Part shown: positions 1 through 64,000 of the stretch, one piece after another | How positions within the stretch are numbered: position 1 is the first letter of the stretch | Layout: each line of letters opens with the position of its first letter | NCBI GenBank assembly: GCA_945877765.1 | Contig: CAMDWQ010000008.1 | Location: 13,774 to 77,773 of the forward strand | Reading direction: 5' to 3' | Source: Candidatus Omnitrophota bacterium | GTDB lineage: Bacteria > Omnitrophota > Gorgyraeia > 2-02-FULL-51-18 | Length of the DNA stretch: 64,000 bases | Program-made: the position numbers and the translations under genes | Notes under the pieces: generated by a model | Databases searched by the model: none | What the model was told of the DNA's origin: nothing | What the model saw: the letters and a program-made list of their open reading frames with translations, nothing else

Positions 1-1
1 T

Positions 2-166
2 CGTGATTTGGACGGTGTGAGTATTGTCGCCAAAGATTGTTATTTGGCGCGCAATGCGATCGGGAGTGTTGCCGTCGTCGGCCCTACCCGTATGAAATAC
101 GCAAAAGTGGTTTCGGTGATTGAATTTGTCGCGGATTCTGTAACCGATCAGCTGGAAAGGTTTTAA
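2..166 (+). CDS. hrcA: Heat-inducible transcription repressor HrcA, C-terminal fragment (5' end lies outside the window)
   Basis: Frame 2 is open from the window edge to a TAA at 164-166. Its translation ...AIGSVAVVGPTRMKYAKVVSVIEFVADSVTDQLERF matches the HrcA C-terminus (IGPxRMdY motif). It sits directly upstream of grpE-dnaK-dnaJ, the canonical hrcA operon order. Confidence 0.6.
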   Translation, partial: RDLDGVSIVAKDCYLARNAIGSVAVVGPTRMKYAKVVSVIEFVADSVTDQLERF

Positions 167-167
167 A

Positions 168-2667
<2,500 letters not shown>

Positions 2668-2673
2668 TCCTCA

Positions 2674-3804
2674 ATGTCTTCCCGTAAGCGCGACTATTAC
2701 GAAGTCCTGGGTGTGGGCCGCTCTGCGGACGCCGATGAAGTAAAAAAGGCGTTTCGCAAAGCGGCTTTAGCCCACCATCCCGACCGAAATCCAGGCGATA
2801 AAAAAGCCGAAGATAATTTCCGGGAAGCCAGCGAAGCCTACCAAGTTCTTTCCGATCCCCAAAAACGTCAGATCTACAACCAGTACGGCCATGAGGGTTT
2901 AAACGCCAATGGCGGGATGGGAGGCGGTTTTTCCTCGTCTGGTTTTGAAGATGTATTCGAGGGAATTTTTGAGGATTTCTTCGGTGGCAGCGGCGGAGGC
3001 CGAGGCCGGTCCCGTGCCGCGCGCGGCAGTGACCTTCAGTACGAGATCGAGATCTCATTTGAAGAGGCCGCTTTTGGTGTCCAGAGATCAATTGATCTAA
3101 AACGCGAAGAAACCTGCGGCAACTGCCGCGGCGAGGGCGCTAAGCCCGGTACCTCCAAAAAAACCTGTCCCACTTGTCACGGACAGGGGAAAGTTCTGAC
3201 CTCGAGCGGTTTTTTCAGCATTTCCCGTCCCTGCAGCCGTTGCAATGGCGAAGGGGTGATGATTGAACATGCTTGCAGCGTGTGTCGAGGCTCCGGCCGA
3301 GTAGTCTCCGACAGAAAAATTGAAATTAAAATTCCCCCAGGCATTGATGCCGGCCAGAGGCTTCGCATGAACGGGGAGGGCGAAGCAGGCGTGCGCGGCG
3401 GCCCTCGTGGCGACCTCTACATCGATATTCACGTCGAACCCCATGAATTTTTTAAACGCGACGGCAACAAAGTCATCTGCGCTGTCCCCATCAGTTTTGT
3501 GGAAGCCTCTCTTGGCTGTGAAATCCAAGTCCCAACACTCTCCGGCAATCACGAGCTTAAAATTCCCGCTGGCACACAAAATGGAAAAGTATTTAGACTA
3601 AAAGGGAAGGGTATCGCATCCTTGCAAGGCCATGAGTTGGGTGACCAGGAAGTCCAAATCCTCATCGAAACCCCCACACATCTTTCTGATAAACAAAAAG
3701 AGCTGCTTAAACAATTCGCCACACTTTCGAATGAAAAAGTAAACCCCATCACGTCCTCATTTATGGAAAAAGCCAAAAAACTATTCTCAAAAGAGGACAA
3801 ATAA
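2674..3804 (+). CDS. dnaJ: Co-chaperone DnaJ
   Basis: J-domain with HPD motif (HHPDRNPGD), a Gly/Phe-rich linker, and four CxxCxGxG zinc-finger repeats ([32 protein letters not shown]). Confidence 0.95.
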
Positions 3805-3806
3805 AC

Positions 3807-4085
3807 ATGCCCACCTACGAATATAAATGCCTCAAATGCAAAAAGCATTTCGATAAACTCCAAAGCATGAGCGAAAAACCACTTAAGAGCTGCATTTACT
3901 GCAAAGGCAAAGTCGAGCGCCTCATCGGCGGCGGAGCAGGACTTATCTTTAAGGGTAGTGGATTTTACATCACGGATTATAAGAATAAATCCACCTCAGG
4001 ATCAGCTTCGGACTCGAGCAAACCTAAAGAAACTAAAACGGATAGCGCGCCCGTTAAGAAAGTGGAGAAGACGGATAAGAAATAG
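3807..4085 (+). CDS. FmdB-family zinc-ribbon putative regulatory protein with a Ser/Lys-rich tail
   Basis: MPTYEYKCLKCKKHFDKLQSMSEKPLKSCIYCKGKVERLIG...KGSGFYITDY matches the FmdB/CxxC_CxxC_SSSS family consensus (YEYxCxxCG…CPxCG…GxGFY). It begins 3 nt after the dnaJ stop. Confidence 0.75.
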   Translation: MPTYEYKCLKCKKHFDKLQSMSEKPLKSCIYCKGKVERLIGGGAGLIFKGSGFYITDYKNKSTSGSASDSSKPKETKTDSAPVKKVEKTDKK

Positions 4086-4261
4086 TGTTGCGCCAGGGCC
4101 TGGCCGGGAAATCTTTTCGGGCCGGCGTTAAATTTGCCCCACCGTGGCAAATTAAACTCGGAGATGAGAGCTCGCTCGTCCCGTCTATTACGACGGGACA
4201 CCATGGCCGCTCGCCTCATCTACGCGTCCCAAAAAGATTTCCCGGCCACCCGGCGGGGTGC
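4086..4261 (+). repeat. Copy A of a ~176-bp palindromic, multi-hairpin (MITE-like) repeat
   Basis: 16-bp terminal inverted repeats GGCCGGGAAATCTTTT (4103-4118) and AAAAGATTTCCCGGCC (4232-4247). Outer arms gtgttgcgccRgggcctg and cacccggcgSggtgc. Internal hairpins ttaaatttgcc/ggcaaattaaa and gtcccgtc/gacgggac lie inside a gatgag/ctcatc stem. It is about 90% identical to the reverse complement of 5186-5363 and to 59044-59217. Confidence 0.65.
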
Positions 4262-4327
4262 GCAGTGTCACCGCAACCAAGGCTAACGAGGTCTGGCAAT
4301 ATTGTTGGAATCAAAAGGATAGATATA

Positions 4328-4990
4328 ATGACTCATCAAGAAACGCAGAAATCATTTTGTAATAGATGTAAGAATATGAATAAGCATATTGTTCGGTATA
4401 AAAAAGTTGAACATGAATCCGAAGAAATTGACGAAGGATTTTCAGTTGAATGGGCTTATACTTACTATCTTTTAGAATGCTCTGGGTGTGAAGAGTTGTC
4501 ATTTTGTAAAGAAACTTTTTGGCCAAATGAATCTGTGGACATGGAGTTTTACCCACCTCGTGTTTCTAGAAGTAAACCTATTTGGTTTGATCAATTGCCC
4601 GAAGAATACCAAGAAATCCTCTCTGAAATTTATTCAGTTCTGCATATGGATAATCGTAGACTTGCGATGATGGGCGCGCGGTGTGTCATAGATTTGTTTA
4701 TTACTCGTAAAGTTGGCGATCAAGGAAGATTTGATCTAGGTATGAAGATGCTCGAAGCAAAAGGGTACATAAGCAATAAAAATGCTATTTTTTTGAAGGC
4801 CGCTGTTGAAATAGGACACGCGTCAGCCCATCGTGGTCATAAGCCGACTATTACAAACGTTAATTCTGTCATTGATATTGTCGAAAATTTACTTCAACAA
4901 GGCGAAGTTCTATCCAATTCTGCAAAACTTCTCAAAAAATCAACTCCCAGAAGAAAGCGACTTAGCAGGCGTGCTGTTGGGAAGAATTAG
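4328..4990 (+). CDS. Hypothetical protein with an N-terminal CxxC…CxxC zinc ribbon and a C-terminal DUF4145-like domain; possible defence or horizontally acquired cargo
   Basis: ATG at 4328 is preceded by AAGGA and a gatataat box. The N-terminus has CNRC…CSGC. The C-terminal segment …MLEAKGYISNKNAIFLKAAVEIGHASAHRGH fits the DUF4145 pattern (conserved A and H, GNxAAH-like). Codon usage is markedly AT-richer than the neighbours. The track ORF 4085-4990 N-terminal extension is read-through of repeat A. Confidence 0.6.
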   Translation: MTHQETQKSFCNRCKNMNKHIVRYKKVEHESEEIDEGFSVEWAYTYYLLECSGCEELSFCKETFWPNESVDMEFYPPRVSRSKPIWFDQLPEEYQEILSEIYSVLHMDNRRLAMMGARCVIDLFITRKVGDQGRFDLGMKMLEAKGYISNKNAIFLKAAVEIGHASAHRGHKPTITNVNSVIDIVENLLQQGEVLSNSAKLLKKSTPRRKRLSRRAVGKN

Positions 4991-5185
4991 CTTTTTTATT
5001 ATATCAATTGTACATAATATCCCCGTTTGGGCAGATCGGGAAGACGTGTTGTTTCTATGTTGAGCGGAGGAATATACTCTCTTTATTCGCCAAGCGAATA
5101 AAAGCCGCTGAAAGCGGCGGCAGGGGGGCATTTTTTTTGCACGAGCCTGCCAGAGAGTGCGAGTGTATAAAAGTTCTACACAATT

Positions 5186-5363
5186 GCACCGCGCCGGGTG
5201 GCCGGGGAATCTTTTTGGGACGCGTAGATGAGGCGAGCGGCCACGGTGTCCCGTCGTAATAGACGGGACGAGCGAGCCCTCATCTATCGAGTTTATTTTG
5301 CCTGGGCGGGGCAAAATAAACGCCGGCCCGAAAAGATTCCCCGGCCAGGCCCCGGCGCAACAC
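5186..5363 (-). repeat. Copy B (inverted orientation) of the ~176-bp palindromic repeat
   Basis: Reverse complement of 4086-4261 at about 90% identity. TIRs are GGCCGGGGAATCTTTTT (5200-5216) and AAAAGATTCCCCGGCC (5331-5346). The internal hairpin is ttattttgcc/ggcaaaataa, a compensatory variant of copy A. Confidence 0.65.
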
Positions 5364-5543
5364 CTATGCCACTGCACCATCAGAGCCCCTCACTTACGTT
5401 AATCGTAAAAAATTAAGAAAATAGTTTTGACGAAAACCGGCCTTTCTGTCGTCAAGTAGGGTAGAGGGAGGTCTTCATAATGCCAATAGAAGATAACGTT
5501 ATTGCCACTTGCACAGTATACGTTAATATGGTATATTTTAAAC

Positions 5544-5837
5544 GTGATTGTTAGTTTTGGGGATCAGGCGACGGAAGATATGTTTCACGGGATGTCTTCC
5601 AAAAAGGCGTTGAGAGCGGTGCCTGTCGATCTTTGGAGAGTGTCCCAAAGAAAGCTTGATATGTTGCACGCTGCCCAGGATTTAATTGATCTGAGGGTTC
5701 CACCTAACAATCGCCTTGAGAGCTTAAGAGAGGATCTCGAAGGTTATTATTCAATACGCATTAATGTTCAGTACCGACTTATTTTTAAATGGGCACCAGG
5801 CAGTGCTTCCGAAGTGCAGATCGTTGATTATCATTAG
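5544..5837 (+). CDS. higB: HigB-like toxin (RelE/ParE superfamily, plasmid-maintenance killer protein PF05015 type)
   Basis: …IVSFGDQATEDMFHG…YYSIRINVQYRLIFKW…VQIVDYH matches the HigB-2/PF05015 consensus (SFKxKxxExLF.G … IRINxQWRxxF … IxDYH). The start is uncertain: GTG at 5544 was chosen so the protein begins at the conserved N-terminus. The track ORF begins at ATG 5502. Confidence 0.7.
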   Translation: MIVSFGDQATEDMFHGMSSKKALRAVPVDLWRVSQRKLDMLHAAQDLIDLRVPPNNRLESLREDLEGYYSIRINVQYRLIFKWAPGSASEVQIVDYH

Positions 5838-5846
5838 GAGAAACAA

Positions 5847-6119
5847 ATGATCCCGACCAATAGAAAACCCAGTCATCCCGGCGAAATACTCCTGACGGAG
5901 TTTTTGGAGCCACTCAAAATGAGCCAGTCCGAATTGGCCAAAAAAATGGGTGTGCCTATTCAGCGTGTGAATACGCTTATCAATAAAAAAAGAGGGGTGA
6001 CGGCCGAGACCGCCATTCTTCTGTCTGAAGTATTAAAAAATACCGCAGAATTTTGGATGAACCTGCAGGCTATCTACGATCTCTACGAAGCGCGCCAGAC
6101 TCTTAAGAGCGCAGCCTAA
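5847..6119 (+). CDS. higA: HigA antitoxin (XRE-family HTH)
   Basis: SHPGEILLTEFLEPLKMSQSELAKKMGVPIQRVNTLINKKRGVTAETAILLSEVL…FWMNLQAIYDL is the typical HigA HTH_XRE sequence. It lies 9 nt downstream of higB and follows an AGGAG Shine-Dalgarno sequence. Confidence 0.8.
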   Translation: MIPTNRKPSHPGEILLTEFLEPLKMSQSELAKKMGVPIQRVNTLINKKRGVTAETAILLSEVLKNTAEFWMNLQAIYDLYEARQTLKSAA

Positions 6120-6130
6120 TAAGTGACAGC

Positions 6131-6286
6131 CTAGATACGCTCAATCGTATATTTAGGGCTATTATCGGCTTGTGGAATCGCCACTTTGTTGGCACTGCGC
6201 TGGAAAGCGGAGAACCACTTGTGTAAGGATCTCACCCGTCTTTTGCGCGCCAGATTGTCTAGATCAGCTTTGGTTACCGTTGTCAT
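6131..6286 (-). CDS. Possible small ORF (51 aa, MTTVTKADLDNLARKRRVRSLHKWFSAFQRSANKVAIPQADNSPKYTIERI); speculative
   Basis: Minus-strand ATG at 6286 is preceded by AGGAG at 7-nt spacing. It lies in an otherwise unexplained 330-bp gap between higA and the DUF1015 gene. No homology was recognised. Confidence 0.2.
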   Translation of the reverse strand: MTTVTKADLDNLARKRRVRSLHKWFSAFQRSANKVAIPQADNSPKYTIERI

Positions 6287-6447
6287 TGTTTCGCTCCTAG
6301 GCCTAGTTATTTTTGATTAAAATTGCTTATAGACCAAGCATACATGAGGCTTCGAGCCAATGCAACTGTTGATAATATTTCCACCTGGTTATTTCCAGTG
6401 CTATAATAGCCACTCATTTTTTAAACGGAAGATAAGGAAGCAAATCG

Positions 6448-7722
6448 ATGCCTGAAATTAAAGCGTTTCGCGGATGGCGTTACAACCCTGCCAAGAATCA
6501 AGATCTCTCTAAAGTTTTTGCGCCACCCTATGATGTCATCTCTCCTCGTCAGCAGAAAAAATTGTACGATGAAAATCCTCACAACGTGATCCGTCTGGAG
6601 TTGGGTACGGAAGAAGCGGGTGACTCGGTGATGAACAACAAATACACTCGCGCGGCCGATTACCTTAAAGAGTGGAAGACTCAGTCCATTTTAGTCCGTG
6701 AAGACGAGCCTGCACTTTACGTGTATATTCAGGATTATCAGGAAGAGGGCAAACAAAAGACACGTCTTGGATTTTTGTCTCTGATGAAAATTGACGAAAA
6801 AGCCGTATTGAAGCACGAGAATACACTTGCTGCCCCCAAAGAAGACCGCTTAAAGCTTTTGCGGGCCACACGTACCAATCTTAGCCCGATCTTTGGACTC
6901 TTTGAAGACAATAAAAAAGTCGTAAACTCTTTTCTTAAAAAAACAATGAGTCTTAAGCCGTTTGCCGATGTGACAATTGATGGCGTGCGTCACCGGCTTT
7001 TTATCGAGACGCGTGGAAATGTGTTGGCGGGGATTGAGAAAGCCATGAAGGGCAAGACCATGTACATCGCCGATGGGCATCACCGTTTTGAAACTGCTTG
7101 CAACTTTAAAAAAGAAGCAGGCACCAAAGGTCTTGCGGGTCCCGGCTACGTGATGACGTATTTTGCTGACTGTTACAACAACCCCTTTAAAATTTTTCCC
7201 ACACACCGCCTCATTAAAATTAAAGACGTGAAGAACTGGGAAAAGCTGGCAAAAATCGGAACGCATGAAAAAGTAAAAGATTTAAACACGCTGCTTAAGC
7301 ATTTAGAGGACTATCGTGAGGATGTACCGGGCAAGCCCTACGAATTTGGTTTTTATGCCAAAGGCCATGGTTTTCATCTTTTTAAAATGAACAAAGCCAC
7401 CGCCAAAAAAGTCAAAAACAATCCCGTCGACCGTCTGGATGTGGCGGTGCTCCACCAGTTCATCATTGACCCTTGTTTTGGAATTAAAAAAATCGAGAAA
7501 TCCGAACAAATTGATTTTACGCGCTCCCCCGAAGATGCGGTTGCCCGCGTGGATCACGGGTTGTTTGACGCAGCTTTATTTTTGAGGCCGACATCCCTTA
7601 AGGAAATGATACTTGCCTCGAAAAAAGGCTTAAAGATGCCGCAGAAATCGACCTATTTTTATCCCAAACTTCTATCGGGCCTGGTGTTTCACAGCTTTGA
7701 GGATGGGATTCAAAACCAATGA
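6448..7722 (+). CDS. DUF1015-family protein
   Basis: The N-terminus MPEIKAFRGWRYNP…VFAPPYDVISPRQQKKLYDENPHNVIRLEL matches the characteristic DUF1015 signature (I.PF.G.RY……APPYDVI). Confidence 0.75.
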   Translation: MPEIKAFRGWRYNPAKNQDLSKVFAPPYDVISPRQQKKLYDENPHNVIRLELGTEEAGDSVMNNKYTRAADYLKEWKTQSILVREDEPALYVYIQDYQEEGKQKTRLGFLSLMKIDEKAVLKHENTLAAPKEDRLKLLRATRTNLSPIFGLFEDNKKVVNSFLKKTMSLKPFADVTIDGVRHRLFIETRGNVLAGIEKAMKGKTMYIADGHHRFETACNFKKEAGTKGLAGPGYVMTYFADCYNNPFKIFPTHRLIKIKDVKNWEKLAKIGTHEKVKDLNTLLKHLEDYREDVPGKPYEFGFYAKGHGFHLFKMNKATAKKVKNNPVDRLDVAVLHQFIIDPCFGIKKIEKSEQIDFTRSPEDAVARVDHGLFDAALFLRPTSLKEMILASKKGLKMPQKSTYFYPKLLSGLVFHSFEDGIQNQ

Positions 7723-8423
7723 TTAAACCCAAGGCGCTGACCTCCATTTCTTTCTTTTTTCCCTGCTACAACGAAGCTGAAAACGTGGGGTCTATGATTG
7801 AGCAGTGCGTGAAAGTTGGTGAAGATTACGGTGTGGATTATGAGGTGATTGTCGTGGATGACGGCAGTCGTGACCAGTCGGCTGAAATTGTCAAGCGCTG
7901 GTCCGCCAAAAATCCGCGTGTACGGTTGGTCCAGCACCCGCAAAATTGCGGGTACGGCGCGGCCTTACGCACGGGGATTAAGAGCGCCACCAAAGAGCTC
8001 GTTTTTTTAACCGACGGCGATAATCAATTTCATCTAGCGGATATTGAAAAGCTTTTTTCTAAAATTGACAGCTGTGATGTGGTGGCAGGTTACCGCATCG
8101 TTCGACAGGACAAGATTCACCGCCGTTTGAATGGTTTTCTATGGACGCAGCTCAACAAGACTTTGTTTGGCCTTAAAATCCGCGATGTAGACTGTGCTTT
8201 TAAGCTTTTTCGCAGGAAGTGTCTCGATGGCCTGGAGCTTGAGTCCAACCAGCTTTTGATTCATGCGGAAATTTTGGCTCGCTTAAAGAAGAAGGGTTGC
8301 AAAGTCGAAGAAATCGGCATCCCTCATTATCCGCGCACCGCGGGAAAAGCGACCGCCACGCAGCCGATTCGAATTCTTAAGACATTTGGCGAGCTTTTTG
8401 GGCTGTTTTGGAAGATTCGATAG
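7719..8423 (+). CDS. Family 2 glycosyltransferase (dolichol-phosphate mannosyltransferase-like)
   Basis: ISFFFPCYNEAENV…EVIVVDDGSRDQS…LTDGDNQF shows GT2 DxD and DDGS motifs. It overlaps the previous stop by 4 nt. Confidence 0.8.
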   Translation: MIKPKALTSISFFFPCYNEAENVGSMIEQCVKVGEDYGVDYEVIVVDDGSRDQSAEIVKRWSAKNPRVRLVQHPQNCGYGAALRTGIKSATKELVFLTDGDNQFHLADIEKLFSKIDSCDVVAGYRIVRQDKIHRRLNGFLWTQLNKTLFGLKIRDVDCAFKLFRRKCLDGLELESNQLLIHAEILARLKKKGCKVEEIGIPHYPRTAGKATATQPIRILKTFGELFGLFWKIR

Positions 8424-8489
8424 ACCATTGGAACAAACCCTGTTCTGTGCTATCATTTTTAGTTTATTAAGCTAAAAAGGGGTTAGCGC

Positions 8490-9344
8490 ATGCCTTTTAA
8501 TGAAAGATCGAAAACCAACTCCGCTGTACGACTGGTCAAGCGCCGGGATATTCCCGAAGGGATATGGACCAAATGCGACCAATGCGGCGAGATTATCTAC
8601 AATAAAACTCTCGAGGAAGACGCGAAGGTCTGTCCCAAATGCGATTACCACTTTACTTTGTCCGCCAAAGAGCGGGTGGCTCAGCTCATCGATGAGGGAA
8701 CGTTTAAGGAAATGGACCATCTCCTGACTTCCGGGGACCCTCTCAAATTTCGCGGCCCCAAAGCTTATCCTATCAAATTAAAGGAAGACCAGTTGGCAAC
8801 CGGATTGATTGATGCGGTCATTACCGGGGAAGGCTGCATGGAAGGAAAGAAGGTGGCTCTTGGCGTCACGGATTCTCGGTTTATCATGGGCTCCATGGGT
8901 TCTGTTGTTGGCGAGAAACTCACCCGCTTGATTGAGCACGCCACCAAAAAGAAACTTCCGGTCATTATTGTTTCTGGCTCCGGCGGCGGCGCGCGCATGT
9001 ACGAGGGAATGTTTTCGCTCATGCAGATGGCCAAAACCTCCCAAGCGCTTGCCAAACACCATGAGGCGAAGCTTCTATTTATTTCCGTTTTGACCAATCC
9101 CACCATGGCTGGCATCATGGCCAGTTTTGCGTCACTGGGGGATCTTATTGTGGCGGAGCCACGGGCGCTCATTGGTTTTACTGGGCCGCGTGTCATTGAA
9201 CAGACGATACGTCAGAAGCTGCCTCCCGGCTTCCAGACTTCCGAATTTTTGCTCGAGCACGGCATGATTGATAAAATTATTCACCGCAGGCAAATGAAAC
9301 CGTCGCTGCATCAATTTGTTAGTTTTTTTCATTCCAACGATTAA
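8490..9344 (+). CDS. accD: Acetyl-CoA carboxylase carboxyltransferase beta subunit
   Basis: N-terminal zinc ribbon CDQCGEIIYNKTLEEDAKVCPKCDYHF followed by the carboxyltransferase domain (GSMGSVVGEK…SGGARMYEG). Confidence 0.9.
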   Translation: MPFNERSKTNSAVRLVKRRDIPEGIWTKCDQCGEIIYNKTLEEDAKVCPKCDYHFTLSAKERVAQLIDEGTFKEMDHLLTSGDPLKFRGPKAYPIKLKEDQLATGLIDAVITGEGCMEGKKVALGVTDSRFIMGSMGSVVGEKLTRLIEHATKKKLPVIIVSGSGGGARMYEGMFSLMQMAKTSQALAKHHEAKLLFISVLTNPTMAGIMASFASLGDLIVAEPRALIGFTGPRVIEQTIRQKLPPGFQTSEFLLEHGMIDKIIHRRQMKPSLHQFVSFFHSND

Positions 9345-9366
9345 AAGATAAAAAGGGAAAAGCGCT

Positions 9367-10470
9367 ATGGCCCAAGTCACACTCGTCAATTTGAATAAAG
9401 TTTATGGTGCTAATACACTGGCCGTTAATAATGTCAGCCTTGCGATTGAACGCCGCGAGTTTATTGTGCTTGTGGGGCCCTCAGGTTGCGGCAAGACGAC
9501 GACGCTTCGTATGATCGCGGGTTTAGAGGATATCACCAGCGGTAAAATTTATATTGGCGATAAAATTGTCAACGATGTCCCGCCCAAGGACCGCGATATC
9601 GCGATGGTATTTCAAAACTACGCTCTTTATCCGCACATGACGGTGTTTGAAAACATGGCGTTTGCACTAAAACTGCGCAAGTATCCAAAAGCAGAAATTG
9701 AAGCGCGTGTCAATGATGCGGCTGAGATTTTGGGCATCAAGCAATATCTTCATCGCAAACCCAAAGAGCTTTCAGGTGGCCAGAGGCAGCGCGTGGCCCT
9801 GGGTCGGGCTATTGTCCGCAAACCTATGGTTTTCTTGTTCGATGAACCCTTAAGTAATCTGGACGCAAAAATGAGAGTGCAGATGCGCACAGAGATCAAA
9901 AAGCTCCACCAGAGGCTCCAGGCGACTATCGTGTATGTGACTCACGACCAGACAGAAGCGATGACGATGGGGGACCGCATCGTCGTCATGAAGGATGGAG
10001 TTGTCCAACAGGTTGCCGACCCAATTTCGCTTTACGATTATCCGGTTAATAAATTTGTGGCTAGTTTTATCGGGAGCCCGCCGATGAATTTTATCACGGG
10101 TCAGATCATCAAGCTCGACAGTCGCTATTATTTTCAGAGCGGGCCATTTCGTGTTGGCGTTGCCGAAAAGGCCGTGGAAAAAATCAAAGCTTATGAGGGC
10201 AAGGAAATTGTTTTTGGGATACGCTCGGAAGATATCTATGACAAGTTGTTCGCCACAGAGGCGTCATCCGAAAATACGGTTCGCGCGACTTGCGAAGTAG
10301 TCGAACCAATGGGGGCTGAGGCGTACCTTTATCTGCGCTGCGGTCAAAACTCGTTCATTGCGCGTGTTTCAGGTCACGTGCGCCCTGGCGTCAATCAAGA
10401 TTTGGATCTTGTGATTGATAGCAACAAGGCCCATTTTTTTGACGTGAGTACGGAGCAAACAATTTTATAA
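9367..10470 (+). CDS. ABC transporter ATP-binding protein, MalK/UgpC-type with C-terminal TOBE domain; no adjacent permease genes
   Basis: Walker A GPSGCGKTT, signature LSGGQRQRVALGRA and Walker B VFLFDEPLSNLD. The length and C-terminal regulatory domain are typical of sugar-importer ATPases. Confidence 0.85.
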   Translation: MAQVTLVNLNKVYGANTLAVNNVSLAIERREFIVLVGPSGCGKTTTLRMIAGLEDITSGKIYIGDKIVNDVPPKDRDIAMVFQNYALYPHMTVFENMAFALKLRKYPKAEIEARVNDAAEILGIKQYLHRKPKELSGGQRQRVALGRAIVRKPMVFLFDEPLSNLDAKMRVQMRTEIKKLHQRLQATIVYVTHDQTEAMTMGDRIVVMKDGVVQQVADPISLYDYPVNKFVASFIGSPPMNFITGQIIKLDSRYYFQSGPFRVGVAEKAVEKIKAYEGKEIVFGIRSEDIYDKLFATEASSENTVRATCEVVEPMGAEAYLYLRCGQNSFIARVSGHVRPGVNQDLDLVIDSNKAHFFDVSTEQTIL

Positions 10471-10634
10471 TAGACGCCAGCGTCGCTTGAGGAGGTTGGT
10501 TCTTGCGAAGCTTTGGTGTGGGAGGATAGATCCTGCCGCCATTTTTTATACCCCTATTTTCATTTGGGCTATGGCTGTGTCTAGTTTTTTTTCTTTTTAA
10601 TATTCTTCGGCTTGACTTAAGTGTCGCCGAACAG

Positions 10635-11945
10635 TTGATCTCGCCGCAATTTTTTATTTCTTACCTGATTCTTATTTTCGCCTGGGCATTCTCCGGACCT
10701 ATTGTCGCCGCAGTGCTTAGTTTTTTAGCGGTGGCGGTCGTGTTTTATTTTTGCCTAGCCATGAAAGAGCCTTCTTATTTCCTTCAGATCTTTTTTTACG
10801 GGCTACTTTTTCTTTTTATTGTTTCATTTCTTTATGAAGTTCAAAAAAAACTGAACAACCGACGTCTTGTGTACGAAAAAATGCTCGAAGATACTCTATT
10901 GGCTCGGGAGGAATCTTCAAAAAAAGTGGATTTAAAAAAAGCGCTGGAGGACAAGATCGAGCGCTTCATCGATCTGCACCGCTTCTCTGATGTTTTGAAA
11001 GATAAGGCCGATGTCAACGATGTGGCGGATCGCATGGTAGCGGATGTGTTGGCTTCATTTTCCAATGCGCAAGAGTGCACGCTTTACTTGGTCGATGAGA
11101 CGCGAGAGCAGCTATGGCTTGCCGCCGCTCGACGCAAGGACAATGCGGTGGTCCGTGAAAAGCGTGGAAGTGTTTTTGATCAGTGGGTGTTGCGCCGTTC
11201 ACGTGCGGTTGTTGTCGAGGACTCTAGAGCCGACTTTCGTTTTGGTCTCGAAAGAAATGCCCAAGACATCGACTTGCGTTCGGTGGCGGCAAGTCCCTTG
11301 ATGTCGGAAAACAAAGTGCTTGGTGTATTACGTATTAGCTCACCCGAAGCGGCGCAGTTTAGTCCGGATGACTTGCGCTATCTGGACATCATTTCAGATC
11401 TTGGGGCGGGAATTTTACGAAACCGTCTTTTGTATAAAAAGATGGAAGAATTGGCTGTCCATGACAGTCTCACCGGATTGTATCTGAACCGTTTCTTCCA
11501 AAGCCGCCTTGACGAAGAAATTCTGCGCACCCAGGTTAACCGCAAATCATTTTCAGTTATTTTGCTCGATATTGATTTTTTTAAACGCTACAACGACGAA
11601 TACGGTCACTCCGCGGGGGATCTGGTAATTAAAAGCATTGCGGGTGTTCTGCAAAACTGTGTCAGTCCGGTGGATACGGTAGCGCGCTACGGCGGGGAAG
11701 AGTTTGTTGTTCTTCTGCCGAATAAAAATAAAGCAGAAGCAATGGTTATCGCCGAAAGGATTCGTTTAGCTATCGAAGGCAACCATTTTTACCTGCGCCG
11801 CATTGAGAGTCATGTGACGGCCTCTTTGGGTGTCGTGAGTTTTCCGGAGGCCGGATTTACCAGAGAAGAAATAATCCGTCTAGCGGATGAAAATCTTTAT
11901 CAAGCCAAAAGATTGGGAAAGAATCGCGTATGTGGAAATATTTAA
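10635..11945 (+). CDS. Membrane-anchored GAF–GGDEF diguanylate cyclase
   Basis: N-terminal TM helices, a GAF-like middle region, and a C-terminal GGDEF domain (HDSLTGLYLNRFF…RYGGEEFVVLLP). The start is uncertain: the track uses TTG 10635. Confidence 0.8.
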   Translation: MISPQFFISYLILIFAWAFSGPIVAAVLSFLAVAVVFYFCLAMKEPSYFLQIFFYGLLFLFIVSFLYEVQKKLNNRRLVYEKMLEDTLLAREESSKKVDLKKALEDKIERFIDLHRFSDVLKDKADVNDVADRMVADVLASFSNAQECTLYLVDETREQLWLAAARRKDNAVVREKRGSVFDQWVLRRSRAVVVEDSRADFRFGLERNAQDIDLRSVAASPLMSENKVLGVLRISSPEAAQFSPDDLRYLDIISDLGAGILRNRLLYKKMEELAVHDSLTGLYLNRFFQSRLDEEILRTQVNRKSFSVILLDIDFFKRYNDEYGHSAGDLVIKSIAGVLQNCVSPVDTVARYGGEEFVVLLPNKNKAEAMVIAERIRLAIEGNHFYLRRIESHVTASLGVVSFPEAGFTREEIIRLADENLYQAKRLGKNRVCGNI

Positions 11946-13297
11946 TTCTCAACGCGCTTTGGTTTTCTATTTTATTTTTGGTGCACTTTGTCGGCTCCAC
12001 CAAAGACCGTCGGATTGTATTTATCTCTATTTTTGCTCTAGCGGCTTACTTGGCAGCGAGGACGCCGATCGACCCTTTTGCATGGATGTACTACGTTTTG
12101 TTCTCTTTTCTTGTGTTTTATGGTGCTGGCCAGTTTAGGGAATGGGCTTTCGCAGGCGCCACTATTCTTGAAGACGAAATTGATATGGCCTCGCGCGAAT
12201 ATGGCCATGCCCGTCATTTGCTTTCGGAGAAATCCCTAGAAGCCGAAATTCTTGAAAAGCGGGCCGCGGAGATTTCTGGGCTTTATGACAAGGTCAAAGA
12301 GATGTCCCGCAGTCTGGATGCCATCGAGGTGTTTCTCATTTTTGGTGAAGCGCTGGCGGAGTATTTTGAATTTCAGACGATGAAGCTGGTTTCTTTTGAC
12401 GAAGAAAGTCTGGGGATGATTCCTACGGACGAAGTGTATGAGCTTAGTTCGAAGGATTTTTTGGGGCTGTTTGACCGCAAGTATCTTTTAAAAAACAGAG
12501 AAAAGGCGCGTGGAACTCTTTTTCCTGGGGATACTAAAATTTTTAACCATATTTTTAAAACGCAGCGGCCGGTAGAAACAGAAGATTTGCATGATATTTT
12601 CCAGGCGCAGTTGATGCAGAATCAGAATTTGGTGGCGTATCCGATGTCAGTGCACAAAAAAATCTTCGGGATTGTTATGCTGGCCGGCTTGCGCTCTGAA
12701 AACAAGAGGCTCTTGCGTATCTTGATTGAGCGCTTTGTATCCGAGATGGAGCGGGTGCGTCTGTATGAACGTGTGGAAACGCTGGCTATCACCGACGGAC
12801 TTACCGGCGTCTATGTGCGCCGCCATCTTTTGGACCGCTTGACGGGAGAGTTGGACCGCTCGAGGCGCTTTGGTTTTAAGCTGTCATTTTTGATGATCGA
12901 TATCGATTTTTTTAAGCGCTTCAATGACAGCTATGGCCATCTGGTGGGGGATGCGGTGCTTAAGCAAGTTGCTGAAGCCATTAAAAGCAGTGTGCGTGAA
13001 GTAGATTTGGTGGGCCGCTATGGCGGGGAAGAATTTGGAGTGCTTTTGATCGAGACAGATGAAAATCTTGCTTTCCTGGTGGCTGAACGTATCCGGCGAA
13101 CCATCGAGGAAAAAGCTTTTAAAGCTTACGATGAAAAATTGAAAGTCACGGTGAGTATCGGCTGCTCAACCTATTCTTACTATGAAGTTTTGGATGCGAC
13201 GATGATTGTTGAGACCGCGGATTCAGCCCTTTACCAGGCCAAGCGACAGGGGCGCAATCGAGTGTGTCTTTACAACCTGCCCAAAGCGCCCCCATGA
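11930..13297 (+). CDS. Membrane-anchored GAF–GGDEF diguanylate cyclase (paralogue of the previous gene)
   Basis: TM N-terminus, and a GGDEF domain with an intact site (ITDGLTGVYVRRHL…RYGGEEFGVLL). It overlaps the previous gene by 16 nt. Confidence 0.8.
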   Translation: MWKYLILNALWFSILFLVHFVGSTKDRRIVFISIFALAAYLAARTPIDPFAWMYYVLFSFLVFYGAGQFREWAFAGATILEDEIDMASREYGHARHLLSEKSLEAEILEKRAAEISGLYDKVKEMSRSLDAIEVFLIFGEALAEYFEFQTMKLVSFDEESLGMIPTDEVYELSSKDFLGLFDRKYLLKNREKARGTLFPGDTKIFNHIFKTQRPVETEDLHDIFQAQLMQNQNLVAYPMSVHKKIFGIVMLAGLRSENKRLLRILIERFVSEMERVRLYERVETLAITDGLTGVYVRRHLLDRLTGELDRSRRFGFKLSFLMIDIDFFKRFNDSYGHLVGDAVLKQVAEAIKSSVREVDLVGRYGGEEFGVLLIETDENLAFLVAERIRRTIEEKAFKAYDEKLKVTVSIGCSTYSYYEVLDATMIVETADSALYQAKRQGRNRVCLYNLPKAPP

Positions 13298-13316
13298 GTG
13301 TGATATAATTCTACCA

Positions 13317-14270
13317 ATGAAAAAAGTGGCGATTGGAGTAGATATCGGTGGCACCAGTGTCAGATTAGGTGTCGTAGACGAACGCGGAAAGATTGTCCTG
13401 CGCGAGAACTTTTCTACTAAAGATTATCCGGGGAGACCCGCCCTTTTAAACCGGCTTTCATCCGGCATTTTATGTTTAGCGTTGGAGGCTCGTAAGCGCC
13501 AATTTCAAATCACCGGTGTTGGGATCGGGGCGCCCGGCCCGATTGATGTCGAAAGAGGTTTTGTTTATTTTTTCCCCAATATTCCTGGTTGGAAAAATAC
13601 CCCGCTTAAAAAAATTCTCGAGAGAAAATTTAAAATGAAAGTATTTGTGGATAATGACGCGAATGCGATGGCGCTGGGGGAGTACCGATTTGGCGCCGGC
13701 CGTGGTTCCAAAAATATGATCGCACTGACGCTGGGCACAGGTATCGGCGGGGGTATTGTTTTGGGCGGAAAACTATTTCACGGCACGCGTTTTTCCGCGG
13801 CAGAAATTGGGCATCTAAAAATTAATGAAGACGGGCCGCTTTGCGCCTGCGGCAACCATGGTTGTATTGAAGCCTATATTGGCAATGGTTATTTTGTGCG
13901 CGAGGTCCAAAAACGTTTAAAAGCTAAGGCTAAAAGCATTCTCCATGAGTGGCTTCGAGAGGGGAAGGAATTGACCCCCAAATTAGTTCAGGACGCGGCT
14001 CGGACCGGCGATCTGTTTTCCAAAAAAATGTGGGAAGAAGCCGGATCTCACCTAGGGACAGCGCTGGCAGGTTTGGTGGATATTTTGAATCCCGACCGCA
14101 TTGTCATCGGCGGAGGGATCGCGCTGGGCGGTGAGATGATTTTTGGTCCCATCCGTCGGACAATCGCTAAAAAAGCTTTCCCCATCGCGGCCCGTTCTGC
14201 TAAAGTAATGCCGGCAAAGTTGGGCGCCGACGCAGGGCTTGTCGGCGCTGCGGCTCTCGCCTTAACCTAA
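13317..14270 (+). CDS. ROK-family sugar kinase (glucokinase-like)
   Basis: MKKVAIGVDIGGTSVRLGVVD…, the Cys cluster CACGNHGCIEAYIGNGY and GGGIALGG are all ROK signatures. ATG 13317 was chosen over the track's upstream start 13206, which would overlap the GGDEF gene. Confidence 0.8.
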   Translation: MKKVAIGVDIGGTSVRLGVVDERGKIVLRENFSTKDYPGRPALLNRLSSGILCLALEARKRQFQITGVGIGAPGPIDVERGFVYFFPNIPGWKNTPLKKILERKFKMKVFVDNDANAMALGEYRFGAGRGSKNMIALTLGTGIGGGIVLGGKLFHGTRFSAAEIGHLKINEDGPLCACGNHGCIEAYIGNGYFVREVQKRLKAKAKSILHEWLREGKELTPKLVQDAARTGDLFSKKMWEEAGSHLGTALAGLVDILNPDRIVIGGGIALGGEMIFGPIRRTIAKKAFPIAARSAKVMPAKLGADAGLVGAAALALT

Positions 14271-14284
14271 AATCAGACTTACTT

Positions 14285-16486
14285 TTGGAGACTGTTAGAC
14301 GGATGAGACCATCGCTTAAAAAATCGATCCGTCGGTTGGCATTTCTTAGCTTCTTGACCCTTTTTATTCCGGCAATTCTCGCCCATGCCAAAGACCAGGA
14401 AAAAGCAATCGCGGACACGACCACCCCTATTCAGATTCATGGGGATGTTGTCGAATACTTTCAGGAAGAGAACAAAACGATAGGCACGGGGCACGTGGTC
14501 ATTGATTACGACGGTGCTAAGCTAGAGGCCGATAAGATCACGGTTTATATGGGAATGAAAAAAGCCGTTGCTGAGGGCAACGTCACCCTAACTCAAGGGG
14601 GCAGCGTGTTTAAAGGGCCGCACGCGGAGTACGATTACGAGAAAAAAATTGGTTACGTAGATAAGATGAGCGCGACGGTTCCTCTGACGCCGCCCGATCT
14701 ATCCAAGCAGTCCACTCAGCCGGCATTGCCTGTCAATGAGATTACCAATCAAGAGTATTTTATCAAGGCACGGCGCATTGAAAAAGTTTCTGATACGCAA
14801 TTTCGTGCCGTGGACAGCTATGTGACCACCTGCTGCGGTGACAGCCCCTTTTATAAAATCCAAGCCAGACAAATCGATATTTTCCCCAAGGACAAGATTG
14901 TGATTCGCAACGCACTCATGTATATCAAGGGAGTGCCAGTGCTTTTTATTCCTTATTTCGTTCAGCCGATGGTTGATTTTAACCGCTTGCCGGTAGAATT
15001 AGTCCCCGGAAAGAGTCGCGAATGGGGCGCCTTCCTTTTGTCAAAATGGCGCTACAATTTGGTGAATCGTGAAGATTTTTCCGTGAAGGGGGCGGCGCTT
15101 CTGGATTATCGTGAAAAGAGAGGCTTTGGCGAAGGACTCGATACCTATTACCACGGCGACAAAGTAGGCCACGGAGTTATTCGCGGCTATTATGCCAATG
15201 ACAACGAATCACCTATCAATGCGACGCCAGACCGCTATCGAGCCCAGTGGCGGCATCAGTCCAAAATTACCAAGGACACAACGATGACCGTGGAAATCAA
15301 TAAATTAAGCGATGACCAGATTGTGAAAGATTTCTTTTACCGCGAGGAATATGAGCGCAGCGTTGTCCCGGATAATTATATTTCAATTATCACAACCAAG
15401 CCGGAATATACCTTCAGCATTTTGGAGCGGCACCGTATCGATGAGTTTTATTCTTCGGTTAATCGGGATCCCGAATTAAGGTTTGACACGCATAACCGTC
15501 CGATCGGAAACACGCCGTTTTACCTCAGGCACGAAGCGCAGTTCACCAATTTGCAGAAGGAATTTTCCCGTCAGAGCGATGAACTGCACGTGACACGATT
15601 TGATTTAAATCACACACTTTCCTACGCCGGGCATGTCGGTGGTTTTGCCGTAACGCCTCGCATTGGGGCGCGGGAGACGTTTTATTCGCGTGATTTGGCA
15701 GGGGACACCTCCCATGTGCGCAGCATCGTGGATCCGGGGCTTGATATCAGCACGAAGTATTATAAAATATACGATGTTTTCATTAACCGCTGGGGGTTGG
15801 ATTACAATCAAATTCGGCATACTTTCGAGCCGTCGCTGAGCTACAATTACCGGCCGACGCCAACGGTTTTTTATACGACGCTCCAGCCATTTGATGATAT
15901 TGACGCACTCGACAAACAACATTTTGCGCGCTTTTATTTTCAAAATAATTTTCAAACCAAAGAGCACGGTTCAGACGGCACGTTGTCTTCCCGTGAGATT
16001 GCGCGAATTGGACCTTATGTCGATTTTAACGCGCTCAATAGCCGCTTGGAAAACCTGGGAGTGGAAGCCGAGCTTCGGCCTTATTCATGGCTGGGGATGA
16101 ATAGCCAGGTGCAAATGGATACCCATTTAGGAAAAGTAAATACCGCTAATTTCGATATCTATTATGACCGGAACCCATGGGTGGTAGGTATCGGCCAGCG
16201 ATATCTCTTGGATGAGAGCAGCCAGACGACCGCATACGCCGAGCTAAAGATAAAAGACTGGGAGTTTAAAGTCTACGAGCGGTTTGAATTTCAGGAAAAT
16301 AAGTCGAAGGAATTTGAGGCAACGGTTTCCAAATACTGGAATTGCATCATCACTGACTTTACGTACAACCATGCTGAAGGCGATACTTTTTATTTCGCCA
16401 TACGCCTCAAAGCATTTCCTGCGCTGCCTTTTAGTTTGCGGCAGACGTACAACCAGCCCAGAGCTAATGCTATTCGCGAGTTTTAA
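14285..16486 (+). CDS. lptD: LPS-assembly protein LptD (OstA family)
   Basis: Signal peptide, then an OstA/LptA-like N-terminal beta-jellyroll (IQIHGDVVEYFQEENKTIGTGHVVIDYDGAKLEADKITVY…), then a large Tyr/Asn-rich C-terminal beta-barrel region. 733 aa. Confidence 0.75.
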   Translation: METVRRMRPSLKKSIRRLAFLSFLTLFIPAILAHAKDQEKAIADTTTPIQIHGDVVEYFQEENKTIGTGHVVIDYDGAKLEADKITVYMGMKKAVAEGNVTLTQGGSVFKGPHAEYDYEKKIGYVDKMSATVPLTPPDLSKQSTQPALPVNEITNQEYFIKARRIEKVSDTQFRAVDSYVTTCCGDSPFYKIQARQIDIFPKDKIVIRNALMYIKGVPVLFIPYFVQPMVDFNRLPVELVPGKSREWGAFLLSKWRYNLVNREDFSVKGAALLDYREKRGFGEGLDTYYHGDKVGHGVIRGYYANDNESPINATPDRYRAQWRHQSKITKDTTMTVEINKLSDDQIVKDFFYREEYERSVVPDNYISIITTKPEYTFSILERHRIDEFYSSVNRDPELRFDTHNRPIGNTPFYLRHEAQFTNLQKEFSRQSDELHVTRFDLNHTLSYAGHVGGFAVTPRIGARETFYSRDLAGDTSHVRSIVDPGLDISTKYYKIYDVFINRWGLDYNQIRHTFEPSLSYNYRPTPTVFYTTLQPFDDIDALDKQHFARFYFQNNFQTKEHGSDGTLSSREIARIGPYVDFNALNSRLENLGVEAELRPYSWLGMNSQVQMDTHLGKVNTANFDIYYDRNPWVVGIGQRYLLDESSQTTAYAELKIKDWEFKVYERFEFQENKSKEFEATVSKYWNCIITDFTYNHAEGDTFYFAIRLKAFPALPFSLRQTYNQPRANAIREF

Positions 16487-16489
16487 GCC

Positions 16490-17797
16490 ATGAAGATTGC
16501 GGTTGTAGGCGCGGGGTACGTTGGGCTTGTGACCAGCACGTGTTTTGCCAGCCTTGGCAACAGCGTGACCTGTGTCGACATCGATGAAAAAAAAATAGCC
16601 GCACTCAAAAAAGGCAAGATGCCTATTTATGAGCCGGGCCTCGAAGAGCTTGTCCGCCAAAATCTTAAGAAGAAAAATCTTTCGTTTACAACTAATTTAA
16701 AGACAGCGGTCCATCAATCCGATGTTATTTTTATCGCGGTGGGAACACCCCCCAAACCCAATGGGGAGGCGGATCTCTCTTTTGTGGAAAACGTCGCCCG
16801 TACGATTGCCAGGGAGATGACGTCCTACAAACTCATCGTTGAAAAAAGTACAGTTCCAGTTCAAACAGGCAGCTGGATACGAGATACGGTGATGCGCTAT
16901 TGCAAAAAAAACGTCGCCTTTGATGTCGCGTCCAATCCTGAATTTTTACGGGAAGGGACCGCGGTCAAAGATTTTATGAATCCCGATCGCGTGGTCTTGG
17001 GTGTTGATTCAAAGCGAGCGGAAAAACTTCTCACCGAGCTTTATAAGCCTCTTAAAGCGACGCTTGTATTCACCGATATCAAGAGCGCTGAAATTATTAA
17101 GCATGCTTCCAATTCATTTTTGGCAATGAAGATATCTTTTATCAACGCGATCAGCCGAATCTGTGAATTAGCAAAGGCGGACGTGGAACAAGTGGCTACA
17201 GGCATGGGATTGGACCGGAGAATCGGAAGAAATTTTCTCGATGCGGGATTGGGTTTTGGCGGTTTTTGTTTCCCCAAGGATCTAGCGGCGTTTATCCGTA
17301 TATCAGAAAAGCTGGGCTACGATTTTGAATTGCTTAAAGCGGTAGAAAAAATCAACGAGGACCAAAAAAAATATTTTGTCAAAAAAATTGAGCATGCCCT
17401 TTGGAATGTGAATTCTAAGACCATTGCGATTCTGGGACTTGCGTTTAAACCCAATACCGACGACATGCGTTTTGCGCCGAGCCTAGATATTATCGCGGAT
17501 CTCCAAGCGATGGGAGCCAAGATCAGGGCTTATGACCCGCACGCGTCCGCCAATGCCAAAAAGACATTAACAAAAGTCACTTTCTGCAAAGATGCTTACG
17601 AAGCCTGCAAAGGAAGTGATTGTGTGGTGATTCTCACGGAGTGGGATGAGTTTAAGGAAATCAATCTTGTAAAAGTTAAAAAACTTCTTGCGCAGCCGGT
17701 GGTGATTGACGGCCGCAATATCTATGATCCTGAGGAAATGCAAAAGCTTGGTTTCCGGTATTTTTCGATTGGCCGGCCCACAAAGGAGAAGCGATGA
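16490..17797 (+). CDS. ugd: UDP-glucose 6-dehydrogenase
   Basis: MKIAVVGAGYVGLVTSTCFA…, a catalytic Cys region (GFGGFCFPKD) and a C-terminal UDP-binding domain. This is the UDP-glucose/GDP-mannose dehydrogenase family. Confidence 0.9.
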   Translation: MKIAVVGAGYVGLVTSTCFASLGNSVTCVDIDEKKIAALKKGKMPIYEPGLEELVRQNLKKKNLSFTTNLKTAVHQSDVIFIAVGTPPKPNGEADLSFVENVARTIAREMTSYKLIVEKSTVPVQTGSWIRDTVMRYCKKNVAFDVASNPEFLREGTAVKDFMNPDRVVLGVDSKRAEKLLTELYKPLKATLVFTDIKSAEIIKHASNSFLAMKISFINAISRICELAKADVEQVATGMGLDRRIGRNFLDAGLGFGGFCFPKDLAAFIRISEKLGYDFELLKAVEKINEDQKKYFVKKIEHALWNVNSKTIAILGLAFKPNTDDMRFAPSLDIIADLQAMGAKIRAYDPHASANAKKTLTKVTFCKDAYEACKGSDCVVILTEWDEFKEINLVKVKKLLAQPVVIDGRNIYDPEEMQKLGFRYFSIGRPTKEKR

Positions 17798-18561
17798 AGG
17801 ATTTAAAAGGGATTATTCTTGCGGGCGGCCTGGGAACAAGGCTTGCCCCGCTGACCAAAATCACCAACAAGCACTTGTTGCCCATTTATGACAAGCCGAT
17901 GATTTATTATCCGATTTCCTATTTGGTCGATGCCGGCATTCACGACATTTCTATTGTGACCGGCGGAAATCATGCGGGAGATTTTTTACGCCTTCTGGGA
18001 AACGGGCAGGCGTTTGGGCTATCTCACATCAATTATACGTATCAAGAGGGCGAGGGCGGAATTGCCCAGGCGCTTTCTCTGACGCAGTATTTTTCTCAAG
18101 GGTCGCGGATGATCGTAATCCTCGGGGACAACATCCTGGAGAAGGGGATTGCACCCTACGTTGCCAATTTTCACCGGCAGGAAAAAGGGGCGCGTGTTTT
18201 GCTTAAAGAGGTCAGTGACCCAGGCCGTTTTGGCGTCGCGACGCTTGAAGGGAATAAAATTACCGAAATTGAAGAGAAGCCTAAAAATCCAAAATCAAAT
18301 CTGGCGGTGACCGGAATCTATATGTACGACGAGAGCGTTTTTGAGATTATCAAAACGCTGAAGCCTTCCGGGCGGGGGGAGCTTGAGATCACGGATGTCA
18401 ACAACGCCTATATCCGGCGCGGCGAGCTCGAGTACGACGTTCTTGATGGTTGGTGGACGGATAGCGGTACTTTTGATTCTTTGCTGCAGGCCAATCATTT
18501 GGTTGCCAAGAAAGCTTTATTGGAAAAGAAAAAGGAAAGAAAAAATGGCGTCCTTGGCTAA
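17794..18561 (+). CDS. Sugar-1-phosphate nucleotidyltransferase (glucose-1-phosphate thymidylyltransferase-like)
   Basis: MKDLKGIILAGGLGTRLAPLTKITNKHLLPIYDKPMIYYPIS is an NTP-transferase signature (GxGTRLxPxT…K). It overlaps the ugd stop by 4 nt. Confidence 0.8.
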   Translation: MKDLKGIILAGGLGTRLAPLTKITNKHLLPIYDKPMIYYPISYLVDAGIHDISIVTGGNHAGDFLRLLGNGQAFGLSHINYTYQEGEGGIAQALSLTQYFSQGSRMIVILGDNILEKGIAPYVANFHRQEKGARVLLKEVSDPGRFGVATLEGNKITEIEEKPKNPKSNLAVTGIYMYDESVFEIIKTLKPSGRGELEITDVNNAYIRRGELEYDVLDGWWTDSGTFDSLLQANHLVAKKALLEKKKERKNGVLG

Positions 18562-19576
18562 AAAAAAGTATTTGGTAACCGGCGGCGCCGGATTTATTGG
18601 CTCGTATCTCGTGAAAGATTGGCTTGCCCTGGACCCGCAGGTACAGATTGTCAATCTGGACAAACTCACGTACAGCGGCGACATTTCACGTCTTGACGAT
18701 GTCCATAAGAATCCCCGTCACGCGTTTATCAAAGGCGATGTCTGTGATTCCAAGACGGTAGAGCGCGCCATGGAGGGTTGCTCGGGCGTCATTCATTTGG
18801 CGGCAGAGACTCATGTAGACCGCTCTCTTTTGGATGGCAAAGTTTTTTTTGATACCAATCTTTACGGCACGTATGTGCTTCTGGAGGCGGCTCGCAAAAA
18901 AGGCATCGAACGATTTTTGTACGTGAGCACCGATGAGGTATACGGCAGCTGTGACAAAGGATTTTTCAAAGAGGATGCTCCCGCCAATCCCTCAAGCCCC
19001 TATTCCGTGTCCAAAACAGCCGGCGATCTCTTGGCGCTTTCTTATGGCGGTACTCACGGCATGGATATCGTGGTCACTCGCGGAGCCAATACCTATGGGC
19101 CGTACCAGTATCCTGAGAAGGTAATCCCGCTTTTTATCGCGAACGCACTTTCGGGTGAAAAACTACCTCTTTACGGCGATGGCCTTCAAATTCGTAACTG
19201 GATTTATGTCGCCGACCACTGCCGGGGAATTTTGACCGCTTTCAAAAAAGGAAAAAAAGGTGAGGCCTACAACATTTCTTCCAAAAACTATCTGACCAAC
19301 ATTGATTTGACCCGCCGGCTTTTGAAGGCGCTTGGAAAATCAGAGTCGATGATCGAGCGCGTGAAGGACCGCCTAGGGCATGACCGGCGCTATGCGATTG
19401 ACCCTTCGAAGCTTAAGAAGCTCGGATGGAAGGAAGCGTTTGAATTTGATGAGGCTTTTGCTTCGACGATTGCCTGGTACCGAAAGCACGAGGCTTGGTG
19501 GCGAGCGATCAAGGAAAAAAATTTAGAATTTAAAAAATATTACCAAAAAGCGTACGCTGCGCGCAAAAAATCTTAA
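18545..19576 (+). CDS. rfbB: dTDP-glucose 4,6-dehydratase
   Basis: KKYLVTGGAGFIGS…, YSVSK (YxxxK) and the extended SDR fold. ATG 18545 was chosen; the track's 18383 start would add about 54 non-homologous residues. Confidence 0.9.
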   Translation: MASLAKKKYLVTGGAGFIGSYLVKDWLALDPQVQIVNLDKLTYSGDISRLDDVHKNPRHAFIKGDVCDSKTVERAMEGCSGVIHLAAETHVDRSLLDGKVFFDTNLYGTYVLLEAARKKGIERFLYVSTDEVYGSCDKGFFKEDAPANPSSPYSVSKTAGDLLALSYGGTHGMDIVVTRGANTYGPYQYPEKVIPLFIANALSGEKLPLYGDGLQIRNWIYVADHCRGILTAFKKGKKGEAYNISSKNYLTNIDLTRRLLKALGKSESMIERVKDRLGHDRRYAIDPSKLKKLGWKEAFEFDEAFASTIAWYRKHEAWWRAIKEKNLEFKKYYQKAYAARKKS

Positions 19577-19577
19577 G

Positions 19578-20492
19578 ATGGGTCTTGATAACGTCATGTC
19601 ACCCCGCCGAAAAATTCTTATCACCGGAGCCTCAGGAATGCTGGGGAGTGTTCTGACAAAGCGTCTTTCCTTGGAGGATGAAATTATCGGCCTTTCAAAG
19701 TCTGGCCGAAAAGGGTTTGCCGCTTGTGATTTGTCCGATGAGGCGGCGATTGCCTCCATTTTTGAAAGTAAGAAGCCAGATCTTGTGATTAATACGGCGG
19801 CCTATTCGGATGTGGACGGCTGCGAGCGCGACCCTAAGCTTGCGCATGAAGCCAACGCCTTGGCGGTACGGCACTTGTCGAAGCTTTGCGGCCGCTTTGG
19901 TGCGCCGTTGATTCATGTCAGTACCGATTACGTATTTGACGGCCGCAAGAAAAAGCCTTATGTTGAGACGGATCCGACGAGCCCGGTGAATATTTACGGC
20001 CTGACGAAACTCGAGGGTGAATATTATGCGGCGCATTGCCAAAGCCCTTGGGCAATTGTCCGCACCAGCTGGCTTTTTGGGCCGGATAACCCAGCCAATT
20101 TTGTCAATGCGATCCTAGCGCGCATGAAAACCCAGGGGGAAGTTTCCGTGCTTGGCGATCAGGTGGATGCCCCGACTTCTGTAGAAGATTTGACGCTAGC
20201 GATAAAAAAAATAGCCAGCAGTCTTCTAGCGGCAAAAAAATCAAAAATAAAGTGTGAAACCTATCATGTTTGCAACGGCGGCAGCACGACGCGGTATGAG
20301 ATGACATTAAAAATAAAAGAAATTTTAAAAATGAGTCAGGTGAGAGTATCTAAAACGGACCCGGGAAGCATTCAAGGGCGTCTGGCGATACGCCCGCCTT
20401 ATGCGGTGATGTCTAATCGTCATTTTGAGAAGACGTTTCGCGTCCGGTTAAGGCCCTGGCAAGAGAGTTTAAAGGATTATCTGCTAAACTAA
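19578..20492 (+). CDS. rfbD: dTDP-4-dehydrorhamnose reductase
   Basis: KILITGASGMLGS…YGLTKLEGE (YxxxK) is a short extended-SDR of RmlD type. It sits between rfbB and other sugar-nucleotide genes. Confidence 0.8.
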   Translation: MGLDNVMSPRRKILITGASGMLGSVLTKRLSLEDEIIGLSKSGRKGFAACDLSDEAAIASIFESKKPDLVINTAAYSDVDGCERDPKLAHEANALAVRHLSKLCGRFGAPLIHVSTDYVFDGRKKKPYVETDPTSPVNIYGLTKLEGEYYAAHCQSPWAIVRTSWLFGPDNPANFVNAILARMKTQGEVSVLGDQVDAPTSVEDLTLAIKKIASSLLAAKKSKIKCETYHVCNGGSTTRYEMTLKIKEILKMSQVRVSKTDPGSIQGRLAIRPPYAVMSNRHFEKTFRVRLRPWQESLKDYLLN

Positions 20493-20496
20493 TACG

Positions 20497-21441
20497 ATGC
20501 GCATACTCATCACGGGAATTACAGGTTTTGCCGGCGGTCACTTGGCTGATTTTCTGTCTCATAAAAAAGGTCTGGAGATTTACGGTCTTGCCCGCCGGAC
20601 TCGACCCGGCCAAAAAAAGATTTATTCTTGTGACATTTGCGATACCAAAAAACTGGCCGCTGTCATTCGGCAAGTCCGCCCTGAGCGTATTTTTCATTTG
20701 GCTGGTCAGGCCTCCATCCAGAAATCGTGGGAAGATCCTAAAGATACATTCGAACAAAATTTAATCGGAACATTGAATCTTTTTGAGGCGGTGCGGTCAG
20801 CGAAGCTCTCGCCGTGGATTCAGGTAACAGGCTCGGCTCACGAGTACGGTATTCCTAAGGGAAAAGTAAACCGTATTGATGAAGCCACTCCCATGAATCC
20901 GCTGAGTCCGTACGCCGTATCAAAAATCAGTCAGGATCTTCTGGCTAATTTGTATGCCTGGCGTTTTGGAATGAAGATTGTCCGTACACGCGCGTTTAAC
21001 CATATTGGTCCGCGGCAAAGCCCGGATTTTGTGACGGCGAGTTTCGCCCGGCAGGTGGCGTTGATTGAAGCCGGCCGCCAAGAACCAGAAATTCTTGCCG
21101 GGAATCTTGATTCGATTAGAGATTATACGGATGCTCGTGATGTCGCGCGCGCGTATTGGCTGTCACTGGAGAAGGGAAAGGCTGGTGAGGTTTACAATAT
21201 TGCGTCAGGCAAAGGGCACAACGCCCGTCAAATTTTAGCTATTTATTTAAAATTAAGCCGCGTCAAATTTAAAGTGAAGCTGGATCAGGCACGCTTACGG
21301 CCCACCGATTCGCCCCGGTTAGTGGGAGATGCCCAAAAATTAAGACGGCAGACCGGCTGGTCTCCGCGCATTCCTTTCGAGCGTTCTTTGGCGGATATTC
21401 TAAAATTTTGGAGAGAAAAAATTAAACATGAAAAAAATTAG
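20497..21441 (+). CDS. NAD-dependent epimerase/dehydratase (GDP-mannose 4,6-dehydratase / GDP-6-deoxy-mannose reductase-like)
   Basis: MRILITGITGFAGGHLADFL… and YAVSK are Gmd/Rmd-like extended-SDR features. Confidence 0.7.
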   Translation: MRILITGITGFAGGHLADFLSHKKGLEIYGLARRTRPGQKKIYSCDICDTKKLAAVIRQVRPERIFHLAGQASIQKSWEDPKDTFEQNLIGTLNLFEAVRSAKLSPWIQVTGSAHEYGIPKGKVNRIDEATPMNPLSPYAVSKISQDLLANLYAWRFGMKIVRTRAFNHIGPRQSPDFVTASFARQVALIEAGRQEPEILAGNLDSIRDYTDARDVARAYWLSLEKGKAGEVYNIASGKGHNARQILAIYLKLSRVKFKVKLDQARLRPTDSPRLVGDAQKLRRQTGWSPRIPFERSLADILKFWREKIKHEKN

Positions 21442-22402
21442 CAAGACAAAACCCAAAACGGTTCTAATTGCCGGTGCCGCGGGATTTATCGGCTCACATC
21501 TGAGCGATCTTTTTATTGAAAAGGGTGATCGCGTGATTGCGGTGGATAATCTCCTCACGGGAAACATTAAAAACCTCCGTCATTTGGTTTCAGACAAAAA
21601 TTTTTCATTTCAAAAAAATGACATTTCAAAACCGTTTCGTATTGCCGGACCGGTGGATTTTATTTTAAACTTTGCCTCACCGGCAAGCCCTCCGGATTAT
21701 TTAAAATACCCCATTCAGACATTGGAGGTGGGTTCTTTGGGTACGCGCAATCTTTTAGAGTTGGCACGGGAGAAGAAATCTATCTTTTTGCATGCCTCCA
21801 CCAGTGAAGTGTACGGCGACCCCGAAGTAAGCCCGCAAAAAGAAAGTTATTGGGGGCACGTCAGTTCCGTGGGAGTGCGCAGCGTTTACGATGAGGCGAA
21901 GCGCTTTTCCGAAGCGATGATCATGGCGTATCATCGTACGTACCGGTTGGATACCAAAATGGTTCGTATTTTTAACACTTACGGAAGGCGCATGCGGCCT
22001 CAAGACGGGCGCGTGATCCCCAATTTTATGACGCAGGCCCTTTTGGGGAAACCGCTGACGATTTACGGCAAGGGACAGCAAACGCGCAGCTATTGCTATG
22101 TGGATGATTTGGTTAGCGGAATCCACACCCTTCTTTTTTCAAATTTTCACCTGCCAGTAAATTTGGGAAATCCCAATGAGATGACAGTAATGGATCTAGC
22201 CAAAATGATTTTGAAAAGGACGGGCTCTAGAAGTAAAATTGTTTATCGGCCGCTGCCGGCAGACGATCCCAAGCAGCGTTGTCCCGATATCGCGTTGGCC
22301 CAAAAAGTACTCGGATGGAAACCCCAGGTGCCGCTTCAAGAAGGCTTGGGCTACACACTAGATTATTTTCGCGAAGAAATTTTACGGAATAAGCTTCGAT
22401 GA
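21428..22402 (+). CDS. UDP-glucuronate decarboxylase (UDP-xylose synthase)
   Basis: VLIAGAAGFIGSHL…ASPASPPDYLKYPIQTLEVGSLGTRNLLELA…STSEVYGDP…SVYDEAKRFSEAM…RIFNTYGRRM closely matches the UXS family. The partner enzyme ugd is encoded 4 kb upstream. Confidence 0.85.
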   Translation: MKKISKTKPKTVLIAGAAGFIGSHLSDLFIEKGDRVIAVDNLLTGNIKNLRHLVSDKNFSFQKNDISKPFRIAGPVDFILNFASPASPPDYLKYPIQTLEVGSLGTRNLLELAREKKSIFLHASTSEVYGDPEVSPQKESYWGHVSSVGVRSVYDEAKRFSEAMIMAYHRTYRLDTKMVRIFNTYGRRMRPQDGRVIPNFMTQALLGKPLTIYGKGQQTRSYCYVDDLVSGIHTLLFSNFHLPVNLGNPNEMTVMDLAKMILKRTGSRSKIVYRPLPADDPKQRCPDIALAQKVLGWKPQVPLQEGLGYTLDYFREEILRNKLR

Positions 22403-23130
22403 ATTCGGGCGAAGAACCATTTTTTCTGTCGGTGGTGATTCCTGTATTCAACGAAGAGCGTGTAGTTCTGGATGCGATCCGCTGTGTCGAAGCCTACCGC
22501 CAAGTGAAGGGGCAGGCCTGGGAAATTCTTGTGGTCAATGATGGCTCTAAAGATCAAACCTCGTCGTTGGTCCGAAATTATATTCAGTCCAGCGGCACCG
22601 ATTTCGTTAAGCTACTTTCTTTTGACAAAAATCGAGGAAAAGGTGCAGCCGTCAGGCAGGGTGTCCTCGCCTCGAAGGGAAAATATATCCTCGTGACAGA
22701 TGCGGACCTCTCGTCGCCGATCAAAGAAGCGGATAAGCTCCTTCGTGCAATGGAATACGGCGCCGATGTGGCGATAGGTTCGCGAGCGCTTCGAGAGAGA
22801 GGCGCGGATGTCCAGCAGAGCTTTAAGCGCGCGCTATCGGGAAGAATTTTTAACGCTCTAGTGCATCTTTTGGTGTTACCGGGTATTCATGATACGCAGT
22901 GTGGTTTTAAATGCTTCCGCCGCGCCGCCGCCCTCGACATTTTTTCCGCCCAAAAGCTGGATGGTTTTAGCTTTGACGTCGAAGCGCTGTATCTTGCGCG
23001 AAAAAAAGGCTACAAAATCAATGAAGTGCCTGTGATGTGGCGCCAAGGCGAGAAAAGCAGTGTGAGTCTTTTTCGCGACTCCCAGCGCATGCTGGGCGAC
23101 CTCTTTAAGATCAAAAAAATCCACGGGTAA
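22399..23130 (+). CDS. Family 2 glycosyltransferase
   Basis: LSVVIPVFNEE…LVVNDGSKDQT…VTDADLS are GT2 motifs. Confidence 0.8.
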   Translation: MNSGEEPFFLSVVIPVFNEERVVLDAIRCVEAYRQVKGQAWEILVVNDGSKDQTSSLVRNYIQSSGTDFVKLLSFDKNRGKGAAVRQGVLASKGKYILVTDADLSSPIKEADKLLRAMEYGADVAIGSRALRERGADVQQSFKRALSGRIFNALVHLLVLPGIHDTQCGFKCFRRAAALDIFSAQKLDGFSFDVEALYLARKKGYKINEVPVMWRQGEKSSVSLFRDSQRMLGDLFKIKKIHG

Positions 23131-23169
23131 CCCCATCAGTTTATTGTGGCCTCTAGTAAGATCCTCCGC

Positions 23170-23220
23170 TTGACAAAGAGTGTGTCATAATTTATCATAT
23201 AAGTATACAAATATGTATAC
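23170..23220 (+). promoter_or_regulatory. Putative sigma70 promoter and operator of the abiE operon
   Basis: TTGACA (23170-75), a 17-nt spacer, TATCAT (23193-98), then two copies of the self-palindromic hexamer GTATAC spaced 6 bp apart (23203-23220). This lies immediately upstream of the AbiEi start. AbiEi antitoxins are known to autoregulate through inverted repeats in their promoters. Confidence 0.35.
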
Positions 23221-23234
23221 TATTGGTATAAATT

Positions 23235-23792
23235 ATGAATAATTCAAAACGGTTAAAAATACTCATGGAATCCGGAAGATCGATATTCACGCCTTTGGAC
23301 TTGCGTCTGTTGTGGGGGATGAGTGAGTCGAGCGCCAAGATGAGCGCTGTGCGAATGGTGGAAAAAGGTCTTATGATAAGGCTGGCCGCCGGCTATTATG
23401 CCCTGAATCAACGGTATAATCCGCACGAGCTTGCCAACCGGCTGGCGGCGCCTTCCTACGTTTCGTTTCAGGCTGCCCTTTTTCAAGCGGGGGTTAATTT
23501 TCAAGCGCGCCGGGAGATTGGTTCCGTGGCGACACGCAATCACAAAAAGAAAGTGGGGGAAGTGATTTATACCTATACTGCGATGAAGAAGGAGTTGTTT
23601 TTCAATGGGGAGGGCGTGGTAACCCGTGAAGGCGTTTCTATCGCGCTTCCCGAGCGCGCGATCCTTGACAGTTTTTACTTCGGCTATTTACCGGATATTG
23701 ACGATGCTGGAAAATTAAATAAAACTCTTTTGGCGAAATTAAGCGCCTTGTATCCCAAGACTGTCCAAAAGAAGGCAGAAAAACTCTTATGA
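23235..23792 (+). CDS. AbiEi-family antitoxin/transcriptional regulator (type IV TA / abortive infection)
   Basis: N-terminal wHTH-like region (SIFTPLDLRLLWGMSESSAKMSAVRMVEKGLMIRLAAGYYAL) resembling AbiEi. The AbiEii gene follows with a 4-nt overlap. Confidence 0.65.
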   Translation: MNNSKRLKILMESGRSIFTPLDLRLLWGMSESSAKMSAVRMVEKGLMIRLAAGYYALNQRYNPHELANRLAAPSYVSFQAALFQAGVNFQARREIGSVATRNHKKKVGEVIYTYTAMKKELFFNGEGVVTREGVSIALPERAILDSFYFGYLPDIDDAGKLNKTLLAKLSALYPKTVQKKAEKLL

Positions 23793-24475
23793 GCCGCTTG
23801 TTCGAATGGGACAGGCATAAAAGGTATCTTGCGCTTTTACTGACGGAGCTGGCCAAAGCCTTTCCCGAGAAGATTGCGTTTAAAGGTGGCACCTGCGCTT
23901 ATTTTTTTTATAATCTCCCGCGATTCTCATTTGATCTGGATTTTGACATGATACGGGCATTCAAGGCTATGGATGCCGATCTATTCCGTGAGATTGTGGC
24001 AAAGCATGGACAAGCGAGAAATTTTTATGACAAGGCAAACACATTGTTTTGTCTTTTTGATTACGGAAAAGATAATCCCAATATCAAAATCGAGCTGAAT
24101 AAGCGCGTGTGGAAAAACAACGTTTATAAGCTGGTCTGGTTTATGGGCGTGCCGGTTTCTATCGCGGATGAAACGACTGTTTTGACCAATAAGCTGGTCG
24201 CGCTCATGGACCGCAAAACCGCAGTCGCAAGAGATTTATACGATAGCTGGTATTTTTTAAAGGCGGGATTTCCGGTCCATGACGCCCTGGTCTTGGAGCG
24301 CACCGGCCGGGATACCCGGACCTATTTGAGAGAAGTCGCCGCGTTTATTAAGAAAACCTATACGTCCCGTAACGTGTTGCACGGGCTGGGTGACGCGCTC
24401 GATGAAAAACAGAAGGCTTGGGCGAAGGAGTATCTTGTTTCAGAGACAATACAGGAGATCACCAGGCGTGCATAA
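23789..24475 (+). CDS. AbiEii/AbiGii-family nucleotidyltransferase toxin
   Basis: IAFKGGTCAYFFYNLPRFSFDLDFDM matches the AbiEii/DUF1814 nucleotidyltransferase motif (FKGGTAL…R.SxDLDF). Confidence 0.8.
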   Translation: MSRLFEWDRHKRYLALLLTELAKAFPEKIAFKGGTCAYFFYNLPRFSFDLDFDMIRAFKAMDADLFREIVAKHGQARNFYDKANTLFCLFDYGKDNPNIKIELNKRVWKNNVYKLVWFMGVPVSIADETTVLTNKLVALMDRKTAVARDLYDSWYFLKAGFPVHDALVLERTGRDTRTYLREVAAFIKKTYTSRNVLHGLGDALDEKQKAWAKEYLVSETIQEITRRA

Positions 24476-24578
24476 TTGTCCTATGCAGAGATCTATCGAA
24501 CTCTCCAAAGCACTCTTGACATCGCTAAAGCCATCGAGTAAAATTACTCATAGTAGTGAGTAATTTTAGGAGGCTGTT

Positions 24579-25760
24579 ATGTACCAGCGAAGTATGACCC
24601 AAGTGATTCGCAAGCGATTGTCGGAAAAAAGACGCTTTATTCAAGTGATTTTAGGACCCCGCCAGGTAGGTAAAACCACGGCTATTCAACAGGTGTTAGA
24701 GGCGATTGGTGTCCCGTCCCAGTATGCGGCGGCGGATCTTCCTGCTCCTCCTGATACGGGCTGGATAGCCAGGCAGTGGGATATTGCGCGGATGAAAGCT
24801 AGTGAAGGAAAGACCGCTGTTCTTGTTTTGGATGAAATTCAGAAAGTCTCGCATTGGTCGAGCGAAGTTAAGCGTTTGTGGGATGAGGATAGCCAGGCAC
24901 GCCGCTCCATTCAGGTAGTGCTTTTGGGGTCGTCCTCTTTGCTTATTCAAAAAGGTTTAAGTGAAAGCCTAGCGGGACGATTTGAACTTATTCGCTTTCC
25001 TCATTGGTCATGGATTGAAATGAAAGAGTGTTTTAGCCTGTCTTTGGAGCAGTATATCTATTTTGGAGGGTATCCCGCATCGGCATCCTTGATGCAGGAT
25101 GAAAATCGCTGGGGGCAGTATCTGCGTGATTCCTTGATCGAAACGGCCCTATCCAAGGACATTCTTCTTTTAAACCGCGTTGAAAAACCCATTTTATTGA
25201 GACAGTTGTTTGTCTTGGCGTGCGAGTACAGCGGGCAGATTTTGTCCTATCAGAAGATTCTGGGCCAATTGCAGGACGTGGGCAACACCGTGACGGTGGC
25301 GCATTACCAAAGGCTTTTGGAGGCCGCTTTTCTTATCAAAGGATTGCAAAAATGGTCAGGCCAAACAATTCGTTCAAGAAGTTCGAGTCCTAAATGGCTT
25401 GCTTTGAATTCCGGTCTCGTCAGCGCTCTCTCTAACCGTACTTTTGATGAGTGGCGTCAAGATCCGGCCCAATGGGGAAGACTCGTGGAAACCAGCGTTG
25501 GCGCTCATTTGGCCAATCAAGGCGTCATCGAGGGGATCGAGGTGTATTATTGTCGGGAAGGCAATCACGAGGTTGATTTTGTCCTGCGCAAAGGTTCTAC
25601 CTTAACGGCGATTGAGGTAAAAAGCGGACAGAAGCGGATCGAATCCAAGGGCCTGTCTAAATTCAAAGAGCATTACCCTCGCGCCAAGACGCTGGTCGTG
25701 GGAACCGGAGGAATGACAACCAAGGATTTTTTTGAACACCCTATCACCAAATTAGTTTGA
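24579..25760 (+). CDS. AAA+ ATPase (COG1373, AAA_14 + DUF4143) with a C-terminal PD-(D/E)xK nuclease-like motif
   Basis: Walker A GPRQVGKTT and Walker B VLVLDEIQ. The C-terminal …HEVDFVLRKGSTLTAIEVKSGQ shows the D…E.K arrangement of restriction-endonuclease-fold domains. The gene stands alone, flanked by intergenic gaps. Confidence 0.8.
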   Translation: MYQRSMTQVIRKRLSEKRRFIQVILGPRQVGKTTAIQQVLEAIGVPSQYAAADLPAPPDTGWIARQWDIARMKASEGKTAVLVLDEIQKVSHWSSEVKRLWDEDSQARRSIQVVLLGSSSLLIQKGLSESLAGRFELIRFPHWSWIEMKECFSLSLEQYIYFGGYPASASLMQDENRWGQYLRDSLIETALSKDILLLNRVEKPILLRQLFVLACEYSGQILSYQKILGQLQDVGNTVTVAHYQRLLEAAFLIKGLQKWSGQTIRSRSSSPKWLALNSGLVSALSNRTFDEWRQDPAQWGRLVETSVGAHLANQGVIEGIEVYYCREGNHEVDFVLRKGSTLTAIEVKSGQKRIESKGLSKFKEHYPRAKTLVVGTGGMTTKDFFEHPITKLV

Positions 25761-25910
25761 TAGTTGATAGATACTAAAGTGTGGGGTTGAGGTTTTTAAG
25801 ATTCTGTTTGTAAGTTAGAAAAGAAAGGTCACACCCTCTAGTTTGTCTAAGTTTTATCTGGACACATTTTTTTATCAATAGTAAAATTTCGATAAAAATG
25901 ATGGAGGGAT

Positions 25911-28900
25911 ATGAAGAGAATTGGTTCTTTATTGGTGATGATGGTGTTCACCACTCAATCCGCTTTGTTTGCTGCTTCGTTTTCCTTTCCCTCAGTCCTT
26001 CCCGGCGAAAATCAGTCCATCAACATTGTCGGTAGTACCGTAAAAATCAAAGGCTTGACGGATCAAGCCAATAGCGTCTTTGTCAATGGTAGGCAGGTAT
26101 CCGTACAGAGAGATGGCACTTTCTCCGAGGATATGATCATTCCTCTGGGAAGCACCGATGTCACCGTTGAAGCGATTGACCCCAAGGGCGCCAAAAGCAG
26201 TTATCATAAAACCATTGTTGCGAAAGAAAATAGTTTATTCCTAGCGGGTATTGCCGACGGCACATTAAATTTTATTAATGCCAATGAAGGAAGGGATCTT
26301 TACCGCGACAATCAGAACTTTGGTGACGGCAGGTCGGTGGATGGCAAGATTTCTTATTATTTGGCGGGGAAAGTGAAAGGGAAGTATCTCATCAAGTCCT
26401 CTCTGGACACGGATAAGCGTTCCCAAGATAAACTTTTCACGAATATTGACCCCGATAAGTATTACCCCATTTACGGCGATAACTCCACCGTGGTTTATGA
26501 TACTCACAGCCAGGGGAAATTTTACGCGCTCGTCGAATGGGATAAATCGGGTTTTGTGATCGGTAATTACCAGACCCAAATCGGCGGCGAAGAGAGTCGG
26601 TTGAGCAATTACAATCGCACCCTGTATGGCACTAAGCTTCATCTGGAGACACCCGAGCGAACCGTTTACGGGGACACCAAATCGCAAGCGACGGGTTTCT
26701 TGGCCGAAGCTAACCAGTTCCGGGGCCACAGCGAACTTCAGGCGACCGGAGGCTCGCTTTATTATTTGAGGCACCGCAATATCGTCGAAGGAAGTGAGCA
26801 AGTCCGCCTTGAAATTCGCGATAAATCCACCGGCATGACGCTTCAAACGTTACCCCAAGCTGAAAACGTAGATTATGAAATCAAATACGATGAAGGCCGG
26901 ATTCTTTTTAAAAAGCCGGTGATGTCCGTGTCCGGATCGGATACGGTGATTACTGACAGCGTTCAGGAAGGCAATGATGTCTATGTGATCGCCAATTATG
27001 AATATGACGATCAGGACGCCTTCTCGACTGTAAGCCAAAATCCCGAGACGATCAGCGGCGGAGGCCGCGTGTCACATCAAGTAATGGACAATCTCCGTGT
27101 GGGCGGCACCTACACTCAAGAAGAAAAAGAGGGCAAAAACCACGCCCTATCGGGCATTGACTCCACGGTAAAAATTGGAAATTTTACGAAAATTAACGCC
27201 GAATACGCCGAGACATCCTCTGACTCCGCGTCTTCTTATGTTTCTTATAATGGTGGTTATGATTACACCGAAACAGCGGTAGCCAATGGAAGTAAAGGTG
27301 TTGCCACCAATCTGAGCCTCAATACCTCGGTCGGAGAATATTTTGGGATGGGGAAAGAATTTCTGGATTTGACGGCCTATTACCGGTCGATTGACCGCAA
27401 TTTTTCTCCGGCGGACACGCTGTTTGAATCAGGTACCCGTAAATATGGCGCCGAGTTGGCGCATCGCTTGGGGGTGAGCGACAAGCTGCGTTTTATTTAC
27501 GAAGATGGGGAGTTGGACCACGAAGCCTTCAGCGTCAACGAAGCCGCCAAAAATGAACTGGAAGCGGCCCGCATCCAGAACCTGACGGCTCAGTGGGTCC
27601 ATGATTATCAAAAGTTCACTTTTTTCACGGAATACCGTATTCAGCAAAAAAAGAATTCGTTTAGTTCTTACGTGGATACTAATCAGGAATCTTCGGGCAA
27701 TGTTATCGCGGAAAAAGTGGAATACCGCATGTCCGAAAAGACGTCTCTTTTTCTCGGTCAGCAAGTGGGTTTAACCGAATCGAAAGATTCGTTCACTTCT
27801 GTTGGTATCATTCAAAAGTTGATGAACGACATCGCCGCTTATTTGCGCGGATCGGTGGGCCCCGACAGCAACGGCGTCGTGACCGGCCTAGACCGCCAAG
27901 TGAATGCTTCCACCACCCAATACATGAATTACTCTATTTTAGAGACGGCGCTGGATGGAAATTCTTCGACGACTGCCTTTGGAGCCAATACCCAGATTGC
28001 CGAGAAAGCAGAGTTAAGAAGAGAAAAACGTTTTGTGAGCAGTGATACTCGCGGCATCTACACGTCAGACTTTAGCAGCCTAAAAAATCAAATCACCCCG
28101 CATCTTGATTTTGACTTCTCTTATGAGCGTAGGGAAGAGGCGATTGACGGTAATCTCAAGGGCTCCACGCCTCGTGATGCTTTCTCGACCACGCTTGCGT
28201 ACGCAAAACCGGATGTATTGAAGGCAAATTCAAAGTTTGAATACCGTGTGGACACCGGGGATGTGTGGCAGGTTTTGTCCGACAATCAAGGGGAGTACAA
28301 GCTTACCCAGGATTGGTTTTTGTTTGGGGAGTATGAATATTCGCTGGGGCAGGATACCACGCGTGAGATTGCCGTCTCCCGTATTGACAAGAAGCAAATG
28401 GGTCTGGCTTACCGGCCGGTGGATTATGATAGTTTTAACTGGCTTTTAAAATACACTCGGTTGCAGGATGACCGCCCGCGCGATTTGGTCAGTGCTGATG
28501 GAGGATTTCTCAAGCAAAAATCTACGTATAATGAGTTTGCCACCGAAGCGGCCCGCGACTTGCCATGGCATTTTCAGTTTGTCGAGAAAATTGCGTATCG
28601 CACGGAAAAGTTTATTGCCGTGAATGTGAATAATATTATCGAAACCCCCTCAAATCTCGACGCATTTTTGGTAATTCATCGCCTGAATTATCACCTCACC
28701 AACAAAGTGGACATCGCCGGAGAGTTTAGAGCCTTAACCTTGGTCGGATCCGATGTTGACACCCGCGAATACGGTCCGCTGGTGGAGTTTACGTATCAGA
28801 TTCACAAAAATATCGCGTTGGGCGCTGGCTACAACTTTACTTCGTTTAAGGATGATTTGTCTGTTTATGACCGCAAGGAAGCAGAGGGATTTTTCCTTCG

Positions 28901-28919
28901 GGTCCAAGGAAAATATTAA
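25911..28919 (+). CDS. Large (1002 aa) secreted beta-rich protein, probably an outer-membrane beta-barrel with an N-terminal Ig-like domain
   Basis: Signal peptide MKRIGSLLVMMVFTTQSALFAASF. Tyr/Asn/Thr/Ser-rich with an alternating hydrophobic pattern throughout. The C-terminus …EGFFLRVQGKY ends with an aromatic residue and alternating hydrophobics, as in OMP last strands. No specific family was recognised. Confidence 0.55.
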   Translation: MKRIGSLLVMMVFTTQSALFAASFSFPSVLPGENQSINIVGSTVKIKGLTDQANSVFVNGRQVSVQRDGTFSEDMIIPLGSTDVTVEAIDPKGAKSSYHKTIVAKENSLFLAGIADGTLNFINANEGRDLYRDNQNFGDGRSVDGKISYYLAGKVKGKYLIKSSLDTDKRSQDKLFTNIDPDKYYPIYGDNSTVVYDTHSQGKFYALVEWDKSGFVIGNYQTQIGGEESRLSNYNRTLYGTKLHLETPERTVYGDTKSQATGFLAEANQFRGHSELQATGGSLYYLRHRNIVEGSEQVRLEIRDKSTGMTLQTLPQAENVDYEIKYDEGRILFKKPVMSVSGSDTVITDSVQEGNDVYVIANYEYDDQDAFSTVSQNPETISGGGRVSHQVMDNLRVGGTYTQEEKEGKNHALSGIDSTVKIGNFTKINAEYAETSSDSASSYVSYNGGYDYTETAVANGSKGVATNLSLNTSVGEYFGMGKEFLDLTAYYRSIDRNFSPADTLFESGTRKYGAELAHRLGVSDKLRFIYEDGELDHEAFSVNEAAKNELEAARIQNLTAQWVHDYQKFTFFTEYRIQQKKNSFSSYVDTNQESSGNVIAEKVEYRMSEKTSLFLGQQVGLTESKDSFTSVGIIQKLMNDIAAYLRGSVGPDSNGVVTGLDRQVNASTTQYMNYSILETALDGNSSTTAFGANTQIAEKAELRREKRFVSSDTRGIYTSDFSSLKNQITPHLDFDFSYERREEAIDGNLKGSTPRDAFSTTLAYAKPDVLKANSKFEYRVDTGDVWQVLSDNQGEYKLTQDWFLFGEYEYSLGQDTTREIAVSRIDKKQMGLAYRPVDYDSFNWLLKYTRLQDDRPRDLVSADGGFLKQKSTYNEFATEAARDLPWHFQFVEKIAYRTEKFIAVNVNNIIETPSNLDAFLVIHRLNYHLTNKVDIAGEFRALTLVGSDVDTREYGPLVEFTYQIHKNIALGAGYNFTSFKDDLSVYDRKEAEGFFLRVQGKY

Positions 28920-30857
28920 ATGGCATTTTTTAAAAAATCTTATTTTTGTTTCCCCGGAGTTCTTGTTTTAGTTTTGTTTTGGACATCGACCGGCTATGCC
29001 GAGCTCACTAGCGGCATGGACGCGGATGTAGTCATTGGAGAGCCGGATTTCGTGACGGACACGACCGGGGTTAGTCAGACGCAGTTCAACCAACCTCGCG
29101 ACGTGTTCAGCGACGGCCAGAGGCTCTTTGTTTCAGATTCGAGAAACGGTAGAGTGCTCATTTACAACTCTATCCCTCGCGACAATTTTGCGGCCGCCGA
29201 CGTCGTACTGGGACAAAATAATTTCAGCACAAGAAATTTTGGCACTTCGCAGACGCTGATGCAGGATAGGGTTTGCGGCGTTTTCAGCGATAGGCAAAGG
29301 CTTTTTGTGGCGGATGCGTTCAACAACCGTGTGTTGATCTGGAATGGTATTCCTAGCGCCAACGGAACGCCCCCCAGCATTGTCTTGGGACAGGCAACAT
29401 TTATTACGAGCGGGGTTGCGGTCACGCAAAGCGACCTATCGGTTCCACGAGCGGTTTATTCGGACGGCAAAAGGTTAATTGTATCCGATTGGGGAAATAA
29501 CCGCGTGCTGATTTGGAATTCGATCCCCACCACCAATAAAGCGCCAGCCGATATCGTTCTCGGTCAGCCGAATTTCACATCGAACAGCGCTCGCACCACC
29601 CGGAATGGGATGAGCACGCCGTGGGGGGTTACTTTTGACGGTCAGAGGCTTTATGTGGCGGATCAGGCGAACAGCCGTGTTTTGATCTGGAATTCCTTGC
29701 CTACGGTGAACAACGCCCTTCCCGACGTGGTTCTTGGACAGCCGAATTTTAACACGGCTGTTCCAGGCGCGGGGCCACAGCGGATGGACAACCCAATTTC
29801 GGTCGCCTCAAACGGCAAGTCCCTTTTTGTGGCGGATATCAACAACTCCCGGATACTCGTTTATAATTCCATTCCGACGTCCAATTTCCAGGCGGCTGAC
29901 GCTGTCATCGGACAGCCTGATTTAGACAATAAGACTACGGGATTGGCAAGAAACCGGATGAACGCGGCATTGGGGATCTCTTTTGACGGCCGGCGCCTGC
30001 TTGTGGCCGATCAGACGAATAGCCGCGTACTTCTTTTTAATATAGGCGAAAACGCTGCCCTTGACCTCGGCCCCCAATTCAACCAAGGCAAAGGGGTCTT
30101 GGGAAAGGTTTTTAATGATGTGAATAGCAATGGGACTCAAGACAATGCCGAGAAGGGAATGGAAGGCATCAAAATCGCCTCTGATACCGGCATCTACGCC
30201 ATCACCGATGAAGACGGCAAATATCATTTTCCTTATATTGAAACTGGCCAGCGGATATTAAAGATAGACGAAGCCACTCTCCCCGAGGGAAGTATTATTA
30301 CCACAGAATCTCCCAGAAAAACAGTTGTTACTGAGGGCATTCTCACTAAGATCTCTTTTGGAGTTAAACTCCCTCCCAACACCACGACGGGTGGCGCCGG
30401 AGGGGAGGCCTCCGCCGCGCGGAGCGAAAATTTACACGAGCACGGCGGAGTCCCGCAGGTGACGACGCAAAGGCCGTCAAGGCCGAAGCGAAGTGCTGAC
30501 CGTACGGACGGTCGGCCCGGACCCGTCGCAGCACCTCTACTTAAAACCACTCTCTCTCAAGACCCCGTCCTCCTAAAACCCACTCTCTCCATCGAAGCAA
30601 AGCTTGAAAACAACAACGTCGTGTTTACCATTCAGACCAACTACCATCTTTTCATCGAATCCTCAGAAATAATTCTCTACACAAAAGATCTAAAACCGTT
30701 TAAAAAGATTCCTCTGCCAAAACCCATCCCTTACCAATACACCCTAAAAAAAGAAGAGCTTCCTCCCAACCAAGAAACTCTCCACTTCCAGCTTTCTGTC
30801 AAGGACAAGCAGGGGAGGGAGGATAGGACGGGAGTCGGGAGTGTGGTTCTCTTTTAA
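28920..30857 (+). CDS. Secreted six-bladed NHL-repeat beta-propeller protein with an SdrD B-like (Cna-B type) domain and a Pro/Thr-rich linker
   Basis: Signal peptide. Six tandem ~58-aa repeats of the form SDGQRLFVSDxxNNRVLIWNSIPxxNxxADxVLGQPNF (NHL-like). Then …VFNDVNSNGTQDNAEKGMEGIKIASDTGIYAITDEDGKYHF, an SdrD-B/Cna-B motif. It starts 1 nt after the previous stop. Confidence 0.65.
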   Translation: MAFFKKSYFCFPGVLVLVLFWTSTGYAELTSGMDADVVIGEPDFVTDTTGVSQTQFNQPRDVFSDGQRLFVSDSRNGRVLIYNSIPRDNFAAADVVLGQNNFSTRNFGTSQTLMQDRVCGVFSDRQRLFVADAFNNRVLIWNGIPSANGTPPSIVLGQATFITSGVAVTQSDLSVPRAVYSDGKRLIVSDWGNNRVLIWNSIPTTNKAPADIVLGQPNFTSNSARTTRNGMSTPWGVTFDGQRLYVADQANSRVLIWNSLPTVNNALPDVVLGQPNFNTAVPGAGPQRMDNPISVASNGKSLFVADINNSRILVYNSIPTSNFQAADAVIGQPDLDNKTTGLARNRMNAALGISFDGRRLLVADQTNSRVLLFNIGENAALDLGPQFNQGKGVLGKVFNDVNSNGTQDNAEKGMEGIKIASDTGIYAITDEDGKYHFPYIETGQRILKIDEATLPEGSIITTESPRKTVVTEGILTKISFGVKLPPNTTTGGAGGEASAARSENLHEHGGVPQVTTQRPSRPKRSADRTDGRPGPVAAPLLKTTLSQDPVLLKPTLSIEAKLENNNVVFTIQTNYHLFIESSEIILYTKDLKPFKKIPLPKPIPYQYTLKKEELPPNQETLHFQLSVKDKQGREDRTGVGSVVLF

Positions 30858-30922
30858 AGCAGTCAACTGCATTCTAATATCATGCTTGACAAACATCATG
30901 TTTGAAGAGCATCATTATAGCT

Positions 30923-32236
30923 ATGAAACATACTTCATTGTTTTGGAACCGCCAAGCTGAGATTCAGTTTATTCAAAGCCGCCTGCGGCGCGGAGGCCTT
31001 GGTTACCTGACGGGTCGTCGTCGTATCGGTAAGACGGCGCTTCTGAAGAGGATCTGCAGTCAATGGAATGGGCTATACCATCAAGCCGTAGAGGGGACTC
31101 CGGATCAGCAGCTCTTGCATCTGTGTGAGGAGTGGTCTGCAAGGATCCCTATTTTGGGCGAGATTCGCCCGCGGTCTTGGGGTGAATTTTTTAAACTGAT
31201 TTCAACGCAAAAGCTTCCAAAGTTGATCGTGCTTGATGAGTTTCCGTATTGGACCGCCGCTGACCCTGGATTTGCCAGCCATTTTCAAAAATGGGTGGAT
31301 CATCATCTGCCGTCCTTGAAGTGTTTGGTTCTGGTCTCGGGCTCATCGCAATCGATGCTGGATTCTCATTTCTTGGGCCGTCAGGCTGCGCTCTTCGGAA
31401 GAAGCATCTTTCATTTAAGAATCAAGCCGATGAGTTACCGATGGTTTTGCAAGGCTTTAGGTTTCTCGGCTCAAGATCCTCAATCATTCACGCGCTTTAC
31501 GATGGTTGGCGGAGTGCCGCATTATTGGAAGCTGATTCATTCTGCGTCGGTGCTCGAACAAGCCGATGAGCTTTATTTTAATTCTTCCGCTATGTTGACC
31601 GATGAGCCTTCTTCCTGGCTTCGCGATGAGGGGATTTCCGGCCATCTTTCTAAGGCGGCGCTGGACTTGGTTGGGCGAGGTGTGCGCAAGCCTAGTGAAT
31701 TGGCATCGCGCTTAGCCGTGCCGCAGGGAAATCTATCAAGACCGCTTTCTGTGCTTCTGGAGCTTGGGTTTATGCGCCGCGAATTGCCGTTCGGAGAGTC
31801 CTCGAGATCGACCAAAAAGGTACTGTATAACATCGAAGATCCAGCATTATCTTTTTATTATGGGACTTACTTGCCTCACAGAGCACTATGGGCGACGTAT
31901 CCAGCGGCGAAGAAAATGCAGATTTTAGAGCTTCATGCGTCCGGGCACTGGGAAAATTTATGCCGGCGATCCTTTGCAGGTTCCAATCGGTATTGGAGCG
32001 GTAAATCTGAGATTGACCTAGTCGCGCCCTTGCCTGACCCTAAAGAGGGCTATCTCGTGGGAGAATGCAAATGGGCCTGGGTGGATAAGAAAGTAGAATC
32101 AAGGCTTTTGGAGGACTTAAAAACTCGATTTGAGCCCACTGAGCTTGGACAAACGCTCAAGAAAAAATACCCCATTACCTATCGGATTTTTTCAAAAAAA
32201 GATCTTTCGACCACCGCTAACCTGGAGAAGTCGTGA
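30923..32236 (+). CDS. AAA+ ATPase (COG1672, ATPase_2 + DUF234) with a C-terminal PD-(D/E)xK nuclease-like motif
   Basis: Walker A GRRRIGKTA and Walker B LIVLDEFPY. A wHTH-like segment is followed by …SEIDLVAPLPDPKEGYLVGECKWAW (D…E.K). The start is uncertain: TTG at 30902 or ATG at 30923. Confidence 0.75.
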   Translation: MKHTSLFWNRQAEIQFIQSRLRRGGLGYLTGRRRIGKTALLKRICSQWNGLYHQAVEGTPDQQLLHLCEEWSARIPILGEIRPRSWGEFFKLISTQKLPKLIVLDEFPYWTAADPGFASHFQKWVDHHLPSLKCLVLVSGSSQSMLDSHFLGRQAALFGRSIFHLRIKPMSYRWFCKALGFSAQDPQSFTRFTMVGGVPHYWKLIHSASVLEQADELYFNSSAMLTDEPSSWLRDEGISGHLSKAALDLVGRGVRKPSELASRLAVPQGNLSRPLSVLLELGFMRRELPFGESSRSTKKVLYNIEDPALSFYYGTYLPHRALWATYPAAKKMQILELHASGHWENLCRRSFAGSNRYWSGKSEIDLVAPLPDPKEGYLVGECKWAWVDKKVESRLLEDLKTRFEPTELGQTLKKKYPITYRIFSKKDLSTTANLEKS

Positions 32237-32264
32237 CGGCTGGTGGATAGAATAAAATAAGCCT

Positions 32265-34169
32265 ATGTCGAAATCCGCTTCTTCCAACGAAAACCCTGTC
32301 CATTCCAACCGTCTGGCGCGCGAGAAAAGCCCTTATCTACTACAGCACGCCCACAATCCTGTGGATTGGTATCCCTGGTCGGCGGAGGCTTTTGAGAAGG
32401 CGACGCGGGAAAATAAGCCGGTTTTTCTTTCAATTGGGTATTCGACTTGCCACTGGTGCCATGTCATGGAGAGAGAATCGTTTGAAGACGCCCAGAGCGC
32501 TCAAATTTTGAATGAAAATTTTATCGCGATCAAGGTGGACCGCGAAGAGCGGCCGGATATTGACAGTGTTTACATGAGTTATGTGACCACAACGACTGGA
32601 AGCGGGGGCTGGCCGATGTCGGTGTTTTTGACACCAGACAAAAAACCCTTTTACGGGGGCACTTATTTTCCGCCCCAGGACCGCTACGGGATGCCGGGGT
32701 TTAAGACTTTGCTTTTATCGATCGCCGATGCGTGGAAGAATAGAAAAGACGAAATTATCCATTCGGCGGACTCGGCAACAACTTTTTTAAATAAACCGAC
32801 AGAGACCAAAGAGAAACCCTTGCTGGATGCGGCGGTATTAGACAAGGCTTTCGCGTACTATGAGTCCTCTTTTGACTCTGAGCGAGGCGGTTTTGGCGGG
32901 GCACCGAAGTTTCCACGCAGCCACGCGCTTTCTTTTCTTTTGCGCTACTGGAAAAGGACAGGATCTGAGAAGTCGCTTGAGATGGTCAAAGCTACGCTGG
33001 ATGCCATGAAAGACGGCGGAATCTACGATCAGTTGGGCGGCGGGTTTCATCGTTATTCGACGGATAATGCGTGGCGTATCCCTCATTTTGAAAAAATGCT
33101 TTACGATCAAGCGCTTTTGGCTAAAACGTACGCCGAAGCTTATCAAGCCACTCAAAATCCGGAGTATGCAAGCACTACCCGTGAAACCCTCGATTATGTT
33201 TTAGAGGGCATGACGTCGCCGGAAGGGGGTTTTTATTCGGCCGAAGACGCCGATAGCCAGGATTTAGAAAATCCGAAAGAAAAAAAAGAAGGCGCATTTT
33301 TTCTATGGAAAAAAGACGAGATTGAAAAACTTCTGGAACCCAAAGCCGCTGAGATTTTCATTTCTTTTTATGGCGTGACCGCGTCTGGCAACGCGCTTTC
33401 GGACCCGCACCACGAATTTGTCGATAAAAACGTGTTGTATCGCGCCGGAAATATAGTAGCGGCGCCGTCTTTTAAAATGAGCCCGGCTGAAGTGACGAAA
33501 TCTTTGGAAGCGTCGCGCAAAATTCTTTTAAATACGCGGGGCGCCCGCCCACATCCTTATAAGGACGACAAAATTCTCGCCGATTGGAATGGGCTCATGA
33601 TTGAGAGCTTCGCGAAGGCTTCTGTTGTCTTGAGTGAACCACGTTACGCCCAGGCCGCAATCCGAGCCGCTGAATTTATTTCGGGGACCCTAAAAGACAC
33701 TCAAGGGCGTCTTTTGCACCGTTTTCGCGATGGCGAAGCCAATATCAGAGCCTCTTTAAACGACTACGCTTTTATGACCGCGGCTTACGTGGTGCTGTAT
33801 GAAGCCGTGGGTGATAAAAAGTGGCTGGAAAGTGCCCGTCAAACAGCTTCTGAAATGATCAAGCTTTTTCAAGATGAAGAGCGCGGCGGTTTTTATTTGA
33901 CGGCGCATGATGCAGAAGCATTGATTACCAGGCCCAAAGAAGTGTATGATGGAGCCGTTCCTTCCGGAAATTCGGTTGCCGCCTGTGCTCTCTTGGCTTT
34001 GGAGCGAGCAACAGGGGAAACTTCGTGGCGGAAGGTTGCGGAGAAAATTTTAGATACTTTTAGTACCGAGATTTCCCAAACGCCTGCAAATTTTACGCAG
34101 ATGCTCGCGGCGCTGGACGAGGCGATGGGTCCGCCTTCTATTTGCCGCGATGAAACGTGCTCAATTTAA
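32265..34169 (+). CDS. Thioredoxin-domain protein (DUF255 / YyaL-like, N-acylglucosamine 2-epimerase-like C-terminal domain)
   Basis: [25 protein letters not shown]…[19 protein letters not shown] is the DUF255 thioredoxin-fold N-terminus. A long alpha/alpha-toroid-like C-terminal half follows. Confidence 0.85.
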
Positions 34170-34185
34170 TCCAATAGGAGAAAGA

Positions 34186-35301
34186 ATGACACTCGCAATG
34201 AAAACAGAAAACTCGATGCGGCAGGCGCTTAAAATTGGACAAAGTTTTTGGTATGACGGGCTTATTTCGACGGCGGAATTTCGTCGGATGATCGAAGAAG
34301 ATGGTTTGCGTGGAGCCACGACCAATCCGGCTATTTTTGAGAAAGCGCTGGCCGGTCAAGAATACGACAGCCACATTCAGGAGCTAGCCAAAACGCAGAA
34401 CGACGAGGAAATTTTTAAAACATTGGCCATTCGTGCGGTGCAGGAGGTGGCTACTGTTTTTTTGCCGGTTTATCAGGAGACGCGGGGACTGGATGGGTAC
34501 GTCTCCTTAGAAGTCAGTCCGCTATTAGCTTATGACACGGCGGCTACCCTTCGCGAGGCGCGCGAATTATGGCGTTTGGTAAACCGCTCGAATGTCATGA
34601 TTAAAATACCCGCGACCCGTGAGGGTTTGCCCGCGATTGAAGCGGCGCTAGCGGATGGAATCAATGTCAATGTGACTCTTATTTTTTCCGTGGAGCGTTA
34701 CCGCGAGGTCATGGATGCTTATATTCAGGGCCTGCAGAAGCGCGCGGGGTTTGACTGGCAGGTTTCTGAGATTGCATCGGTGGCTAGTTTTTTTGTCAGC
34801 CGCGTCGACTCAGCGGTCGATAAAATTTTGGAAAATAAGATTGCGGCCAGCCAAAATACCGCCGAAAAAGAAACATTGAAAGCGCTTTTGGGCAAGGCAG
34901 CGATCGCTAATTCCAAGGTGGCTTATGAAGAATTTAAAAGAGTGTTTAGCGGAGCGCGTTTTCAGAAGCTTCAGTCCAAGGGAGCTATTCTCCAGCGCCC
35001 GCTGTGGGCCAGCACCGGAACCAAAAATGCCAATTACAGCGATGTGTTGTATGTCGAAAGCTTGATTGGCCCAGACACGGTGAACACGATGCCGCCAGCA
35101 ACTCTGGAGGCCTTTTTGGACCACGGTATTTCTGCATCGACGATCGAGTCCGAAATGGCGGATGCCCATGCGGCTTTGAAAAATTTAGCCGCTGTTGGAA
35201 TTGATCTTTCCAGTGTCACCCAAGACCTTGAAAAAGCCGGGGTCGAGATTTTTTGTGAGGCTTATCGTAAAATCATTCAAAGAATCGGAGCAAAGAAATA
35301 A
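34186..35301 (+). CDS. tal: Transaldolase
   Basis: …GATTNPAIFEKAL…MIKIPATREGL…INVNVTLIFS shows the transaldolase Lys-containing active-site region. ATG 34186 with a GGAG Shine-Dalgarno was chosen over the track's 34150 start, which overlaps the previous gene. Confidence 0.85.
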   Translation: MTLAMKTENSMRQALKIGQSFWYDGLISTAEFRRMIEEDGLRGATTNPAIFEKALAGQEYDSHIQELAKTQNDEEIFKTLAIRAVQEVATVFLPVYQETRGLDGYVSLEVSPLLAYDTAATLREARELWRLVNRSNVMIKIPATREGLPAIEAALADGINVNVTLIFSVERYREVMDAYIQGLQKRAGFDWQVSEIASVASFFVSRVDSAVDKILENKIAASQNTAEKETLKALLGKAAIANSKVAYEEFKRVFSGARFQKLQSKGAILQRPLWASTGTKNANYSDVLYVESLIGPDTVNTMPPATLEAFLDHGISASTIESEMADAHAALKNLAAVGIDLSSVTQDLEKAGVEIFCEAYRKIIQRIGAKK

Positions 35302-35302
35302 A

Positions 35303-36973
35303 ATGATTACTACCACTTCTTATCGTTTTTTGTCAGGCTCCTTCGAGGCATCTATTACTGAGTGGATTCAAAAAGCGGAAAAGCAGTCAATGGTCAAGCG
35401 TTTGTGGGGTAAGGACGCGTCTCTTTGGAAAAAAACTCCTAAAGAGCAAGCCGAAATCGTCGCTCGTCTGGGATGGCTGACTGCGGCGCATCTGATGAAA
35501 GACCGCGCGGTGAGTCTAAAAGCCTTTGCGGATGAAATCAGAGCGGAGGGTGTGACGCATGTGGTGCTTTTGGGGATGGGCGGTTCTAGTCTTGCGCCCG
35601 AAGTATTTCAGTCTGTTTGCGGCAACAAGACAGGTTATCCTGAGCTTTTGGTGCTGGATAGCACGGATCCTCTTAAAGTGCGCGCTATTCAAGAAAAGAT
35701 TGATTTACAAAAAAGCATTTTTATTGTCTCAAGCAAATCCGGCGGCACGATCGAGCTGCTTTCGTTTTCTAAATTTTTCTTTGAACAAGTGAAAGCATTA
35801 GAAGGTGACAAGGCAGGGCAGCGATTTATTGCCATCACGGATCCTGGGACGCCGCTTGAAAAAATGGCCAAAGAAAATCATTTTCGGCGGGTATTTTTGG
35901 CGCCAGAGGATGTGGGCGGCCGTTTTTCAGCGCTGACTTATTTTGGCTTGGTCCCTGCGGCGTTGATTGGGACGGACATTGATAAAATGTTGCGCGGTGC
36001 CGAAAAAATGATGGACGATTCGTCGCTGGCTGTTTCCTACCAGGACAATTCTTCTCTGGCGCTGGGCATTGCGATGGCCGTGCTAGCCGAAGAGGGTCGC
36101 GACAAACTAACCTTGGTAACACCGGAAAATCTAGAATCTTTCGGGGATTGGGCGGAGCAATTGGTAGCGGAGAGCACCGGCAAAGAGGACTCGGGTATCA
36201 TTCCTATCGTTGGTGAGAAGCTCCAAGCACCCGAAGCTTATGGACAGGATCGCTTCTTTGTGGCGCTTGCTCCACGAAATATGAAAAATAGTGAGGAGTT
36301 TGAGGCAAAGCTTGAGGCTCTTGCGCAGGCTGGGCACCCCGTGATGATTCTTACCATGAGGGATGCTTATGATTTGGGCGCAGAATTTTTCCGCTGGGAA
36401 TACGCAACCGCCGTGGCGTGCAGTCTTTTAAAAATTAATGCGTTTGACCAACCGGATGTGCAGGCGGCCAATGACAGCGCAAAATCGATTTTAAAAAGCT
36501 TTGAGCAGACGGGGACTATTCCAGTCCAACAAACGGAAAGGACGCTTGAAAATTTTTGGGAGAATGCGGAATCGGGCAACTATGTAGCGATCTTAGCTTT
36601 TTTACCCGACAGCGCGACGATTAAAGAGCGTCTTACGGAATTGGCGGATAAAATTCGCAAACAGACCAAATTGGCGGTCACGCTCGGTTTTGGCCCCCGC
36701 TATCTTCACTCAACCGGTCAGCTTCACAAGGGCGGCGCCAATAAGGGTATTTTTATCCTGATCACCGCGGATCATAGCGAGGACCTTGCGGTGCCCGGGG
36801 AGAAGTATAGCTTTGGGCAGCTTGAGCTTGCTCAGGCGATGGGCGAATTTACAGCGCTAGAAACAAAAGGCCGGTGGTTGGTTCATTTAAGAGCTCAAAG
36901 CGCTGATGAAAAGGCCCTGAATGAAGTATGCGAAAAAATTGAAGCGGCGATAGGCACGCCTCAGCTATCCTAA
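35303..36973 (+). CDS. pgi: Glucose-6-phosphate isomerase
   Basis: GMGGSSLAPEVF and the SKSGGTIE motif of phosphoglucose isomerase. ATG 35303 sits 2 nt after the tal stop; the track start 35195 is an overlapping extension. Confidence 0.85.
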   Translation: MITTTSYRFLSGSFEASITEWIQKAEKQSMVKRLWGKDASLWKKTPKEQAEIVARLGWLTAAHLMKDRAVSLKAFADEIRAEGVTHVVLLGMGGSSLAPEVFQSVCGNKTGYPELLVLDSTDPLKVRAIQEKIDLQKSIFIVSSKSGGTIELLSFSKFFFEQVKALEGDKAGQRFIAITDPGTPLEKMAKENHFRRVFLAPEDVGGRFSALTYFGLVPAALIGTDIDKMLRGAEKMMDDSSLAVSYQDNSSLALGIAMAVLAEEGRDKLTLVTPENLESFGDWAEQLVAESTGKEDSGIIPIVGEKLQAPEAYGQDRFFVALAPRNMKNSEEFEAKLEALAQAGHPVMILTMRDAYDLGAEFFRWEYATAVACSLLKINAFDQPDVQAANDSAKSILKSFEQTGTIPVQQTERTLENFWENAESGNYVAILAFLPDSATIKERLTELADKIRKQTKLAVTLGFGPRYLHSTGQLHKGGANKGIFILITADHSEDLAVPGEKYSFGQLELAQAMGEFTALETKGRWLVHLRAQSADEKALNEVCEKIEAAIGTPQLS

Positions 36974-36977
36974 ATCA

Positions 36978-37523
36978 ATGAAATTTATACCGACCGGGAT
37001 CGACGGGGTTTTCCTCATCGAGCTTGCGTCTTTTCAAGATAAGCGCGGATTTTTTTTGGAAAGCTACAAGAAGGACGAGTTTTCTAAAAATGGAATCCGC
37101 GACGAATTTGTGCAGGACAACCATAGCCGCTCCAATCGTGGCGTTTTGCGGGGTCTTCATTACCAGACCGCGCCGTACAGCCAGGCAAAATTGGTGCGTG
37201 TCATCCGCGGAAGTGCGTTTGACGTGGTTGTGGATATTCGCAAGGGTTCCAAAACATTCGGCCGCTATTTTAGTGAGACTTTAACGGCTGAAAATAAAAA
37301 AATGATTTATGTTCCGTCAGGACTGGCGCATGGTTTTTTGTCGCTGGAAGACGGCACTGAGTTTTTGTATAAAGTTTCTCAACCTTATTCACCGGCCCAC
37401 GAACGCGGCATTCTCTGGAGCGACCCCGAGATTTGCGTTCCGTGGCCCAGACTGGACACCGACTATGCATTTTCTGAAAAAGATAAAAAATTTCCTCTCC
37501 TCAAAGACATCACCGAAAGCTAA
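36978..37523 (+). CDS. rfbC: dTDP-4-dehydrorhamnose 3,5-epimerase
   Basis: MKFIPTGIDGVFLIE…DKRGFF…RGLHYQ…QAKLVRVIRGSAFDVVVDIR is the RmlC cupin signature. Confidence 0.9.
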   Translation: MKFIPTGIDGVFLIELASFQDKRGFFLESYKKDEFSKNGIRDEFVQDNHSRSNRGVLRGLHYQTAPYSQAKLVRVIRGSAFDVVVDIRKGSKTFGRYFSETLTAENKKMIYVPSGLAHGFLSLEDGTEFLYKVSQPYSPAHERGILWSDPEICVPWPRLDTDYAFSEKDKKFPLLKDITES

Positions 37524-38682
37524 TTCTAAATCATCACTACAATATATTAATACGCCTGAGCTTTTGGCCCAGGCGTGTCGCGTGATTTCGGCTTGCCCAT
37601 GGGCGGCGGTAGATACCGAAGGCGATAGCCTCCATCACTACAACGAGAAAATGTGTCTTTTGCAGGTGAGTGTCAAAGGCGGCGATTTTGTGATTGACCC
37701 GCTGGTGCCTCTAGATTTAAAAGAAATGGCAAGAATCATTAGCACTAAATTTGTCCTATTTCACGGCGCTGATTTTGACGTGCGTATTTTCAAAAAAGCA
37801 ACGGGAGTGTTTGAGCCGCAGAGGATGTTTGATACGATGTTGGCGGCCCAAATCTTGGGTTATGAGCGTTTTGGGTTGGCTGATTTGACAGAAAAAATTT
37901 GCGGTATTCGCCTCTCAAAGACGGCTCAAAAAGCGGACTGGTCCCGTCGCCCGTTGACGCCAGAGCTTTTGGAATATGCCTCCGGGGATACCCGTTATTT
38001 GGAGCGGATTTATCTGCAGATGAAAAAAGAGCTTCAAAAACTCGGCCGTCTGGCGTGGCACGAACAAACCTGCGCACGGCTCCTTAAAAATCTAAATGAG
38101 GCCTCCAGTGAACCCAAAGAGGACCCGCTTCGTTGGCAGCTTCGCGGTTCTAAGGACCTTTCACCACGCGCGCTGACCTATTTGCAGGGATTGTGGCAGT
38201 GGCGCGAGTCCGAAGCCAAGCGCTTGGACCGCCCTAGTTTTAAGGTGCTTAACACCGATTATCTTTTGGCGATGGCCCGCTGGGCGGATGAGTTTCGCGG
38301 GCAGGATATTACCGAATGGAAAGAAGCTCCGCGCCATTTGCACCGGCAATACCGGGAGCAAATCAATTTGATTTTAAAAAATGCCGACTTGTTGCCGGAA
38401 GCTATTTTTACAGCGCCCGACAAGGCGGGGAAGGCACGCCGTTTACGCAGCTCCGAAGAGGACCGTTTTGGCCGGCTTAAAGAGCAAAGGCTTGAACTTT
38501 CTAAGGAGCTTCGCATCCAACCCAGCGTCATCTTAACGAACGCGCTATTAGAAGCCGTTGTCCGCGAGTCTCCGCGCGATCTCGAGGGGTTGAAAGCGAT
38601 TGACGGGATCATGCCCTGGCAGGCGGAGGTGATAGCCCCGCGTTTTTTAAAAATTATTCAACCCAAGACTGCTAAGGTATAA
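37465..38682 (+). CDS. rnd: Ribonuclease D (DEDD 3'-5' exonuclease + HRDC domain)
   Basis: …WAAVDTEGDSLHHYNEKMCLLQVS… is the DEDDy exonuclease domain. A C-terminal HRDC-like region (…LTNALLEAVVRESPRDLEGLKAI) follows. The start is uncertain: ATG 37465 overlaps rfbC by 59 nt, and the track's 37309 start is not supported by homology. Confidence 0.7.
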   Translation: MHFLKKIKNFLSSKTSPKANSKSSLQYINTPELLAQACRVISACPWAAVDTEGDSLHHYNEKMCLLQVSVKGGDFVIDPLVPLDLKEMARIISTKFVLFHGADFDVRIFKKATGVFEPQRMFDTMLAAQILGYERFGLADLTEKICGIRLSKTAQKADWSRRPLTPELLEYASGDTRYLERIYLQMKKELQKLGRLAWHEQTCARLLKNLNEASSEPKEDPLRWQLRGSKDLSPRALTYLQGLWQWRESEAKRLDRPSFKVLNTDYLLAMARWADEFRGQDITEWKEAPRHLHRQYREQINLILKNADLLPEAIFTAPDKAGKARRLRSSEEDRFGRLKEQRLELSKELRIQPSVILTNALLEAVVRESPRDLEGLKAIDGIMPWQAEVIAPRFLKIIQPKTAKV

Positions 38683-38691
38683 TACCAATCC

Positions 38692-38979
38692 ATGTCCGAT
38701 TTAAATCTAAAACACATCGCCCGCCTGGCACGCCTTCATTTCAAAGAAGATGAGCTTAAAGTATTTGAAGCTCAAGTGGCCGGTATTTTGAAGTTGGTGG
38801 ATGAGCTAAAAGAAGTCAATGTCGATGGCGTTGAGCCGACGAGTCATCCTTTGGACATCAAGAATGTTTTCCGCGAAGATGAAGTCAAGCCGTCACTGCC
38901 CATTGAGGAATTTTTAAAACAATCTCCGCGTTCTCGCGGACGTTTTTTTGAAGTCCCTAAGGTTATCGAGGATAAATAG
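38692..38979 (+). CDS. gatC: Asp/Glu-tRNA(Asn/Gln) amidotransferase subunit C
   Basis: 95 aa, MSDLNLKHIARLARL…EVNVDGVEPTSHPL, typical GatC. It is followed by gatA and gatB. Confidence 0.9.
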   Translation: MSDLNLKHIARLARLHFKEDELKVFEAQVAGILKLVDELKEVNVDGVEPTSHPLDIKNVFREDEVKPSLPIEEFLKQSPRSRGRFFEVPKVIEDK

Positions 38980-38985
38980 AGGCTT

Positions 38986-40437
38986 ATGAATTTTGCCGAA
39001 AAAACTATCAACGCATTAGCTGACCTTTATCAAAAAAATTCCTGCACGCAAAAAGAGGTGCTTGAGTCTCTGGCGACAGCGGTGAAATCTAAAGATCGTG
39101 ATTCCCGTCAAATTCACGCCTATATCGCGCCCGAGACGGCCCAACCGCGTCACCGCAAAGCAGATAAATCGTCAAAGCTATGGGGGATTCCTATCGCGGT
39201 GAAGGACAATATTTGTGTGGAGCGCGAGGAAATTACCTGCGCTTCCAAAATTTTGAAAGGTTTTATCTCGCCGTACAACGCGACGGTGATTGATAAACTT
39301 TTAGATGCCGGTGCTGTCATTTATGGTCGTACCAATATGGATGAGTTTGCGTTCGGGTCCAGCTGCGAAACATCCACCTATGGACCAACCAGAAACCCGC
39401 GTGACCCTGAGTGCGTGCCTGGAGGCTCTAGTGGAGGTTCCGCGGCGAGCGTGGCAGATCACACGGCCGTTGCCTCTTTAGGATCGGACACGGGCGGCTC
39501 GATTCGTCAGCCCGCCGCTTTCTGCGGAGTGGTCGGCATGAAACCCACTTATGGGCGCGTGTCGCGCTATGGGTTGATTGCTTTTGCCTCAAGCTTGGAC
39601 CAGATTGGCCCGATTACCAAAGATGTGAGGGATTCGGCATCCCTATTAAGTGTCATTGCCGGTTATGATCCCAAAGATTCAACTTCTGCCGATATTCCGG
39701 TGCCGGATTACACGGCGCTTTTAGGTAAAAGTATCAAAGGGTTCAAAATTGGCATCCCAAAAGAGTATGTTGAAGGGATAGACAACCCCGAGTTGCGCAA
39801 GAAGCTCGTCGAGGAGCCCAAGAAAATTTTTGAAAGCCTCGGGGCATCCGTTGAAACCGTGAGTTTGCCGCACACAAGATATGCGGTGAGCGTTTATTAT
39901 ATTGTTGCTCCCTCCGAGGCCAGCTCCAATCTTGAGCGTTTTGATGGGGTGCGTTTTGGCTATCGCGAGGCTGGCGCTTCCACGCTTCTGGATCTTTATG
40001 AAAAATCTCGCGGCACAGGCTTCGGCGCTGAAGCCAAACGGCGCATTATTTTGGGCACCTATAGTCTTTCTAGCGGCTATTATGACGCGTATTATTTAAA
40101 AGCGATGAAGGTCCGCACTAAAATCAAACAGGATTTTGACCAGGCGTTCAAAAAAGTGGATCTATTGCTGACACCCACAGCCCCTGGCGGCGCATTCAAA
40201 TTGGGCGAAAAATCTAAAAATCCACTGGAGATGTACCTCTCGGATATTTATACGATTTCTGCCAATCTTGCCGGTGTGCCGGCGCTTTCGATTCCCGGGG
40301 GCCTAATCGGCGAAAAAAAAATGCCGCTGGGACTTCAATTAGTGGGGAAGCCTTTTGACGAAGCGACCCTTTATCAAGCGGCCTATGCATTTGAGCAAGC
40401 GACCGATTTTCATCGGCAGTTGGGGAATGTAAAGTGA
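38986..40437 (+). CDS. gatA: Glutamyl-tRNA(Gln) amidotransferase subunit A
   Basis: Amidase signature [11 protein letters not shown]…[12 protein letters not shown]. Confidence 0.95.
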
Positions 40438-41882
40438 GCGCCCAGGTGATCGTCACAATAGGCCTTGAGACTCATGTGCAGCTAAAATCGCGCACAAAAA
40501 TATTTTGTTCCTGTGCTGCGGAATTTGGAAGCACCCCGAATAGTAATGTGTGTCCGGTATGTTTAGGACTCCCTGGGTCTTTGCCGGTACTAAATCGAAA
40601 AGTATTCTCTTTGGGCCTGCGCGCGGTTTTGGCTTTGGGGGGAACCCCGTCTGAAGTCATCAAATTTGACCGGAAAAATTATTTTTACCCCGATCTTCCC
40701 AAAGGTTATCAAATTTCTCAGTTTGATCATCCATTGGGTCGCGGAGGCTTTGTTGAAATTGATACACCAACTGGTGTCAAACAAGTGGTTTTGAATCGCC
40801 TTCATCTTGAAGAGGATGCCGGAAAGCTGATTCACGACAATTCTCCCACGGAAAGCCATGTCGATTTAAACCGCGCTGGTACGCCCTTGGCTGAGATTGT
40901 CACGGAACCTTGTCTGGACAGCTCCGAGGAAGCCTATGAATATCTGACAAACCTCAAAGCCATCTTAAAAACAGCCGGCGTGTCGGACTGCGATATGGAA
41001 AAGGGCCATTTGCGCTGCGACGCCAACGTATCTATCCGAAAAAATGCGGCGGATCCCTTAGGGAAACGCGTCGAAATTAAAAATTTGAATTCATTTAAAG
41101 CCGTCAAGGCAGCCATTGAGTATGAAGTAAAGCGTCAAGCCGAGGCGCTAGAAAAGGGCGAAGTAATGGTGCAAGAAACACGCCTTTGGGACGATACGCG
41201 CCAAAAGACTTTTACCATGCGGTCCAAAGAGGACGCTCATGACTATCGCTATTTCCCGGAGCCGGATTTAGTTCCATTTCATTTAGAAGTAAGTGAAATC
41301 GAAGAAGCAAGGAAATCGTTGCCGACCTTGCCAAGAGCAAGGAAAGAAAATTTAATGGCAAAATATAATCTTTCTGAATATGACGCTAGGCTTATTTGCG
41401 CCGATCAAGAAATCGAGAATTTTTTTGAAGATTGTGTGAAAATTTATAACGATGTCAAGACAATCGCTATTTGGATAAAAGGCTCAGTTTTTGCTTATCG
41501 TGCTGAAAATTCCGATGAATTTAAAAAATTTGGATTATCTAGACTCAAACCACAACTTCTCGTTCAGTTGATAGGACTTGTCGACGCGGGGACTTTAAGT
41601 TTGCAAGTTGCAAAGGAAAAAGTTTTCCCGGAGATCGTGAGAGGATTTTCACCAGCACAGGTTGTTAAAGAAAAAGGTCTGACACAAGTCTCCGACACCG
41701 GCGCTTTGGAGGGGTGGATCGTGGAAGTGATTGCGGCCAACCCCAAAGTGGTCGAGGATTTTAAATCCGGAAAAGAATCGGCGGTGATGTTTCTTGTCGG
41801 GCAGGTGATGAAAAAAAGTCAGGGAAAAGCCAATCCGGGCATGCTGGGTGAACTTATCAAAAAAAAATTAAAAGAAATTTGA
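40434..41882 (+). CDS. gatB: Asp/Glu-tRNA(Asn/Gln) amidotransferase subunit B
   Basis: IGLETHVQL…TKIFCSC… and a C-terminal GatB/YqeY domain. It overlaps the gatA stop by 4 nt. Confidence 0.95.
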
Positions 41883-41908
41883 AAATACTCCGCAACGTCA
41901 CCAACAAC

Positions 41909-41981
41909 GTCATTCCCGAATGTTTTAATCGGGAATCAAACCGATACATGATCCCCGATAAAAAATTTCGGGGATGACATT
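41909..41981 (+). promoter_or_regulatory. Copy 1 of a 73-nt double-hairpin motif
   Basis: gtcATTCCCGAatgttttaaTCGGGAATcaaaccgatacatgATCCCCGAtaaaaaattTCGGGGATgacatt. It lies 27 nt after the gatB stop and ends 3 nt before the deacetylase ATG. It has the same architecture as 56130-56202, but with the two stem sequences exchanged between hairpins. Confidence 0.5.
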
Positions 41982-41984
41982 CTT

Positions 41985-42869
41985 ATGAAATATTTCAAAA
42001 TCGGTTTTTCCGTATTCTTCATACTCCTCATCAGTTTTTTTGTCGTCAAGTCCTGCGTTCACCCCAAAAGAACAATCACCAACCAAGAGACTGCTTCCAC
42101 AGTCCCTTTTTTCTCAAAACTGATGCCGCCGCAAAAACACATCGTGATCGCGCCGCGGGTGATTTCTGGGGACAAGGAAAAGAATCTTGTGTCTTCGACG
42201 CAAGGGCCGCACGTGGCGATTATTCTGGATGACTGGGGGAAAAATTACTCGGTTTTAAAAAATGCCATTGAGATTCACCGGCCTCTGACGCTGGCGGTGC
42301 TTCCCAATCTTATTCATAGCCGCCGAATTGCCGAGGAGGCACATCAAAATGGGTTGGGTGTTATGCTGCACTTACCGATGGAGCCGTTCAACAAGAAAGC
42401 TCCCTTAGAGCCCCGAACAATCAAGACTTCAATGACCGACAGCCAAATCAAGCAGATCGTCGACAATGCTGTTGCGGCCATTCCGCACGTCCAAGGCGTT
42501 AATAACCACATGGGATCGGCTGTGACCAGTGACGCGCGGGTGATGAAGCTTATTTTGGAACGGCTTAAATCAAAAAATCTTTTTTTTGTCGATAGCCATG
42601 TCGTGGCAAAAACTCAAGGAAGTTGGGCTGCCCTCCAGACTGGCATTCGCTTTGCGGAGCGTGATGTTTTTATCGATAATGAAAATGAGCTGGGCGCGAT
42701 TAAGCGGCAGCTGGAAAAGGCAAAGCAAATGGCACTGGCTAGCGGCGAAGCGATTGTCATTGGTCATGACCGTAAACTGACTCTGGAGGCCATCAAAGAG
42801 ATGCTCCCTGAGTTTGACCGCGCCGGAGTGCGCCTGGTGCTGGCCCGGGATGTTGTTAAATCTTCTTAA
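41985..42869 (+). CDS. Divergent polysaccharide deacetylase family protein (YibQ/DUF610-like)
   Basis: N-terminal TM anchor. …HVAIILDDWGKNYSVLKNAIEIHRPLTLAVLPNLIHSRRIAEEAHQNGLGVMLHLPMEP matches the divergent polysaccharide deacetylase family (PF04748). Confidence 0.8.
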   Translation: MKYFKIGFSVFFILLISFFVVKSCVHPKRTITNQETASTVPFFSKLMPPQKHIVIAPRVISGDKEKNLVSSTQGPHVAIILDDWGKNYSVLKNAIEIHRPLTLAVLPNLIHSRRIAEEAHQNGLGVMLHLPMEPFNKKAPLEPRTIKTSMTDSQIKQIVDNAVAAIPHVQGVNNHMGSAVTSDARVMKLILERLKSKNLFFVDSHVVAKTQGSWAALQTGIRFAERDVFIDNENELGAIKRQLEKAKQMALASGEAIVIGHDRKLTLEAIKEMLPEFDRAGVRLVLARDVVKSS

Positions 42870-43910
42870 ATGATTACTCTGGGGATTGAGACCTCTTGTG
42901 ATGAAACTTCTGTGGCACTTGTCCAAGGTGGACGTAAAATTCTTTCTAATATTGTCTATTCAAGCTTACTGGAGCACCGTCCTTACGGAGGGGTGATTCC
43001 TGAGATTGCTTCGAGGTCTCACCTAGAAACCGTTTTACCCTGTCTTCAAGAAGCCCTCAAAAAAGCAAATCGGACGATGGGGGACATTGACCTGGTAGCC
43101 GTGACTCAAGGGCCTGGGCTCTTAGGTTCACTTTTAGTGGGGATAACAGCTGCCAAAACACTTTCGCTGGCTTTGGGAAAACCGCTAGTGGGAGTGGATC
43201 ATGTGATGGCGCATCTCTATTCTGGTTTTCTCATGGAACAAAAATTGGCATTTCCGCTATTGGGGCTGGTCGTCTCGGGGGGCCACACGATGCTGGTTTC
43301 TATGGAAAGCGCACGCCGCTATCAAGTCCTAGGAACGACGTTGGACGATGCGGCCGGAGAAGCGTTTGATAAGGTTGCAAAAATACTGGGGTTGGGGTAT
43401 CCTGGGGGTCCAGAGATTGATCGTCTTGCCAAAGGCCAAGACGCGAAGCGTTTTTTCTTCACCCGGCCGTATTTATCCCATGAATCGTTGGATTTTAGTT
43501 TTAGCGGTATCAAAACAGCTGTTTTCTACACGGTCCAAAGGAATTTCAGCCAGACAAATGCCGGCTTGCCTGGGGCAGGAAATAAAAAGATGACCCTTAA
43601 GGATAAAAAAGCGATTGCCGCGGGTTTTCAGGAAGCGGTTTGCGAAGTACTGGTGAAGAAAAGTCTCAAAGCGGCAAAAATTCACGCTGCCAAGACGCTG
43701 GTTGTCGGCGGCGGAGTCAGCGCCAACAGCCGTCTTAAGCAGCTTTTTTCTACGGCTTCCAAAAAAGAAGGTGTGCGCGTGATATTTCCCTCCCTGGCCT
43801 TAAGCCAGGACAACGCGGCCATGATCGCGGCTTTAGGGACGGCGTTGTACCGTGAGGGTCGGCGGGATTCGCTGGATATGGAAGCTTACCCGGAGTTTAT
43901 AAAATCATAA
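42870..43910 (+). CDS. tsaD: tRNA N6-adenosine threonylcarbamoyltransferase
   Basis: MITLGIETSCDETSVALV…, with HxxxH-type metal ligands (HVMAHLY) and a GGVSAN C-terminal motif. Confidence 0.9.
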   Translation: MITLGIETSCDETSVALVQGGRKILSNIVYSSLLEHRPYGGVIPEIASRSHLETVLPCLQEALKKANRTMGDIDLVAVTQGPGLLGSLLVGITAAKTLSLALGKPLVGVDHVMAHLYSGFLMEQKLAFPLLGLVVSGGHTMLVSMESARRYQVLGTTLDDAAGEAFDKVAKILGLGYPGGPEIDRLAKGQDAKRFFFTRPYLSHESLDFSFSGIKTAVFYTVQRNFSQTNAGLPGAGNKKMTLKDKKAIAAGFQEAVCEVLVKKSLKAAKIHAAKTLVVGGGVSANSRLKQLFSTASKKEGVRVIFPSLALSQDNAAMIAALGTALYREGRRDSLDMEAYPEFIKS

Positions 43911-44278
43911 TGGAAATTAAAAAAGAAGAATACAAAGAATACTTAAGCGAGGATTACCTCGGGATCCACGAGGCGGCGGCCCTTCTAGAAATTAGTGAAG
44001 AAGAGCTTTGGGCGCTAATCAAGCGCCACGAAATTCCCACGCACAACGTTGCTGGCGCCTTCACGCGTTTAAAGCGCGAAGAAATGGAAGTGATTAAGAA
44101 CAAATGGAGAATTGAGCGCGAGCTTTTCCCCGCACCTGAAAAATATTTTCCCCATCACGCAACGGTACGAAAAGCGACGCTCTGGGAAAAAGCCGCTGAT
44201 TTCTGGTACTTTAATGATTTTTATATTTTATGTTCAATTTTGATAGCCGCTTTGCTTTATTTTATTTTAGCCTCTTAA
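43910..44278 (+). CDS. Hypothetical HTH (MerR/excisionase-like) protein with a C-terminal hydrophobic segment
   Basis: …LGIHEAAALLEISEEELWALIKRHEIPTH… resembles HTH_17. The C-terminus FWYFNDFYILCSILIAALLYFILAS is a predicted TM helix. No closer assignment was possible. Confidence 0.5.
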   Translation: MEIKKEEYKEYLSEDYLGIHEAAALLEISEEELWALIKRHEIPTHNVAGAFTRLKREEMEVIKNKWRIERELFPAPEKYFPHHATVRKATLWEKAADFWYFNDFYILCSILIAALLYFILAS

Positions 44279-44300
44279 ACAAGGATCGTCCTCCTACCTC

Positions 44301-47027
44301 ATGAAATTTATTCTGCTTGATGGAAATTCATTTTGCTACCGCGCTTTTTATGCGGTGCGGGATTTACGGACCGCCAAAAATGAGCCGACCAACGCCGTTT
44401 TTGGGTTTATCACCATGCTGGATAAGGTGATCAAGGACGTCGATCCGGACGGGGTGGCGGTGACATTTGATATGCGAGGGCCCACGTTTCGACACAAAAA
44501 ATACGAGGATTACAAAATTCAGCGTCCTCCCATGCCCGAGGATCTCGCCGCTCAGATTCCTGTCATCAAAGAAGTGATTGAAGCCATGAATATCCCTATT
44601 TTTCAAATGGAAGGCTATGAAGCCGATGACATTCTTGCGACACTTGCCAAAAAACTCGAAAAGGCGGGGCATGAGACTTACTTGGTAACCGGCGATAAGG
44701 ATATGCTGCAGCTAGTGACCAAAAAAATTAAGGTGCTCAATCCCCAAAAAGATAATTTTATCTACGACGAAGCGGCGGTCAAACAGCGTTTCGGGGTGGG
44801 CCCTAACCGTGTGGTTGAGATCATGGCGCTCATGGGAGATGCCTCAGACAATATTCCCGGAGTGCCTGGTATTGGGGATAAGACGGCGTCGAAGTTGATT
44901 GTGGAATACGGCACGTTGGAAAATGTGTTAAAAAATATTTCAAATATCAAGGGCGATAAGTTAAAAGAAAACCTCCAGACTTATAAAGAGCAAGCGCACC
45001 TTTCGAGGGAATTGGCGACGATTGTGGATGACGTGCCGGTCTTATGGGATATTGAAAAATTAAAACGTCCTCAGCCCAATGTAAAAAAACTGACTGAGCT
45101 TTACCGCCGCCTAGAATTCCGTCTTTTTTTGAAAAATCTTGGCGCCGAAGAAATCAAACACGCCGACGATACGAATCTGCGGTACCACCTTATCGAAAAA
45201 AAGAAAGATTTTGAGGAGCTTAAGAAAAAACTAGCCAAAGAAAAGCGCTGGGCGTTTGATTTTGAGACCACCGGTGTGGACCCTCTGACGGCAGAGCCGG
45301 TAGGGATTTCATTTTCTTTTCGAGACAAGGAAGCCTGGTATGTCGCCTTCTCTCATGGTAAGGGCGACCTTTTTTCAGAGCTGGATACCAACAAACCCGG
45401 CGCGTCGCATAAGAGCGAAATCAGCGCCAAGGAGGCTCTTTTATCCTTACAAGATTTCTTTGAAAATCCAAAGATTCAAAAAGTCGGCCAGAACATCAAA
45501 TATGAAGCGATGATACTAAAGAATTTTGGCATTGAGCTTCAAGGGATTTATTTTGACACCATGGTGGCTTCCTACTGTTTGAACCCAGGAAAACCCAATC
45601 ACAACCTGGACGATATTGCGATGGAGCACCTAAGCGCGCGTATCACCTCGATTAAGGAGCTCATCGGTACCGGCCGCAATCAAATATCCATGGCGGAGGT
45701 AGAAATTGACAAGCTTTTCCGTTACGGCTGCCAGGACTCCGATGTGACGCGGCGCCTTTCTGTTATTTTGGAAGAAAAGCTTCTTGAGCACGATGTCTTG
45801 GAATTATTTGAGAAAATTGAAATGCCGCTGGTGCATGTACTGGCGGATATGGAATACAAAGGGATTGCCATTGACGCAAAACTGCTGGGTGAATTTTCTC
45901 GCGAGATGGAAAAGTCTCTGGCGGCGCTGACCAAAGACATTCATCGGCTGGCGGGCGGGGAATTTAACATCAATTCACCCAAACAGTTGGGAGAAATATT
46001 GTTTGAAAAATTAGCCCTGCCTGTGGTAAAAAAGACAAAGACGGGGGCATCAACGGATGTCGACGTTTTGCAGGAGCTCTCCGAAGTTCATCCTCTTCCC
46101 AAGGAAATTTTAAAATTTAGAGAGCTTTCAAAACTGAAGTCGACTTATGTGGATGCGCTACCGCTTCTGGCCAATCCCAGAGATCACCGGGTGCATACGT
46201 CCTATAACCAGACCGTGACGTCGACAGGGCGATTATCATCTAGTGATCCGAATCTCCAAAATATCCCTATACGAACTGAGGAAGGGCGTAAAATCCGGCG
46301 CGCGTTTGTTGCCGACGGCAAAGACAAAATACTAGTCTCAGCCGATTATTCGCAGATCGAATTACGCGTTTTGGCGCATCTTTCACAGGATGGGAATCTG
46401 ATCAAGGCATTTAGAGAAGGCGCTGATATCCATCGCTACACCGCGGGATTGATTTACAACACTCCCATGAAGGACGTGACGGATTCAATGCGCAGCTCGG
46501 CCAAGACGGTGAATTTTGGGATTTTGTATGGCATGGGTGCTTTTAGTTTGGCTAAGAATCTAGGGATCACCAATGATTCGGCCAAAGATTTTATCAAAGC
46601 TTACTTTGAGCGTTATCCGAAAGTGAAAGTTTATTTGGATGGCACGCTGGAAAAGGCCCGCAAAGATGGTTTTGTTTCAACCTATTTTAAGCGCAGGCGC
46701 TACATTCCTGAGATTTTATCTCATGATGTGAGGATGAAAAGTTTTGCGGAGCGGACCGCCATTAATATGCCGATCCAGGGGACGGCTAGCGATATTATCA
46801 AAATTGCGATGCGTGAAATAGCTTCCCGCACTGAAAAAGAAAAATATGAAGCGCGGATGATTTTGCAGGTGCACGACGAATTGGTATTTGAAGTCCCCAA
46901 AAAAGAACTTAAAGAGCTTGTTTTCATGGTTAAAAAAGAAATGCAGGGTGCCGTTTCCTTTGATGTGCCAATGAGCGTCTCGGTAAAGGCCGGGCCCAAT
47001 TGGCTGGATATGGAGAGCGTCGATTAA
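44301..47027 (+). CDS. polA: DNA polymerase I
   Basis: 908 aa. A 5'-3' exonuclease N-terminus (…GDASDNIPGVPGIGDKTA), a 3'-5' exonuclease domain, and the polymerase motifs RRxAKxxNFGxxYG and QVHDELVFE. Confidence 0.95.
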   Translation: MKFILLDGNSFCYRAFYAVRDLRTAKNEPTNAVFGFITMLDKVIKDVDPDGVAVTFDMRGPTFRHKKYEDYKIQRPPMPEDLAAQIPVIKEVIEAMNIPIFQMEGYEADDILATLAKKLEKAGHETYLVTGDKDMLQLVTKKIKVLNPQKDNFIYDEAAVKQRFGVGPNRVVEIMALMGDASDNIPGVPGIGDKTASKLIVEYGTLENVLKNISNIKGDKLKENLQTYKEQAHLSRELATIVDDVPVLWDIEKLKRPQPNVKKLTELYRRLEFRLFLKNLGAEEIKHADDTNLRYHLIEKKKDFEELKKKLAKEKRWAFDFETTGVDPLTAEPVGISFSFRDKEAWYVAFSHGKGDLFSELDTNKPGASHKSEISAKEALLSLQDFFENPKIQKVGQNIKYEAMILKNFGIELQGIYFDTMVASYCLNPGKPNHNLDDIAMEHLSARITSIKELIGTGRNQISMAEVEIDKLFRYGCQDSDVTRRLSVILEEKLLEHDVLELFEKIEMPLVHVLADMEYKGIAIDAKLLGEFSREMEKSLAALTKDIHRLAGGEFNINSPKQLGEILFEKLALPVVKKTKTGASTDVDVLQELSEVHPLPKEILKFRELSKLKSTYVDALPLLANPRDHRVHTSYNQTVTSTGRLSSSDPNLQNIPIRTEEGRKIRRAFVADGKDKILVSADYSQIELRVLAHLSQDGNLIKAFREGADIHRYTAGLIYNTPMKDVTDSMRSSAKTVNFGILYGMGAFSLAKNLGITNDSAKDFIKAYFERYPKVKVYLDGTLEKARKDGFVSTYFKRRRYIPEILSHDVRMKSFAERTAINMPIQGTASDIIKIAMREIASRTEKEKYEARMILQVHDELVFEVPKKELKELVFMVKKEMQGAVSFDVPMSVSVKAGPNWLDMESVD

Positions 47028-48390
47028 AGTTCTCTTTTGTTCGGGCGAAGTGGCTCCGTTTGCAAAAACAGGAGGCCTGGCGGATGTCGCAGGGTCACTG
47101 CCTCTGGCTTTGGGCAGGCTCGGGATCGAAGTGATGGTCCTAATGCCCAAATACCGCGGCATTGAGTTTTCAGAAAAAAGATTAAGCGACCATGTTCAGG
47201 TGCATTTTATTGAACACGAACCTTTTTTCAACCGCTCAGGATTGTACGGCCATCAAGACAGTGATTATGCCGATAATTTGGACCGTTTTTCCTATTTTTC
47301 GCGAGAGTGCCTGACAGCCGCTAAGCGGTTGGGATTTAAACCGGATGTGGCCCATGCGCACGACTGGCACGCGTCCCTAATTCCGGTGCTCTTAAAAACA
47401 GAATTCTTGGCAGATGATTTTTTTAAACAGACGAAATCACTTTTAACGATTCACAATCTGGCGTATCAAGGTGTTTTTGCGGCGTCGGAATATAAAAAAA
47501 TAGGTCTTTCTCAAGAGCTTTTTTCCGTAGCGGGTTTTGAATTTTATGGGATGGTGAACCTGCTAAAAGCCGGCCTATTGTTTGCCGACCGCCTCAACAC
47601 GGTGAGCCCCGCTTATGCTAAAGAGATTCAGACGGTAGAATTTGGGTGCGGGCTTGAAGGCGTTTTGCGGCAAAGAAAAAATAAACTTTCGGGTATTTTG
47701 AACGGAATCGATACCCAGGCCTGGAACCCGGCAACCGATACGAAGCTGAGCGCCGGTTATTCGGCAGAATCTCTGGCGGGAAAAAAAATCTGTAAAGCGT
47801 CCTTGCAAAAAAAGTACGGTTTGGAGGTGAATCCTCAAATTCCCCTTTTGGCTGTGGTATCCCGTTTAGCGCATCAAAAGGGCTTGGATTTAATCGCGCA
47901 AGCGTTACCGGACTTGATTTCTAGCCCTTTACAGCTGGTGATTTTGGGGGATGGGGACGCGGACTATCGCCGCTTGTTTGAGCGTCTGGGACGAGACTAC
48001 CCGGCCCAAGTGAAGGTGTCGTTGGGTTTTCAGGTGATGGCGGCGCATGAGATCTACGCAGGGGCGGATCTATTTTTAATGCCCTCGCAGTTTGAGCCCT
48101 GTGGGCTGGGCCAACTGATCAGCATGCGCTATGGCACGATTCCGGTGGTGCGCGCGACGGGCGGCCTAAAAGACACCGTCATCGATGCGGACCAAGACCC
48201 TAAAAAGGGAAACGGTTTTTCATTTGATCTTTTTGATTCTAAGAGTTTTCTGTCTGCTGTCAACCGGGCCATGAAAGCGTACCGGGACCAGGAGCGCTGG
48301 AATTTGCTCATGACGTGCGCGATGAAGTGTAATTTTTCTTGGGATGAGAGCGCTAAAAAGTATGAACAATTGTATCGGGAGGCCGTTTAA
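47023..48390 (+). CDS. glgA: Glycogen synthase (ADP-glucose type); start codon uncertain, possibly non-canonical
   Basis: KVLFCSGEVAPFAKTGGLADV and the EPCGL motif mark GT5 GlgA. The conserved first strand KVLFCSGE lies upstream of the first canonical start (GTG 47050). No in-frame ATG, GTG or TTG exists between the upstream stop (46984-86) and 47050. ATT 47023 overlaps the polA stop as ATTAA. Confidence 0.8.
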   Translation: MKVLFCSGEVAPFAKTGGLADVAGSLPLALGRLGIEVMVLMPKYRGIEFSEKRLSDHVQVHFIEHEPFFNRSGLYGHQDSDYADNLDRFSYFSRECLTAAKRLGFKPDVAHAHDWHASLIPVLLKTEFLADDFFKQTKSLLTIHNLAYQGVFAASEYKKIGLSQELFSVAGFEFYGMVNLLKAGLLFADRLNTVSPAYAKEIQTVEFGCGLEGVLRQRKNKLSGILNGIDTQAWNPATDTKLSAGYSAESLAGKKICKASLQKKYGLEVNPQIPLLAVVSRLAHQKGLDLIAQALPDLISSPLQLVILGDGDADYRRLFERLGRDYPAQVKVSLGFQVMAAHEIYAGADLFLMPSQFEPCGLGQLISMRYGTIPVVRATGGLKDTVIDADQDPKKGNGFSFDLFDSKSFLSAVNRAMKAYRDQERWNLLMTCAMKCNFSWDESAKKYEQLYREAV

Positions 48391-49017
48391 TTGATCGTCG
48401 TGGGAATCACAGGTAATTTTAGTTCTGGCAAGAGTGCGGTGACCGGTATATTTAAAAAATTGGGCGCCAAGGTATTTGACGCCGACTTAGCAGCGAAGCA
48501 GGTCGTCCGCAAGGGGACCGGGCTTCACCGAGCAATCATTCAAATTTTTGGTCAGCAGTATCTGGACAAAACCGGTGAGATCGATCGTAAGAAACTGGCA
48601 AAGCGTGTTTTTTCAAATCCGAAGGACTTAAGAAAGCTCAATATCCTGATTCACCCCGAAGTTATTTTCGAAGCGATGAAAATGAAAAAAAAACTTCAGA
48701 GCAAGAAAGGCATCTTAGTATTTGATGTGCCCCTTTTGTACGAGACAAAGATGGAGCGTCTTGCCAATAAGGTGATTGTGGTGAATGCCTCCCAAGGAAC
48801 CATGATTTCTCGTGCGGCCAAAAAAGGGGTGGGTCCAGCGCTTTCCAAAAAAATTCTTGCCACACAATGGCCGCCTGAAAAAAAAGCAAACCGGGCTGAT
48901 TTTGTTATCGAGAACAACGGTAATTTGAAGGATTTAGACCAACGAGCCCGTCAGATTTTTAAACAGATTCAAGAGGAGGCCGCCGCGGATAATCTTTTAA
49001 AAAAGAAATTAACTTAA
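48391..49017 (+). CDS. coaE: Dephospho-CoA kinase
   Basis: MIVVGITGNFSSGKSAV…FDADL is the CoaE P-loop signature. The TTG start sits 1 nt after the glgA stop. Confidence 0.85.
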   Translation: MIVVGITGNFSSGKSAVTGIFKKLGAKVFDADLAAKQVVRKGTGLHRAIIQIFGQQYLDKTGEIDRKKLAKRVFSNPKDLRKLNILIHPEVIFEAMKMKKKLQSKKGILVFDVPLLYETKMERLANKVIVVNASQGTMISRAAKKGVGPALSKKILATQWPPEKKANRADFVIENNGNLKDLDQRARQIFKQIQEEAAADNLLKKKLT

Positions 49018-49068
49018 GCCACTAAATTTAAAAACTAAAGCAATTTTAACAGGAGGAAATACCCAACA

Positions 49069-50328
49069 ATGGAAATAGATTCAGCCAATTTAAAAAAGAT
49101 GAAGATGGCAGAGCTCGCTGATTTAGCACAGCAGCTTAAAGTAGTAGACTTTAGCGCGCTGAAAAAACAGGATTTAATTTTTAAAATCCTGCAGGCGCAG
49201 CCTGAGAAAGACGGCAACATGATGGGGGAGGGAGTTTTGGAAATCCTTCAGGACGGTTTTGGATTTTTACGTTCCCCCAACTACAATTACTTGCCTTGCC
49301 CAGATGATATTTATGTCTCACCGTCGCAAATTCGCAAGTTTAATCTAAGGACTGGCGATACTGTTGCAGGACAAATTCGTCCGCCAAAAGAGGGTGAGCG
49401 GTATTTTGCGATGCTGATGGTAGAAAAAGTCAATATGGAATTGCCGCAGAACATCAAAGATAAGATTTTGTTTGATGACTTGACACCGCTCTATCCGAGA
49501 GAAAAGTGGAATATGGAACTGGCTCCCACGGAAGTTTCCACCCGCATTCTGGATCTTTTGGCCCCCATCGGCAAAGGTCAGCGCGGTTTGATTGTGGCGC
49601 CGCCCTACAGCGGAAAAACGGTCCTTTTGCAGAAGGTGGCCAATGCCATCACGACTAATCACCCGGAAGCGGTGTTGATTGTGCTTTTGATCGATGAGCG
49701 TCCCGAAGAGGTCACGGACATGCAGCGCAATGTCAAAGGCGAAGTGGTTAGCTCTACTTTTGATGAGCCAGCGGAGCGTCATGTGCAGGTGGCTGAAATG
49801 GTGATTGAAAAAGCCAAGCGTTTGGTGGAATGCAAGAAGGACGTTGTGATTCTTCTGGATAGCATTACACGCCTTGCCCGCGCTTACAACACAACGGTTC
49901 CGCACTCCGGTAAGATTCTTACCGGCGGCGTGGACTCCAACGCACTTCATAAGCCTAAACGCTTTTTTGGCGCCGCGCGTGCTTTGGAAGAGGGGGGCAG
50001 TCTTACGATCATCGCTACCGCCCTGGTCGATACGGGAAGCCGTATGGATGAGGTCATTTTTGAAGAGTTTAAAGGGACCGGCAATATGGAAGTACAGCTG
50101 GATCGCAATCTATTTCAGCGGCGCATCTATCCGGCCATCGACATCAAGCGCTCCAACACACGTCGTGAAGAGCTTTTGGTGGCCAGTGAAGACCTGGCAA
50201 AGATATGGATTTTGAGAAAAGTCTTGAATGAGCTCAATACGACGGAGGCAATGGAGCTTCTGATCGAAAAAATCCAAAAAACAAAGACCAATAAAGAGTT
50301 CTTGAAAAATATGAATAAAGGGTCATAA
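49069..50328 (+). CDS. rho: Transcription termination factor Rho
   Basis: N-terminal RNA-binding/CSD-like domain ([14 protein letters not shown]), then a RecA-like ATPase with Walker A (APPYSGKT) and Q/R loops. Confidence 0.95.
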
Positions 50329-50339
50329 TGTCATTTTAC

Positions 50340-50425
50340 CGAAAAAGACTCCTCGGCGTTGTTGCTCCTCGTCAACGTGGTTTTACCACGCCTCCTCGTC
50401 GCGCCTAGCCGAGAAGTCTTTTTCG
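50340..50425 (+). promoter_or_regulatory. Long-range hairpin in the rho–rpmE intergenic region (candidate rpmE leader structure or unconventional terminator)
   Basis: cgaaaaagactcctcggc (50340-57) pairs 17/18 with gccgagaagtctttttcg (50408-25). The 50-nt loop contains a sub-hairpin cgtgg-tttta-ccacg and a duplicated ctcctcgtc. It is followed by AAGGAG and the rpmE ATG. Confidence 0.3.
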
Positions 50426-50452
50426 ATAAACTGTAGAGACTAAGGAGAAGTT

Positions 50453-50665
50453 ATGAAAGAGAAGATACACCCCAAGTACCAAGAGACGACGATTACCTGC
50501 CTTTGCGGCAACGTAATCCACACGCGGTCCACCAAAGCCAGCATTCGTGTCGAAATCTGCGCCAGCTGCCATCCGTTTTTTACCGGCAAGCAGAAGCTGA
50601 TTGACAGTGCAGGCCGCGTTGAAAAGTTCCAAAAACGTTACGCTGCCAAACCCGGCAAAGCCTAA
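50453..50665 (+). CDS. rpmE: 50S ribosomal protein L31
   Basis: [28 protein letters not shown]…[12 protein letters not shown] is a Zn-ribbon L31 of the CxxC…CxxC type. Confidence 0.9.
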
Positions 50666-50697
50666 GTCCTTTTTTTTAAAAGACTTAAGCTGACTTC

Positions 50698-51759
50698 GTG
50701 CGTTTTTTAAAAAAAATCGAGGAGAAAGTCGCCCGCTTCAAAGAAGTGGAGCGGCTTCTCCAAGATCCATCCGTCACCTCTGAGCCCTCTCGGGTCAAGG
50801 ACCTCGGCAAAGAATTTCGCGGTCTTGAAAAAATCAACAATCTCTATAATGAGTATTTAAAAGTGCACGCCGAGATTGAAGAAGTGCGCCATCTTTTAAA
50901 TGATAAAACTCAAAGCGCTGATCTTATTTCAATGGCGTCGCTTGAAGCCGAGTCCCTGGCAGTGCGTGAAAAAAAAGCCATTGGAGACATCGAGGCCCTC
51001 TTGATGCAGGAAGACCCTCTTTTAATTAAAAACGTGATCATGGAAATCCGCGCGGGAACCGGGGGGCTTGAGGCGGGGCTTTTTGCCGGCGATTTGTTGC
51101 GCATGTACTCGCGATTTTCTGCCAAATGTGGTTTTAAAATCGAAGTTCTTTCTCTTTCCCCCAACGATGCGGGTGGTCTCAAGGAAGTGATAGCGTCCGT
51201 CACGGGTGCCGGCGCTTACGGTAAATTTAAATATGAAAGTGGCACTCACCGCGTCCAACGCGTCCCGGCAACCGAGGCTTCCGGCCGTATCCACACCTCT
51301 GCTGTCACCGTGGCTATTTTACCGGAAGCCGAAGAAGTGGATGTGGAAATTAAACCCGAAGACCTTCGCATTGACGTCTTTCGTTCTGGCGGACCTGGCG
51401 GTCAGAGTGTGAATACAACCGATTCGGCGGTCCGTATTACGCACATCCCTTCCGGACTTGTGGTGAGCTGTCAGGATGAAAAATCCCAATTAAAAAACAA
51501 GCAAAAGGGGATGAAGATTCTTCGCGCTCGTCTTTTTGAAAAAATTACCAATGAGCGCAATGCCGAAATCGCTAAGAATCGCAAAGAGCAAGTTGGTTCC
51601 GGCGACCGTAGTGAAAAAATCCGCACTTACAATTTTCCCGACCGCCGCGTCACCGATCACCGCGTAGGTTTTACCTCGCACAACCTAGAAGCCGTGCTAG
51701 AGGGCGATCTTGAGGGTTTTGTGAATGCGCTTTTTGAGGACGAGCTTGCCAGGAGTTGA
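50698..51759 (+). CDS. prfA: Peptide chain release factor 1
   Basis: GGQ motif (GGPGGQSVNTTDSAVRITHIPSG) and the PxT-type tripeptide (PAT) of RF1. GTG start. Confidence 0.9.
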   Translation: MRFLKKIEEKVARFKEVERLLQDPSVTSEPSRVKDLGKEFRGLEKINNLYNEYLKVHAEIEEVRHLLNDKTQSADLISMASLEAESLAVREKKAIGDIEALLMQEDPLLIKNVIMEIRAGTGGLEAGLFAGDLLRMYSRFSAKCGFKIEVLSLSPNDAGGLKEVIASVTGAGAYGKFKYESGTHRVQRVPATEASGRIHTSAVTVAILPEAEEVDVEIKPEDLRIDVFRSGGPGGQSVNTTDSAVRITHIPSGLVVSCQDEKSQLKNKQKGMKILRARLFEKITNERNAEIAKNRKEQVGSGDRSEKIRTYNFPDRRVTDHRVGFTSHNLEAVLEGDLEGFVNALFEDELARS

Positions 51760-52711
51760 TAGCTTGTTGCAAGCGGCTCGTGATAACGCAGCCTACCTGC
51801 TTAAAATCAAAAGAAGCTTATCCCTTAAAAAAATCATGTCCCCGGCTGTTGAGGCCCAAATCCTCATTTTCCATTTTTCAAAAATAAACCGTATCGATTT
51901 TTTGACCGGCACCAAAATACCTTCGCTGCCACAGAAAAAGAAGATTGAGCAGGCTCTGCAAAAAAGGCTAACGGGGATTCCTGCCGCTTATTTGACAGAA
52001 ACTGCCGGGTTCTACGGACATGATTTTTTAGTGAACCCCTCTGTCTTAATCCCCCGGCCTGAAACCGAGCTTTTGGTGGAGCAAACACTAAAAATTTTAA
52101 ATCAGGTGCCACAGGGGTCAGACCCCTCTGGCACCAAAGCTGCCAAATCCTTGTTTTCTCCTAGGGGTCAGAGGGGTCAGACCCCTCTGGCACCGGAGGT
52201 TCTTGAGATTGGGACGGGGTCGGGGTGTATTGCCGTCAGTTTGACAATCGCAAGGCCAGACTGTAGAATGACGGCTCTTGATATTTCGAGCGAAGCGCTT
52301 AAAACCGCCCGTAGAAACGCCCGTCAGCATGGGGTGGCTGGGCGGATTTCTTTTGTTAAGAGCGATTTATTTTCAGTTTTTGGGCCTCGGCATCGCGGTC
52401 GTTGGGATATTTTAGTATCCAATCCACCCTATGTTCCCCGAAGTGATTTTCGAAATTTGCAGCGCGAAGTGAAGAAAGAGCCGCGCCTGGCGTTGGATGG
52501 CGGTAAAAGCGGTTTAGTGGTGATTGAGAAAATTCTCAAGGAAGCGCCGTATTATCTAAAAAATGGCGGCTATATTCTTCTAGAAATCGGGAAGGGCCAG
52601 TCGCGGGCATTAGGTAAGATGGCGACCCAGATGAAGTTCTTTCAAAGTTTAAAGTTTGTCAAAGATTACGCGGGAATTGACCGCTTTTTAGTCGCGAGGA
52701 AAATTGGATAA
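51725..52711 (+). CDS. prmC: Release factor glutamine methyltransferase PrmC (HemK) carrying a repeat-derived in-frame insertion
   Basis: The NPPY motif (LVSNPPYVP) and SAM motif I (VLEIGTGSGCI). The N-terminal region is about 50 aa longer than usual because of the 52114-52194 segment. It overlaps the prfA end by 35 nt. Confidence 0.8.
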   Translation: MRFLRTSLPGVDSLLQAARDNAAYLLKIKRSLSLKKIMSPAVEAQILIFHFSKINRIDFLTGTKIPSLPQKKKIEQALQKRLTGIPAAYLTETAGFYGHDFLVNPSVLIPRPETELLVEQTLKILNQVPQGSDPSGTKAAKSLFSPRGQRGQTPLAPEVLEIGTGSGCIAVSLTIARPDCRMTALDISSEALKTARRNARQHGVAGRISFVKSDLFSVFGPRHRGRWDILVSNPPYVPRSDFRNLQREVKKEPRLALDGGKSGLVVIEKILKEAPYYLKNGGYILLEIGKGQSRALGKMATQMKFFQSLKFVKDYAGIDRFLVARKIG

Positions 52712-53972
52712 GCTAGTCATTGAAGGCGGCAGAAGACTTGAGGGCACCGTAGAAATTTCGGGCGCCAAGAACTCGTCTCTGCCAATTTTGGCCGCAACTG
52801 TTCTTTCTAAAGAAAAATCCATCATTCGCAATGTTCCGCAAGTAGCGGACGTTTTCACGATGGTGAAAATTTTAAAGTCGCTGGGAGCTAAAGTGCTCCA
52901 TACCGGCAATACGGTGGAAGTTGATCCATCGGGGATTCGTAACCCCGTTTTGACTTACAAAATTGTCAGCACGATGCGCGGTTCGATTTGTTTTTTGGGG
53001 CCGCTTTTGGCGCGTTTCCGCTCCGCTCAGATTTCTTTTCCCGGAGGCTGCGTGATTGGACCGCGGCCGATTGATTTGCACATCAAAGGTGTTAAGGCGC
53101 TGGGTGCAGACATCACGTTGGAACATGGTTATGTACTTGCCAAAACCAAAGAACTGAAGGGGACGCGTATTTATTTGGGAGGCGCCTTTGGTTCGAGCGT
53201 TCTAGGTACAGGCAACGTGATGATGGCAGCCACTATGGCCAAAGGTAAGACCGTTATCGTGAACGCCGCCTGCGAGCCTGAGGTCGTGGACCTGGGTAAT
53301 TTTTTGAAAAAAATGGGAGCCAAGATTTCGGGTCTAGGATCTCCTTCGATTGAAATTGAAGGAGTGAAGAAATTAAGCGGCGCAAATTATTCGATTATTC
53401 CTGACCGCATTGAAGCTGGTACGTATATGATTGCCGCCGCTATTACCAAGGGCGATGTGACGATTAAAAATTTTGATTTGAGTTTGCTGGGTGCGATGTT
53501 GGACAAGATGAGAGATGCCGGCGTCTCGATTACTGAAAAAAATGGGCACGTGCGTGTGCGTCGTGAGAAAAAGCTTAAGCCTATCTCGGTGACGACACTG
53601 CCGTATCCTGGCTATCCGACGGATTTGCAGGCGCAGATGATGGCGCTCATGTGCGTGGTTCCGGGAATCAGCGTCATTACCGAGAAAATTTATCCTGAAC
53701 GGTTTATGCACGTAAGTGAATTAAATCGTATGGGGGCTAGCATTATTTTGGAGGGTCCCAGCGCGATTGTCAGCGGGAATAAAAAGTTGAGCGGAGCCCC
53801 TGTGATGGCGTCGGACTTGCGCGCGAGCGCGGGGCTGGTGGTTGCGGGCCTTGTGGCCGAAGGGACAACGGAAATATCTCGTATTTATCATTTGGACCGC
53901 GGGTATGAAAATTTAGTAGCGAAGCTTCAGCACTTAGGAGCTAAAATTCGCCGGGAAAAGGATTTACGGTGA
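52704..53972 (+). CDS. murA: UDP-N-acetylglucosamine 1-carboxyvinyltransferase
   Basis: MDKLVIEGGRRLEGTVEISGAKNSSLPILAATVL…, the catalytic Cys loop (…STMRGSICFLGPLLAR) and EPT-fold repeats. Confidence 0.95.
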   Translation: MDKLVIEGGRRLEGTVEISGAKNSSLPILAATVLSKEKSIIRNVPQVADVFTMVKILKSLGAKVLHTGNTVEVDPSGIRNPVLTYKIVSTMRGSICFLGPLLARFRSAQISFPGGCVIGPRPIDLHIKGVKALGADITLEHGYVLAKTKELKGTRIYLGGAFGSSVLGTGNVMMAATMAKGKTVIVNAACEPEVVDLGNFLKKMGAKISGLGSPSIEIEGVKKLSGANYSIIPDRIEAGTYMIAAAITKGDVTIKNFDLSLLGAMLDKMRDAGVSITEKNGHVRVRREKKLKPISVTTLPYPGYPTDLQAQMMALMCVVPGISVITEKIYPERFMHVSELNRMGASIILEGPSAIVSGNKKLSGAPVMASDLRASAGLVVAGLVAEGTTEISRIYHLDRGYENLVAKLQHLGAKIRREKDLR

Positions 53973-54030
53973 TAAATTCGAAGCGCGAAATTCGAAATCC
54001 GAAACAAATTCGAATTTTCGAAAATTCAAT

Positions 54031-54130
54031 AACCAAAACAACTGTTTCGAATTTTGATATTCGAATTTCGAATTTGTTTAACCATAACAACTGTTTCGAA
54101 TTTCGATATTCGAATTTCGAATTTTGTTTT
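54031..54130 (+). repeat. Tandem ~50-bp direct repeat (2 units) rich in palindromic TTCGAA motifs
   Basis: Unit 1 (54031-54079) is aaccaaaacaactgtttcgaattttgatattcgaatttcgaatttgttt. Unit 2 (54080-54130) is aaccataacaactgtttcgaatttcgatattcgaatttcgaattttgtttt. The flanking 53977-54030 is also ATTCGAA-rich and includes the perfect 12-mer palindrome aaattcgaattt. Confidence 0.5.
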
Positions 54131-54147
54131 AATAGGGGGGTGTTAGC

Positions 54148-54405
54148 ATGGCAGTAGTTATTCGTTTGAAAACAATGGGCACGAAGAAGAAAATTAAGCA
54201 CCGCATTGTCGTGACAGATTCTAAGTCACCAAGAAACGGACGCTTTATTGAAGAAGTCGGCTCCTGGGATCCTTCCAAGAAGCCAGCGATTATGACTGTT
54301 AAAAATGATCGTGTGGAACATTGGATCAGTCAGGGCGCACAGCCTTCGGATACGGTTCGCAGCATTCTGAAGAAGGTGGGTATTAAGTCCGCGATTAGAA
54401 AGTAA
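54148..54405 (+). CDS. rpsP: 30S ribosomal protein S16
   Basis: [42 protein letters not shown] is the canonical S16 sequence. Confidence 0.9.
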
Positions 54406-54421
54406 TCTTAAAGGCTGTGTT

Positions 54422-55123
54422 TTGAAAATACACGCGCTAACGCTTTTTCCAGGAATGTTTGACTCGTTTGTGTCGCATTCAATTATCAAAAGAGCCTTGG
54501 AAAGTAAGAAAGTGTCGATCACAGCGCATAACCTGCGCGATTGGTCACAGGACAAGCACAAGACGTGTGACGACAAGCCGTTTGGTGGCGGTCCTGGAAT
54601 GCTGATGAAGCCCGAGCCTATTTTTGAGGCTTATGACGCCTTGTTCGGGAAGAAAAAGAGCAAAGATTTTCGCTTTATTTACGTCTCTGCTCAAGGCAAG
54701 CGATTTGATCATCAAAAAGCCAAGGAATTGGCCTCTTGTAAAGAGATCGCTTTTTTATGCGGGCATTATGAGGGGGTTGATCAGAGGGTTGTTGATGAGT
54801 TGGTGACCGATGAAATCTCCATCGGCGATTACGTATTGACTGGAGGCGAGCTTCCTGCAATGGTGATCATCGATGCGGTGGTAAGGCTGCTGCCTGGAGT
54901 GGTCGGTTGCGCCCAATCAACAGAATTTGAATCTTTTACCCAAAATCTGCTAGAATACCCCCAGTATACAAGACCTGCCGTCTACCGGGGGCTTAAGGTC
55001 CCTGCGTTGCTTTTATCAGGGAATCACCAAAAGATAAAGGAATGGCAAAAGAGCGAAGCGCTTAAGCGAACGTTTGAGCGGCGCCCTGATTTATTAAATT
55101 TGAAAACGAAAAAAGGAAAATAG
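54422..55123 (+). CDS. trmD: tRNA (guanine37-N1)-methyltransferase
   Basis: [13 protein letters not shown]…[11 protein letters not shown]…[23 protein letters not shown] is the SPOUT-fold TrmD signature. Confidence 0.9.
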
Positions 55124-55131
55124 AGGAAGCT

Positions 55132-55536
55132 ATGGCATACCGTCTGATCAAAGCGCTTGAAGCCGAGTACATGAAAAAAGATATCCCTAAAGGTTTTAAA
55201 GTGGGTGATAATGTCCGAGTTGGCGTACGCGTCGATGAGGGCGAGGGAAAGTTTCGTACCCAGATGTTTGAGGGAACCGTCATCCGCAAAGAAGGTTTGG
55301 GCATTCGGGAGAGCTTTACCGTCCGCCGTGTAACTTTCGGCGAAGGCGTTGAGAGAAAATTCCCGATTCACTCACCCACCGTTCAGAAAGTGGAGCTTAT
55401 ACGGTCGGGTCGTGTGCGACGCGCTAAACTTTATTATCTGCGCGATACCACTGGTAAGGGCGGACGCATTGAAGAAGAGCGTAGAAAAAAAGATACAGTC
55501 CCAGCTGTCGCAGCCTCAGCCGCTGCTTCAGCATGA
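55132..55536 (+). CDS. rplS: 50S ribosomal protein L19
   Basis: …[46 protein letters not shown]… matches L19. It carries an Ala/Ser-rich C-terminal extension. Confidence 0.9.
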
Positions 55537-56149
55537 TCTTGATTATTTAAATCAGGGATTTAAATCCCTGGCGGGCGTGGATGAAGCGGGGCGCGGGCCA
55601 TTGGCCGGTCCTGTAGTTGCTTCAGCCGTGATCGTCAGGGATTTTTCATTTTTTTCAACGGTCAATGACTCGAAGAAAATGACGGCGAAAGCGCGCGAAC
55701 GCGCCTATGAAGAAATTTTGACAAAATGTGTGGTGGGAATCGGAATTATTGATTGCCATACGATTGATAGAATTGATATTTATCAAGCCACGCTTCGAGC
55801 GATGGAAGAGGCGGTGATGAAGCTTGGCGAGGTGCCGGACGTCATCTTGGTGGACGGGCCCAAAACGCCAAATTTGCCGTTTAGGCAGGTGCCGATTGTG
55901 GATGGGGACGCCATCTCATTTTCGATTGCCTGCGCGTCCGTGGTGGCGAAAGTCACGCGTGACCGCATGATGGAACATTACGCCGAAGAATTTCCGCAGT
56001 ACGGTTTTGAGAAGCACAAAGGTTATGGGACCAAGAGCCATATGGAAGCAATCAAGAAAAATGGTCCCTGCAAAATTCACCGCAGGAGTTTTGAGCCGAT
56101 AAAGTCTTTAATAAAACAGGGGGCCAACTGTCATCCCCGAAATCTTTAA
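55469..56149 (+). CDS. rnhB: Ribonuclease HII
   Basis: [21 protein letters not shown]…DSKKM…VDGPKTP are RNase HII catalytic motifs. TTG 55469 was chosen, about 32 aa upstream of GVDEAGRG. The track's 55349 start would overlap rplS by 188 nt. The last 7 codons overlap hairpin 1 of the double-hairpin motif. Confidence 0.8.
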
Positions 56150-56202
56150 TCGGGGATCAAACTTAGGAATGATTCCCGATAAAAAAATTCGGGAATGACA
56201 TT
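56130..56202 (+). promoter_or_regulatory. Copy 2 of the 73-nt double-hairpin motif
   Basis: gtcATCCCCGAaatctttaaTCGGGGATcaaacttaggaatgATTCCCGAtaaaaaaatTCGGGAATgacatt. It spans the rnhB stop (56147-49) and ends 9 nt before the guaA ATG. Relative to copy 1, the ATCCCCGA and ATTCCCGA stems are exchanged between hairpin 1 and hairpin 2. Confidence 0.5.
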
Positions 56203-56211
56203 AAATTTCAA

Positions 56212-57750
56212 ATGGAAACACTTTTAATCATTGATTTCGGTTCGCAATACAATCAGTTGATTGCGCGCCGCGTGCGCGAATCAAAAGTGTTTTGCGAAAT
56301 TGTGCCGCCCACGATCACGGCTGATGAAATTCGCGCCAAGAATGTCAAAGGCGTCATCCTCTCCGGTGGTCCGGCCAGCGTCTATGAAAAAAACGCGCCC
56401 AAACTAAATCCCGATTTTCTTAAACTTGGCGTGCCGGTGTTAGGCATCTGTTACGGCATGCAGGCGCTGTCCCATTTGTTGGGAGGTGAAGTGCGCCGCG
56501 CCAAGCGCCGTGAGTACGGGCATGCGGAACTTTTTTTACATGTGAAACGCGGGGAGCTTTTTCACGGTGTTCCCAAGCGCTGGGTGTCGTGGATGTCTCA
56601 CGGAGATTATGTCTCGCGCCTTCCGCAAGGGTTTTTTAAGACCGCGTACACTTCAAGCACAGTCGTGGCGGCGTTTGAAAACACCCAGCGCAAAATCTAC
56701 GGCGTGCAGTTTCATCCTGAAGTGCTTCATAGTGAATACGGCGCGCATGTGATTCGTAATTTTTTATTCCCGGTTTGCGGTTTTCACCGTTCGTGGACGA
56801 TGAAAAATTTTATCAAGGAGACCGTTTCTAAGACACGCCATAAGGTCGGCAACCAACGAGTGATTCTGGGCCTTTCTGGGGGCGTGGATTCATCGGTGGC
56901 AGCCGCTCTTTTATCAAAAGCTGTGGGCAAACAGCTTATCTGTATTTTTGTGAACAACGGACTCTTGCGCAAAGGCGAGGAAAACGAAGTTCGCCGCGCG
57001 TTCATGGGCAAATTCAATCTGAATTTAAGGATCGTCAACGCTGAGAAAATATTCCTTCAAAAGTTAAAAGGCGTCACGGATCCCGAGAGAAAAAGAAAGA
57101 TCATCGGCCACGAATTTATTTATGTGTTCCAGCGCGAAGCCAAAAAGATCAAAGGTGCCAAATTTTTAGGACAGGGGACTCTCTATCCGGATGTCATCGA
57201 AAGCCGCTCAGCATTTGGCGGCCCGACGGCAGTCATTAAGTCGCATCACAACGTAGGCGGCCTGCCGGAAAAAATGGATATGAAGTTGGTGGAGCCCTTG
57301 CGTGAACTTTTTAAAGATGAAGCTCGGGCGCTCGGCTATACGCTCGGCCTGCCCAAATCGTTGATCGGTCGTCATCCTTTTCCCGGCCCGGGCCTGGCGG
57401 TCAGAATTCTGGGAGAGATTACCCGTGAGCGTCTTGAGATTTTAAGAGAAGCTGACGTCCGCTTCATTGAAGAGATCCGCAGTGCCGGCTTGTATGACAA
57501 AATCTGGCAAGCCTTTGCAGTCCTGTTACCGGTGAAGTCTGTCGGAGTGATGGGTGACGAAAGAACTTACGACAACACGATCGCGCTGCGTGCCGTGACC
57601 TCTGTTGACGGCATGACTGCCGACTGGTTTCATTTTCCCAAAGAAGTCTTGGCTAAAATTTCCAATCGCATTATCAACGAAGTGAAGGGCGTCAACCGCG
57701 TTGTGTATGACGTAAGCTCCAAGCCTCCTGCGACAATAGAATGGGAGTAG
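56212..57750 (+). CDS. guaA: GMP synthase (glutamine-hydrolysing)
   Basis: Class-I GATase N-terminus (…GICYGMQAL, catalytic Cys), a PP-loop ATP pyrophosphatase (LGLSGGVDSSV), and the GMP synthase C-terminal dimerisation domain. Confidence 0.95.
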   Translation: METLLIIDFGSQYNQLIARRVRESKVFCEIVPPTITADEIRAKNVKGVILSGGPASVYEKNAPKLNPDFLKLGVPVLGICYGMQALSHLLGGEVRRAKRREYGHAELFLHVKRGELFHGVPKRWVSWMSHGDYVSRLPQGFFKTAYTSSTVVAAFENTQRKIYGVQFHPEVLHSEYGAHVIRNFLFPVCGFHRSWTMKNFIKETVSKTRHKVGNQRVILGLSGGVDSSVAAALLSKAVGKQLICIFVNNGLLRKGEENEVRRAFMGKFNLNLRIVNAEKIFLQKLKGVTDPERKRKIIGHEFIYVFQREAKKIKGAKFLGQGTLYPDVIESRSAFGGPTAVIKSHHNVGGLPEKMDMKLVEPLRELFKDEARALGYTLGLPKSLIGRHPFPGPGLAVRILGEITRERLEILREADVRFIEEIRSAGLYDKIWQAFAVLLPVKSVGVMGDERTYDNTIALRAVTSVDGMTADWFHFPKEVLAKISNRIINEVKGVNRVVYDVSSKPPATIEWE

Positions 57751-57751
57751 C

Positions 57752-57792
57752 TTGATATAATGCATACTATTATATATACTATAAGTATGCAT
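57752..57792 (+). promoter_or_regulatory. Putative promoter/operator of the RHH–PemK toxin-antitoxin operon
   Basis: cttgatATAATgc carries -35-like TTGATA and -10 TATAAT elements. These overlap a 9-bp perfect inverted repeat ATGCATACT (57760-68) … AGTATGCAT (57784-92) with a 15-bp AT spacer. This is typical of TA autoregulatory operators. Confidence 0.4.
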
Positions 57793-57811
57793 TTATTCAA
57801 AAGGGCTTAAC

Positions 57812-58057
57812 ATGGAACATTTAAGTATTACGTTTCCCGTGGATCTGCGCAAAGAGGTAGACCGTTGCGCTAAGCTTGAGCACACCAAAAGGAGCACCCT
57901 GATCCAGAAAGCGGTGAAGGTGTATCTGGGTCTTAAATACAGGGCTCAACTTGAGCAAGATCTGAAAGCGGGATATCTTGAGATGGCGGGCGAGTCTCAA
58001 AACTTGATGGACGAATTCAAAAATATCGATGCAGAGTCTTGGAAGTATGCCGGTTAA
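57812..58057 (+). CDS. Ribbon-helix-helix (CopG-like) antitoxin
   Basis: 81 aa. The N-terminal beta-strand and helix pattern (HLSITFPVDLRKEVDRCAKLEHTKRSTLIQKAVKVYL) is typical of RHH antitoxins. It overlaps the downstream PemK/MazF toxin gene. Confidence 0.7.
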   Translation: MEHLSITFPVDLRKEVDRCAKLEHTKRSTLIQKAVKVYLGLKYRAQLEQDLKAGYLEMAGESQNLMDEFKNIDAESWKYAG

Positions 58058-58391
58058 AAGAGGGGACATTTTTTGGGTCAACTTGGATCCGGTCAAGGGT
58101 TCTGAGCAGGCCGGGAAGCGCCCCGTGATCGTCATTCAAAACAACGTGGGCAACGCATTGGCTTCCACAACCATCATCGCGCCTCTCACCACCAAGATAT
58201 TTTCTAAAGAGTACCCGACCAACGTGATGGTCCTCAAGGGAACCGCGGGACTTAAGGAGAATTCGACGATTCTTTTCTCGCAGATTAGGGTGATCGATCA
58301 ATCCAGACTTGAGAAAAAAATAGGAGTTTTGCCGTCAACCTACACACACCGGGTCGATACAGCCATCAAAAACAGTTTAGGAGTCCATTAA
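58047..58391 (+). CDS. mazF: MazF/PemK-family endoribonuclease toxin
   Basis: MPVKRGDIFWVNLDPVKGSEQAGKRPVIVIQNNVGNALASTTIIAPLTTK…SQIRVIDQSRL matches the PemK/MazF consensus (RGDIxxVxLDPxxGxEQxGxRPxLVxS…ViVxPiTs). The track ORF begins at 58029; the ATG at 58047 is preferred. Confidence 0.8.
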   Translation: MPVKRGDIFWVNLDPVKGSEQAGKRPVIVIQNNVGNALASTTIIAPLTTKIFSKEYPTNVMVLKGTAGLKENSTILFSQIRVIDQSRLEKKIGVLPSTYTHRVDTAIKNSLGVH

Positions 58392-58393
58392 AC

Positions 58394-58945
58394 ATGAAGA
58401 TCGCCACTCGCATTGGTTTTGTTTCCCTATTTCTAATTTCGCCCCTTTTTCTTCAAGCCACAGCTTTTGCCGAGATGCTAGAGGGTCGCGTAGTACGGGC
58501 GAATTCTCAGTCGCTGGATTTGAGAGTGTATGACCCCCAGGGAAGACCTTACCCCAACACGCTTAATTTAAAAGTGGACGCCTACACGCGGGTGACCGGA
58601 GTTTCTTCTGTTTCCAATCTGCGTACTAACGACGCTGTTAGTGCCCAAGTGTATCAGGATGAATCCCGCACTTGGCACGTAGACAGAGTCACACTATTTC
58701 AGGAAATGAATGCGCGACCCGCGACTCAAAATCCCCCACCGTCTTTACGGGATGTCCTTGGAAACCCTATGGTTCGCGGCGCTCTCCTAGGCGCGGCTAC
58801 TGGTGCCATTGCCTCATCCACGTCAGGAGGAAAAGCAGGGAAGGGCGCTCTCGTCGGCGCTGGTGTTGGGGCCGCCGCAGGTCTCCTCGGTCAAATGTTC
58901 AGCCAAAACTCTAAATCTTCGCAGAACTCGGACGACCAACGGTAA
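58394..58945 (+). CDS. Secreted protein with a C-terminal glycine-zipper (Gly-zipper 2TM-like) segment
   Basis: Signal peptide MKIATRIGFVSLFLISPLFLQATAFA. The C-terminus is GALLGAATGAIASSTSGGKAGKGALVGAGVGAAAGLLGQMF (GxxxG repeats). The start is 3 nt after the toxin stop. Confidence 0.55.
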   Translation: MKIATRIGFVSLFLISPLFLQATAFAEMLEGRVVRANSQSLDLRVYDPQGRPYPNTLNLKVDAYTRVTGVSSVSNLRTNDAVSAQVYQDESRTWHVDRVTLFQEMNARPATQNPPPSLRDVLGNPMVRGALLGAATGAIASSTSGGKAGKGALVGAGVGAAAGLLGQMFSQNSKSSQNSDDQR

Positions 58946-58971
58946 CACCTCCGGACGCACGACACACCCCA

Positions 58972-59017
58972 CACTTCGGGAGTGTGCCGCAGCTTTTGGC
59001 GGCACTCTCGCGAAGTG
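58972..59017 (+). terminator. Strong stem-loop (19-bp stem, 2 mismatches, 8-nt loop) after the glycine-zipper gene; possible terminator, but it lacks a U-tract
   Basis: cacttcgggagtgtgccgc (58972-90) - agcttttg - gcggcactctcgcgaagtg (58999-59017). It lies 27 nt upstream of repeat copy C. Confidence 0.35.
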
Positions 59018-59043
59018 TGTTCTCGGTTGGGTGTAACGTTGAA

Positions 59044-59217
59044 GTGTTGCGCCGGGGCCTGATCGGTAAATCTTTTCGGGCCAGCGCTCTTTTGCCCCTC
59101 CGAGGCAAAATTCGCTCTAAAGACAAGCTCGCTCGTCCCGCTATAAAGAACGGGACTCCATGGCCGCTCGCTTGTCTAAGCGTCCCAAAAAGATTTCCCG
59201 CTCACCCGGCGCGGTGC
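59044..59217 (+). repeat. Copy C of the ~176-bp palindromic (MITE-like) repeat
   Basis: gtgttgcgccggggcctg…atcttttcggg…cttttgcc-cctccg-aggcaaaa…gtcccgc-tataaagaa-cgggac…gcgtcccaaaaagatttcccgctcacccggcgcggtgc. It is in the same orientation as copy A. Its internal hairpins carry compensatory changes. Confidence 0.65.
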
Positions 59218-59369
59218 TACGCTTTCCATAGCCTCACCCCAAGTTAATCGATATACAAATTCCTGAAAATAATCCTGACGAAAAGTAGGTTCTCTGTCGT
59301 CCTGTAGAGTAGATATGGAGGACTATATAATATGGCTAGAAATATGTATAAAAGTATGGTATTATTTCC

Positions 59370-59651
59370 ATGGAAGTAGTATCAGGTAGTTTTTGTTGGG
59401 ATGAATTCAAAGAGGACCAGAATATCTTGAAGCATGATGTTTGTTTTATCGCGGCTTCGAAAGCATTTTTCGACCCAAGTTGTTCGGTATTCAAAGATGA
59501 TGCGCATAGTTCGGTAGAAGAAAGATGGTTTTGTATTGGGATGGTCGATGGCAGGCCGATGACCGTTCGGTTTACTTATCGCGACCAGAGGATTCGTATT
59601 ATTGGAGCAGGCTACTGGAGAAGCAGAAGGAGGTATTATTATGAAAAATGA
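59370..59651 (+). CDS. brnT: BrnT toxin (DUF497 ribonuclease)
   Basis: FCWDEFKEDQNILKHDVCFIAASKAFFDP…DDAHSSVEERWFCIGMVDGRPMTVRFTYRDQRIRIIGAGYW matches the BrnT/DUF497 pattern (FEWDxxKxxxNxxKHGVxFxEA…DxxHSxxEER…G……RIISAR). Confidence 0.75.
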   Translation: MEVVSGSFCWDEFKEDQNILKHDVCFIAASKAFFDPSCSVFKDDAHSSVEERWFCIGMVDGRPMTVRFTYRDQRIRIIGAGYWRSRRRYYYEK

Positions 59652-59886
59652 AATTTTTGATGAGAATATGCCCCATGGGAAGCTTACGAGGGTTGAGAAT
59701 TTTTTGCCGCCGCCGAGTGAATTGATCATGCCTGAACAGCCGGTGAAAGTCACGATGATACTGAATAAACCCATCGTTGATTTCTTTAAACAGCAGGCGC
59801 ATCGGCATCACACCAAATATCAGCGGATGATACGTGAAGTGCTTGGGCAATATATGAATCAATACAAAGATCCGAAGGCAGCCTAA
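59641..59886 (+). CDS. brnA: BrnA antitoxin (RHH-containing)
   Basis: ATG 59641 follows GAAGGAGG. …VKVTMILNKPIVDFFKQQAHRHHTKYQRMIREVLGQYM matches BrnA (…IRLDxDVLDWFKxxGxGYQTxINxxLRxYM). It overlaps the brnT stop by 11 nt. Confidence 0.7.
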   Translation: MKNEIFDENMPHGKLTRVENFLPPPSELIMPEQPVKVTMILNKPIVDFFKQQAHRHHTKYQRMIREVLGQYMNQYKDPKAA

Positions 59887-60320
59887 TGCCAAAGCTTCGT
59901 TTAAAGATAAATTCGTTGAACGACAAATGGCACGACAGGGATGAGATTCTTCTCCACGCGTCATTTCAGATACTTGCTGACTTTATGGAGAAAGAGAAGC
60001 CTGGTAAGATCATTGACTGGAGCCACTATAAATTACACCGCCAGACTTGGAAAGAAATGAATTCTCTTTATTCTTGGTGGAAAAAAGAGAGGCCAAGCAG
60101 AAAAGATCCGATAGATGACAAAAGGGTGATTCACCCGCCATTTAAAACTGAGAAGAAAGAGGGAGAAAATTTTTCGCGTATGGTTGTGCCGGATAAGAAA
60201 AAATATGCCGCTTATTATCGGGCGCTAAAACGGTCTTGGAGGGTTGAAGACAAATGGAATGAAGAAGATCAGAAGAATTTGCATCGACTTATCCAGATTA
60301 GACATTTTTTGTGGACTTGA
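59886..60320 (+). CDS. Hypothetical Trp/Lys-rich protein (144 aa) translationally coupled to brnA
   Basis: Its ATG overlaps the brnA stop (TAATG). There is no recognisable homology. The gene is AT-rich like the brnTA DNA. Confidence 0.5.
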   Translation: MPKLRLKINSLNDKWHDRDEILLHASFQILADFMEKEKPGKIIDWSHYKLHRQTWKEMNSLYSWWKKERPSRKDPIDDKRVIHPPFKTEKKEGENFSRMVVPDKKKYAAYYRALKRSWRVEDKWNEEDQKNLHRLIQIRHFLWT

Positions 60321-60442
60321 TAGGATTGCGGTATAATCACTGCTCACGACATATTGTGCCACGGTATTTGTAAGATGTTAAAATTAAGATTTCTCGACTC
60401 GGGCCATTGCCCTCGCTCGAAATGACAGATAAAAGGAGTGTT

Positions 60443-60934
60443 ATGGCAAAAAAATTAAAATCCAAAACTGTGGGTCCCAAGGTTGATCCGTATTTAGACG
60501 GTCTGTTCACCAAGCTATTGGAGCGGTTGACGAGCCTCGATAGAAAAATGGATTCTCTGATTTCTCGGTCTTCGGTCAAACATCCGCAGAACGGTAATAA
60601 TCCATCGGTCCCAGTTTCGCCTGCACCAGTTCAGCCGCCGGCGCGCAAGGAGAGGACTTTGTACGAAGCCATCTGTGCGGATTGCAGTAAAGTTTGTGAG
60701 GTTCCCTTTAGGCCTGTCGAGGGTCGTGCGGTTTATTGTAAAGAGTGTTTCGGGAAACGTAAAAACGGCGGCAATCGTCCAGGTATGCCAATTTTGACGC
60801 CGGCAATGGCGTCTCCTAAGCCGGTCAGCAAGCTTGGTCTGGCACCAGCGACACCTGCTCCAGCGCAAGAGGATTCCAAGAAAGCCAAAAAGAGCGCTCC
60901 GGAAAAAAAGGCAAATAAAAAAAAGAAGAAGTAG
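60443..60934 (+). CDS. Hypothetical zinc-ribbon protein with a coiled-coil N-terminus and a Lys-rich C-terminal tail
   Basis: ATG 60443 follows AAAAGGAG. The single ribbon is CADCSKVC…PFRPVEGRAVYCKECF. The C-terminus is …KKAKKSAPEKKANKKKKK. The track's 60407 start is less likely. Confidence 0.55.
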   Translation: MAKKLKSKTVGPKVDPYLDGLFTKLLERLTSLDRKMDSLISRSSVKHPQNGNNPSVPVSPAPVQPPARKERTLYEAICADCSKVCEVPFRPVEGRAVYCKECFGKRKNGGNRPGMPILTPAMASPKPVSKLGLAPATPAPAQEDSKKAKKSAPEKKANKKKKK

Positions 60935-60989
60935 TCTCTGGCGGACATTGTTTGCCTAAATCGCGGTAAATCCTTAGAATAGCAACAGC

Positions 60990-63900
60990 ATGAAGCCATC
61001 ATTTACTCATTTACACGTTCACACCAAATATAGCCTACTGGATGCCGTTTGCCACATCGAAGATCTTGTCGAAGAGGCGAAAGCGTTTGGGATGCCGTCG
61101 ATTGCGATCACGGACAATGGCAATATGTTTGGGGTGGTTGAGTTTTACAGCGCTTGCAAAAAAGCGGGGATTAAGCCCATCATTGGCGCCGAGGTGTATG
61201 TCGCGCCGGAGAATCGTTTTGAGCGCGCGACCCACGGTCTTCAGGGCGCTTCCTATCCGATGGTGCTTCTCTGTGAAAATGACCTGGGCTATTACAACCT
61301 TGTCCAGCTGGTCAGTATTGGATTTTTGGAAGGATTCTACTACAAGCCGCGCGTCGACAAAGAAATGCTTCGCAAATATTCCAAGGGCTTGATCGCTCTC
61401 TCCGGGCCTCTCCGCGGAGAGATTCCCCACAATCTTAATTTGGGTCAGCCCGACAAAGCCACCAAAGCGGCGCTGGAGCTCCAAGAAATTTTTGGCAAAG
61501 AAAATTTTTACCTAGAAATTATTCATAGCGGCCTGCGAGAGCAAGAAAAAGCCAATGAGGAGATGATCAAACTCTCCAAAAAATTAGACATCCCCCTGAT
61601 CGCCGCAAATGATGTGCACTATTTAAAGCGTGAATACGCTCGTGCCCACGAGGTGATTACCTGTATTCAGTCGCAGCATACACTGGACGACCCTAAAAGA
61701 TTTCGTTTAAACACCGATGAATTTTATTTTAAAAGTCCCGAAGAGATGATTCGTAGTTATAAAGATACTCCCGAAGCTATTGAAAATGCGGTAAAAGTGG
61801 CGGAGCGCTGCAAGGTAGAATTTGATTTTACCAAGACCCATGTGCCGATTTTTGAGCCGCCTCCAGGAAAGACCCGCGAGGATTATTTTTGGGAATTGAT
61901 CCAAGCGGGTCTGGCCGAGCGCTATCCCCAGATCACCGATGTGATCAAAAAACGCGTCGAGCATGAATTTGAAGTCATCAAAAAAAGCGGTTATGTCAGC
62001 TATTTTCTCATCGTTTGGGATTTTGTGCATTTTGCCAAAAAAAGCGGGATCCCGGTGGGACCCGGCCGCGGATCTGCTGCGGGAAGTGTGATTAGTTACG
62101 CGCTGGGCATCACCGACATCGATCCTTTGCCTTACGATCTTCTGTTTGAGCGCTTCTTAAATCCTGAGCGTGTTACCATGCCGGATATCGATATTGATTT
62201 TTGCTATGAACGGCGCGATGACGTGATCAAGTATGTCACGGATAAATATTCTTCCGACAACGTGGCACAGATCATTACGTTCGGGACGATGATGGCCAAG
62301 GCCGTGATTCGCGATGTGGGGCGTGTGATGAATATGCCTTACTCCGAAGTGGACAGGATCGCTAAGCTGATTCCCACAGAGCTTGAAATTACCATCGAAA
62401 TGGCTCTTGAAAAAGAACCGGAGCTAAAAGCACTTTACAAAACCAATCCTCAGATAACTGAATTGATTAACACCTCCCAGATCCTGGAGGGAATGGCGCG
62501 TCACGCCTCAACGCATGCCGCCGGGGTCGTCATCAGCCAGAAACCATTGCGGGAACACGTGCCGCTCTACAAGACGGCCGACGGCGATATTTCGACGCAA
62601 TTTGGGATGGAGTCGCTGGAAAAGATAGGCCTTCTCAAAATGGATTTCCTGGGCCTGCGCACACTGACCGTCATTGACGACACGCTAAAAATTATTAAGC
62701 GCATCCAAAAAAAAGAGATTCGCTGGCGCGATATCCCGCTGGATGATAAAAAAACTTTTGACTACTTATGCAAAGCGCAGTCGATCGGCGTGTTTCAGCT
62801 GGAAAGCTCAGGGATGCGTGACATTTTAAAAAAATTGAGGCCGGATAAATTTGAGGATTTGATCGCGATCTTAGCGCTTTACCGGCCGGGCCCCATCGGC
62901 TCGGGCATGGTGGATGATTTTATCAAGAGGAAACATGGCGTTGTTCCGATCGTGTATGACCACCCGCTTTTAGAGCCTATTCTCAAAGACACTTACGGCA
63001 TTATCGTCTTCCAAGAACAGATCATGAAGATTGTGAACATCTTAGCCGGCTTCTCTCTGGGCAAATCCGATTCGTTGCGCCGCGCGATCTCCAAGAAGAA
63101 AGAAGATATCATGCTCGAAGCGCGCAAGGATTTCGTCGAGGGCTGCGCCAAAAACAAGATCGATACGAAGATCGCCGACAAAATATTTAATTTCATTGTC
63201 CACTTTGCCGGTTATGGTTTTAACAAATCTCACTCTGCCGCGTACGCGATGATTTCCTATCAGACCGCTTATTTAAAAGCCAACTATTCAGTCGAATTTA
63301 TGACAGCACTTCTCTCCTCGGAAAAAGACAACACCGATAAGGTCGTGTTGTATATTGACGAAGCTAAGCGTATGGGGCTTCAGGTACTGCCGCCGGATGT
63401 GAATGAAAGCTTTCCGCAGTTTACCGTAGTGGGAGCTGACACCATCCGTTTTGGTCTGTCGGCCGTAAAGAACGTGGGGCAGGCCGCCATTGACGCCATT
63501 ATTCAGGGCCGTATCAAACAGAACCGCTTCAAATCTTTTTATGATCTGACTGAAAGCGTGGATCTACGTGTGGTCAACCGCAAAGTGCTTGAAAGTCTGA
63601 TCAAATGCGGGGCATTTGACACGATGGGAATTTTTCGCTCGAGATTGTTTGAGGGTCTTGACCGGGCCTTAAGTCGTGCCGGCCAATCCCAGAAGGATAA
63701 ATCCAGCGGACAAATTTCATTTTTTGATTCTTTTGACCAGGCTAAGAGCCCTGACGGAGCCGACGATATGCCTGATATCCCGGAGTGGGAGGAGAGTGTT
63801 CGCTTAATCAATGAAAAGGAAATGCTCGGGTTTTATGTCACGGGTCATCCATTGGACCGCTACCGCAAAGAACTTAAAAGTTACTCGACCGTCAACTCTG

Positions 63901-64000
63901 CGACGATCGCTAACCGGCGCGATCAGGAAGAAGTCACAATCGGCGGCTTGGTGAGCAAGCTTAAACTGACTCAGACAAAAAAGAACAACGAACGTATGGC
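60990..64000 (+). CDS. dnaE: DNA polymerase III alpha subunit (3' end beyond the window)
   Basis: ATG at 60990. The PHP domain (MKPSFTHLHVHTKYSLLDAVCHIEDLVEEAKAFGMPSIAITDNGNMFG…) and the polymerase core (…FDLLFERFLNPERVTMPDIDIDF…, …GYGFNKSHSAAYA…) are present. The frame stays open to the window end, which is why this gene is missing from the supplied ORF track. Confidence 0.9.
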   Translation, partial: MKPSFTHLHVHTKYSLLDAVCHIEDLVEEAKAFGMPSIAITDNGNMFGVVEFYSACKKAGIKPIIGAEVYVAPENRFERATHGLQGASYPMVLLCENDLGYYNLVQLVSIGFLEGFYYKPRVDKEMLRKYSKGLIALSGPLRGEIPHNLNLGQPDKATKAALELQEIFGKENFYLEIIHSGLREQEKANEEMIKLSKKLDIPLIAANDVHYLKREYARAHEVITCIQSQHTLDDPKRFRLNTDEFYFKSPEEMIRSYKDTPEAIENAVKVAERCKVEFDFTKTHVPIFEPPPGKTREDYFWELIQAGLAERYPQITDVIKKRVEHEFEVIKKSGYVSYFLIVWDFVHFAKKSGIPVGPGRGSAAGSVISYALGITDIDPLPYDLLFERFLNPERVTMPDIDIDFCYERRDDVIKYVTDKYSSDNVAQIITFGTMMAKAVIRDVGRVMNMPYSEVDRIAKLIPTELEITIEMALEKEPELKALYKTNPQITELINTSQILEGMARHASTHAAGVVISQKPLREHVPLYKTADGDISTQFGMESLEKIGLLKMDFLGLRTLTVIDDTLKIIKRIQKKEIRWRDIPLDDKKTFDYLCKAQSIGVFQLESSGMRDILKKLRPDKFEDLIAILALYRPGPIGSGMVDDFIKRKHGVVPIVYDHPLLEPILKDTYGIIVFQEQIMKIVNILAGFSLGKSDSLRRAISKKKEDIMLEARKDFVEGCAKNKIDTKIADKIFNFIVHFAGYGFNKSHSAAYAMISYQTAYLKANYSVEFMTALLSSEKDNTDKVVLYIDEAKRMGLQVLPPDVNESFPQFTVVGADTIRFGLSAVKNVGQAAIDAIIQGRIKQNRFKSFYDLTESVDLRVVNRKVLESLIKCGAFDTMGIFRSRLFEGLDRALSRAGQSQKDKSSGQISFFDSFDQAKSPDGADDMPDIPEWEESVRLINEKEMLGFYVTGHPLDRYRKELKSYSTVNSATIANRRDQEEVTIGGLVSKLKLTQTKKNNERM

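Follow-up and report, generated by a model that had tools for sequence, protein, structure and literature searches.

A divergent RAZR-like candidate defence gene between inverted copies of a structured repeat in an accessory slot of an Omnitrophota genome

RAZR, the ring-activated zinc-finger RNase of Escherichia coli UMB1727 (Nature 2026, PMC13017515; Vassallo et al. 2022, PMC9519451), is the described system closest to the gene studied here. Also known as PD-T7-4, it consists of a Zn finger and a DUF4145/HEPN domain and acts as a single-gene anti-phage system through abortive infection, with R146 and H154 both essential (PMC13017515). Assembly of RAZR around ring proteins of the phage is the trigger, and single-stranded RNA is what it cleaves. 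Its coding sequence of about 220 aa, at 34-694 of its contig, carries the description "Zn finger-HEPN" in the supplement of PMC9519451. Sedentary integrons often contain PD-T7-4 (bioRxiv 10.1101/2024.07.02.601686). DUF4145 belongs to the HEPN families, and a survey of HEPN domains found that only some 80% of DUF4145 proteins keep the motif (PMC3710099).

The repeats on either side of our gene call other elements to mind. ERIC/IRU, the Correia elements of Neisseria, and REP/BIME are imperfect palindromes of 100 to 180 bp that are dispersed in intergenic DNA beside genes. Co-transcription turns them into stable RNA hairpins, whose structure is kept among copies and which can influence mRNA stability or expression. 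MITE-flanked composites, which include integron mobilisation units, the MITE-bracketed class 1 integrons of Enterobacter and Acinetobacter, and Tn3-derived TIMEs, have target-site duplications and identifiable parent transposon families.

We analysed a 64-kb stretch of DNA from an Omnitrophota bacterium (here called the window; Table 1). The reading that we favour, at a probability of roughly 0.55, is that a divergent RAZR-like defence gene lies in an accessory slot and is bracketed by a pair of lineage-specific, non-autonomous repeats of MITE, ERIC, or Correia type.

Table 1. Features of the two repeat-bearing loci in the window.
Feature	Position	Strand	Description
fmdB-type zinc-ribbon gene	3807..4085	+	Pfam Zn_ribbon_8, E=1.7e-14; closes the conserved hrcA-grpE-dnaK-dnaJ-fmdB block and borders the slot on the left
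Unit A	4085..4261	+	177-nt GC-rich (61%) foldback with a closing stem and two internal hairpins; covariance model, 199 bits
RAZR/PD-T7-4-like gene	4328..4990	+	220 aa; Cys4 zinc ribbon, linker, and DUF4145/HEPN; "AHRG" active-site variant
Weak, possibly bidirectional terminator at gene 3' end	5104..5138	.	GCCGCTGAAAGCGGC, then T8 (+) or TTTTATT (-)
Unit B	5186..5363	-	178-nt repeat copy, 92% identical to A in inverted orientation; 210 bits (- strand) with the covariance model
higBA leader	5380..5554	+	TTGACGA...TCGTCAA hairpin, GGAGG, and 24-codon uORF (5480-5554) overlapping the probable higB start
higB (GTG 5544-5837, probable start) and higA (5847-6119)	5544..6119	+	HigB-like_toxin, E=1.4e-18; HTH_3, E=8.6e-10; accessory
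DUF1015 gene	6448..7722	+	Pfam DUF1015, E=1.6e-77; right border of the slot, where the backbone resumes
Unit C	59044..59217	+	Third copy, 81% identical to A; between the terminator of a glycine-zipper gene and brnTA; 174 bits
brnTA leader, brnT (59370-59651), and brnA (about 59641-59886)	59232..59886	+	BrnT_toxin, E=1.9e-20; weak BrnA/CopG

The gene between units A and B encodes a protein one residue shorter than the 221 aa given in an earlier note on this DNA, which had been made from the letters alone. Both of the domains proposed in that note were recovered. The Pfam check placed DUF4145 at residues 99 to 186 (E=2.8e-10), and the CxxC...CxxC ribbon is present, with C11, C14, C51, and C54 invariant in 44 homologues and with the strands of a beta-ribbon at residues 6 to 75 in an AF2 model. 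In the same homologues the linker block PPRVSRxKPxW is invariant or nearly so (P76, P77, R81, P84, and W86). H168, R169, R118, and further polar residues do not vary within this set, at 40 to 56% identity.

The gene proved as AT rich as the note had described. Its GC content is 37.6%, and its GC3 of 29.9% is the minimum of the window, compared to 0.49 to 0.58 (about 52%) in core genes. The low-GC stretch stops at the units. By its composition, the gene is foreign and was horizontally acquired. It stands alone, with no co-oriented partner between the units. The reported hairpin and T8 tract were both found downstream of it (GCCGCTGAAAGCGGC at 5104-5118 and T8 at 5131-5138), with a hairpin z score of only -1.6, individually not significant. 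On the + strand, about 12 nt separate the stem from the T-run, which makes for a poor terminator; on the - strand, TTTTATT directly follows the same hairpin.

The Omnitrophota protein resembles RAZR in its layout, in which a conserved linker joins a Cys4 zinc ribbon at the N terminus to a C-terminal DUF4145/HEPN domain, and in being the product of a stand-alone gene of similar size (about 220 aa) in a mobile or variable setting. The link is transitive, as it runs through a plasmid protein of E. kobei. To the E. kobei protein, homology extends over the full length (hhalign, 99.45%; E=4.7e-22; 208 columns). The PADLOC model for PD-T7-4 (PDLC04109) matches the E. kobei protein (E=2e-5) and a Y. 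pestis protein (E=0.009), but it does not match the Omnitrophota protein or its 43 homologues even at E<=10. RAZR was not recovered from the PDB by Foldseek or by sequence searches with the protein, the family profile, or the E. kobei bridge protein, nor from E. coli genomes queried with the E. kobei gene.

The two proteins also differ in the active site. R200 of the E. kobei protein has the R-x7-H spacing of RAZR (R146 in RAZR itself). In the Omnitrophota protein, the aligned position, eight residues before H168, is Val160, and it is V, I, or L across the family; an invariant Arg, R169, comes directly after H168 to give "AHRG." Given this replacement and the Arg after the His, catalysis, if kept, would use a rearranged site. 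The same replacement could mean that the protein is catalytically dead or has been repurposed as a nucleic-acid-binding regulator or a decoy with a zinc-ribbon/HEPN fold, as might the miss by the PD-T7-4 model and the incomplete conservation of the motif among DUF4145 proteins in general (PMC3710099). We find this doubtful: the invariance of H168, R169, and R118 in the 44 homologues suggests a preserved active site, and the contexts of the clade are defence islands and integron cassettes. The "AHRG" variant also recurs on plasmids of Yersinia, Citrobacter, and Enterobacter. The locus defines a widespread sister clade of >200 sequences, genes of Yersinia pMT-type plasmids among them, with the canonical HEPN Arg replaced and His-Arg invariant. 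One homologue (P0014) occurs as a cassette in three distinct arrays of integron type (L031 to L033), with attC-like repeats and Abi, PIN, or Cap4 neighbours, and another (P0003) lies within a defence island.

Judged by these sequence comparisons, the gene is a divergent RAZR-like candidate for a defence function. By analogy with RAZR, its zinc-ribbon domain would be the sensor of a phage protein assembly, and its HEPN domains, in dimeric or oligomeric form, would be the RNase that brings about abortive infection. The host sets the gene apart from RAZR, and this assignment would extend the RAZR-type family of single-gene zinc-ribbon/HEPN immunity to Omnitrophota, an uncultivated phylum. The His-Arg clade raises a testable question about HEPN catalysis and about the generality of the ring-sensing mechanism. 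Counting against the RAZR part of the favoured reading are the miss by the PD-T7-4 model, Val160 at the position of the catalytic Arg, and the transitivity of the link.

Units A and B are inverted copies of one repeat, as had been noticed (BLASTN, 4085-4262 against 5363-5186: 92.1%, 164/178, one gap, E=1e-70). Unit A begins at 4085, not 4086, with a G common to the unit and the TAG stop codon of fmdB. The 16-bp terminal inverted repeats given for each unit were correct but understated: a repeat search found arms of 24 nt that are 92% complementary within each unit (TGGCCGGGAAATCTTTTCGGGCCG / CGTCCCAAAAAGATTTCCCGGCCA), and with an outer helix the closing stem reaches about 33 bp. The inventory of one pair was incomplete, as a third copy, unit C, had been missed; it lies about 54 kb from the pair at a toxin-antitoxin locus. 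The count of three copies applies to the 64-kb window. A and B are closer to each other than to C (92% versus 81% identity by BLASTN). All units are non-coding, 174 to 178 bp long, bounded by terminal inverted repeats in the form of the 24- to 33-bp arms, and end in GTGTTGCGCC...GGCGYGGTGC. Their reading frames differ between copies because of an indel. Contigs of many assemblies stop inside or at A, B, and C, as expected of a multi-copy repeat.

The units fold into a three-way junction, with minimum free energies of -72 to -112 kcal/mol and z scores of -4.6 to -9.1 relative to shuffles. When C was compared with A and B, compensatory changes were found in four helices. Seven pairs had changed on both sides, compared to 2.3+-1.2 in shuffled controls, and 0 of 500 shuffles reached 7; all slid registers gave 0 such pairs. 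The three-way-junction fold is under selection. The signals for the strand of a putative RNA conflict: the G-U pattern slightly favours A+/B-/C+, and minimum free energies favour the opposite strand. A search of Rfam 15 gave no match at gathering thresholds across the window and none at E<=10 over 3950-5600. Unlike ERIC, Correia, and REP elements, to which they show no sequence similarity, the units form a three-way junction rather than a simple hairpin, and they have no TA duplication of the Correia type. The unit is a structured repeat that has not been described before.

Copies outside the window were sought in several ways. A 21-mer from the arm, compared with 185,579 reference genomes, returned no genuine copy and a single match, in Planctomycetia (L015), which was rejected as a chance similarity, being a partial match of 27 nt within a recG-like ORF. 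Of two metagenome contigs matching a two-arm pattern, one (L016) was discarded, since it has several AATCTTTTTGGG motifs beside a primase-like ORF without the architecture of the unit, and the other (L017) is taken up below. Phage and plasmid DNA searches with the segment gave no match. Six-frame peptides of the unit, used as protein queries, also gave none, and the unit's own ORFs were not returned either. The sole non-self match of an exhaustive HMMER search with the ORF over unit B (P0245) was a compositional false positive, coming from a Pro/Arg-rich minisatellite ORF of a eukaryotic contig 38 Mb long.

The surroundings of the pair show where the accessory DNA begins and ends. The core genes reported upstream were recovered (dnaK, dnaJ, and the fmdB-type zinc ribbon), along with grpE, as were higB and higA downstream; the alignment offset in Pfam suggests that higB starts at 5544. 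In three relatives (L034, L036, and the contig of P0128) the hrcA-grpE-dnaK-dnaJ-fmdB block is conserved, and synteny with DUF1015 is kept in L036 and the P0128 contig. Between these borders the content differs in every relative examined, with a VanZ gene in L036, a gene for a 1639-aa protein in the P0128 contig, and an epimerase-like gene in L034. None of the three loci contains a unit, and higBA is missing from the slot position in all three. The note's placement of an insertion after dnaKJ-fmdB therefore stands as a variable slot, and higBA does not stand as its fixed border. Since dnaJ-fmdB-[variable]-DUF1015 is retained in the relatives, everything from 4085 to 6447 is accessory. It is lineage-specific DNA in a recombination-prone slot between the hrcA-grpE-dnaK-dnaJ-fmdB block and DUF1015.

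The earlier note had gone further and read the segment as a composite insertion bounded by a MITE pair. The locus is like MITE-flanked composites in that two inverted, short, non-coding elements with inverted repeats surround a cargo with no transposase inside; it differs from them in that target-site duplications, a parent element, and signs of movement are all missing. The inverted units would then be the ends of one element that brought in the DUF4145 gene in a single event, with a transposase from another part of the genome acting in trans. Their identical "left" ends (GTGTTGCGCC...) do point outwards, A and B are closer to each other than either is to C, and the compositionally foreign cargo lies in a low-GC stretch that the units bound. 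The closest homologue (P0002) lies on an 896-nt contig broken near the gene on both sides, which is suggestive only. Against this, no direct repeat of >2 nt flanks the composite (a 2-nt TA is coincidental), and none of at least 3 nt occurs consistently at the ends of A, B, and C taken singly. No second copy of the composite was found in the collections searched. Conspecific contigs either carry the same arrangement or break in the units, and those that span the sites all have the units, with no presence/absence polymorphism. Look-ups of identical FmdB, HigA, DUF1015, and glycine-zipper proteins gave the same result, with no empty site in any conspecific assembly. The absence of a transposase from the segment, as noted earlier, extends to the entire 64-kb window. 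Unit C is solo and beside a different cargo, and gene conversion, acting on inverted copies that lie close together, would account equally well for the similarity of A and B. We therefore consider movement of the pair with its cargo unlikely. What remains of the proposed small mobile defence module is the foreign gene, the variable slot, the RAZR-like architecture, and the defence-type homologues.

In the favoured reading, the repeat is a small dispersed family whose copies lie at the edges of accessory modules of toxin or defence type, and the inverted pair marks the borders of one; composite mobilisation and the separate arrival or duplication of the copies would both be compatible with the data. 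The description of the units as MITE-like holds for their short length, non-coding nature, bounding inverted repeats, and dispersal, shown by the third copy. It fits less well with the compensatory fold and the L017 look-alike, which are unlike a plain decaying MITE. Further points tell against the MITE part: target-site duplications, a parent transposase in the window, conspecific presence/absence polymorphism, and a genuine copy of the arm 21-mer in the reference genomes are all lacking.

Units B and C share more than their sequence. The leader of brnTA has a uORF at 59332-59379, and the higBA and brnTA leaders are homologous, with about 70% identity; the flanks of B and C are similar accordingly (P<0.002). 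A sequence box common to the flanks of all three units was considered and dropped, since the flank of A is dissimilar (P=0.5 to 0.8) and only those of B and C are alike. That B and C are equidistant from the same leader points to the junction of unit and leader, rather than the A-B pair, as the association that matters.

Each of the three units is directly upstream of a module of toxin or defence type (DUF4145, higBA, and brnTA). With the compensatory changes that keep the fold in four helices, this suggests a functional structured element, either a recombination site that would delimit accessory cassettes and insert them (attC-like or a foldback recombinase substrate) or a structured RNA, such as a UTR element or small RNA, controlling the adjacent toxin or defence genes. 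The cargo gene has homologues that are classic integron cassettes, and there, too, structured imperfect palindromes separate small accessory, toxin-antitoxin, and defence modules. The units differ from attC sites in being longer, upstream rather than downstream of genes, and mutually inverted. They also lack the attC core sites R'' (RYYYAAC) and R' (GTTRRRY), and with neither intI nor any other integrase or recombinase gene in the window, we rejected an integron reading of the units; true attC-like repeats were found only around the P0014 homologue. The inversion of A relative to B, and the opposite orientation of B and C to the same leader, argue against both a strand-specific cis-acting RNA and site-specific insertion of integron type. 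Nor do the units show a consistent promoter or terminator around them or an Rfam match even at E<=10, and the covariance model found no unit at the other accessory islets of the window (AbiE at 23235-24475, a DUF4143 ATPase, and MazEF). Overall, a functional element of either kind is distinctly unlikely. Should the units prove to be systematically tied to accessory cassettes genome-wide, they would be a new vehicle or regulator of defence-gene exchange; if not, they would be an ordinary lineage-specific MITE or ERIC-like repeat.

The L017 contig, from an unrelated metagenome, was retained as a possible distant relative of the unit (237-373). It shares the core of the closing stem, the C/T asymmetry of the arms, the bulge, and the layout of two hairpins, and the hairpin sequences are unrelated. 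Its score against the covariance model is marginal (19 bits, E about 0.03), the search pattern having pre-selected both arms, which weakens it as support for a functional element. The L017 element, too, has a small gene downstream of it, in TA/NYN surroundings. Together, the look-alike and the compensatory evolution of the units agree better with a functional structured element than with a selfish repeat in decay. It remains a long shot that the unit is a new element that installs toxin and defence cassettes, working like an integron with a different site and recombinase, or else a structured RNA, with a RAZR-like cargo whose HEPN site is rearranged. Such an element would belong to Omnitrophota and, if the L017 look-alike is a guide, perhaps to other uncultivated lineages.

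The segment between units A and B, two copies of a ~176-bp foldback repeat, has one ORF of 220 aa. Its GC content is 37.6%, and its GC3 of 29.9% (core genes, 0.49 to 0.58) makes it the clearest compositional outlier among the 32 genes measured, as expected from the single AT-rich gene described in the earlier note. Pfam places DUF4145 at residues 99 to 186 (E=2.8e-10). Full-length relatives of about 215 to 250 aa number 222 in the protein database; they are scattered over Proteobacteria and metagenomes, and the nearest is only 56% identical. Invariant in a 44-sequence alignment are the zinc ribbon (HCNxC...CxGC), the linker (PPRxSRxxPxW), MMGAR, GxAxxHRG, and a basic TPxR tail. Both domains of the proposed protein are thus present, at a length one residue short of the 221 aa given before. 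The hairpin and T8 tract reported in the segment were both found, but the T-run lies ~12 nt off the plus-strand stem and the fold is not individually significant. On the minus strand, TTTTATT directly follows the same hairpin.

A 2013 study placed DUF4145 in the HEPN superfamily and noted zinc-ribbon fusions (PMC3710099). The anti-phage system PD-T7-4 is a single "Zn finger-HEPN" gene encoding about 220 aa (PMC9519451 supplement). It was characterized as RAZR, an RNase acting by abortive infection: its zinc-finger domains bind rings of phage portal or Gp77, and its HEPN domains (R146, H154) cut single-stranded RNA (PMC13017515). The window protein is like RAZR in architecture, length, genomic habitat, and in being encoded by a stand-alone gene but lacks its catalytic Arg, and the PADLOC PD-T7-4 profile missed both this protein and all of 43 homologues. 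An Enterobacter kobei plasmid protein forms a bridge: it matches the profile (E=2e-5), has the R-x7-H spacing of RAZR, and aligns with the window protein's family over 208 columns (99.45% probability, E=4.7e-22). In that alignment, Val160 stands opposite Arg, H168 opposite His, and the invariant R169 opposite Ser. The resulting "AHRG" variant recurs in plasmid proteins of Yersinia pestis (pMT-type), Citrobacter, and E. cloacae. From these sequence comparisons, we place the window protein in a divergent clade that is sister to RAZR and has a rearranged putative active site, and we do not call it a RAZR orthologue. The Y. pestis pMT gene (locus L038) has the same variant, as do zinc-ribbon/DUF4145 genes in 48 other Yersinia plasmid records; the pMT-type gene has transposase genes of IS100, IS256, and IS1618 on its flanks, and the PD-T7-4 model matches its product only marginally (E=0.009).

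Homologues occur in defense-rich settings. P0014 (49% identical to the window protein) was found in three distinct arrays, each made up of small genes in one orientation with attC-like repeats between them; AbiJ, AbiTii, PIN, Cap4 nuclease, and AadA_C are among its neighbors. P0003 is placed between NYN and DUF1156/GmrSD/DUF499 defense genes. These locations are consistent with the frequency of PD-T7-4 in sedentary chromosomal integrons, where it is reportedly among the commonest defense systems (bioRxiv 10.1101/2024.07.02.601686). The idea of a defense module is favored by such homologues and by the RAZR-like architecture, but not by the PD-T7-4 profile or the catalytic Arg. By homology and context, the product is probably an abortive-infection RNase. 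In all three arrays (3/3), the gene next after P0014 encodes a Pfam PF24838 protein (8xMP; 209 to 232 aa), and the two may form a conserved two-cassette pair.

Upstream of the segment lie grpE and the dnaK, dnaJ, and fmdB-type zinc-ribbon genes of the operon named in the earlier note; higB and higA lie downstream. Relatives (69 to 78% DnaJ identity) keep the backbone miaA-hflX-hrcA-grpE-dnaK-dnaJ-fmdB-[X]-DUF1015-GT2-accD-ABC-GGDEF. Slot X holds VanZ in locus L036, a 1639-aa protein in the P0128 contig, an epimerase-like gene in L034, and unit A, the DUF4145 gene, unit B, and higBA in the window. Since its content differs in each relative and none of these three holds a unit, the entire slot, higBA included, is accessory. 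The proposed insertion between fmdB and higBA therefore stands as to a variable site, but higBA is not its fixed border.

By exact-protein look-ups, the window belongs to MAG GCA_947444795.1 and also occurs in several conspecific ENA and Logan assemblies; those DnaJ homologues that bear a name come from Candidatus Omnitrophota. Every conspecific contig either had the same arrangement or ended inside or beside unit A, B, or C, which is the behavior of a multicopy repeat in short-read assemblies; none had an empty site. Strain SNPs concentrated in 3791-4231 (dnaJ 3' end, fmdB, and unit A; 14 to 19 per assembly), with 0 in 4232-6500 (2.3 kb) and 0 in the 1.2 kb preceding 3791. This pattern suggests a recombination tract from a diverged strain already carrying unit A. 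Small accessory islets also occur elsewhere among core, co-oriented genes. They contain an AbiEi-like/AbiEii pair, a DUF4143 AAA ATPase, an ATPase_2/DUF234 protein, and a MazE/PemK pair, and none has a 176-nt unit.

Coordinates of the features discussed (in the window unless a locus is named)
Feature	Coordinates	Strand or orientation	Remark
Slot X	4085-6447		
Unit A	4085-4261	+	Repeat and BLAST searches
DUF4145 gene	4328-4990		
Hairpin; T8	5104-5118; 5131-5138	T8 on +	
Unit B	5186-5363	Inverted relative to A	Repeat and BLAST searches
higBA leader	5380-5554		GACGA...TCGTC hairpin, GGAGG, small uORF
Unit C	59044-59217	Same as A	81% identical to A
brnTA leader	59232-59379		GACGA...TCGTC hairpin, GGAGG, small uORF
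Accessory islets	23235-25760; 30902-32236; 57812-58391		
73-nt repeat	41909-41981; 56130-56202		
94-nt foldback	52103-52196		Inside prmC ORF (51725-52711)
Tandem duplication	54030-54124		Between EPSP_synthase-family gene (52704-53972) and trmD (54422-55123)
P0014 cassettes	L031 5345-8836; L032 729-3650; L033 1524-5292		Integron-type arrays, repeats ...CTAACAA...GTTA...
Look-alike of unit	L017 237-373		Ga0209515_10012611
Y. pestis pMT gene	L038 2983-3705		

The inverted pair was estimated earlier at about 90% identity; units A and B (177 to 178 nt) are 92% identical (164/178, one gap). The first base of unit A is the G of the TAG that ends fmdB, and unit C follows the terminator of a glycine-zipper gene and precedes the brnT/brnA toxin-antitoxin pair. 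A and B (GC, 59 to 63%) are each a foldback with 24-nt arms, 92% complementary, and a closing stem of ~33 bp once the outer helix is counted; their minimum free energies (-72 to -112 kcal/mol) fall below those of shuffles by 4.6 to 9.1 standard deviations. The consensus fold is a three-way junction, in which the closing stem meets a 12-bp hairpin, whose 7-nt loop is C rich, and a compound hairpin. Across the three sequences on which the covariation figures rest, 7/67 pairs changed on both sides (shuffles, 2.3±1.2; 7 reached in 0/500), and a slid-register control gave zero such changes in any register. These compensatory changes among three copies show that the structure is under selection. A covariance model built from A, B, and C found no fourth copy in the window. 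The units had no Rfam match, even at E<=10, and no relatives in the phage collection, plasmid collection, or viral contigs; the 21-nt arm had zero genuine copies in 185,579 reference genomes, with one partial match due to chance.

The ~100 nt downstream of B (before higB) match those downstream of C (before brnT) at about 70% identity (p<0.002), and the downstream flank of A is unrelated. The leader uORFs (24 and 15 codons for higBA and brnTA, respectively) overlap the toxin start codon in another frame. The presence of this leader before toxin-antitoxin pairs of unrelated families suggests that both use one module, possibly mobile, that serves as a promoter or in translational coupling. That the units are functional structured elements, either recombination sites or RNAs, is a more interesting but unlikely reading in our estimate, favored by their compensatory evolution and their association with three toxin or defense modules. 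B and C are oppositely oriented relative to the common leader, which argues against a strand-specific RNA and fits either a DNA element that is roughly symmetric or copies that inserted independently at a preferred target.

Also in favor of a functional element is one credible look-alike, at locus L017, from a two-arm pattern search of JGI metagenomes. It has the AATCTTTTCGGG/CCCAAAAAGATT core, the C/T arm asymmetry, and the bulge in common with the unit. Folded alone, it adopts a first hairpin of 10 to 13 bp, whose loop is C rich, and a second, compound hairpin, both unrelated in sequence to those of the unit. Since the covariance model gave 19 bits only (E about 0.03) and the pattern itself preselected the arms, kinship is suggestive but unproven. 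Downstream of the look-alike come a promoter-like site and a 120-aa ORF without a Pfam match; nearby are an NYN gene and a toxin-antitoxin pair of the MazE type.

The earlier note had read the A-B pair and its cargo as one composite mobile element with no transposase inside. Indeed, no transposase or integrase was found in the entire 64-kb window. No target-site duplication surrounds A, B, C, or the A-B composite, and neither a second copy nor an empty site was seen in the window and conspecific assemblies, so the composite was not upheld and we regard it as unlikely. Integron-type insertion of the units was excluded, since they lack attC core sites and A and B are inverted. We favor, with a probability of roughly 55%, a reading in three parts. 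The RAZR-like zinc-ribbon/HEPN gene would have been acquired horizontally and would sit in the variable slot; the units bracketing it would be a lineage-specific, dispersed GC-rich foldback repeat of the MITE/ERIC/Correia type, bordering toxin and defense modules; and composite mobility has no positive support. The gene would then be a new, divergent variant of a recently characterized defense family and the repeat a new member of a familiar class, structured intergenic repeats. Short inverted repeats around a defense gene are a known theme; both the variant active site and the unit's selected fold are real and can be tested.

Other repeats occur in the window. A 73-nt AT-rich double palindrome (GTCATYCCCGAA...TTCGGGRATGAC), unrelated to the unit, has two intergenic copies (82% identical), one after gatB and one before guaA, and is REP-like or terminator-like. 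Two inverted copies of a ~29-nt palindrome (GGTGCCAGAGGGGTCTGACCCC) form a 94-nt foldback between the PrmC_N and methyltransferase domains of prmC, where a repeat element may have inserted in frame. Finally, an AT-rich 46- to 49-nt unit (TAACCAWAACAACTGTTTCGAATTT...) is tandemly duplicated upstream of trmD, with 96% identity.

Follow-up and report, generated by a model that had tools for sequence, protein, structure and literature searches.

Minimal type II toxin-antitoxin (TA) modules comprise a promoter and two genes and bear no hallmarks of mobile elements, and little is understood of how they move from site to site in core genomes. A sequence found at the upstream junction of two unrelated TA cassettes could mark a mechanism of insertion. 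Some mobile DNA is guided by palindromes: IS1397 and ISKpn1 insert into BIME palindromes, and the ends of IS200/IS605 elements are hairpin-guided. In integrons, the attI1 site carries a short reading frame, ORF-11, which has a Shine-Dalgarno (SD) sequence 8 bp before its ATG and takes its stop codon from the inserted cassette (PMC8876359). Translation of ORF-11 is coupled to that of cassettes that have no initiation region of their own (PMC8876359). For the TA transcripts of M. tuberculosis, a leaderless architecture has been reported as predominant (PMC3898074, PMC8485053).

Here, we describe a short intergenic sequence, termed the block, that occurs upstream of a higBA module (locus A) and again upstream of a brnTA module (locus B). 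Both loci lie in the window, by which we mean the whole 64,000-nucleotide stretch of DNA that was analysed. With moderate confidence, we read the block as a lineage-specific, non-coding sequence of ~90 nt in two copies that forms the upstream junction of two independently acquired TA cassettes and is neither their promoter nor their operator. The features discussed below are collected in Table 1.

Table 1. Coordinates of the repeats, blocks, motifs, short ORFs, predicted promoters and genes at the two loci (window positions; A and B denote the two block copies)
Feature	Position	Strand	Remarks
Repeat copy 1	4085–4261	−	no block on either side
Repeat copy 2	5186–5363	+	tip towards block A, ...GGCGCAACAC
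Spacer, repeat copy 2 to block A	5364–5387		24 nt; unrelated to the spacer of locus B, 14 nt (alignment)
Block A, CCTCAC to GGAGGTCT	5388–5474	+	blastn core 5398–5481; 40% G+C; non-coding
Short ORF A	GGAGG 5467–5471, 8 nt, ATG 5480; stop 5552–5554	+	24 codons; crosses the higBA promoter; ends 8 nt past the higB GTG
Predicted higBA promoter	5509–5537	+	−35 TTGCAC (5509–5514), 17-nt spacer, extended −10 TGgTATATT (5529–5537)
higB	5544–5837	+	Pfam PF05015, E 1e-18; GTG start, no SD, 6 nt after −10
higA (HTH_3 antitoxin)	5847–6119	+	Pfam PF01381
Repeat copy 3	59044–59217	−	inverted relative to copy 2; tip towards block B, ...GGCGCGGTGC
Block B, CCTCAC to GGAGGACT	59232–59324	+	blastn core 59243–59331
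Short ORF B	GGAGG 59317–59321, 10 nt, ATG 59332; stop 59377–59379	+	15 codons; crosses the brnTA promoter; ends 7 nt past the brnT ATG
Predicted brnTA promoter/operator	59326–59365	+	−35 TAGAAA (59337–59342), 17-nt spacer, extended −10 TGgTATTAT (59357–59365)
brnT	59370–59651	+	Pfam PF04365, E 1.9e-20; ATG start, no SD, 4 nt after −10
brnA-type antitoxin	59641–59886	+	weak Pfam BrnA/CopG-type match
144-aa ORF after brnA (ORF144)	59886–60320		translationally coupled; no Pfam match
Motif CCTCAC	5388 (A), 59232 (B)		
Motif GTTAATCG	5398 (A), 59243 (B)		
Motif GAAAATA	5417 (A), 59265 (B)		
Motif TGACGAAAA-N8-TCTGTCGTC	5428–5453 (A), 59276–59301 (B)		
Inverted repeat TGACGA-N15-TCGTCA, block A	5428–5454		7-bp arms if extended to TTGACGA/TCGTCAA
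Inverted repeat TGACGA-N15-TCGTC(C), block B	59276–59301		second arm TCGTCC, 5/6 match
Motif GGAGG	5467 (A), 59317 (B)		
Motif ATAAT	5477 (A), 59327 (B)		

Two diverged copies of one sequence

An earlier, sequence-only reading had proposed that the regions upstream of higB and brnT are homologous, and this is upheld. Within the window, blastn aligns 5398–5481 with 59243–59331 at 70.8% identity over 89 columns (E 2e-5), and a manual recount of the alignment gives 65 matches in 89 columns, or 73%. Over the longer spans first quoted, identity is lower than in this core of 71–73%, in keeping with the 60–65% given there. The Smith-Waterman score is 51, compared with 17.2±2.3 in a mononucleotide shuffle control and 17.0±2.5 in 1000 approximately doublet-preserving shuffles. 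The real score thus stands ~14 standard deviations above the shuffles, whose maximum was 29, and the similarity survives this control. When the 180-nt regions upstream of the window's genes were scored against each other (1477 pairs; mean score 16.9, 99th percentile 25), the higB/brnT pair ranked second; the one higher-scoring pair has a 73-nt MITE-like repeat in common. With nhmmer, a profile of the two copies matched nothing else in the window.

The shared motifs that had been listed are all present at corresponding positions in both loci. An inverted pair of TGACGA and TCGTCA had also been described, with a spacer of ~10 nt. The pair exists, but its spacer is 15 nt and the second arm in copy B reads TCGTCC. 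The two ends of the block, CCTC and GAGG, are complementary over 4–5 nt at most.

The distribution of the block was followed beyond the window. The window is 99.8% identical to the metagenome-assembled genome GCA_947444795.1 and 100% identical to several ENA and Logan assemblies. Contigs recovered for HigA, BrnT, DnaJ, DUF1015, GrpE and ORF144 all come from the same strain (99.8–100% identical), and the single relative at 89% identity (L040) breaks off inside dnaK. Extending the loci by up to 10 kb on each side revealed no further copy of the block. The 18 specified bases of the block core, TGACGAAAA-N8-TCTGTCGTC, were matched eight times in 185,579 GTDB representative genomes (one per species), 16 times in JGI metagenomes and not at all in IMG/VR. 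The GTDB and JGI matches are ascribed to chance because only the specified bases agree, mostly in coding-looking DNA. Searches by blastn in distant mode found no match among PLSDB plasmids, queried with the repeat and block of both loci, or among INPHARED phages, queried with the repeat and block of locus A only. As far as the searched sequences go, the block is lineage-restricted, with two known copies.

A palindromic repeat beside each block

Each block is preceded by a copy of a 176-nt palindromic repeat, of which the window holds three copies that are 81–92% identical. Copies 1 and 2 form an inverted pair around a DUF4145 gene (4330–4990; Pfam). Copy 2 folds as DNA into a Y-shaped hairpin of −70.3 kcal/mol (z = −11.2). 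The distance from the end of the repeat to CCTCAC is 24 nt at locus A and 14 nt at locus B. Counted to GTTAATCG, it is 34 and 25 nt, and on this count the 25–34 nt given in the sequence-only reading holds. That reading was also right that the repeat lies in opposite orientations at the two loci. The two tips of the repeat can be told apart, and blocks A and B adjoin opposite ones.

Neither flank of repeat copy 1 resembles the blocks, and to their left copies 2 and 3 have nothing in common beyond a generic GCCGC...GCGGC terminator stem. Given this lack of left-flank homology, we reject the idea that the repeat was inserted into a longer ancestral block. Assembly contigs tend to break inside the 176-nt repeat, which suggests that it is multicopy in this genome. 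A word-indexed search for other copies through the spurious ORFs that cross the repeat found none. An exhaustive phmmer search with the repeat-spanning ORF recovered that ORF itself and, apart from it, just one low-complexity tandem-repeat protein (P0185) that is unrelated, and a scan of IMG/VR for the repeat pattern gave no matches. The palindrome upstream of a homologous higBA locus (L016) was also aligned with the repeat terminus; the score of 28 is marginal (shuffles 16.3±2.5, maximum 30) and is not relied on here.

Toxin-antitoxin modules as self-contained cassettes

The two modules are of different TA families, and each has its own predicted promoter between the block and the toxin gene (Table 1). 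The GTG start of higB is backed by homologues of 96 aa that align with the query over 100% of its length. The higBA promoter is surrounded by operator-like half-sites (ACGTTA), and the brnTA operator contains three ~12-nt repeats of the AATATG type. Homologous modules were found in unrelated genomic contexts. L016 carries a HigB homologue (66% identical) between rbfA and truB, and L017 and L018 carry BrnT homologues (67% identical) in a module that directly follows the uvrA stop codon. The similarity of L016 DNA to the window begins at 5506 and that of L017 and L018 at 59326; in each case it comprises a ~40-nt proximal promoter/operator and the genes only. Upstream of the module there is a different GC-rich palindrome in L016 and uvrA in L017.

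None of these three modules is accompanied by the block, nor is a TA homologue from a GC-rich organism (L047). Several of the closest TA homologues reside on contigs of ~800–940 nt (sample ERZ27296333) and fall outside the DNA comparison. Since the homology with L016, L017 and L018 starts at 5506 and 59326, the block lies outside both TA modules. Judged by these DNA comparisons, each module is a self-contained cassette of a ~40-nt promoter/operator and two genes. The junction between block and cassette falls at 59325/59326 at locus B and is bracketed to 5475–5505 at locus A. Not all TA loci have the block: ahead of two neighbouring ones, a pemIK-type module (57812–58391) and a vapBC module just past the right end of the window (L043 8349–8989), there is a short region that contains neither it nor the repeat.

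A shared insertion history as the best reading

The order of repeat, block and TA cassette occurs twice, and both times the cassette begins at the 3′ edge of the block. With ~58 intergenic junctions in the window, three repeats and three TA loci, it is very unlikely that this arrangement arose twice by coincidence, and we infer a shared history or mechanism. The genes examined near both loci are housekeeping genes (grpE-dnaK-dnaJ, accD, guaA, dnaE, rho, prfA, a murA-type gene and trmD), together with the TA and DUF4145 genes. One of the two intergenic sites lies between Zn_ribbon_8 and DUF1015 genes, the other between a Gly-zipper gene and the zf_Tbcl_2/dnaE genes. On the reading preferred here, that of a junction sequence, the block would be what remains of a common insertion history. 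It may represent a landing pad in repeat-rich, permissive intergenic spots, which would be the few permissive ones in an otherwise co-directional housekeeping region. Alternatively, it may be the outer end of a shared vehicle.

The block would since have drifted to ~72% identity, with no detectable constraint on particular motifs. Any present-day activity would most likely be incidental; for example, the short ORF formed by GGAGG and ATG could couple toxin translation to itself on read-through transcripts. With only two copies known, neutral drift and weak constraint are hardly separable. The triple association of repeat, block and TA module is nonetheless stronger than a passive 'junkyard' model predicts and hints at a targeted process. 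Targeting to a common site, either of the repeat, as the sequence-only reading had suggested, or of the TA cassettes, is one possibility.

Short ORFs at the block edge

The 3′ edge of each block begins a predicted short ORF that stops 7–9 nt past the toxin start codon (higB GTG at 5544, brnT ATG at 59370) and so overlaps the toxin start. By analogy with attI1, the block could be an ORF-11-like platform whose SD sequence and ATG load ribosomes on transcripts that read through from the co-directional genes upstream. The short ORF would end 7–8 nt past the toxin start, ribosomes would re-initiate on the SD-less toxin gene and the block would be under selection within a cassette-capture site. Besides the documented precedent of ORF-11 (PMC8876359), this account is favoured by the presence of GGAGG 8 or 10 nt before the edge ATG in both copies. 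It is also favoured by the course of both ORFs, which cross non-homologous promoter DNA before overlapping toxin starts that have no SD. An upstream ORF that is out of frame, is preceded by an SD and stops 3–20 nt past the first base of the start codon occurs at only three of the window's 56 gene starts, two of them being those of higB and brnT.

Several observations nonetheless make the platform account possible rather than probable, and we regard it as doubtful. There is no predicted promoter ahead of the short ORFs, and the repeat, with its −70 kcal/mol hairpin, separates the upstream genes from the block. TA modules elsewhere work without the block. The same reading frame is open in L016 and L017, where it starts inside the module and has no SD, so AT-rich operator DNA may in itself account for the overlapping frame. 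In addition, the two short peptides have unrelated N-termini. Since the SD and ATG both fall within the homologous sequence, the two loci do not count as separate observations of them.

The block as a possible regulatory site

The block could instead be a shared cis-regulatory site that places both modules in one regulon, either through a common regulator bound at TGACGA-N15-TCGTCA or as an alternative-sigma promoter. The inverted repeat and its exact spacing are kept in both copies, and GACGA-N10-18-TCGTC occurs three times in the window against 0.47 expected, with two of the three occurrences in the blocks. CATAAT and TATAAT at the 3′ edges of the blocks also fit such a site. Against it, the third occurrence lies inside a coding region and there are no further intergenic sites in the 64 kb. 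Between the inverted repeat and ATAAT the two copies differ by a 2-nt indel, and the ATAAT of copy B is part of the operator repeats that brnTA has in common with L017. The conserved runs (9, 9, 8 and 7 identical bases) are no longer than 73% identity predicts, and they are unclustered beyond chance for 65 matches in 89 columns (P = 0.15–0.37). The pemIK and vapBC loci, moreover, do without the block. Taken together, a shared regulatory site appears unlikely.

A properly spaced −35/−10 pair is also missing from the block. The sequence-only reading had assigned a promoter role to this region, but a sigma-70 scan found no plus-strand site in 5364–5500 or 59218–59336. It placed sites instead at 5502/5510–5537 and 59337–59365. 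The −35 element that had been proposed, TTGACG (5427–5432), has no −10 partner at 16–19 nt, and the hexamer 17 nt further on is CGTCAA. In a functional sense, the label 'promoter-proximal' does not apply to the block either: the real promoters lie downstream of it and are kept in homologous modules that have no block. The promoters predicted for higBA and brnTA are compact and probably leaderless. A role as a TA autoregulatory operator is rejected, since the homologous modules share DNA only from 5506 and 59326 onwards.

The block was also considered as a structured cis-regulatory RNA or a small RNA. Its predicted folds have no excess stability over shuffles (z = −0.87 and +1.07 on the plus strand, 0.0 and +1.2 on the minus strand). 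Rfam gave no match to the blocks at the gathering score or at E ≤ 5, and with ordinary fold scores and no Rfam family both RNA roles are rejected. By eye, none of the sigma-54, ECF-sigma, IHF and hix-like site readings fits the block.

The block as the possible end of a mobile element

A third alternative makes the block the end of a mobile element with TA cargo (a MITE, a transposon or an IS200/IS605-type element) or an att-type site. The TA cassettes do have housekeeping genes on either side, there is a subterminal imperfect palindrome in the block, and the short, roughly fixed distance between the block and a large hairpin recalls insertion targeted to hairpins or REP sequences. We nevertheless consider a mobile end quite unlikely, as the searches revealed no second end. 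At neither locus are the block and TA genes flanked by exact direct or inverted repeats of at least 8 nt, and no such repeat pairs the block with downstream DNA. No target-site duplication is visible, and no second hairpin like that of the block occurs downstream of the cassettes. Downstream of higA and of brnA-ORF144, the two loci share no sequence. A 19-nt inverted match at 61879–61897, inside dnaE, is not significant. No recombinase, integrase or transposase was seen near either locus among the genes examined with Pfam, all of them outside the middle of the window (20–47 kb).

Specific classes of element were rejected on similar grounds. A MITE is contradicted by the lack of terminal inverted repeats and of a visible target-site duplication, and by the presence of two copies only. 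An IS200/IS605-type element does not fit, because the hairpin motif occurs only in the blocks and at one coding site and no TnpA or TnpB genes were found nearby. An integron is rejected as well: no intI was seen among the genes examined around the loci, there are no attC sites and the repeat copies are in mixed orientation. The repeat tips, GCACCGCGCC... and ...GGCGCAACAC, misfit the attC cores R''(RYYYAAC)/R'(GTTRRRY); one tip has no AAC or GTT, and the other has GCGCAAC on the wrong side. The suggestion that a repeat-plus-promoter cassette had been re-used in front of different TA cargos is not supported by these results. The repeat is inverted between the loci, its first copy stands without a block, no integrase or transposase was seen and the tips misfit attC.

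A composite account can also be drawn, in which the repeat and the 90-nt block together would be a chromosomal capture site. TA cassettes bearing their own promoters would be inserted at a fixed point, the 3′ edge of the block, by a trans-acting or unknown recombination, and the block would then give ORF-11-like control over translation of the SD-less toxin. We rate this as distinctly improbable. If true, it would amount to an integron-like platform without a linked integrase and would offer a mechanism by which minimal TA modules move, a long-standing puzzle.

Finally, it is scarcely credible that the block is part of the 176-nt repeat, a possibility that the sequence-only reading had left standing, or that the similarity is fortuitous: both blocks do lie within 25 nt of a repeat, but in the window copy 1 has no block on either side, opposite tips face the two blocks across unrelated spacers of 24 and 14 nt, and the alignment lies far above shuffled sequence.

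Comparison with known systems

The practical outcome of this analysis is that the real TA promoters can be placed, as predictions, downstream of the block and that the idea of an integron-like promoter cassette can be set aside. The loci nonetheless share features with several described systems. As in palindrome-targeted insertion (IS1397/ISKpn1, IS200/IS605), accessory DNA is found 14–24 nt from a stable palindrome, in either orientation. Here, however, no transposase, second end or cleavage motif was found, and the distance is not constant. The higBA and brnTA modules resemble the leaderless TA operons of M. tuberculosis in that a predicted −10 element lies 4–6 nt before an SD-less start. 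This likeness concerns the 40-nt proximal promoter and not the block, and the 4-nt gap of brnT is shorter than the usual optimum.

The likeness to attI1 and ORF-11 (PMC8876359) is one of layout. In both, a fixed sequence lies directly upstream of the cassettes and carries an SD 8–10 nt before the ATG of a short ORF, predicted in the present case. The cassette contributes the rest of this ORF, stop codon included, and the ORF terminates at or across the start of a gene without a ribosome-binding site. The loci described here differ in that they have no integrase gene, no Pc-type promoter and no attC, the repeats are oppositely oriented and the cassettes bring their own promoters. There are also only two known instances, both of them predictions.

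The block can also be compared with MITEs, REP/BIME, ERIC and Correia elements (reviews: PMC3184786, PMC10969869). Like these, the block is short, non-coding, intergenic, lineage-specific, diverged and located beside gene starts. The host genome also holds several other small palindromic repeat families. The block differs from them in having no terminal inverted repeats, target-site duplication or significant fold and in having only two known copies, and, unlike Correia elements, it supplies no recognisable promoter. It is best filed with the small dispersed intergenic sequences, as a new and lineage-restricted one.

Promoters and probable leaderless starts of the TA operons

In the higBA and brnTA operons of the window, and in their distant homologues, an extended -10 element ends 4-6 nt before the toxin start codon, which lacks an SD. 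This spacing suggests that higBA, brnTA and the distant homologues are transcribed as leaderless mRNAs, in which case GUG would be the first codon of the higB transcript. The 9-mer TACGTTAAT of block A, the non-coding stretch upstream of higBA that is homologous to block B upstream of brnTA, is found again in the higBA operator region; additional ACGTTA half-sites lie nearby, and block B carries AAGTTAATC in place of the 9-mer. Because TACGTTAAT recurs in the operator region, HigA might contact block A as well, or the match may be a coincidence.

Coordinates of features in the window and in related loci (L019, L041, DNA outside the window; L040, an 89%-identical relative)
Feature	Location	Remarks
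Extended -10/toxin start regions	window 5509-5546, 59337-59372; L016 235-275; L017 1957-2003	TGgTATATT (higBA) and TGgTATTAT (brnTA); TGgTAGATT (L017)
TACGTTAAT	5395-5403; 5519-5527	block A; higBA operator region
Further ACGTTA half-sites	5495; 5538-5546	5538-5546 on opposite strand
144-aa ORF	59886-60320	ATG overlaps brnA stop codon (TAATG)
pemIK/mazEF-like pair	57812-58391	type II TA; between guaA and Gly-zipper gene
vapBC (PIN) pair	L043 8349-8989 (about 64520-65160 in window coordinates, past window end)	type II TA; directly after dnaE
Palindromic repeat, ~73 nt	window 41906-41981, 56129-56202; L019 1230-1302; L040 3532-3604, 21-54; L041 1-71	ends GTCATYCCCGAA...TTCGGGRATGAC; copies 82-84% identity
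Third repeat, ~140 nt	window 30387-30526; L019 153-292; L040 2455-2594	92% identical
Tandem duplication, 46-nt unit	54030-54124	TAACCAAAACAACTGTTTCGAATTTTGATATTCGAATTTCGAATTT; period 49 nt, 96% identity; lies 5' of trmD

Gene neighbourhood and small repeats

Four TA modules lie within about 65 kb, and the remaining genes are housekeeping and nearly all co-directional. Given the overlap of its ATG with the brnA stop codon, the 144-aa ORF makes brnTA a three-gene operon. The ORF matches no Pfam family; 12 assembly contigs carry it, but the module homologous to brnTA in L017 does not. The ~73-nt palindromic family, the second such family, is represented in both orientations, with additional copies immediately outside the window. 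The in-window copy of the ~140-nt repeat falls inside a long predicted ORF (28920-30857), and another copy, outside the window, lies upstream of miaA.

The 176-nt repeat and its surroundings

The predicted fold of the 176-nt repeat (copies 1-3 at 4085-4261, 5186-5363 and 59044-59217) is a Y-shaped three-way hairpin of very high stability (-70.3 kcal/mol, computed as DNA; z = -11.2). Where the copies differ, the changes preserve arm pairing, as in GATGAGGC/GCCCTCATC of copy 2 versus GACAAGC/GCTTGTC of copy 3. In another organism (L016), where the homologous higBA module is located between rbfA and truB, a long GC-rich hairpin distinct from this repeat sits directly 5' of higBA (118-225; RNA fold -56 kcal/mol). 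One of its two ends (GTCGCGACGGGGCCTG) is similar to the 176-nt repeat's tip (GTTGCGCCGGGGCCTG); overall similarity between hairpin and repeat is marginal (score 28 versus 16.3±2.5).

Breakpoints of metagenome contigs fall within the 176-nt repeat. The window shows 21 differences from the same-strain MAG GCA_947444795.1 over 9.8 kb, two-thirds of which (14/21) cluster at 3791-4231. This cluster falls in repeat copy 1 and the Zn_ribbon_8 gene and suggests local recombination or mis-assembly at the repeat. Copies 1 and 2, mutually inverted, bracket a DUF4145 gene with its own terminator (4262-5185), an arrangement like that of a MITE-flanked composite unit.

Follow-up and report, generated by a model that had tools for sequence, protein, structure and literature searches.

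Head-to-head doublets of CGTC/TGTC-tagged REP hairpins, probably related to the Ssn motifs, at two compact gene junctions of an Omnitrophota bacterium

The described repeats closest to the motif analysed here are the CGTC-tagged REPs and the Ssn-related motifs. Di Nocera, De Gregorio and Rocco (2013; PMC3733652) described the CGTC-tagged REPs (CGTC-1 to CGTC-4), which include dRS3 of Neisseria and RPE-4 and RPE-6 of Rickettsia. The unit carries a tag that often reads TGTC (CCTC is allowed), an 8-9 bp stem starting with AT, a loop of 4-5 nt, for which length variants are mentioned in a few species, and a CCA tail. The units mostly form head-to-head (HH) dimers with the tags outside, heterodimers are known, and the family shows no association with transposase genes (PMC3733652).

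The Ssn proteins, according to the available text of Chenal et al. (2025; PMC11893778), are small single-domain GIY-YIG (cd10448) proteins whose genes are flanked by Ssn-related motifs (SRM), and they bind and cut these motifs only as single-stranded DNA (ssDNA). The motif of Neisseria, NTS (CGTCATTCCCGCGMAVGCGGGAATCYRG), contains dRS3. Binding by SsnA depends critically on the C that directly follows the palindrome, and cutting on the bases 5' of it. Regarding the transposition of Ssn elements, the same text raises an analogy only and gives no demonstrated mechanism (PMC11893778).

In the window, which is the whole 64-kb stretch of DNA analysed here, an earlier reading of the sequence without database searches had pointed out a 73-nt motif that is present twice. 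We conclude that this motif is very probably a 70-nt head-to-head heterodimer of REP hairpins with CGTC or TGTC tags, that it belongs to the pan-bacterial superfamily of NTS-like repeats that takes in dRS3 and RPE-4/6 and has the SRM as its generalised form, and that it was inserted in opposite orientations into two compact gene junctions.

Anatomy and orientation of the doublets

Both 73-nt copies lie where the sequence-only reading had placed them and have the arms that it had given, and their occurrence is not due to chance: the 33-nt unit pattern, with up to three mismatches, matches four sites in the window, compared to 0.00 in 100 shuffles. The four sites are 41909 (+), 41978 (-), 56130 (+), and 56199 (-), with no others in the window. 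Eight of the 12 occurrences of the octamer ATYCCCGA in the window are inside the two motifs. The two separate hairpins that had been assigned to each copy are instead inverted copies of one unit of about 30 nt, GTCAT-YCCCGA-N9-TCGGGRAT-CA, which occurs once per strand; the GTCAT ends face outward, and 10 nt separate the two units (Table 1). Each copy comprises one C-type and one T-type unit, with the stems ATCCCCGA/TCGGGGAT and ATTCCCGA/TCGGGAAT on opposite strands. The 8-bp stem, ATYCCCGA/TCGGGRAT, is perfect in all four units. In all four units the loop is 9 nt long and the palindrome is directly followed by a C. The tag of U1 is CGTC (aaCGTCAT), and that of U2, U3, and U4 is TGTCAT. The 3' tail of the units in the window is CAA or CAT.

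Table 1. Hairpin units, doublets and adjoining genes (window positions, except for the three features marked L176)
Feature	Position	Strand or orientation	Sequence or context
Unit U1, T type	41909..41938	+	(C)GTCAT-TCCCGA-ATGTTTTAA-TCGGGA-AT-CA
Copy 1 spacer, 10 nt	41939..41948		aaccgataca
Unit U2, C type	41949..41978	-	(T)GTCAT-CCCCGA-AATTTTTTA-TCGGGG-AT-CA
Doublet copy 1, 70 nt	41909..41978	- (in the C-to-T orientation of the family)	Between gatB stop (41882) and deacetylase start (41985)
Unit U3, C type	56130..56159	+	(T)GTCAT-CCCCGA-AATCTTTAA-TCGGGG-AT-CA; encodes last 6 codons and stop of rnhB
Copy 2 spacer, 10 nt	56160..56169		aacttaggaa
Unit U4, T type	56170..56199	-	(T)GTCAT-TCCCGA-ATTTTTTTA-TCGGGA-AT-CA
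Doublet copy 2, 70 nt	56130..56199	+ (C to T)	Inserted at the rnhB-guaA junction
gatB	40434..41882	+	Upstream neighbour of copy 1
Divergent polysaccharide deacetylase	41985..42869	+	Downstream of copy 1; PF04748 in orthologues of relatives
rnhB (RNase HII)	55577..56149	+	C-terminal tail runs into copy 2
guaA (GMP synthase)	56212..57750	+	Downstream of copy 2
Doublet, L176	2512..2581	T to C	Overlaps end of sua5-like gene
Doublet, L176	7170..7239	C to T	Overlaps end of miaA
Singleton unit, L176	3658..3685

The distances from the 73-nt copies to the following start codons, which had been given as 3-9 nt, were measured as 3 nt for copy 1 (start at 41985) and 9 nt for copy 2 (start at 56212). The overlap of copy 2 with rnhB also stands, although its extent is the last six codons plus the stop codon and not the last seven codons. 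In the alignment of RnhB proteins, the conserved protein stops at ...FEPIKSL, whereas RnhB of the window ends with ...CHPRNL*, and the last six residues, CHPRNL, together with the stop codon are encoded by copy 2. The element therefore rewrites the C-terminus of RnhB, which matters for annotation.

The sequence-only reading had further proposed that the two stems were swapped between the copies in a compensatory manner, the A and G variants trading places while each hairpin stayed paired. This proposal was not borne out. The two 73-mers align equally in the inverted (84% over 74 nt) and direct (82% over 73 nt) senses, and because of these near-equal matches the window sequence alone cannot show a stem swap. 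Alignment of related doublets revealed one asymmetric, heterotypic doublet that was inserted in opposite orientations, and the apparent exchange of the A and G variants results from this flip. For the alignment, the sequence of the window lineage was extended by 9 kb upstream (L176; 73 kb in total with the window), and doublets were also taken from the metagenome-assembled genome (MAG) CAZBIH01, which has 75% GatB identity to the window and an identical gatCAB-deacetylase-tsaD synteny. Copy 1 matches the CAZBIH01 doublets at 61-65 of 70 positions on the minus strand and at 50-55 of 70 on the plus strand, and copy 2 matches them at 58-63 of 70 on the plus strand and at 53-58 of 70 on the minus strand. 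The orientation advantage of copy 2 becomes marginal once the four variant stem positions are set aside, so that the order of its two unit types is the main ground for orienting it.

The 73 kb of this lineage contain four doublets and one singleton unit. All four doublets are heterotypic, and each orientation is represented by two of them. When all are read from C to T, the eight doublets (four of this lineage and four of CAZBIH01) align without gaps, share the spacer consensus nGTCTAGGTTT, and have type-specific loops (AATCTTTAA in the C unit and ATGTTTTTA in the T unit). The window belongs to a MAG lineage of Omnitrophota: its proteins recur in GCA_947444795.1 and in several ENA assemblies, and for RnhB and GatB the best homologues with a name are from Omnitrophica.

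Dispersal, insertion and folding

A scan of one genome per species with the pattern GTCATYCCCGA-N7-11-TCGGGRATCA found exact matches at at least 83 loci, while a rough estimate gives about one chance match to the unit pattern in the whole collection. Among the matches listed are those from Omnitrophota, 'Planctomycetia', Nitrospirota, Ignavibacteria, Elusimicrobia, Proteobacteria, CPR, and others. In 84 loci, a census counted 167 hairpins with a GTCAT tag, compared to 8 in shuffles. The tags were outside in 42 of the 49 pairs of adjacent units, i.e., (+,-); they were inside, (-,+), in four pairs, and the remaining three pairs were in tandem. The census included 41 convergent doublets, of which about one was homotypic; the partner of ATCCCCGA was ATTCCCGC in 18 cases and ATTCCCGA in 12. 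The C directly after the palindrome was present in 47 of 47 related units that had not been selected for that base.

At the listed loci, only 31% of the unit centres are inside ORFs of at least 120 aa, compared to 86% of all bases (p ~1e-49), and the elements stand in 50 co-directional, 8 convergent, and 5 divergent contexts. The sequence-only reading had named three candidate functions, a REP-like element, a paired operator, and an RNA leader. The first is the correct one. As its own counter-case, that reading had named a generic REP scattered at random in any orientation; essentially such a REP is what was found, except that the copies are strongly intergenic. At the listed loci, the distance to the next start codon has no fixed value; it varies between about 0 and over 1000 nt, with about 90 as the median. 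No viral contig in IMG/VR matched the unit pattern, and there is thus no sign of a phage vector.

These distributions bear on the idea of a paired palindromic operator, at which a dimeric regulator would control both downstream genes. Two 8-bp palindromic half-site pairs near two start codons would suit such an operator. However, the unit occurs at no fewer than 83 loci in many phyla beside unrelated genes, also at the 3' ends of genes (the sua5-like gene and miaA in L176) and between convergent genes, and the orthologous junctions of relatives lack it. Clustering of the ORFs of at least 80 aa from the 83 listed loci revealed no specific shared neighbour gene (RAYT, regulator, or toxin-antitoxin). 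We therefore regard an operator as extremely improbable.

Comparison with relatives showed that the two copies are lineage-specific. The rnhB-guaA junction, 62 nt here, measures -23, +7, and +12 nt and is free of the element in the relatives L089, L092, and L093, and the gatB-deacetylase junction is empty and 15 nt long in CAZCDB01 (L174). From these compact empty junctions in close relatives, it follows that both copies in the window are insertions. Since the junctions measure only -23 to +15 nt in relatives, insertion there also explains the closeness to the start codons. In CAZBIH01 (L175), the gatB-deacetylase junction holds a different GTCAT...ATGAC doublet, whose stems are interrupted by tandem GA/GA. 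Alignments of the junctions and the doublets revealed neither target-site duplications nor a common insertion target. As a consequence of the insertions, guaA and the deacetylase gene have a hairpin of about 30 bp over their translation-initiation regions.

Might the motif be a cis-acting RNA element, such as a leader, an attenuator, a stabilising hairpin, or a terminator, that controls the deacetylase gene and guaA? Both copies are between co-directional genes and would be transcribed, the predicted RNA fold is strong (-33 to -35 kcal/mol), and the copies end within 3-9 nt of the start codons; in addition, effects on mRNA stability are reported for REPs in general (PMC3733652). Nevertheless, the two copies are oppositely oriented relative to transcription, the flanking genes being on the plus strand in both cases. 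There is no T-run terminator signal, and no terminator-like site overlaps either copy. No Rfam family was matched at its gathering score, and the sub-threshold matches were to generic hairpin or miRNA families at 15-29 bits, against cut-offs of 59-249. The junctions of relatives are 7-15 nt long or overlapping and lack the element, and across loci the distance to the next start varies and the neighbours are unrelated. A promoter scan detected nothing overlapping either copy except a weak -35-like ATGACA. On this evidence an RNA element is very improbable, the RNA leader of the sequence-only reading included, and any effect on RNA would be a side-effect of the insertion and not the reason for the sequence.

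Whether a copy is folded as DNA or as RNA, and whichever strand is taken, the prediction favours a single long hairpin that pairs unit 1 with unit 2. The predicted energies of this form are -18 to -20 kcal/mol as DNA and -32 to -38 kcal/mol as RNA, whereas those of the two local hairpins are -14.5 and -23.5 kcal/mol, respectively; the local hairpins are less stable by 4-5 (DNA) or 9-15 (RNA) kcal/mol. The folding z-scores are -4.3 to -5.9. According to these predictions, the long and the local-hairpin conformations should both be available to the doublet. The C/T difference between the units results in one mismatch or wobble per arm in the long hairpin. At the stem position that the search pattern leaves free, 89 independent genome hits among the matches listed have C-G (47), T-A (37), T-G (4), or C-A (1). 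This pairing is genuine family-level covariation for the local hairpin. Covariation in the 89 listed hits thus supports the local hairpin as the selected unit, although the argument originally given for it, the compensatory swap, is invalid.

The long hairpin also raises the question of whether the doublet is a classical REPIN, i.e., a REP doublet mobilised by a RAYT with the long hairpin as the substrate. RAYTs are Y1 HUH transposases related to IS200/IS605. The doublet resembles a REPIN in being an inverted pair of palindromes, intergenic and multi-copy, and its most stable form is a single long hairpin, as is described for REPINs in the available text of PMC3116915 and PMC3337134. The tag, however, is CGTC/TGTC-AT and not of the GTAG type, and CGTC REPs are without transposase association (PMC3733652). 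Moreover, the gene that is flanked by such hairpins encodes a GIY-YIG protein and not a Y1 transposase (see below), and no neighbour family recurs among the 83 listed loci. The fixed C/T heterotypy puts a mismatch into each arm of the long hairpin, whereas the local stems stay paired. A classical REPIN is thus very improbable.

Hairpins beside genes for small GIY-YIG proteins

Hairpins of the same type as those in the window are physically associated with Ssn-like genes in other genomes. The Omnitrophota locus L046 contains a gene for a 95-aa GIY-YIG protein (PF01541, E = 7.5e-16), which is flanked by GTCATTCCCGCGAAGGCGGGAATCC upstream and by inverted GTCATCCCCGCGAAGGCGGGGATCA downstream. The near-consensus NTS is located 4 nt upstream of the ATG, and the inverted ATCCCCGC unit is located just past the stop codon. 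A decayed copy follows about 1.2 kb downstream; it consists of a remnant of 22 N-terminal codons, with a T-type unit on one side and a ATCCCCGA unit with a 9-nt loop on the other. The protein encoded at L046 had no match among solved structures, and the comparison with NCBIfam gave only a sub-threshold match to a group I intron endonuclease.

A metagenome scan yielded 80 loci with homologues of the Ssn-like gene (59-77% identity; GIY-YIG assigned at the Pfam level). A hairpin with its tag pointing outward was present within 150 nt of the ssn homologue upstream in 57 of 75 cases, downstream in 53 of 70, and on both sides in 40 of 65. Beside the ssn homologue the hairpin density was 5.98 per kb, 15-fold that of the remaining parts of these loci (0.40 per kb). 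The flanking units mostly end with CCA. Eight of these loci, L097 (for example, GTCATTCCCGAATGTCTCTATCGGGAATC), L115, L118, L127, L147, L153, L155, and L158, have units of the type found in the window (9-nt loop, CCCGA stem) flanking the gene, and in L153 they are on both sides of it. Thirty-three of the 50 pairs around ssn homologues are T/T, indicating that the fixed C/T polarity is a trait of the subfamily and not a rule of the family. We also considered a rule by which the T-type unit marks the 5' end and the C-type unit the 3' end of ssn. It fits L046, L115, L118, and L155, and was rejected because most pairs are T/T and some are C/T.

The window and all the non-ssn loci were searched for ssn with tblastn and with a profile built from 81 homologues. 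The only match to ssn was in L046, besides a YhbQ-like GIY-YIG gene in L039. In the 64-kb window and the 9 kb before it, no ssn or GIY-YIG gene was detected, the best profile match having E = 9.8.

The published SRM pattern, HGTCWYN(0-2)YYVSBRHN(0-5)WNVSBRGN(0-2)RNCYNB, had no match in the window on either strand and matched none of the four units; it does match the NTS control and the units upstream of the gene in L046. By this operational pattern the units in the window lie outside the SRM family, and by architecture and gene association they lie inside it. The published pattern misses this long-loop variant with a CA tail in place of CY, and censuses based on it therefore undercount. With that variant, the superfamily of CGTC REPs and Ssn motifs is extended to Omnitrophota.

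Possible mobility and comparison with known repeat systems

How might the doublets have spread? The hairpins may extrude in ssDNA in this genome, for example during replication or DNA uptake, and a cognate Ssn encoded elsewhere in the genome could recognise the extruded hairpins. Since the tags point outward, a doublet would present one cleavable unit per strand whichever way it inserts. We presume that the doublets would be gene-less miniature derivatives of a hairpin-ssn-hairpin unit, spreading with its help, and that the new C-terminus of RnhB and an RNA hairpin of about 30 bp just upstream of the starts of guaA and the deacetylase gene would be by-products.

In its full form, that the doublets are non-autonomous MITE analogues, which arose by internal deletion of hairpin-ssn-hairpin units and are mobilised in trans by a GIY-YIG ssDNA nuclease, this proposal is tentative, and we hold it to be rather doubtful. 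If it were true, Omnitrophota would have an active transposition-like system that is driven by a GIY-YIG protein in place of a DDE, HUH, or serine/tyrosine recombinase. Several observations point to it: the decayed ssn of L046 is between T-type and C-type ends; the insertions are lineage-specific and have empty sites; the same gatB junction was independently occupied by two doublet classes; and the spacer and polarity are conserved across genomes with only 75% GatB identity. The idea of miniature derivatives draws on one decayed example, that of L046. The polarity, the spacer, the empty sites, and the decayed ssn give circumstantial support to the hypothetical existence of IS-like hairpin-ssn-hairpin units with miniature derivatives. 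On its own, the motif is an ordinary repeat, and for this reason it is not one to pursue as a riboswitch, a leader, or an operator.

Among the known systems, the CGTC REPs share with the units in the window the CGTC/TGTC tag, the 8-bp stem opening with A-T/T-A, and an unpaired tail starting with C. In both cases most units are paired head to head with the tags outside; these dimers are found between ORFs that are unidirectional or convergent, and they sometimes overlap the ORF ends. The units in the window differ in their loop, which is 9 nt instead of 4-5 nt, and in their tail, which is CAA or CAT instead of CCA, so that the first C is kept and the second base differs. The fixed C-type/T-type polarity of the dimers is another difference, and so is the host, as Omnitrophota is absent from the five phyla listed in PMC3733652.

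The REPIN-RAYT system, as described in the available text of Bertels and Rainey (2011), resembles the doublets in having two inverted REPs with a short spacer that form one long hairpin. The doublets of the window also behave like REPINs as a non-autonomous unit that is intergenic and occurs in either orientation. They differ from REPINs in the CGTC/TGTC tag and in the associated protein, which is a GIY-YIG nuclease and not a Y1 HUH transposase.

The NTS and the other SRM are compared last. The compact, gene-less 70-nt doublet with a conserved spacer is a form that the available text of PMC11893778 does not describe. In contrast, the GTCAT flank, the palindrome, and the C immediately after it are common to the NTS/SRM and to the units in the window (four of four units), and numerous copies of both are scattered over different phyla. 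Finally, NTS-type and window-type hairpins alike flank small single-domain GIY-YIG genes with their tags outward, at L046 as well as at the metagenome loci with hairpins on both sides of the gene.

Junctions occupied by doublets

In L175, a locus of the closely related MAG CAZBIH01, the gatB-deacetylase junction is occupied by a GTCAT...ATGAC doublet (3950-4026) of a class other than that of copy 1, which lies at this junction in the window. The stems of the L175 doublet carry a tandem GA/GA interruption (GTCATCTC-GA-GC-GAA-GC-GA-GAGATC). In a third relative, L174, the junction is empty. The presence of copy 1, of another doublet class and of neither at a single site indicates that the window and L175 would have acquired their doublets in separate, independent insertion events.

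CAZBIH01 (GCA_964492015.1; loci L009, L015, L027, L032, L036, L037, L052, and L175) is labeled 'uncultured Planctomycetia'. It shares with the window's Omnitrophota lineage GatB (75% identity), the gatCAB-deacetylase-tsaD synteny, and the doublet family, and on these grounds the label looks doubtful.

Three more elements of the family of copies 1 and 2 were found in L176, which extends the window's lineage 9 kb upstream (see the table); its two heterotypic doublets are present one per orientation.

Features at the comparison loci and in the window
Feature	Locus	Coordinates	Remark
Heterotypic doublet	L176	2512-2581	Overlaps 3' end of upstream gene, sua5-like
Heterotypic doublet	L176	7170-7239	Overlaps 3' end of upstream gene, miaA
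Solitary C-type unit	L176	3658-3685	
Decayed Ssn-like GIY-YIG gene	L046	5701-5871	22-codon N-terminal remnant, then stop
Toxin-antitoxin-like genes	Window	58017-58945	
Toxin-antitoxin-like genes	L001	5986-7119	
Toxin-antitoxin-like genes	L001	12694-13334	

Genes near the elements

The decayed Ssn-like gene of the Omnitrophota locus L046 lies 1.2 kb from an intact, hairpin-flanked GIY-YIG copy. The remnant still has an NTS-like unit of the T type on one flank and, on the other, a ATCCCCGA unit with a 9-nt loop in inverted orientation.

Several toxin-antitoxin-like genes are scattered around the elements, among housekeeping operons. The kinds represented in the window and at L001 are a PemK toxin, a PIN domain, and a HigB-like protein with an HTH partner.

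Other repeats in the window

Inverted repeats of 156 nt (4085-4261 and 5186-5363; 80% complementary) bracket a segment of about 920 nt containing a DUF4145 gene, and a third, partial copy is located 54 kb away (59043-59217). A 24-nt palindrome (TGGCCGGGAAATCTTTTCGGGCCG-like) lies within each arm. These repeats may constitute a further mobile or miniature element family.

A GGTGCCAGAGGGGTCTGACCCCTCTGGCACC-like palindrome occurs twice (52102-52197) within the coding region of a prmC-like ORF (51725-52711), which encodes 328 aa in the window versus 299-305 aa in the orthologues of relatives. The greater length and the two internal palindromes suggest that the gene may have taken up a palindromic insertion in frame.

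The EPSP synthase-rpsP spacer contains a 49-nt tandem repeat (53974-54124) with many TTCGAA/ATTTCGAAAT palindromes. Since the spacer is 176 nt long in the window but 23-25 nt in the relatives L089 and L093, the tandem repeat is a predicted lineage-specific insertion, one more in the window.

Rfam match at copy 1

The region around copy 1 (41892-41992) gave a weak Rfam match to WsnRNA46 (Wolbachia sRNA 46), at 19 bits, below the gathering score of 65. As CGTC-4 REP dimers are abundant in Wolbachia (PMC3733652), the WsnRNA46 family may itself overlap a REP repeat of the CGTC-4 dimer kind.

Follow-up and report, generated by a model that had tools for sequence, protein, structure and literature searches.

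A 64-kb stretch of DNA (hereafter the window) from an uncultured Candidatus Omnitrophota population carries three copies of a non-coding palindromic element, which we read, at about even confidence, as a low-copy, lineage-specific repeat of the MITE/REP-like kind. The identity of the repeat, its fold, its compensatory changes, its non-coding nature, its position at the borders of accessory genes and its absence from relatives are all observed directly. Its mobility, a mobilising enzyme and any effect at the RNA level are what we infer, and the label ‘mobile’ is taken solely from the orientation and position of three known copies.

The copies (designated A, B and C) occupy positions 4085–4261 on the plus strand (177 nt; 211 bits against a covariance model of the three copies), 5186–5363 on the minus strand (178 nt; 202 bits) and 59044–59217 on the plus strand (174 nt; 156 bits). 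Copy C is the one at whose position a first-pass annotation of this DNA had described a family of three palindromic, multi-hairpin elements. Our analysis bore out that description, with the orientations and, for B and C, the boundaries that it gave; copy A starts at 4085 rather than 4086, its first base being the G that closes fmdB (stop codon TAG). Copies A and B share 92% identity and C is ~82% identical to either, and the GC content of the element (~60%) compares with ~48% for the genome. All copies have conserved termini (GTGTT... and ...GGTGC, with ends 5'-GTGTTGCGCC ... GGCGSGGTGC-3'), and their 24-nt terminal inverted repeat arms, 92% complementary, extend into an outer stem of ~37 bp. 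The 16-mer GCGTCCCAAAAAGATT occurs exactly three times within the window and eight times when up to three mismatches are allowed, versus 1.5 expected. Every motif that the annotation had quoted was found (the outer arms, the terminal inverted repeat stem, the tip hairpin and a second hairpin that varies in sequence and stays complementary), but the GATGAG/CTCATC stem that it placed around GTCCCGTC-N6-GACGGGAC is present in A and B only, with a compensated GACAAG/CTTGTC in its place in C. Copy B is inverted as a whole relative to A and C; an internal flip of B via recombination between its own arms was rejected, since these arms can be told apart and are themselves inverted.

Each copy folds into a Y shape, in which the ~37-bp outer stem leads past a CCU/A internal loop to a three-way junction bearing two unlike hairpins. 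Hairpin 1 has an A/T-rich stem with terminal GCC/GGC; hairpin 2 is longer and irregular, with an invariant tip (GTCCCG...CGGGAC) and invariant flanking GCTCGCTCG and TGGCCGCTCG. On the plus strand of copy C, the 5' arm of the outer stem (GTGTTGCGCCGGGGCCTGATCGGTAAATCTTTTCGGG, 59044–59080) pairs with the 3' arm (CCCAAAAAGATTTCCCGCTCACCCGGCGCGGTGC, 59184–59217), hairpin 1 (TTTTGCC-loop-GGCAAAA) spans 59090–59110, and hairpin 2 spans 59121–59177, where a basal stem (AGACAAG/CTTGTCT) surrounds the invariant GCTCGCTCGTCCCG...CGGGAC tip. Compared with dinucleotide shuffles, these folds are unusually stable in copy A (−88.7 kcal/mol, z −6.2) and copy C (−71.6 kcal/mol, z −3.8), and the minus strand of A folded as DNA reaches z −7.8.

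The fold has been retained through paired substitutions. In a consensus structure of 68 pairs, obtained with RNAalifold from the three-copy alignment, seven pairs are kept through two-sided changes, versus 1.9 ± 1.0 in column shuffles (0 of 500 reached seven) and zero to one in a control where the 3' partners were slid by 1–3 columns. The compensated pairs include columns 44/72 and 48/68 in hairpin 1, whose stem varies among copies with its complementarity kept, and columns 76/140 and 82/135 in hairpin 2. Visual inspection of hairpin 2, whose basal stem is AGATGAG/CTCATCT in A and B versus AGACAAG/CTTGTCT in C, shows two compensated pairs next to each other; the automatic alignment conceals one of them in a gap. 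The structure-preserving covariation proposed in the first-pass annotation is therefore real, as judged from three independent sequences and some strain variants that are nearly identical to them. Unpaired positions also diverge 2–6 times faster than paired ones: between A and B, divergence is 3.7% in paired versus 21% in unpaired columns (Fisher p = 8e-4), and between A and C it is 17% versus 36% (p = 0.016). In other assemblies, strain variants of copy A differ from the window sequence by three changes that recur (one converting a C·A mismatch to C–G, one breaking a U–A pair and one in a loop). A single contig (L008) has three further A-to-C differences, possibly errors of sequencing; these variants are too few for inference on present-day selection.

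Six-frame translations revealed no reading frame conserved across A, B and C, as indels shift the frames, and a protein-coding reading of the element is excluded on this basis. Public assemblies nevertheless carry annotated ‘genes’ of 75 and 146 aa across A and B (3977–4219 and 4940–5380, both on the minus strand; 7616–7843 and 8579–9019 in contig L002), which are translations of the repeat and thus annotation artefacts.

The first-pass annotation attributed the covariation to selection on the fold, whether as RNA or as a DNA cruciform. Fold-preserving change agrees with this, but it does not demonstrate selection at the RNA level: the compensation is strand-symmetric and does not discriminate DNA from RNA, and the antisense strand folds slightly better. 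Sense folds of A, B and C have energies of −89.5, −105.1 and −71.6 kcal/mol and antisense folds −95.7, −111.7 and −85.3 kcal/mol, such that antisense RNA is the more stable by 6–14 kcal/mol in all three copies. G·U pairs number 5–6 in sense versus 2–3 in antisense folds, an excess almost entirely due to four terminal pairs: GUGUU/GGUGC forms one G–C and four consecutive G·U pairs on the sense strand only, with A·C mismatches on the opposite strand. The GTGTT...GGTGC ends could equally be a conserved unpaired terminal recognition sequence. Overall, neither strand was distinguished by better folding of a sense RNA or by general G·U richness, and the equal folding of both strands gives no pointer to a strand-specific RNA and fits a palindrome maintained at the DNA level. 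Promoter and terminator scans gave no excess over shuffled sequence and no hit tied to the element, which contains no T-run or U-tract and so no canonical intrinsic terminator. The annotation had proposed a candidate novel family, and in keeping with this Rfam 15, with its three-way-junction ribozymes, 6S and HEARO/omega RNA families, was silent at gathering score across the whole window and at E ≤ 10 across 3900–5600. A GAUGAG near the three-way junction brought the hammerhead ribozyme into consideration, but this candidate was dropped as copy C replaces the motif and Rfam is silent.

These results bear on an alternative that we consider unlikely, namely that the element is a structured cis-acting RNA or small RNA tied to toxin–antitoxin (TA) or defence cassettes and selected for its fold as RNA, where it might serve, for example, as a 5' insulator, a processing signal or a ligand of a cassette protein. 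The compensatory changes, the better conservation of stems than loops and the terminal G·U pairs peculiar to the sense strand are all compatible with such an RNA, as are the location of all three copies immediately before an accessory or TA gene and the sense orientation of A and C with respect to their flanking genes. However, copy B is antisense to all of its neighbours, and a sense RNA from it would need an unseen minus-strand promoter. The energetic advantage of the antisense strand, the lack of promoters, terminators and Rfam relatives, the fact that conservation is lowest in the loops and junctions, where an RNA usually has its functional parts, and the occurrence of other TA and defence loci in the window with no adjacent copy likewise argue against it.

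No search turned up a copy beyond these three. Run with filters off over the whole 64 kb, the covariance model recovered A, B and C, the remainder being noise. From three copies in 64 kb, the first-pass annotation had extrapolated to many genome-wide; this claim is unsupported, with no further copy in any collection searched. An exact search of GTDB species representatives with a 21-mer from the right arm found a single chance match within a coding region, an exact-pattern scan of JGI metagenomes and a pattern scan with the central hairpin found nothing, and the 42 IMG/VR loci containing the 16-mer were all chance matches according to BLAST and the covariance model. Degenerate peptide patterns of the translated element matched 114 stretches in JGI metagenomes and 14 in IMG/VR, none of which was confirmed, and BLAST against plasmid and phage collections detected no similarity. 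An exhaustive HMMER search for ORFs running across other copies, which covered 1.84 billion representative proteins, returned only the ORF at this locus and an unrelated tandem-repeat protein; since such a scan detects only copies called as a gene in that frame (true for one of the three known copies), it argues against hundreds of public copies, not against a handful. Word-index protein searches for the spurious ORFs came back empty and missed the known 146-aa ORF too, and are hence uninformative, while a cluster look-up placed the spurious ORFs in clusters that contain this locus alone. Contig breaks near the copies were rejected as a sign of high copy number: many contigs do end in or near copies, which is accounted for by a 33-mer common to A and B and by SNPs between strains within A, and copy C is read through without interruption in a k=31 Logan contig (L053).

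The surroundings of the copies are accessory in character. Copy A abuts the stop codon of an fmdB-type zinc-ribbon gene (3807–4085, plus strand) that ends an hrcA-grpE-dnaK-dnaJ-fmdB cluster. Between A and the inverted copy B lies a DUF4145 gene (4328–4990, plus strand; 220 aa) in a region of 42% GC, and beyond B come a HigB-like toxin (5502–5837) and its HTH antitoxin HigA (5847–6119), together spanning 5502–6119 on the plus strand, with the true HigB start probably at a GTG near 5544. The resulting gene order is fmdB-A-DUF4145-B-HigBA-DUF1015. Copy C is situated between guaA-MazEF-Gly-zipper and BrnTA-(144 aa)-CxxC protein-dnaE, where the BrnT toxin (59370–59651) and BrnA-like antitoxin (59602–59886) occupy 59370–59886 on the plus strand. 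GC-rich hairpins with similar tips (GCCGC-loop-GCGGC) are found 5–50 nt upstream of C (58959–59039) and B (about 5096–5138), the latter followed by a T-run and resembling, from its sequence, a terminator for DUF4145.

The first-pass annotation had placed all copies beside TA or defence-type genes. This is true of the copies (A precedes DUF4145, B precedes HigBA, and C separates MazEF/Gly-zipper from BrnTA), but the 5' side of MazEF, AbiE and PDC-S01 have no copy. The defence-type genes with no adjacent element comprise AbiEi/AbiEii (23235–24475, with a 25-nt inverted repeat, 23185–23238, in front), a PDC-S01 (AAA_14/DUF4143) ATPase (24579–25760) and a PDC-S27-like ATPase_2/DUF234 protein (30902–32236). 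The window otherwise consists of housekeeping genes and a few defence or TA genes; no transposase, RAYT, Y1 transposase, tyrosine recombinase or integrase was found in its 64 kb, nor any tRNA.

Comparison with relatives indicates that the slot downstream of fmdB is variable. The nearest DnaJ relative is 78% identical, and the DnaJ relatives are annotated as Candidatus Omnitrophota or Omnitrophica. Two of them (DnaJ 68–69% identical) have the order fmdB-VanZ-DUF1015, beyond which the genes are those seen here, a third has a 1639-aa gene after fmdB, and two others have different genes (one of them unidentified, not DUF1015). Because the slot differs among relatives, the block from A through HigA is lineage-specific accessory DNA. 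When 57 kb of syntenic sequence from four Omnitrophota relatives was searched by the covariance model with filters off, it contained no copy, and this result together with the fmdB-VanZ-DUF1015 order indicates that the element came with or after the lineage-specific accessory DNA. The dnaK-dnaJ-fmdB junctions are also, across relatives, hot spots for small accessory genes, one relative (L074) having a DUF2283 gene and two small ORFs at the dnaK/dnaJ junction.

More than 20 population contigs (from NCBI GCA_947444795.1 and several ENA and Logan assemblies) included no empty site, and every contig reaching the three sites carries the element. Relatives are without it, but the cargo at their loci differs too, leaving no clean empty site. 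A search for target-site duplication around every copy, in which the boundaries could shift by ±4 nt, yielded only chance-level matches of 2–5 nt. The lack of such a duplication and of an empty site counts against a MITE/REP-like reading, as do the absence of a transposase, RAYT or recombinase from the window, the small number of known copies and the missing U-tract.

The arrangement around DUF4145 raises the further possibility that A-DUF4145-B (4085–5363) is a 1.28-kb composite unit that moved whole, with C as a solo copy. Copies A and B resemble one another (92%) more than either resembles C and are inverted around a single low-GC gene, a TA dinucleotide lies on both outer flanks, and pairs of MITEs can mobilise passenger DNA, as in IMU (PMC3184786). 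But a 2-bp match arises by chance in about 1/16 of cases, the DUF4145 protein was found at this locus alone, and the seven population contigs covering A-DUF4145-B are identical in arrangement, with neither inversion nor absence. We regard a composite unit as improbable.

A second shared sequence accompanies copies B and C. A leader of ~85 nt after B and running into HigB (5398–5481, plus strand) is homologous to one after C that runs into BrnT (59243–59331, plus strand; Smith–Waterman z = 14), and the leader motif TGACGAAAA-N9-CTGTCGTC occurs twice in the window versus zero expected. The two leaders precede unrelated TA operons (HigBA and BrnTA) and are separated from the palindromes by spacers of 34 nt (B) and 25 nt (C) with unrelated sequences; no significant similarity to the leader was detected downstream of A. 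The leaders contain GTAG-type direct repeats, and past them the two sequences remain weakly similar in the direction of the toxin start codons. Since B is fully inverted and its leader has the same orientation as that after C, palindrome and leader must be separate units that have become adjacent twice, with the palindrome in either orientation. This shared orientation is not predicted by simple random insertion and thus also weighs against a MITE/REP-like repeat. Two scenarios fit: the palindrome may have inserted, blind to orientation, beside a shared TA promoter module, or TA modules may have landed next to palindromes already present.

The same junctions could instead be read as borders of mobile cassettes, with the element as a folded-DNA recombination site, attC-like in principle, whose recombinase is encoded elsewhere. 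The copies sit exactly where a core gene, DUF4145 and HigBA meet and where Gly-zipper meets BrnTA, the slot after fmdB holds different cargo in each relative, and B and C share a leader before unrelated TA operons. As in attC sites, structure is conserved above sequence and the sites border cassettes of TA or unknown-function genes, and long attC sites can carry three-way tips. The range for attC is 57–141 nt, however, which the element exceeds at 176 nt, and attC arrays are co-oriented, whereas A and B face opposite ways and C lies 54 kb off. The ends lack RYYYAAC...GTTRRRY, a GTTRRRY-like GTTGCGC at the 5' end having the wrong polarity and GCGSGGT as its partner, and neither IntI nor any other integrase is present in the window; attC itself was rejected as a candidate. 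Moreover, no copy marks the distal border of HigBA (6120–6447), the distal border of BrnTA or the guaA-MazEF junction. A recombination site of this type is accordingly very unlikely in our estimation. Least probable of the readings we weighed is that palindrome and ~85-nt leader form the entry point of an undescribed cassette-exchange system, in which a recombinase encoded elsewhere would insert unrelated TA and defence modules (DUF4145, HigBA, BrnTA) beside a folded-DNA site, in a manner resembling attC but with another chemistry at the ends and free of any rule on orientation.

The window also contains repeats of other kinds. A second palindromic family, with a 73-nt unit, is present after gatB (41909–41981) and before guaA (56130–56202). 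Its copies are 82–84% identical, match as both direct and inverted repeats, and comprise a pair of short hairpins (ATTCCCGA...TCGGGAAT and ATCCCCGA...TCGGGGAT); this double hairpin looks like a REP doublet or REPIN, and is more REPIN-like than the Y-shaped element. Two near-identical 32-nt palindromes (AGGTGCCACAGGGGTCAGACCCCTCTGGCACC; 52104–52135 and 52163–52194) lie within a PrmC-like methyltransferase ORF (51725–52711), between its N-terminal and methyltransferase domains, and may represent palindromic sequence that was inserted into the gene in frame. Finally, the spacer between an EPSP-synthase family (PF00275) gene and trmD contains tandem 49-nt repeats and TTCGAA-rich inverted repeats (53974–54124).

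If the Y-shaped element is a MITE/REP-like repeat, it would have spread as DNA in either orientation, through non-autonomous transposition or recombination, and would have landed at intergenic junctions where acquired modules (DUF4145, HigBA and BrnTA) meet core operons. Its working form would be the folded hairpin, a Y shape open to each strand by itself whether in DNA or in RNA; we propose that a requirement for this folded form keeps the stems conserved and compensated while the loops drift. Read-through from the upstream gene (fmdB for A and the Gly-zipper gene for C) would produce a very stable hairpin (−70 to −105 kcal/mol), which could protect 3' ends or insulate TA promoters from upstream transcription in the manner of REP, ERIC and bcr1-type repeats. 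By analogy with those repeats, a hairpin of this kind between core operons and TA promoters, whether incidental or selected, is most plausibly the role of the element. Should the MITE/REP-like reading be true, the element is one more lineage-specific family of palindromic repeats, the first that we were able to document for Omnitrophota, with practical use as a marker of accessory-gene junctions and as a warning to annotators about artefact ORFs. If genome-wide copies were found systematically at the borders of TA or defence cassettes, element and leader together would point to a mechanism of targeted cassette insertion.

The repeat and its compensation are real, and the object is of an ordinary kind with several relatives in form. 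It has hallmarks of bacterial MITEs in being short (174–178 nt, below ~400 bp), non-coding and bounded by terminal inverted repeats. Its three known copies in 64 kb lie in two orientations. The Correia or NEMIS elements of Neisseria are MITEs of 100–155 bp with terminal inverted repeats of ~25 bp, which are found next to genes, co-transcribed with them and processed as RNA hairpins. Our element resembles them in terminal inverted repeats of similar length and in its siting by genes, but Correia elements duplicate a TA target and contain promoter and IHF elements, whereas we found neither consistent duplication nor promoter-like sites. The enterobacterial ERIC/IRU and YPAL sequences are imperfect palindromes of 127–170 bp whose RNA hairpins alter the stability of flanking mRNAs (reviewed in PMC3184786). 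They share with our element a long imperfect palindrome, intergenic or 3'-UTR placement and the use of both orientations, though ERIC is a single long hairpin with many more copies, in contrast to a three-way junction here, and the sequences are unrelated.

The element is also similar to REP, BIME and REPIN sequences as a GC-rich extragenic palindrome found after stop codons, with a hairpin kept by compensation and no target duplication. REPs, however, are units of 20–40 nt with a GTAG tetranucleotide, tens to hundreds of copies and an associated RAYT, and in the window we found a 176-nt element with no GTAG-type foot, at low copy number and with no RAYT gene. In E. coli, REPs have been noted between folA and apaH, a variable spacer that bears TA genes (PMC3184786). 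Among known kinds, bcr1 or ERIC is most alike, and of the analogues described so far bcr1 comes closest; in the Bacillus cereus group it is a MITE-like, transcribed repeat of ~155 bp with a cruciform-like fold kept by compensatory changes (PMC3184786). Unlike our element, bcr1 has 5-bp flanking direct repeats, many copies per genome and demonstrated transcription; the Omnitrophota element, known from sequence alone, shows no target-site duplication, is known from three copies, and comes from an unrelated phylum with a dissimilar sequence. What the two have in common is their size, their non-coding, intergenic and dispersed nature, and a multi-stem, cruciform-like fold preserved through compensatory change.
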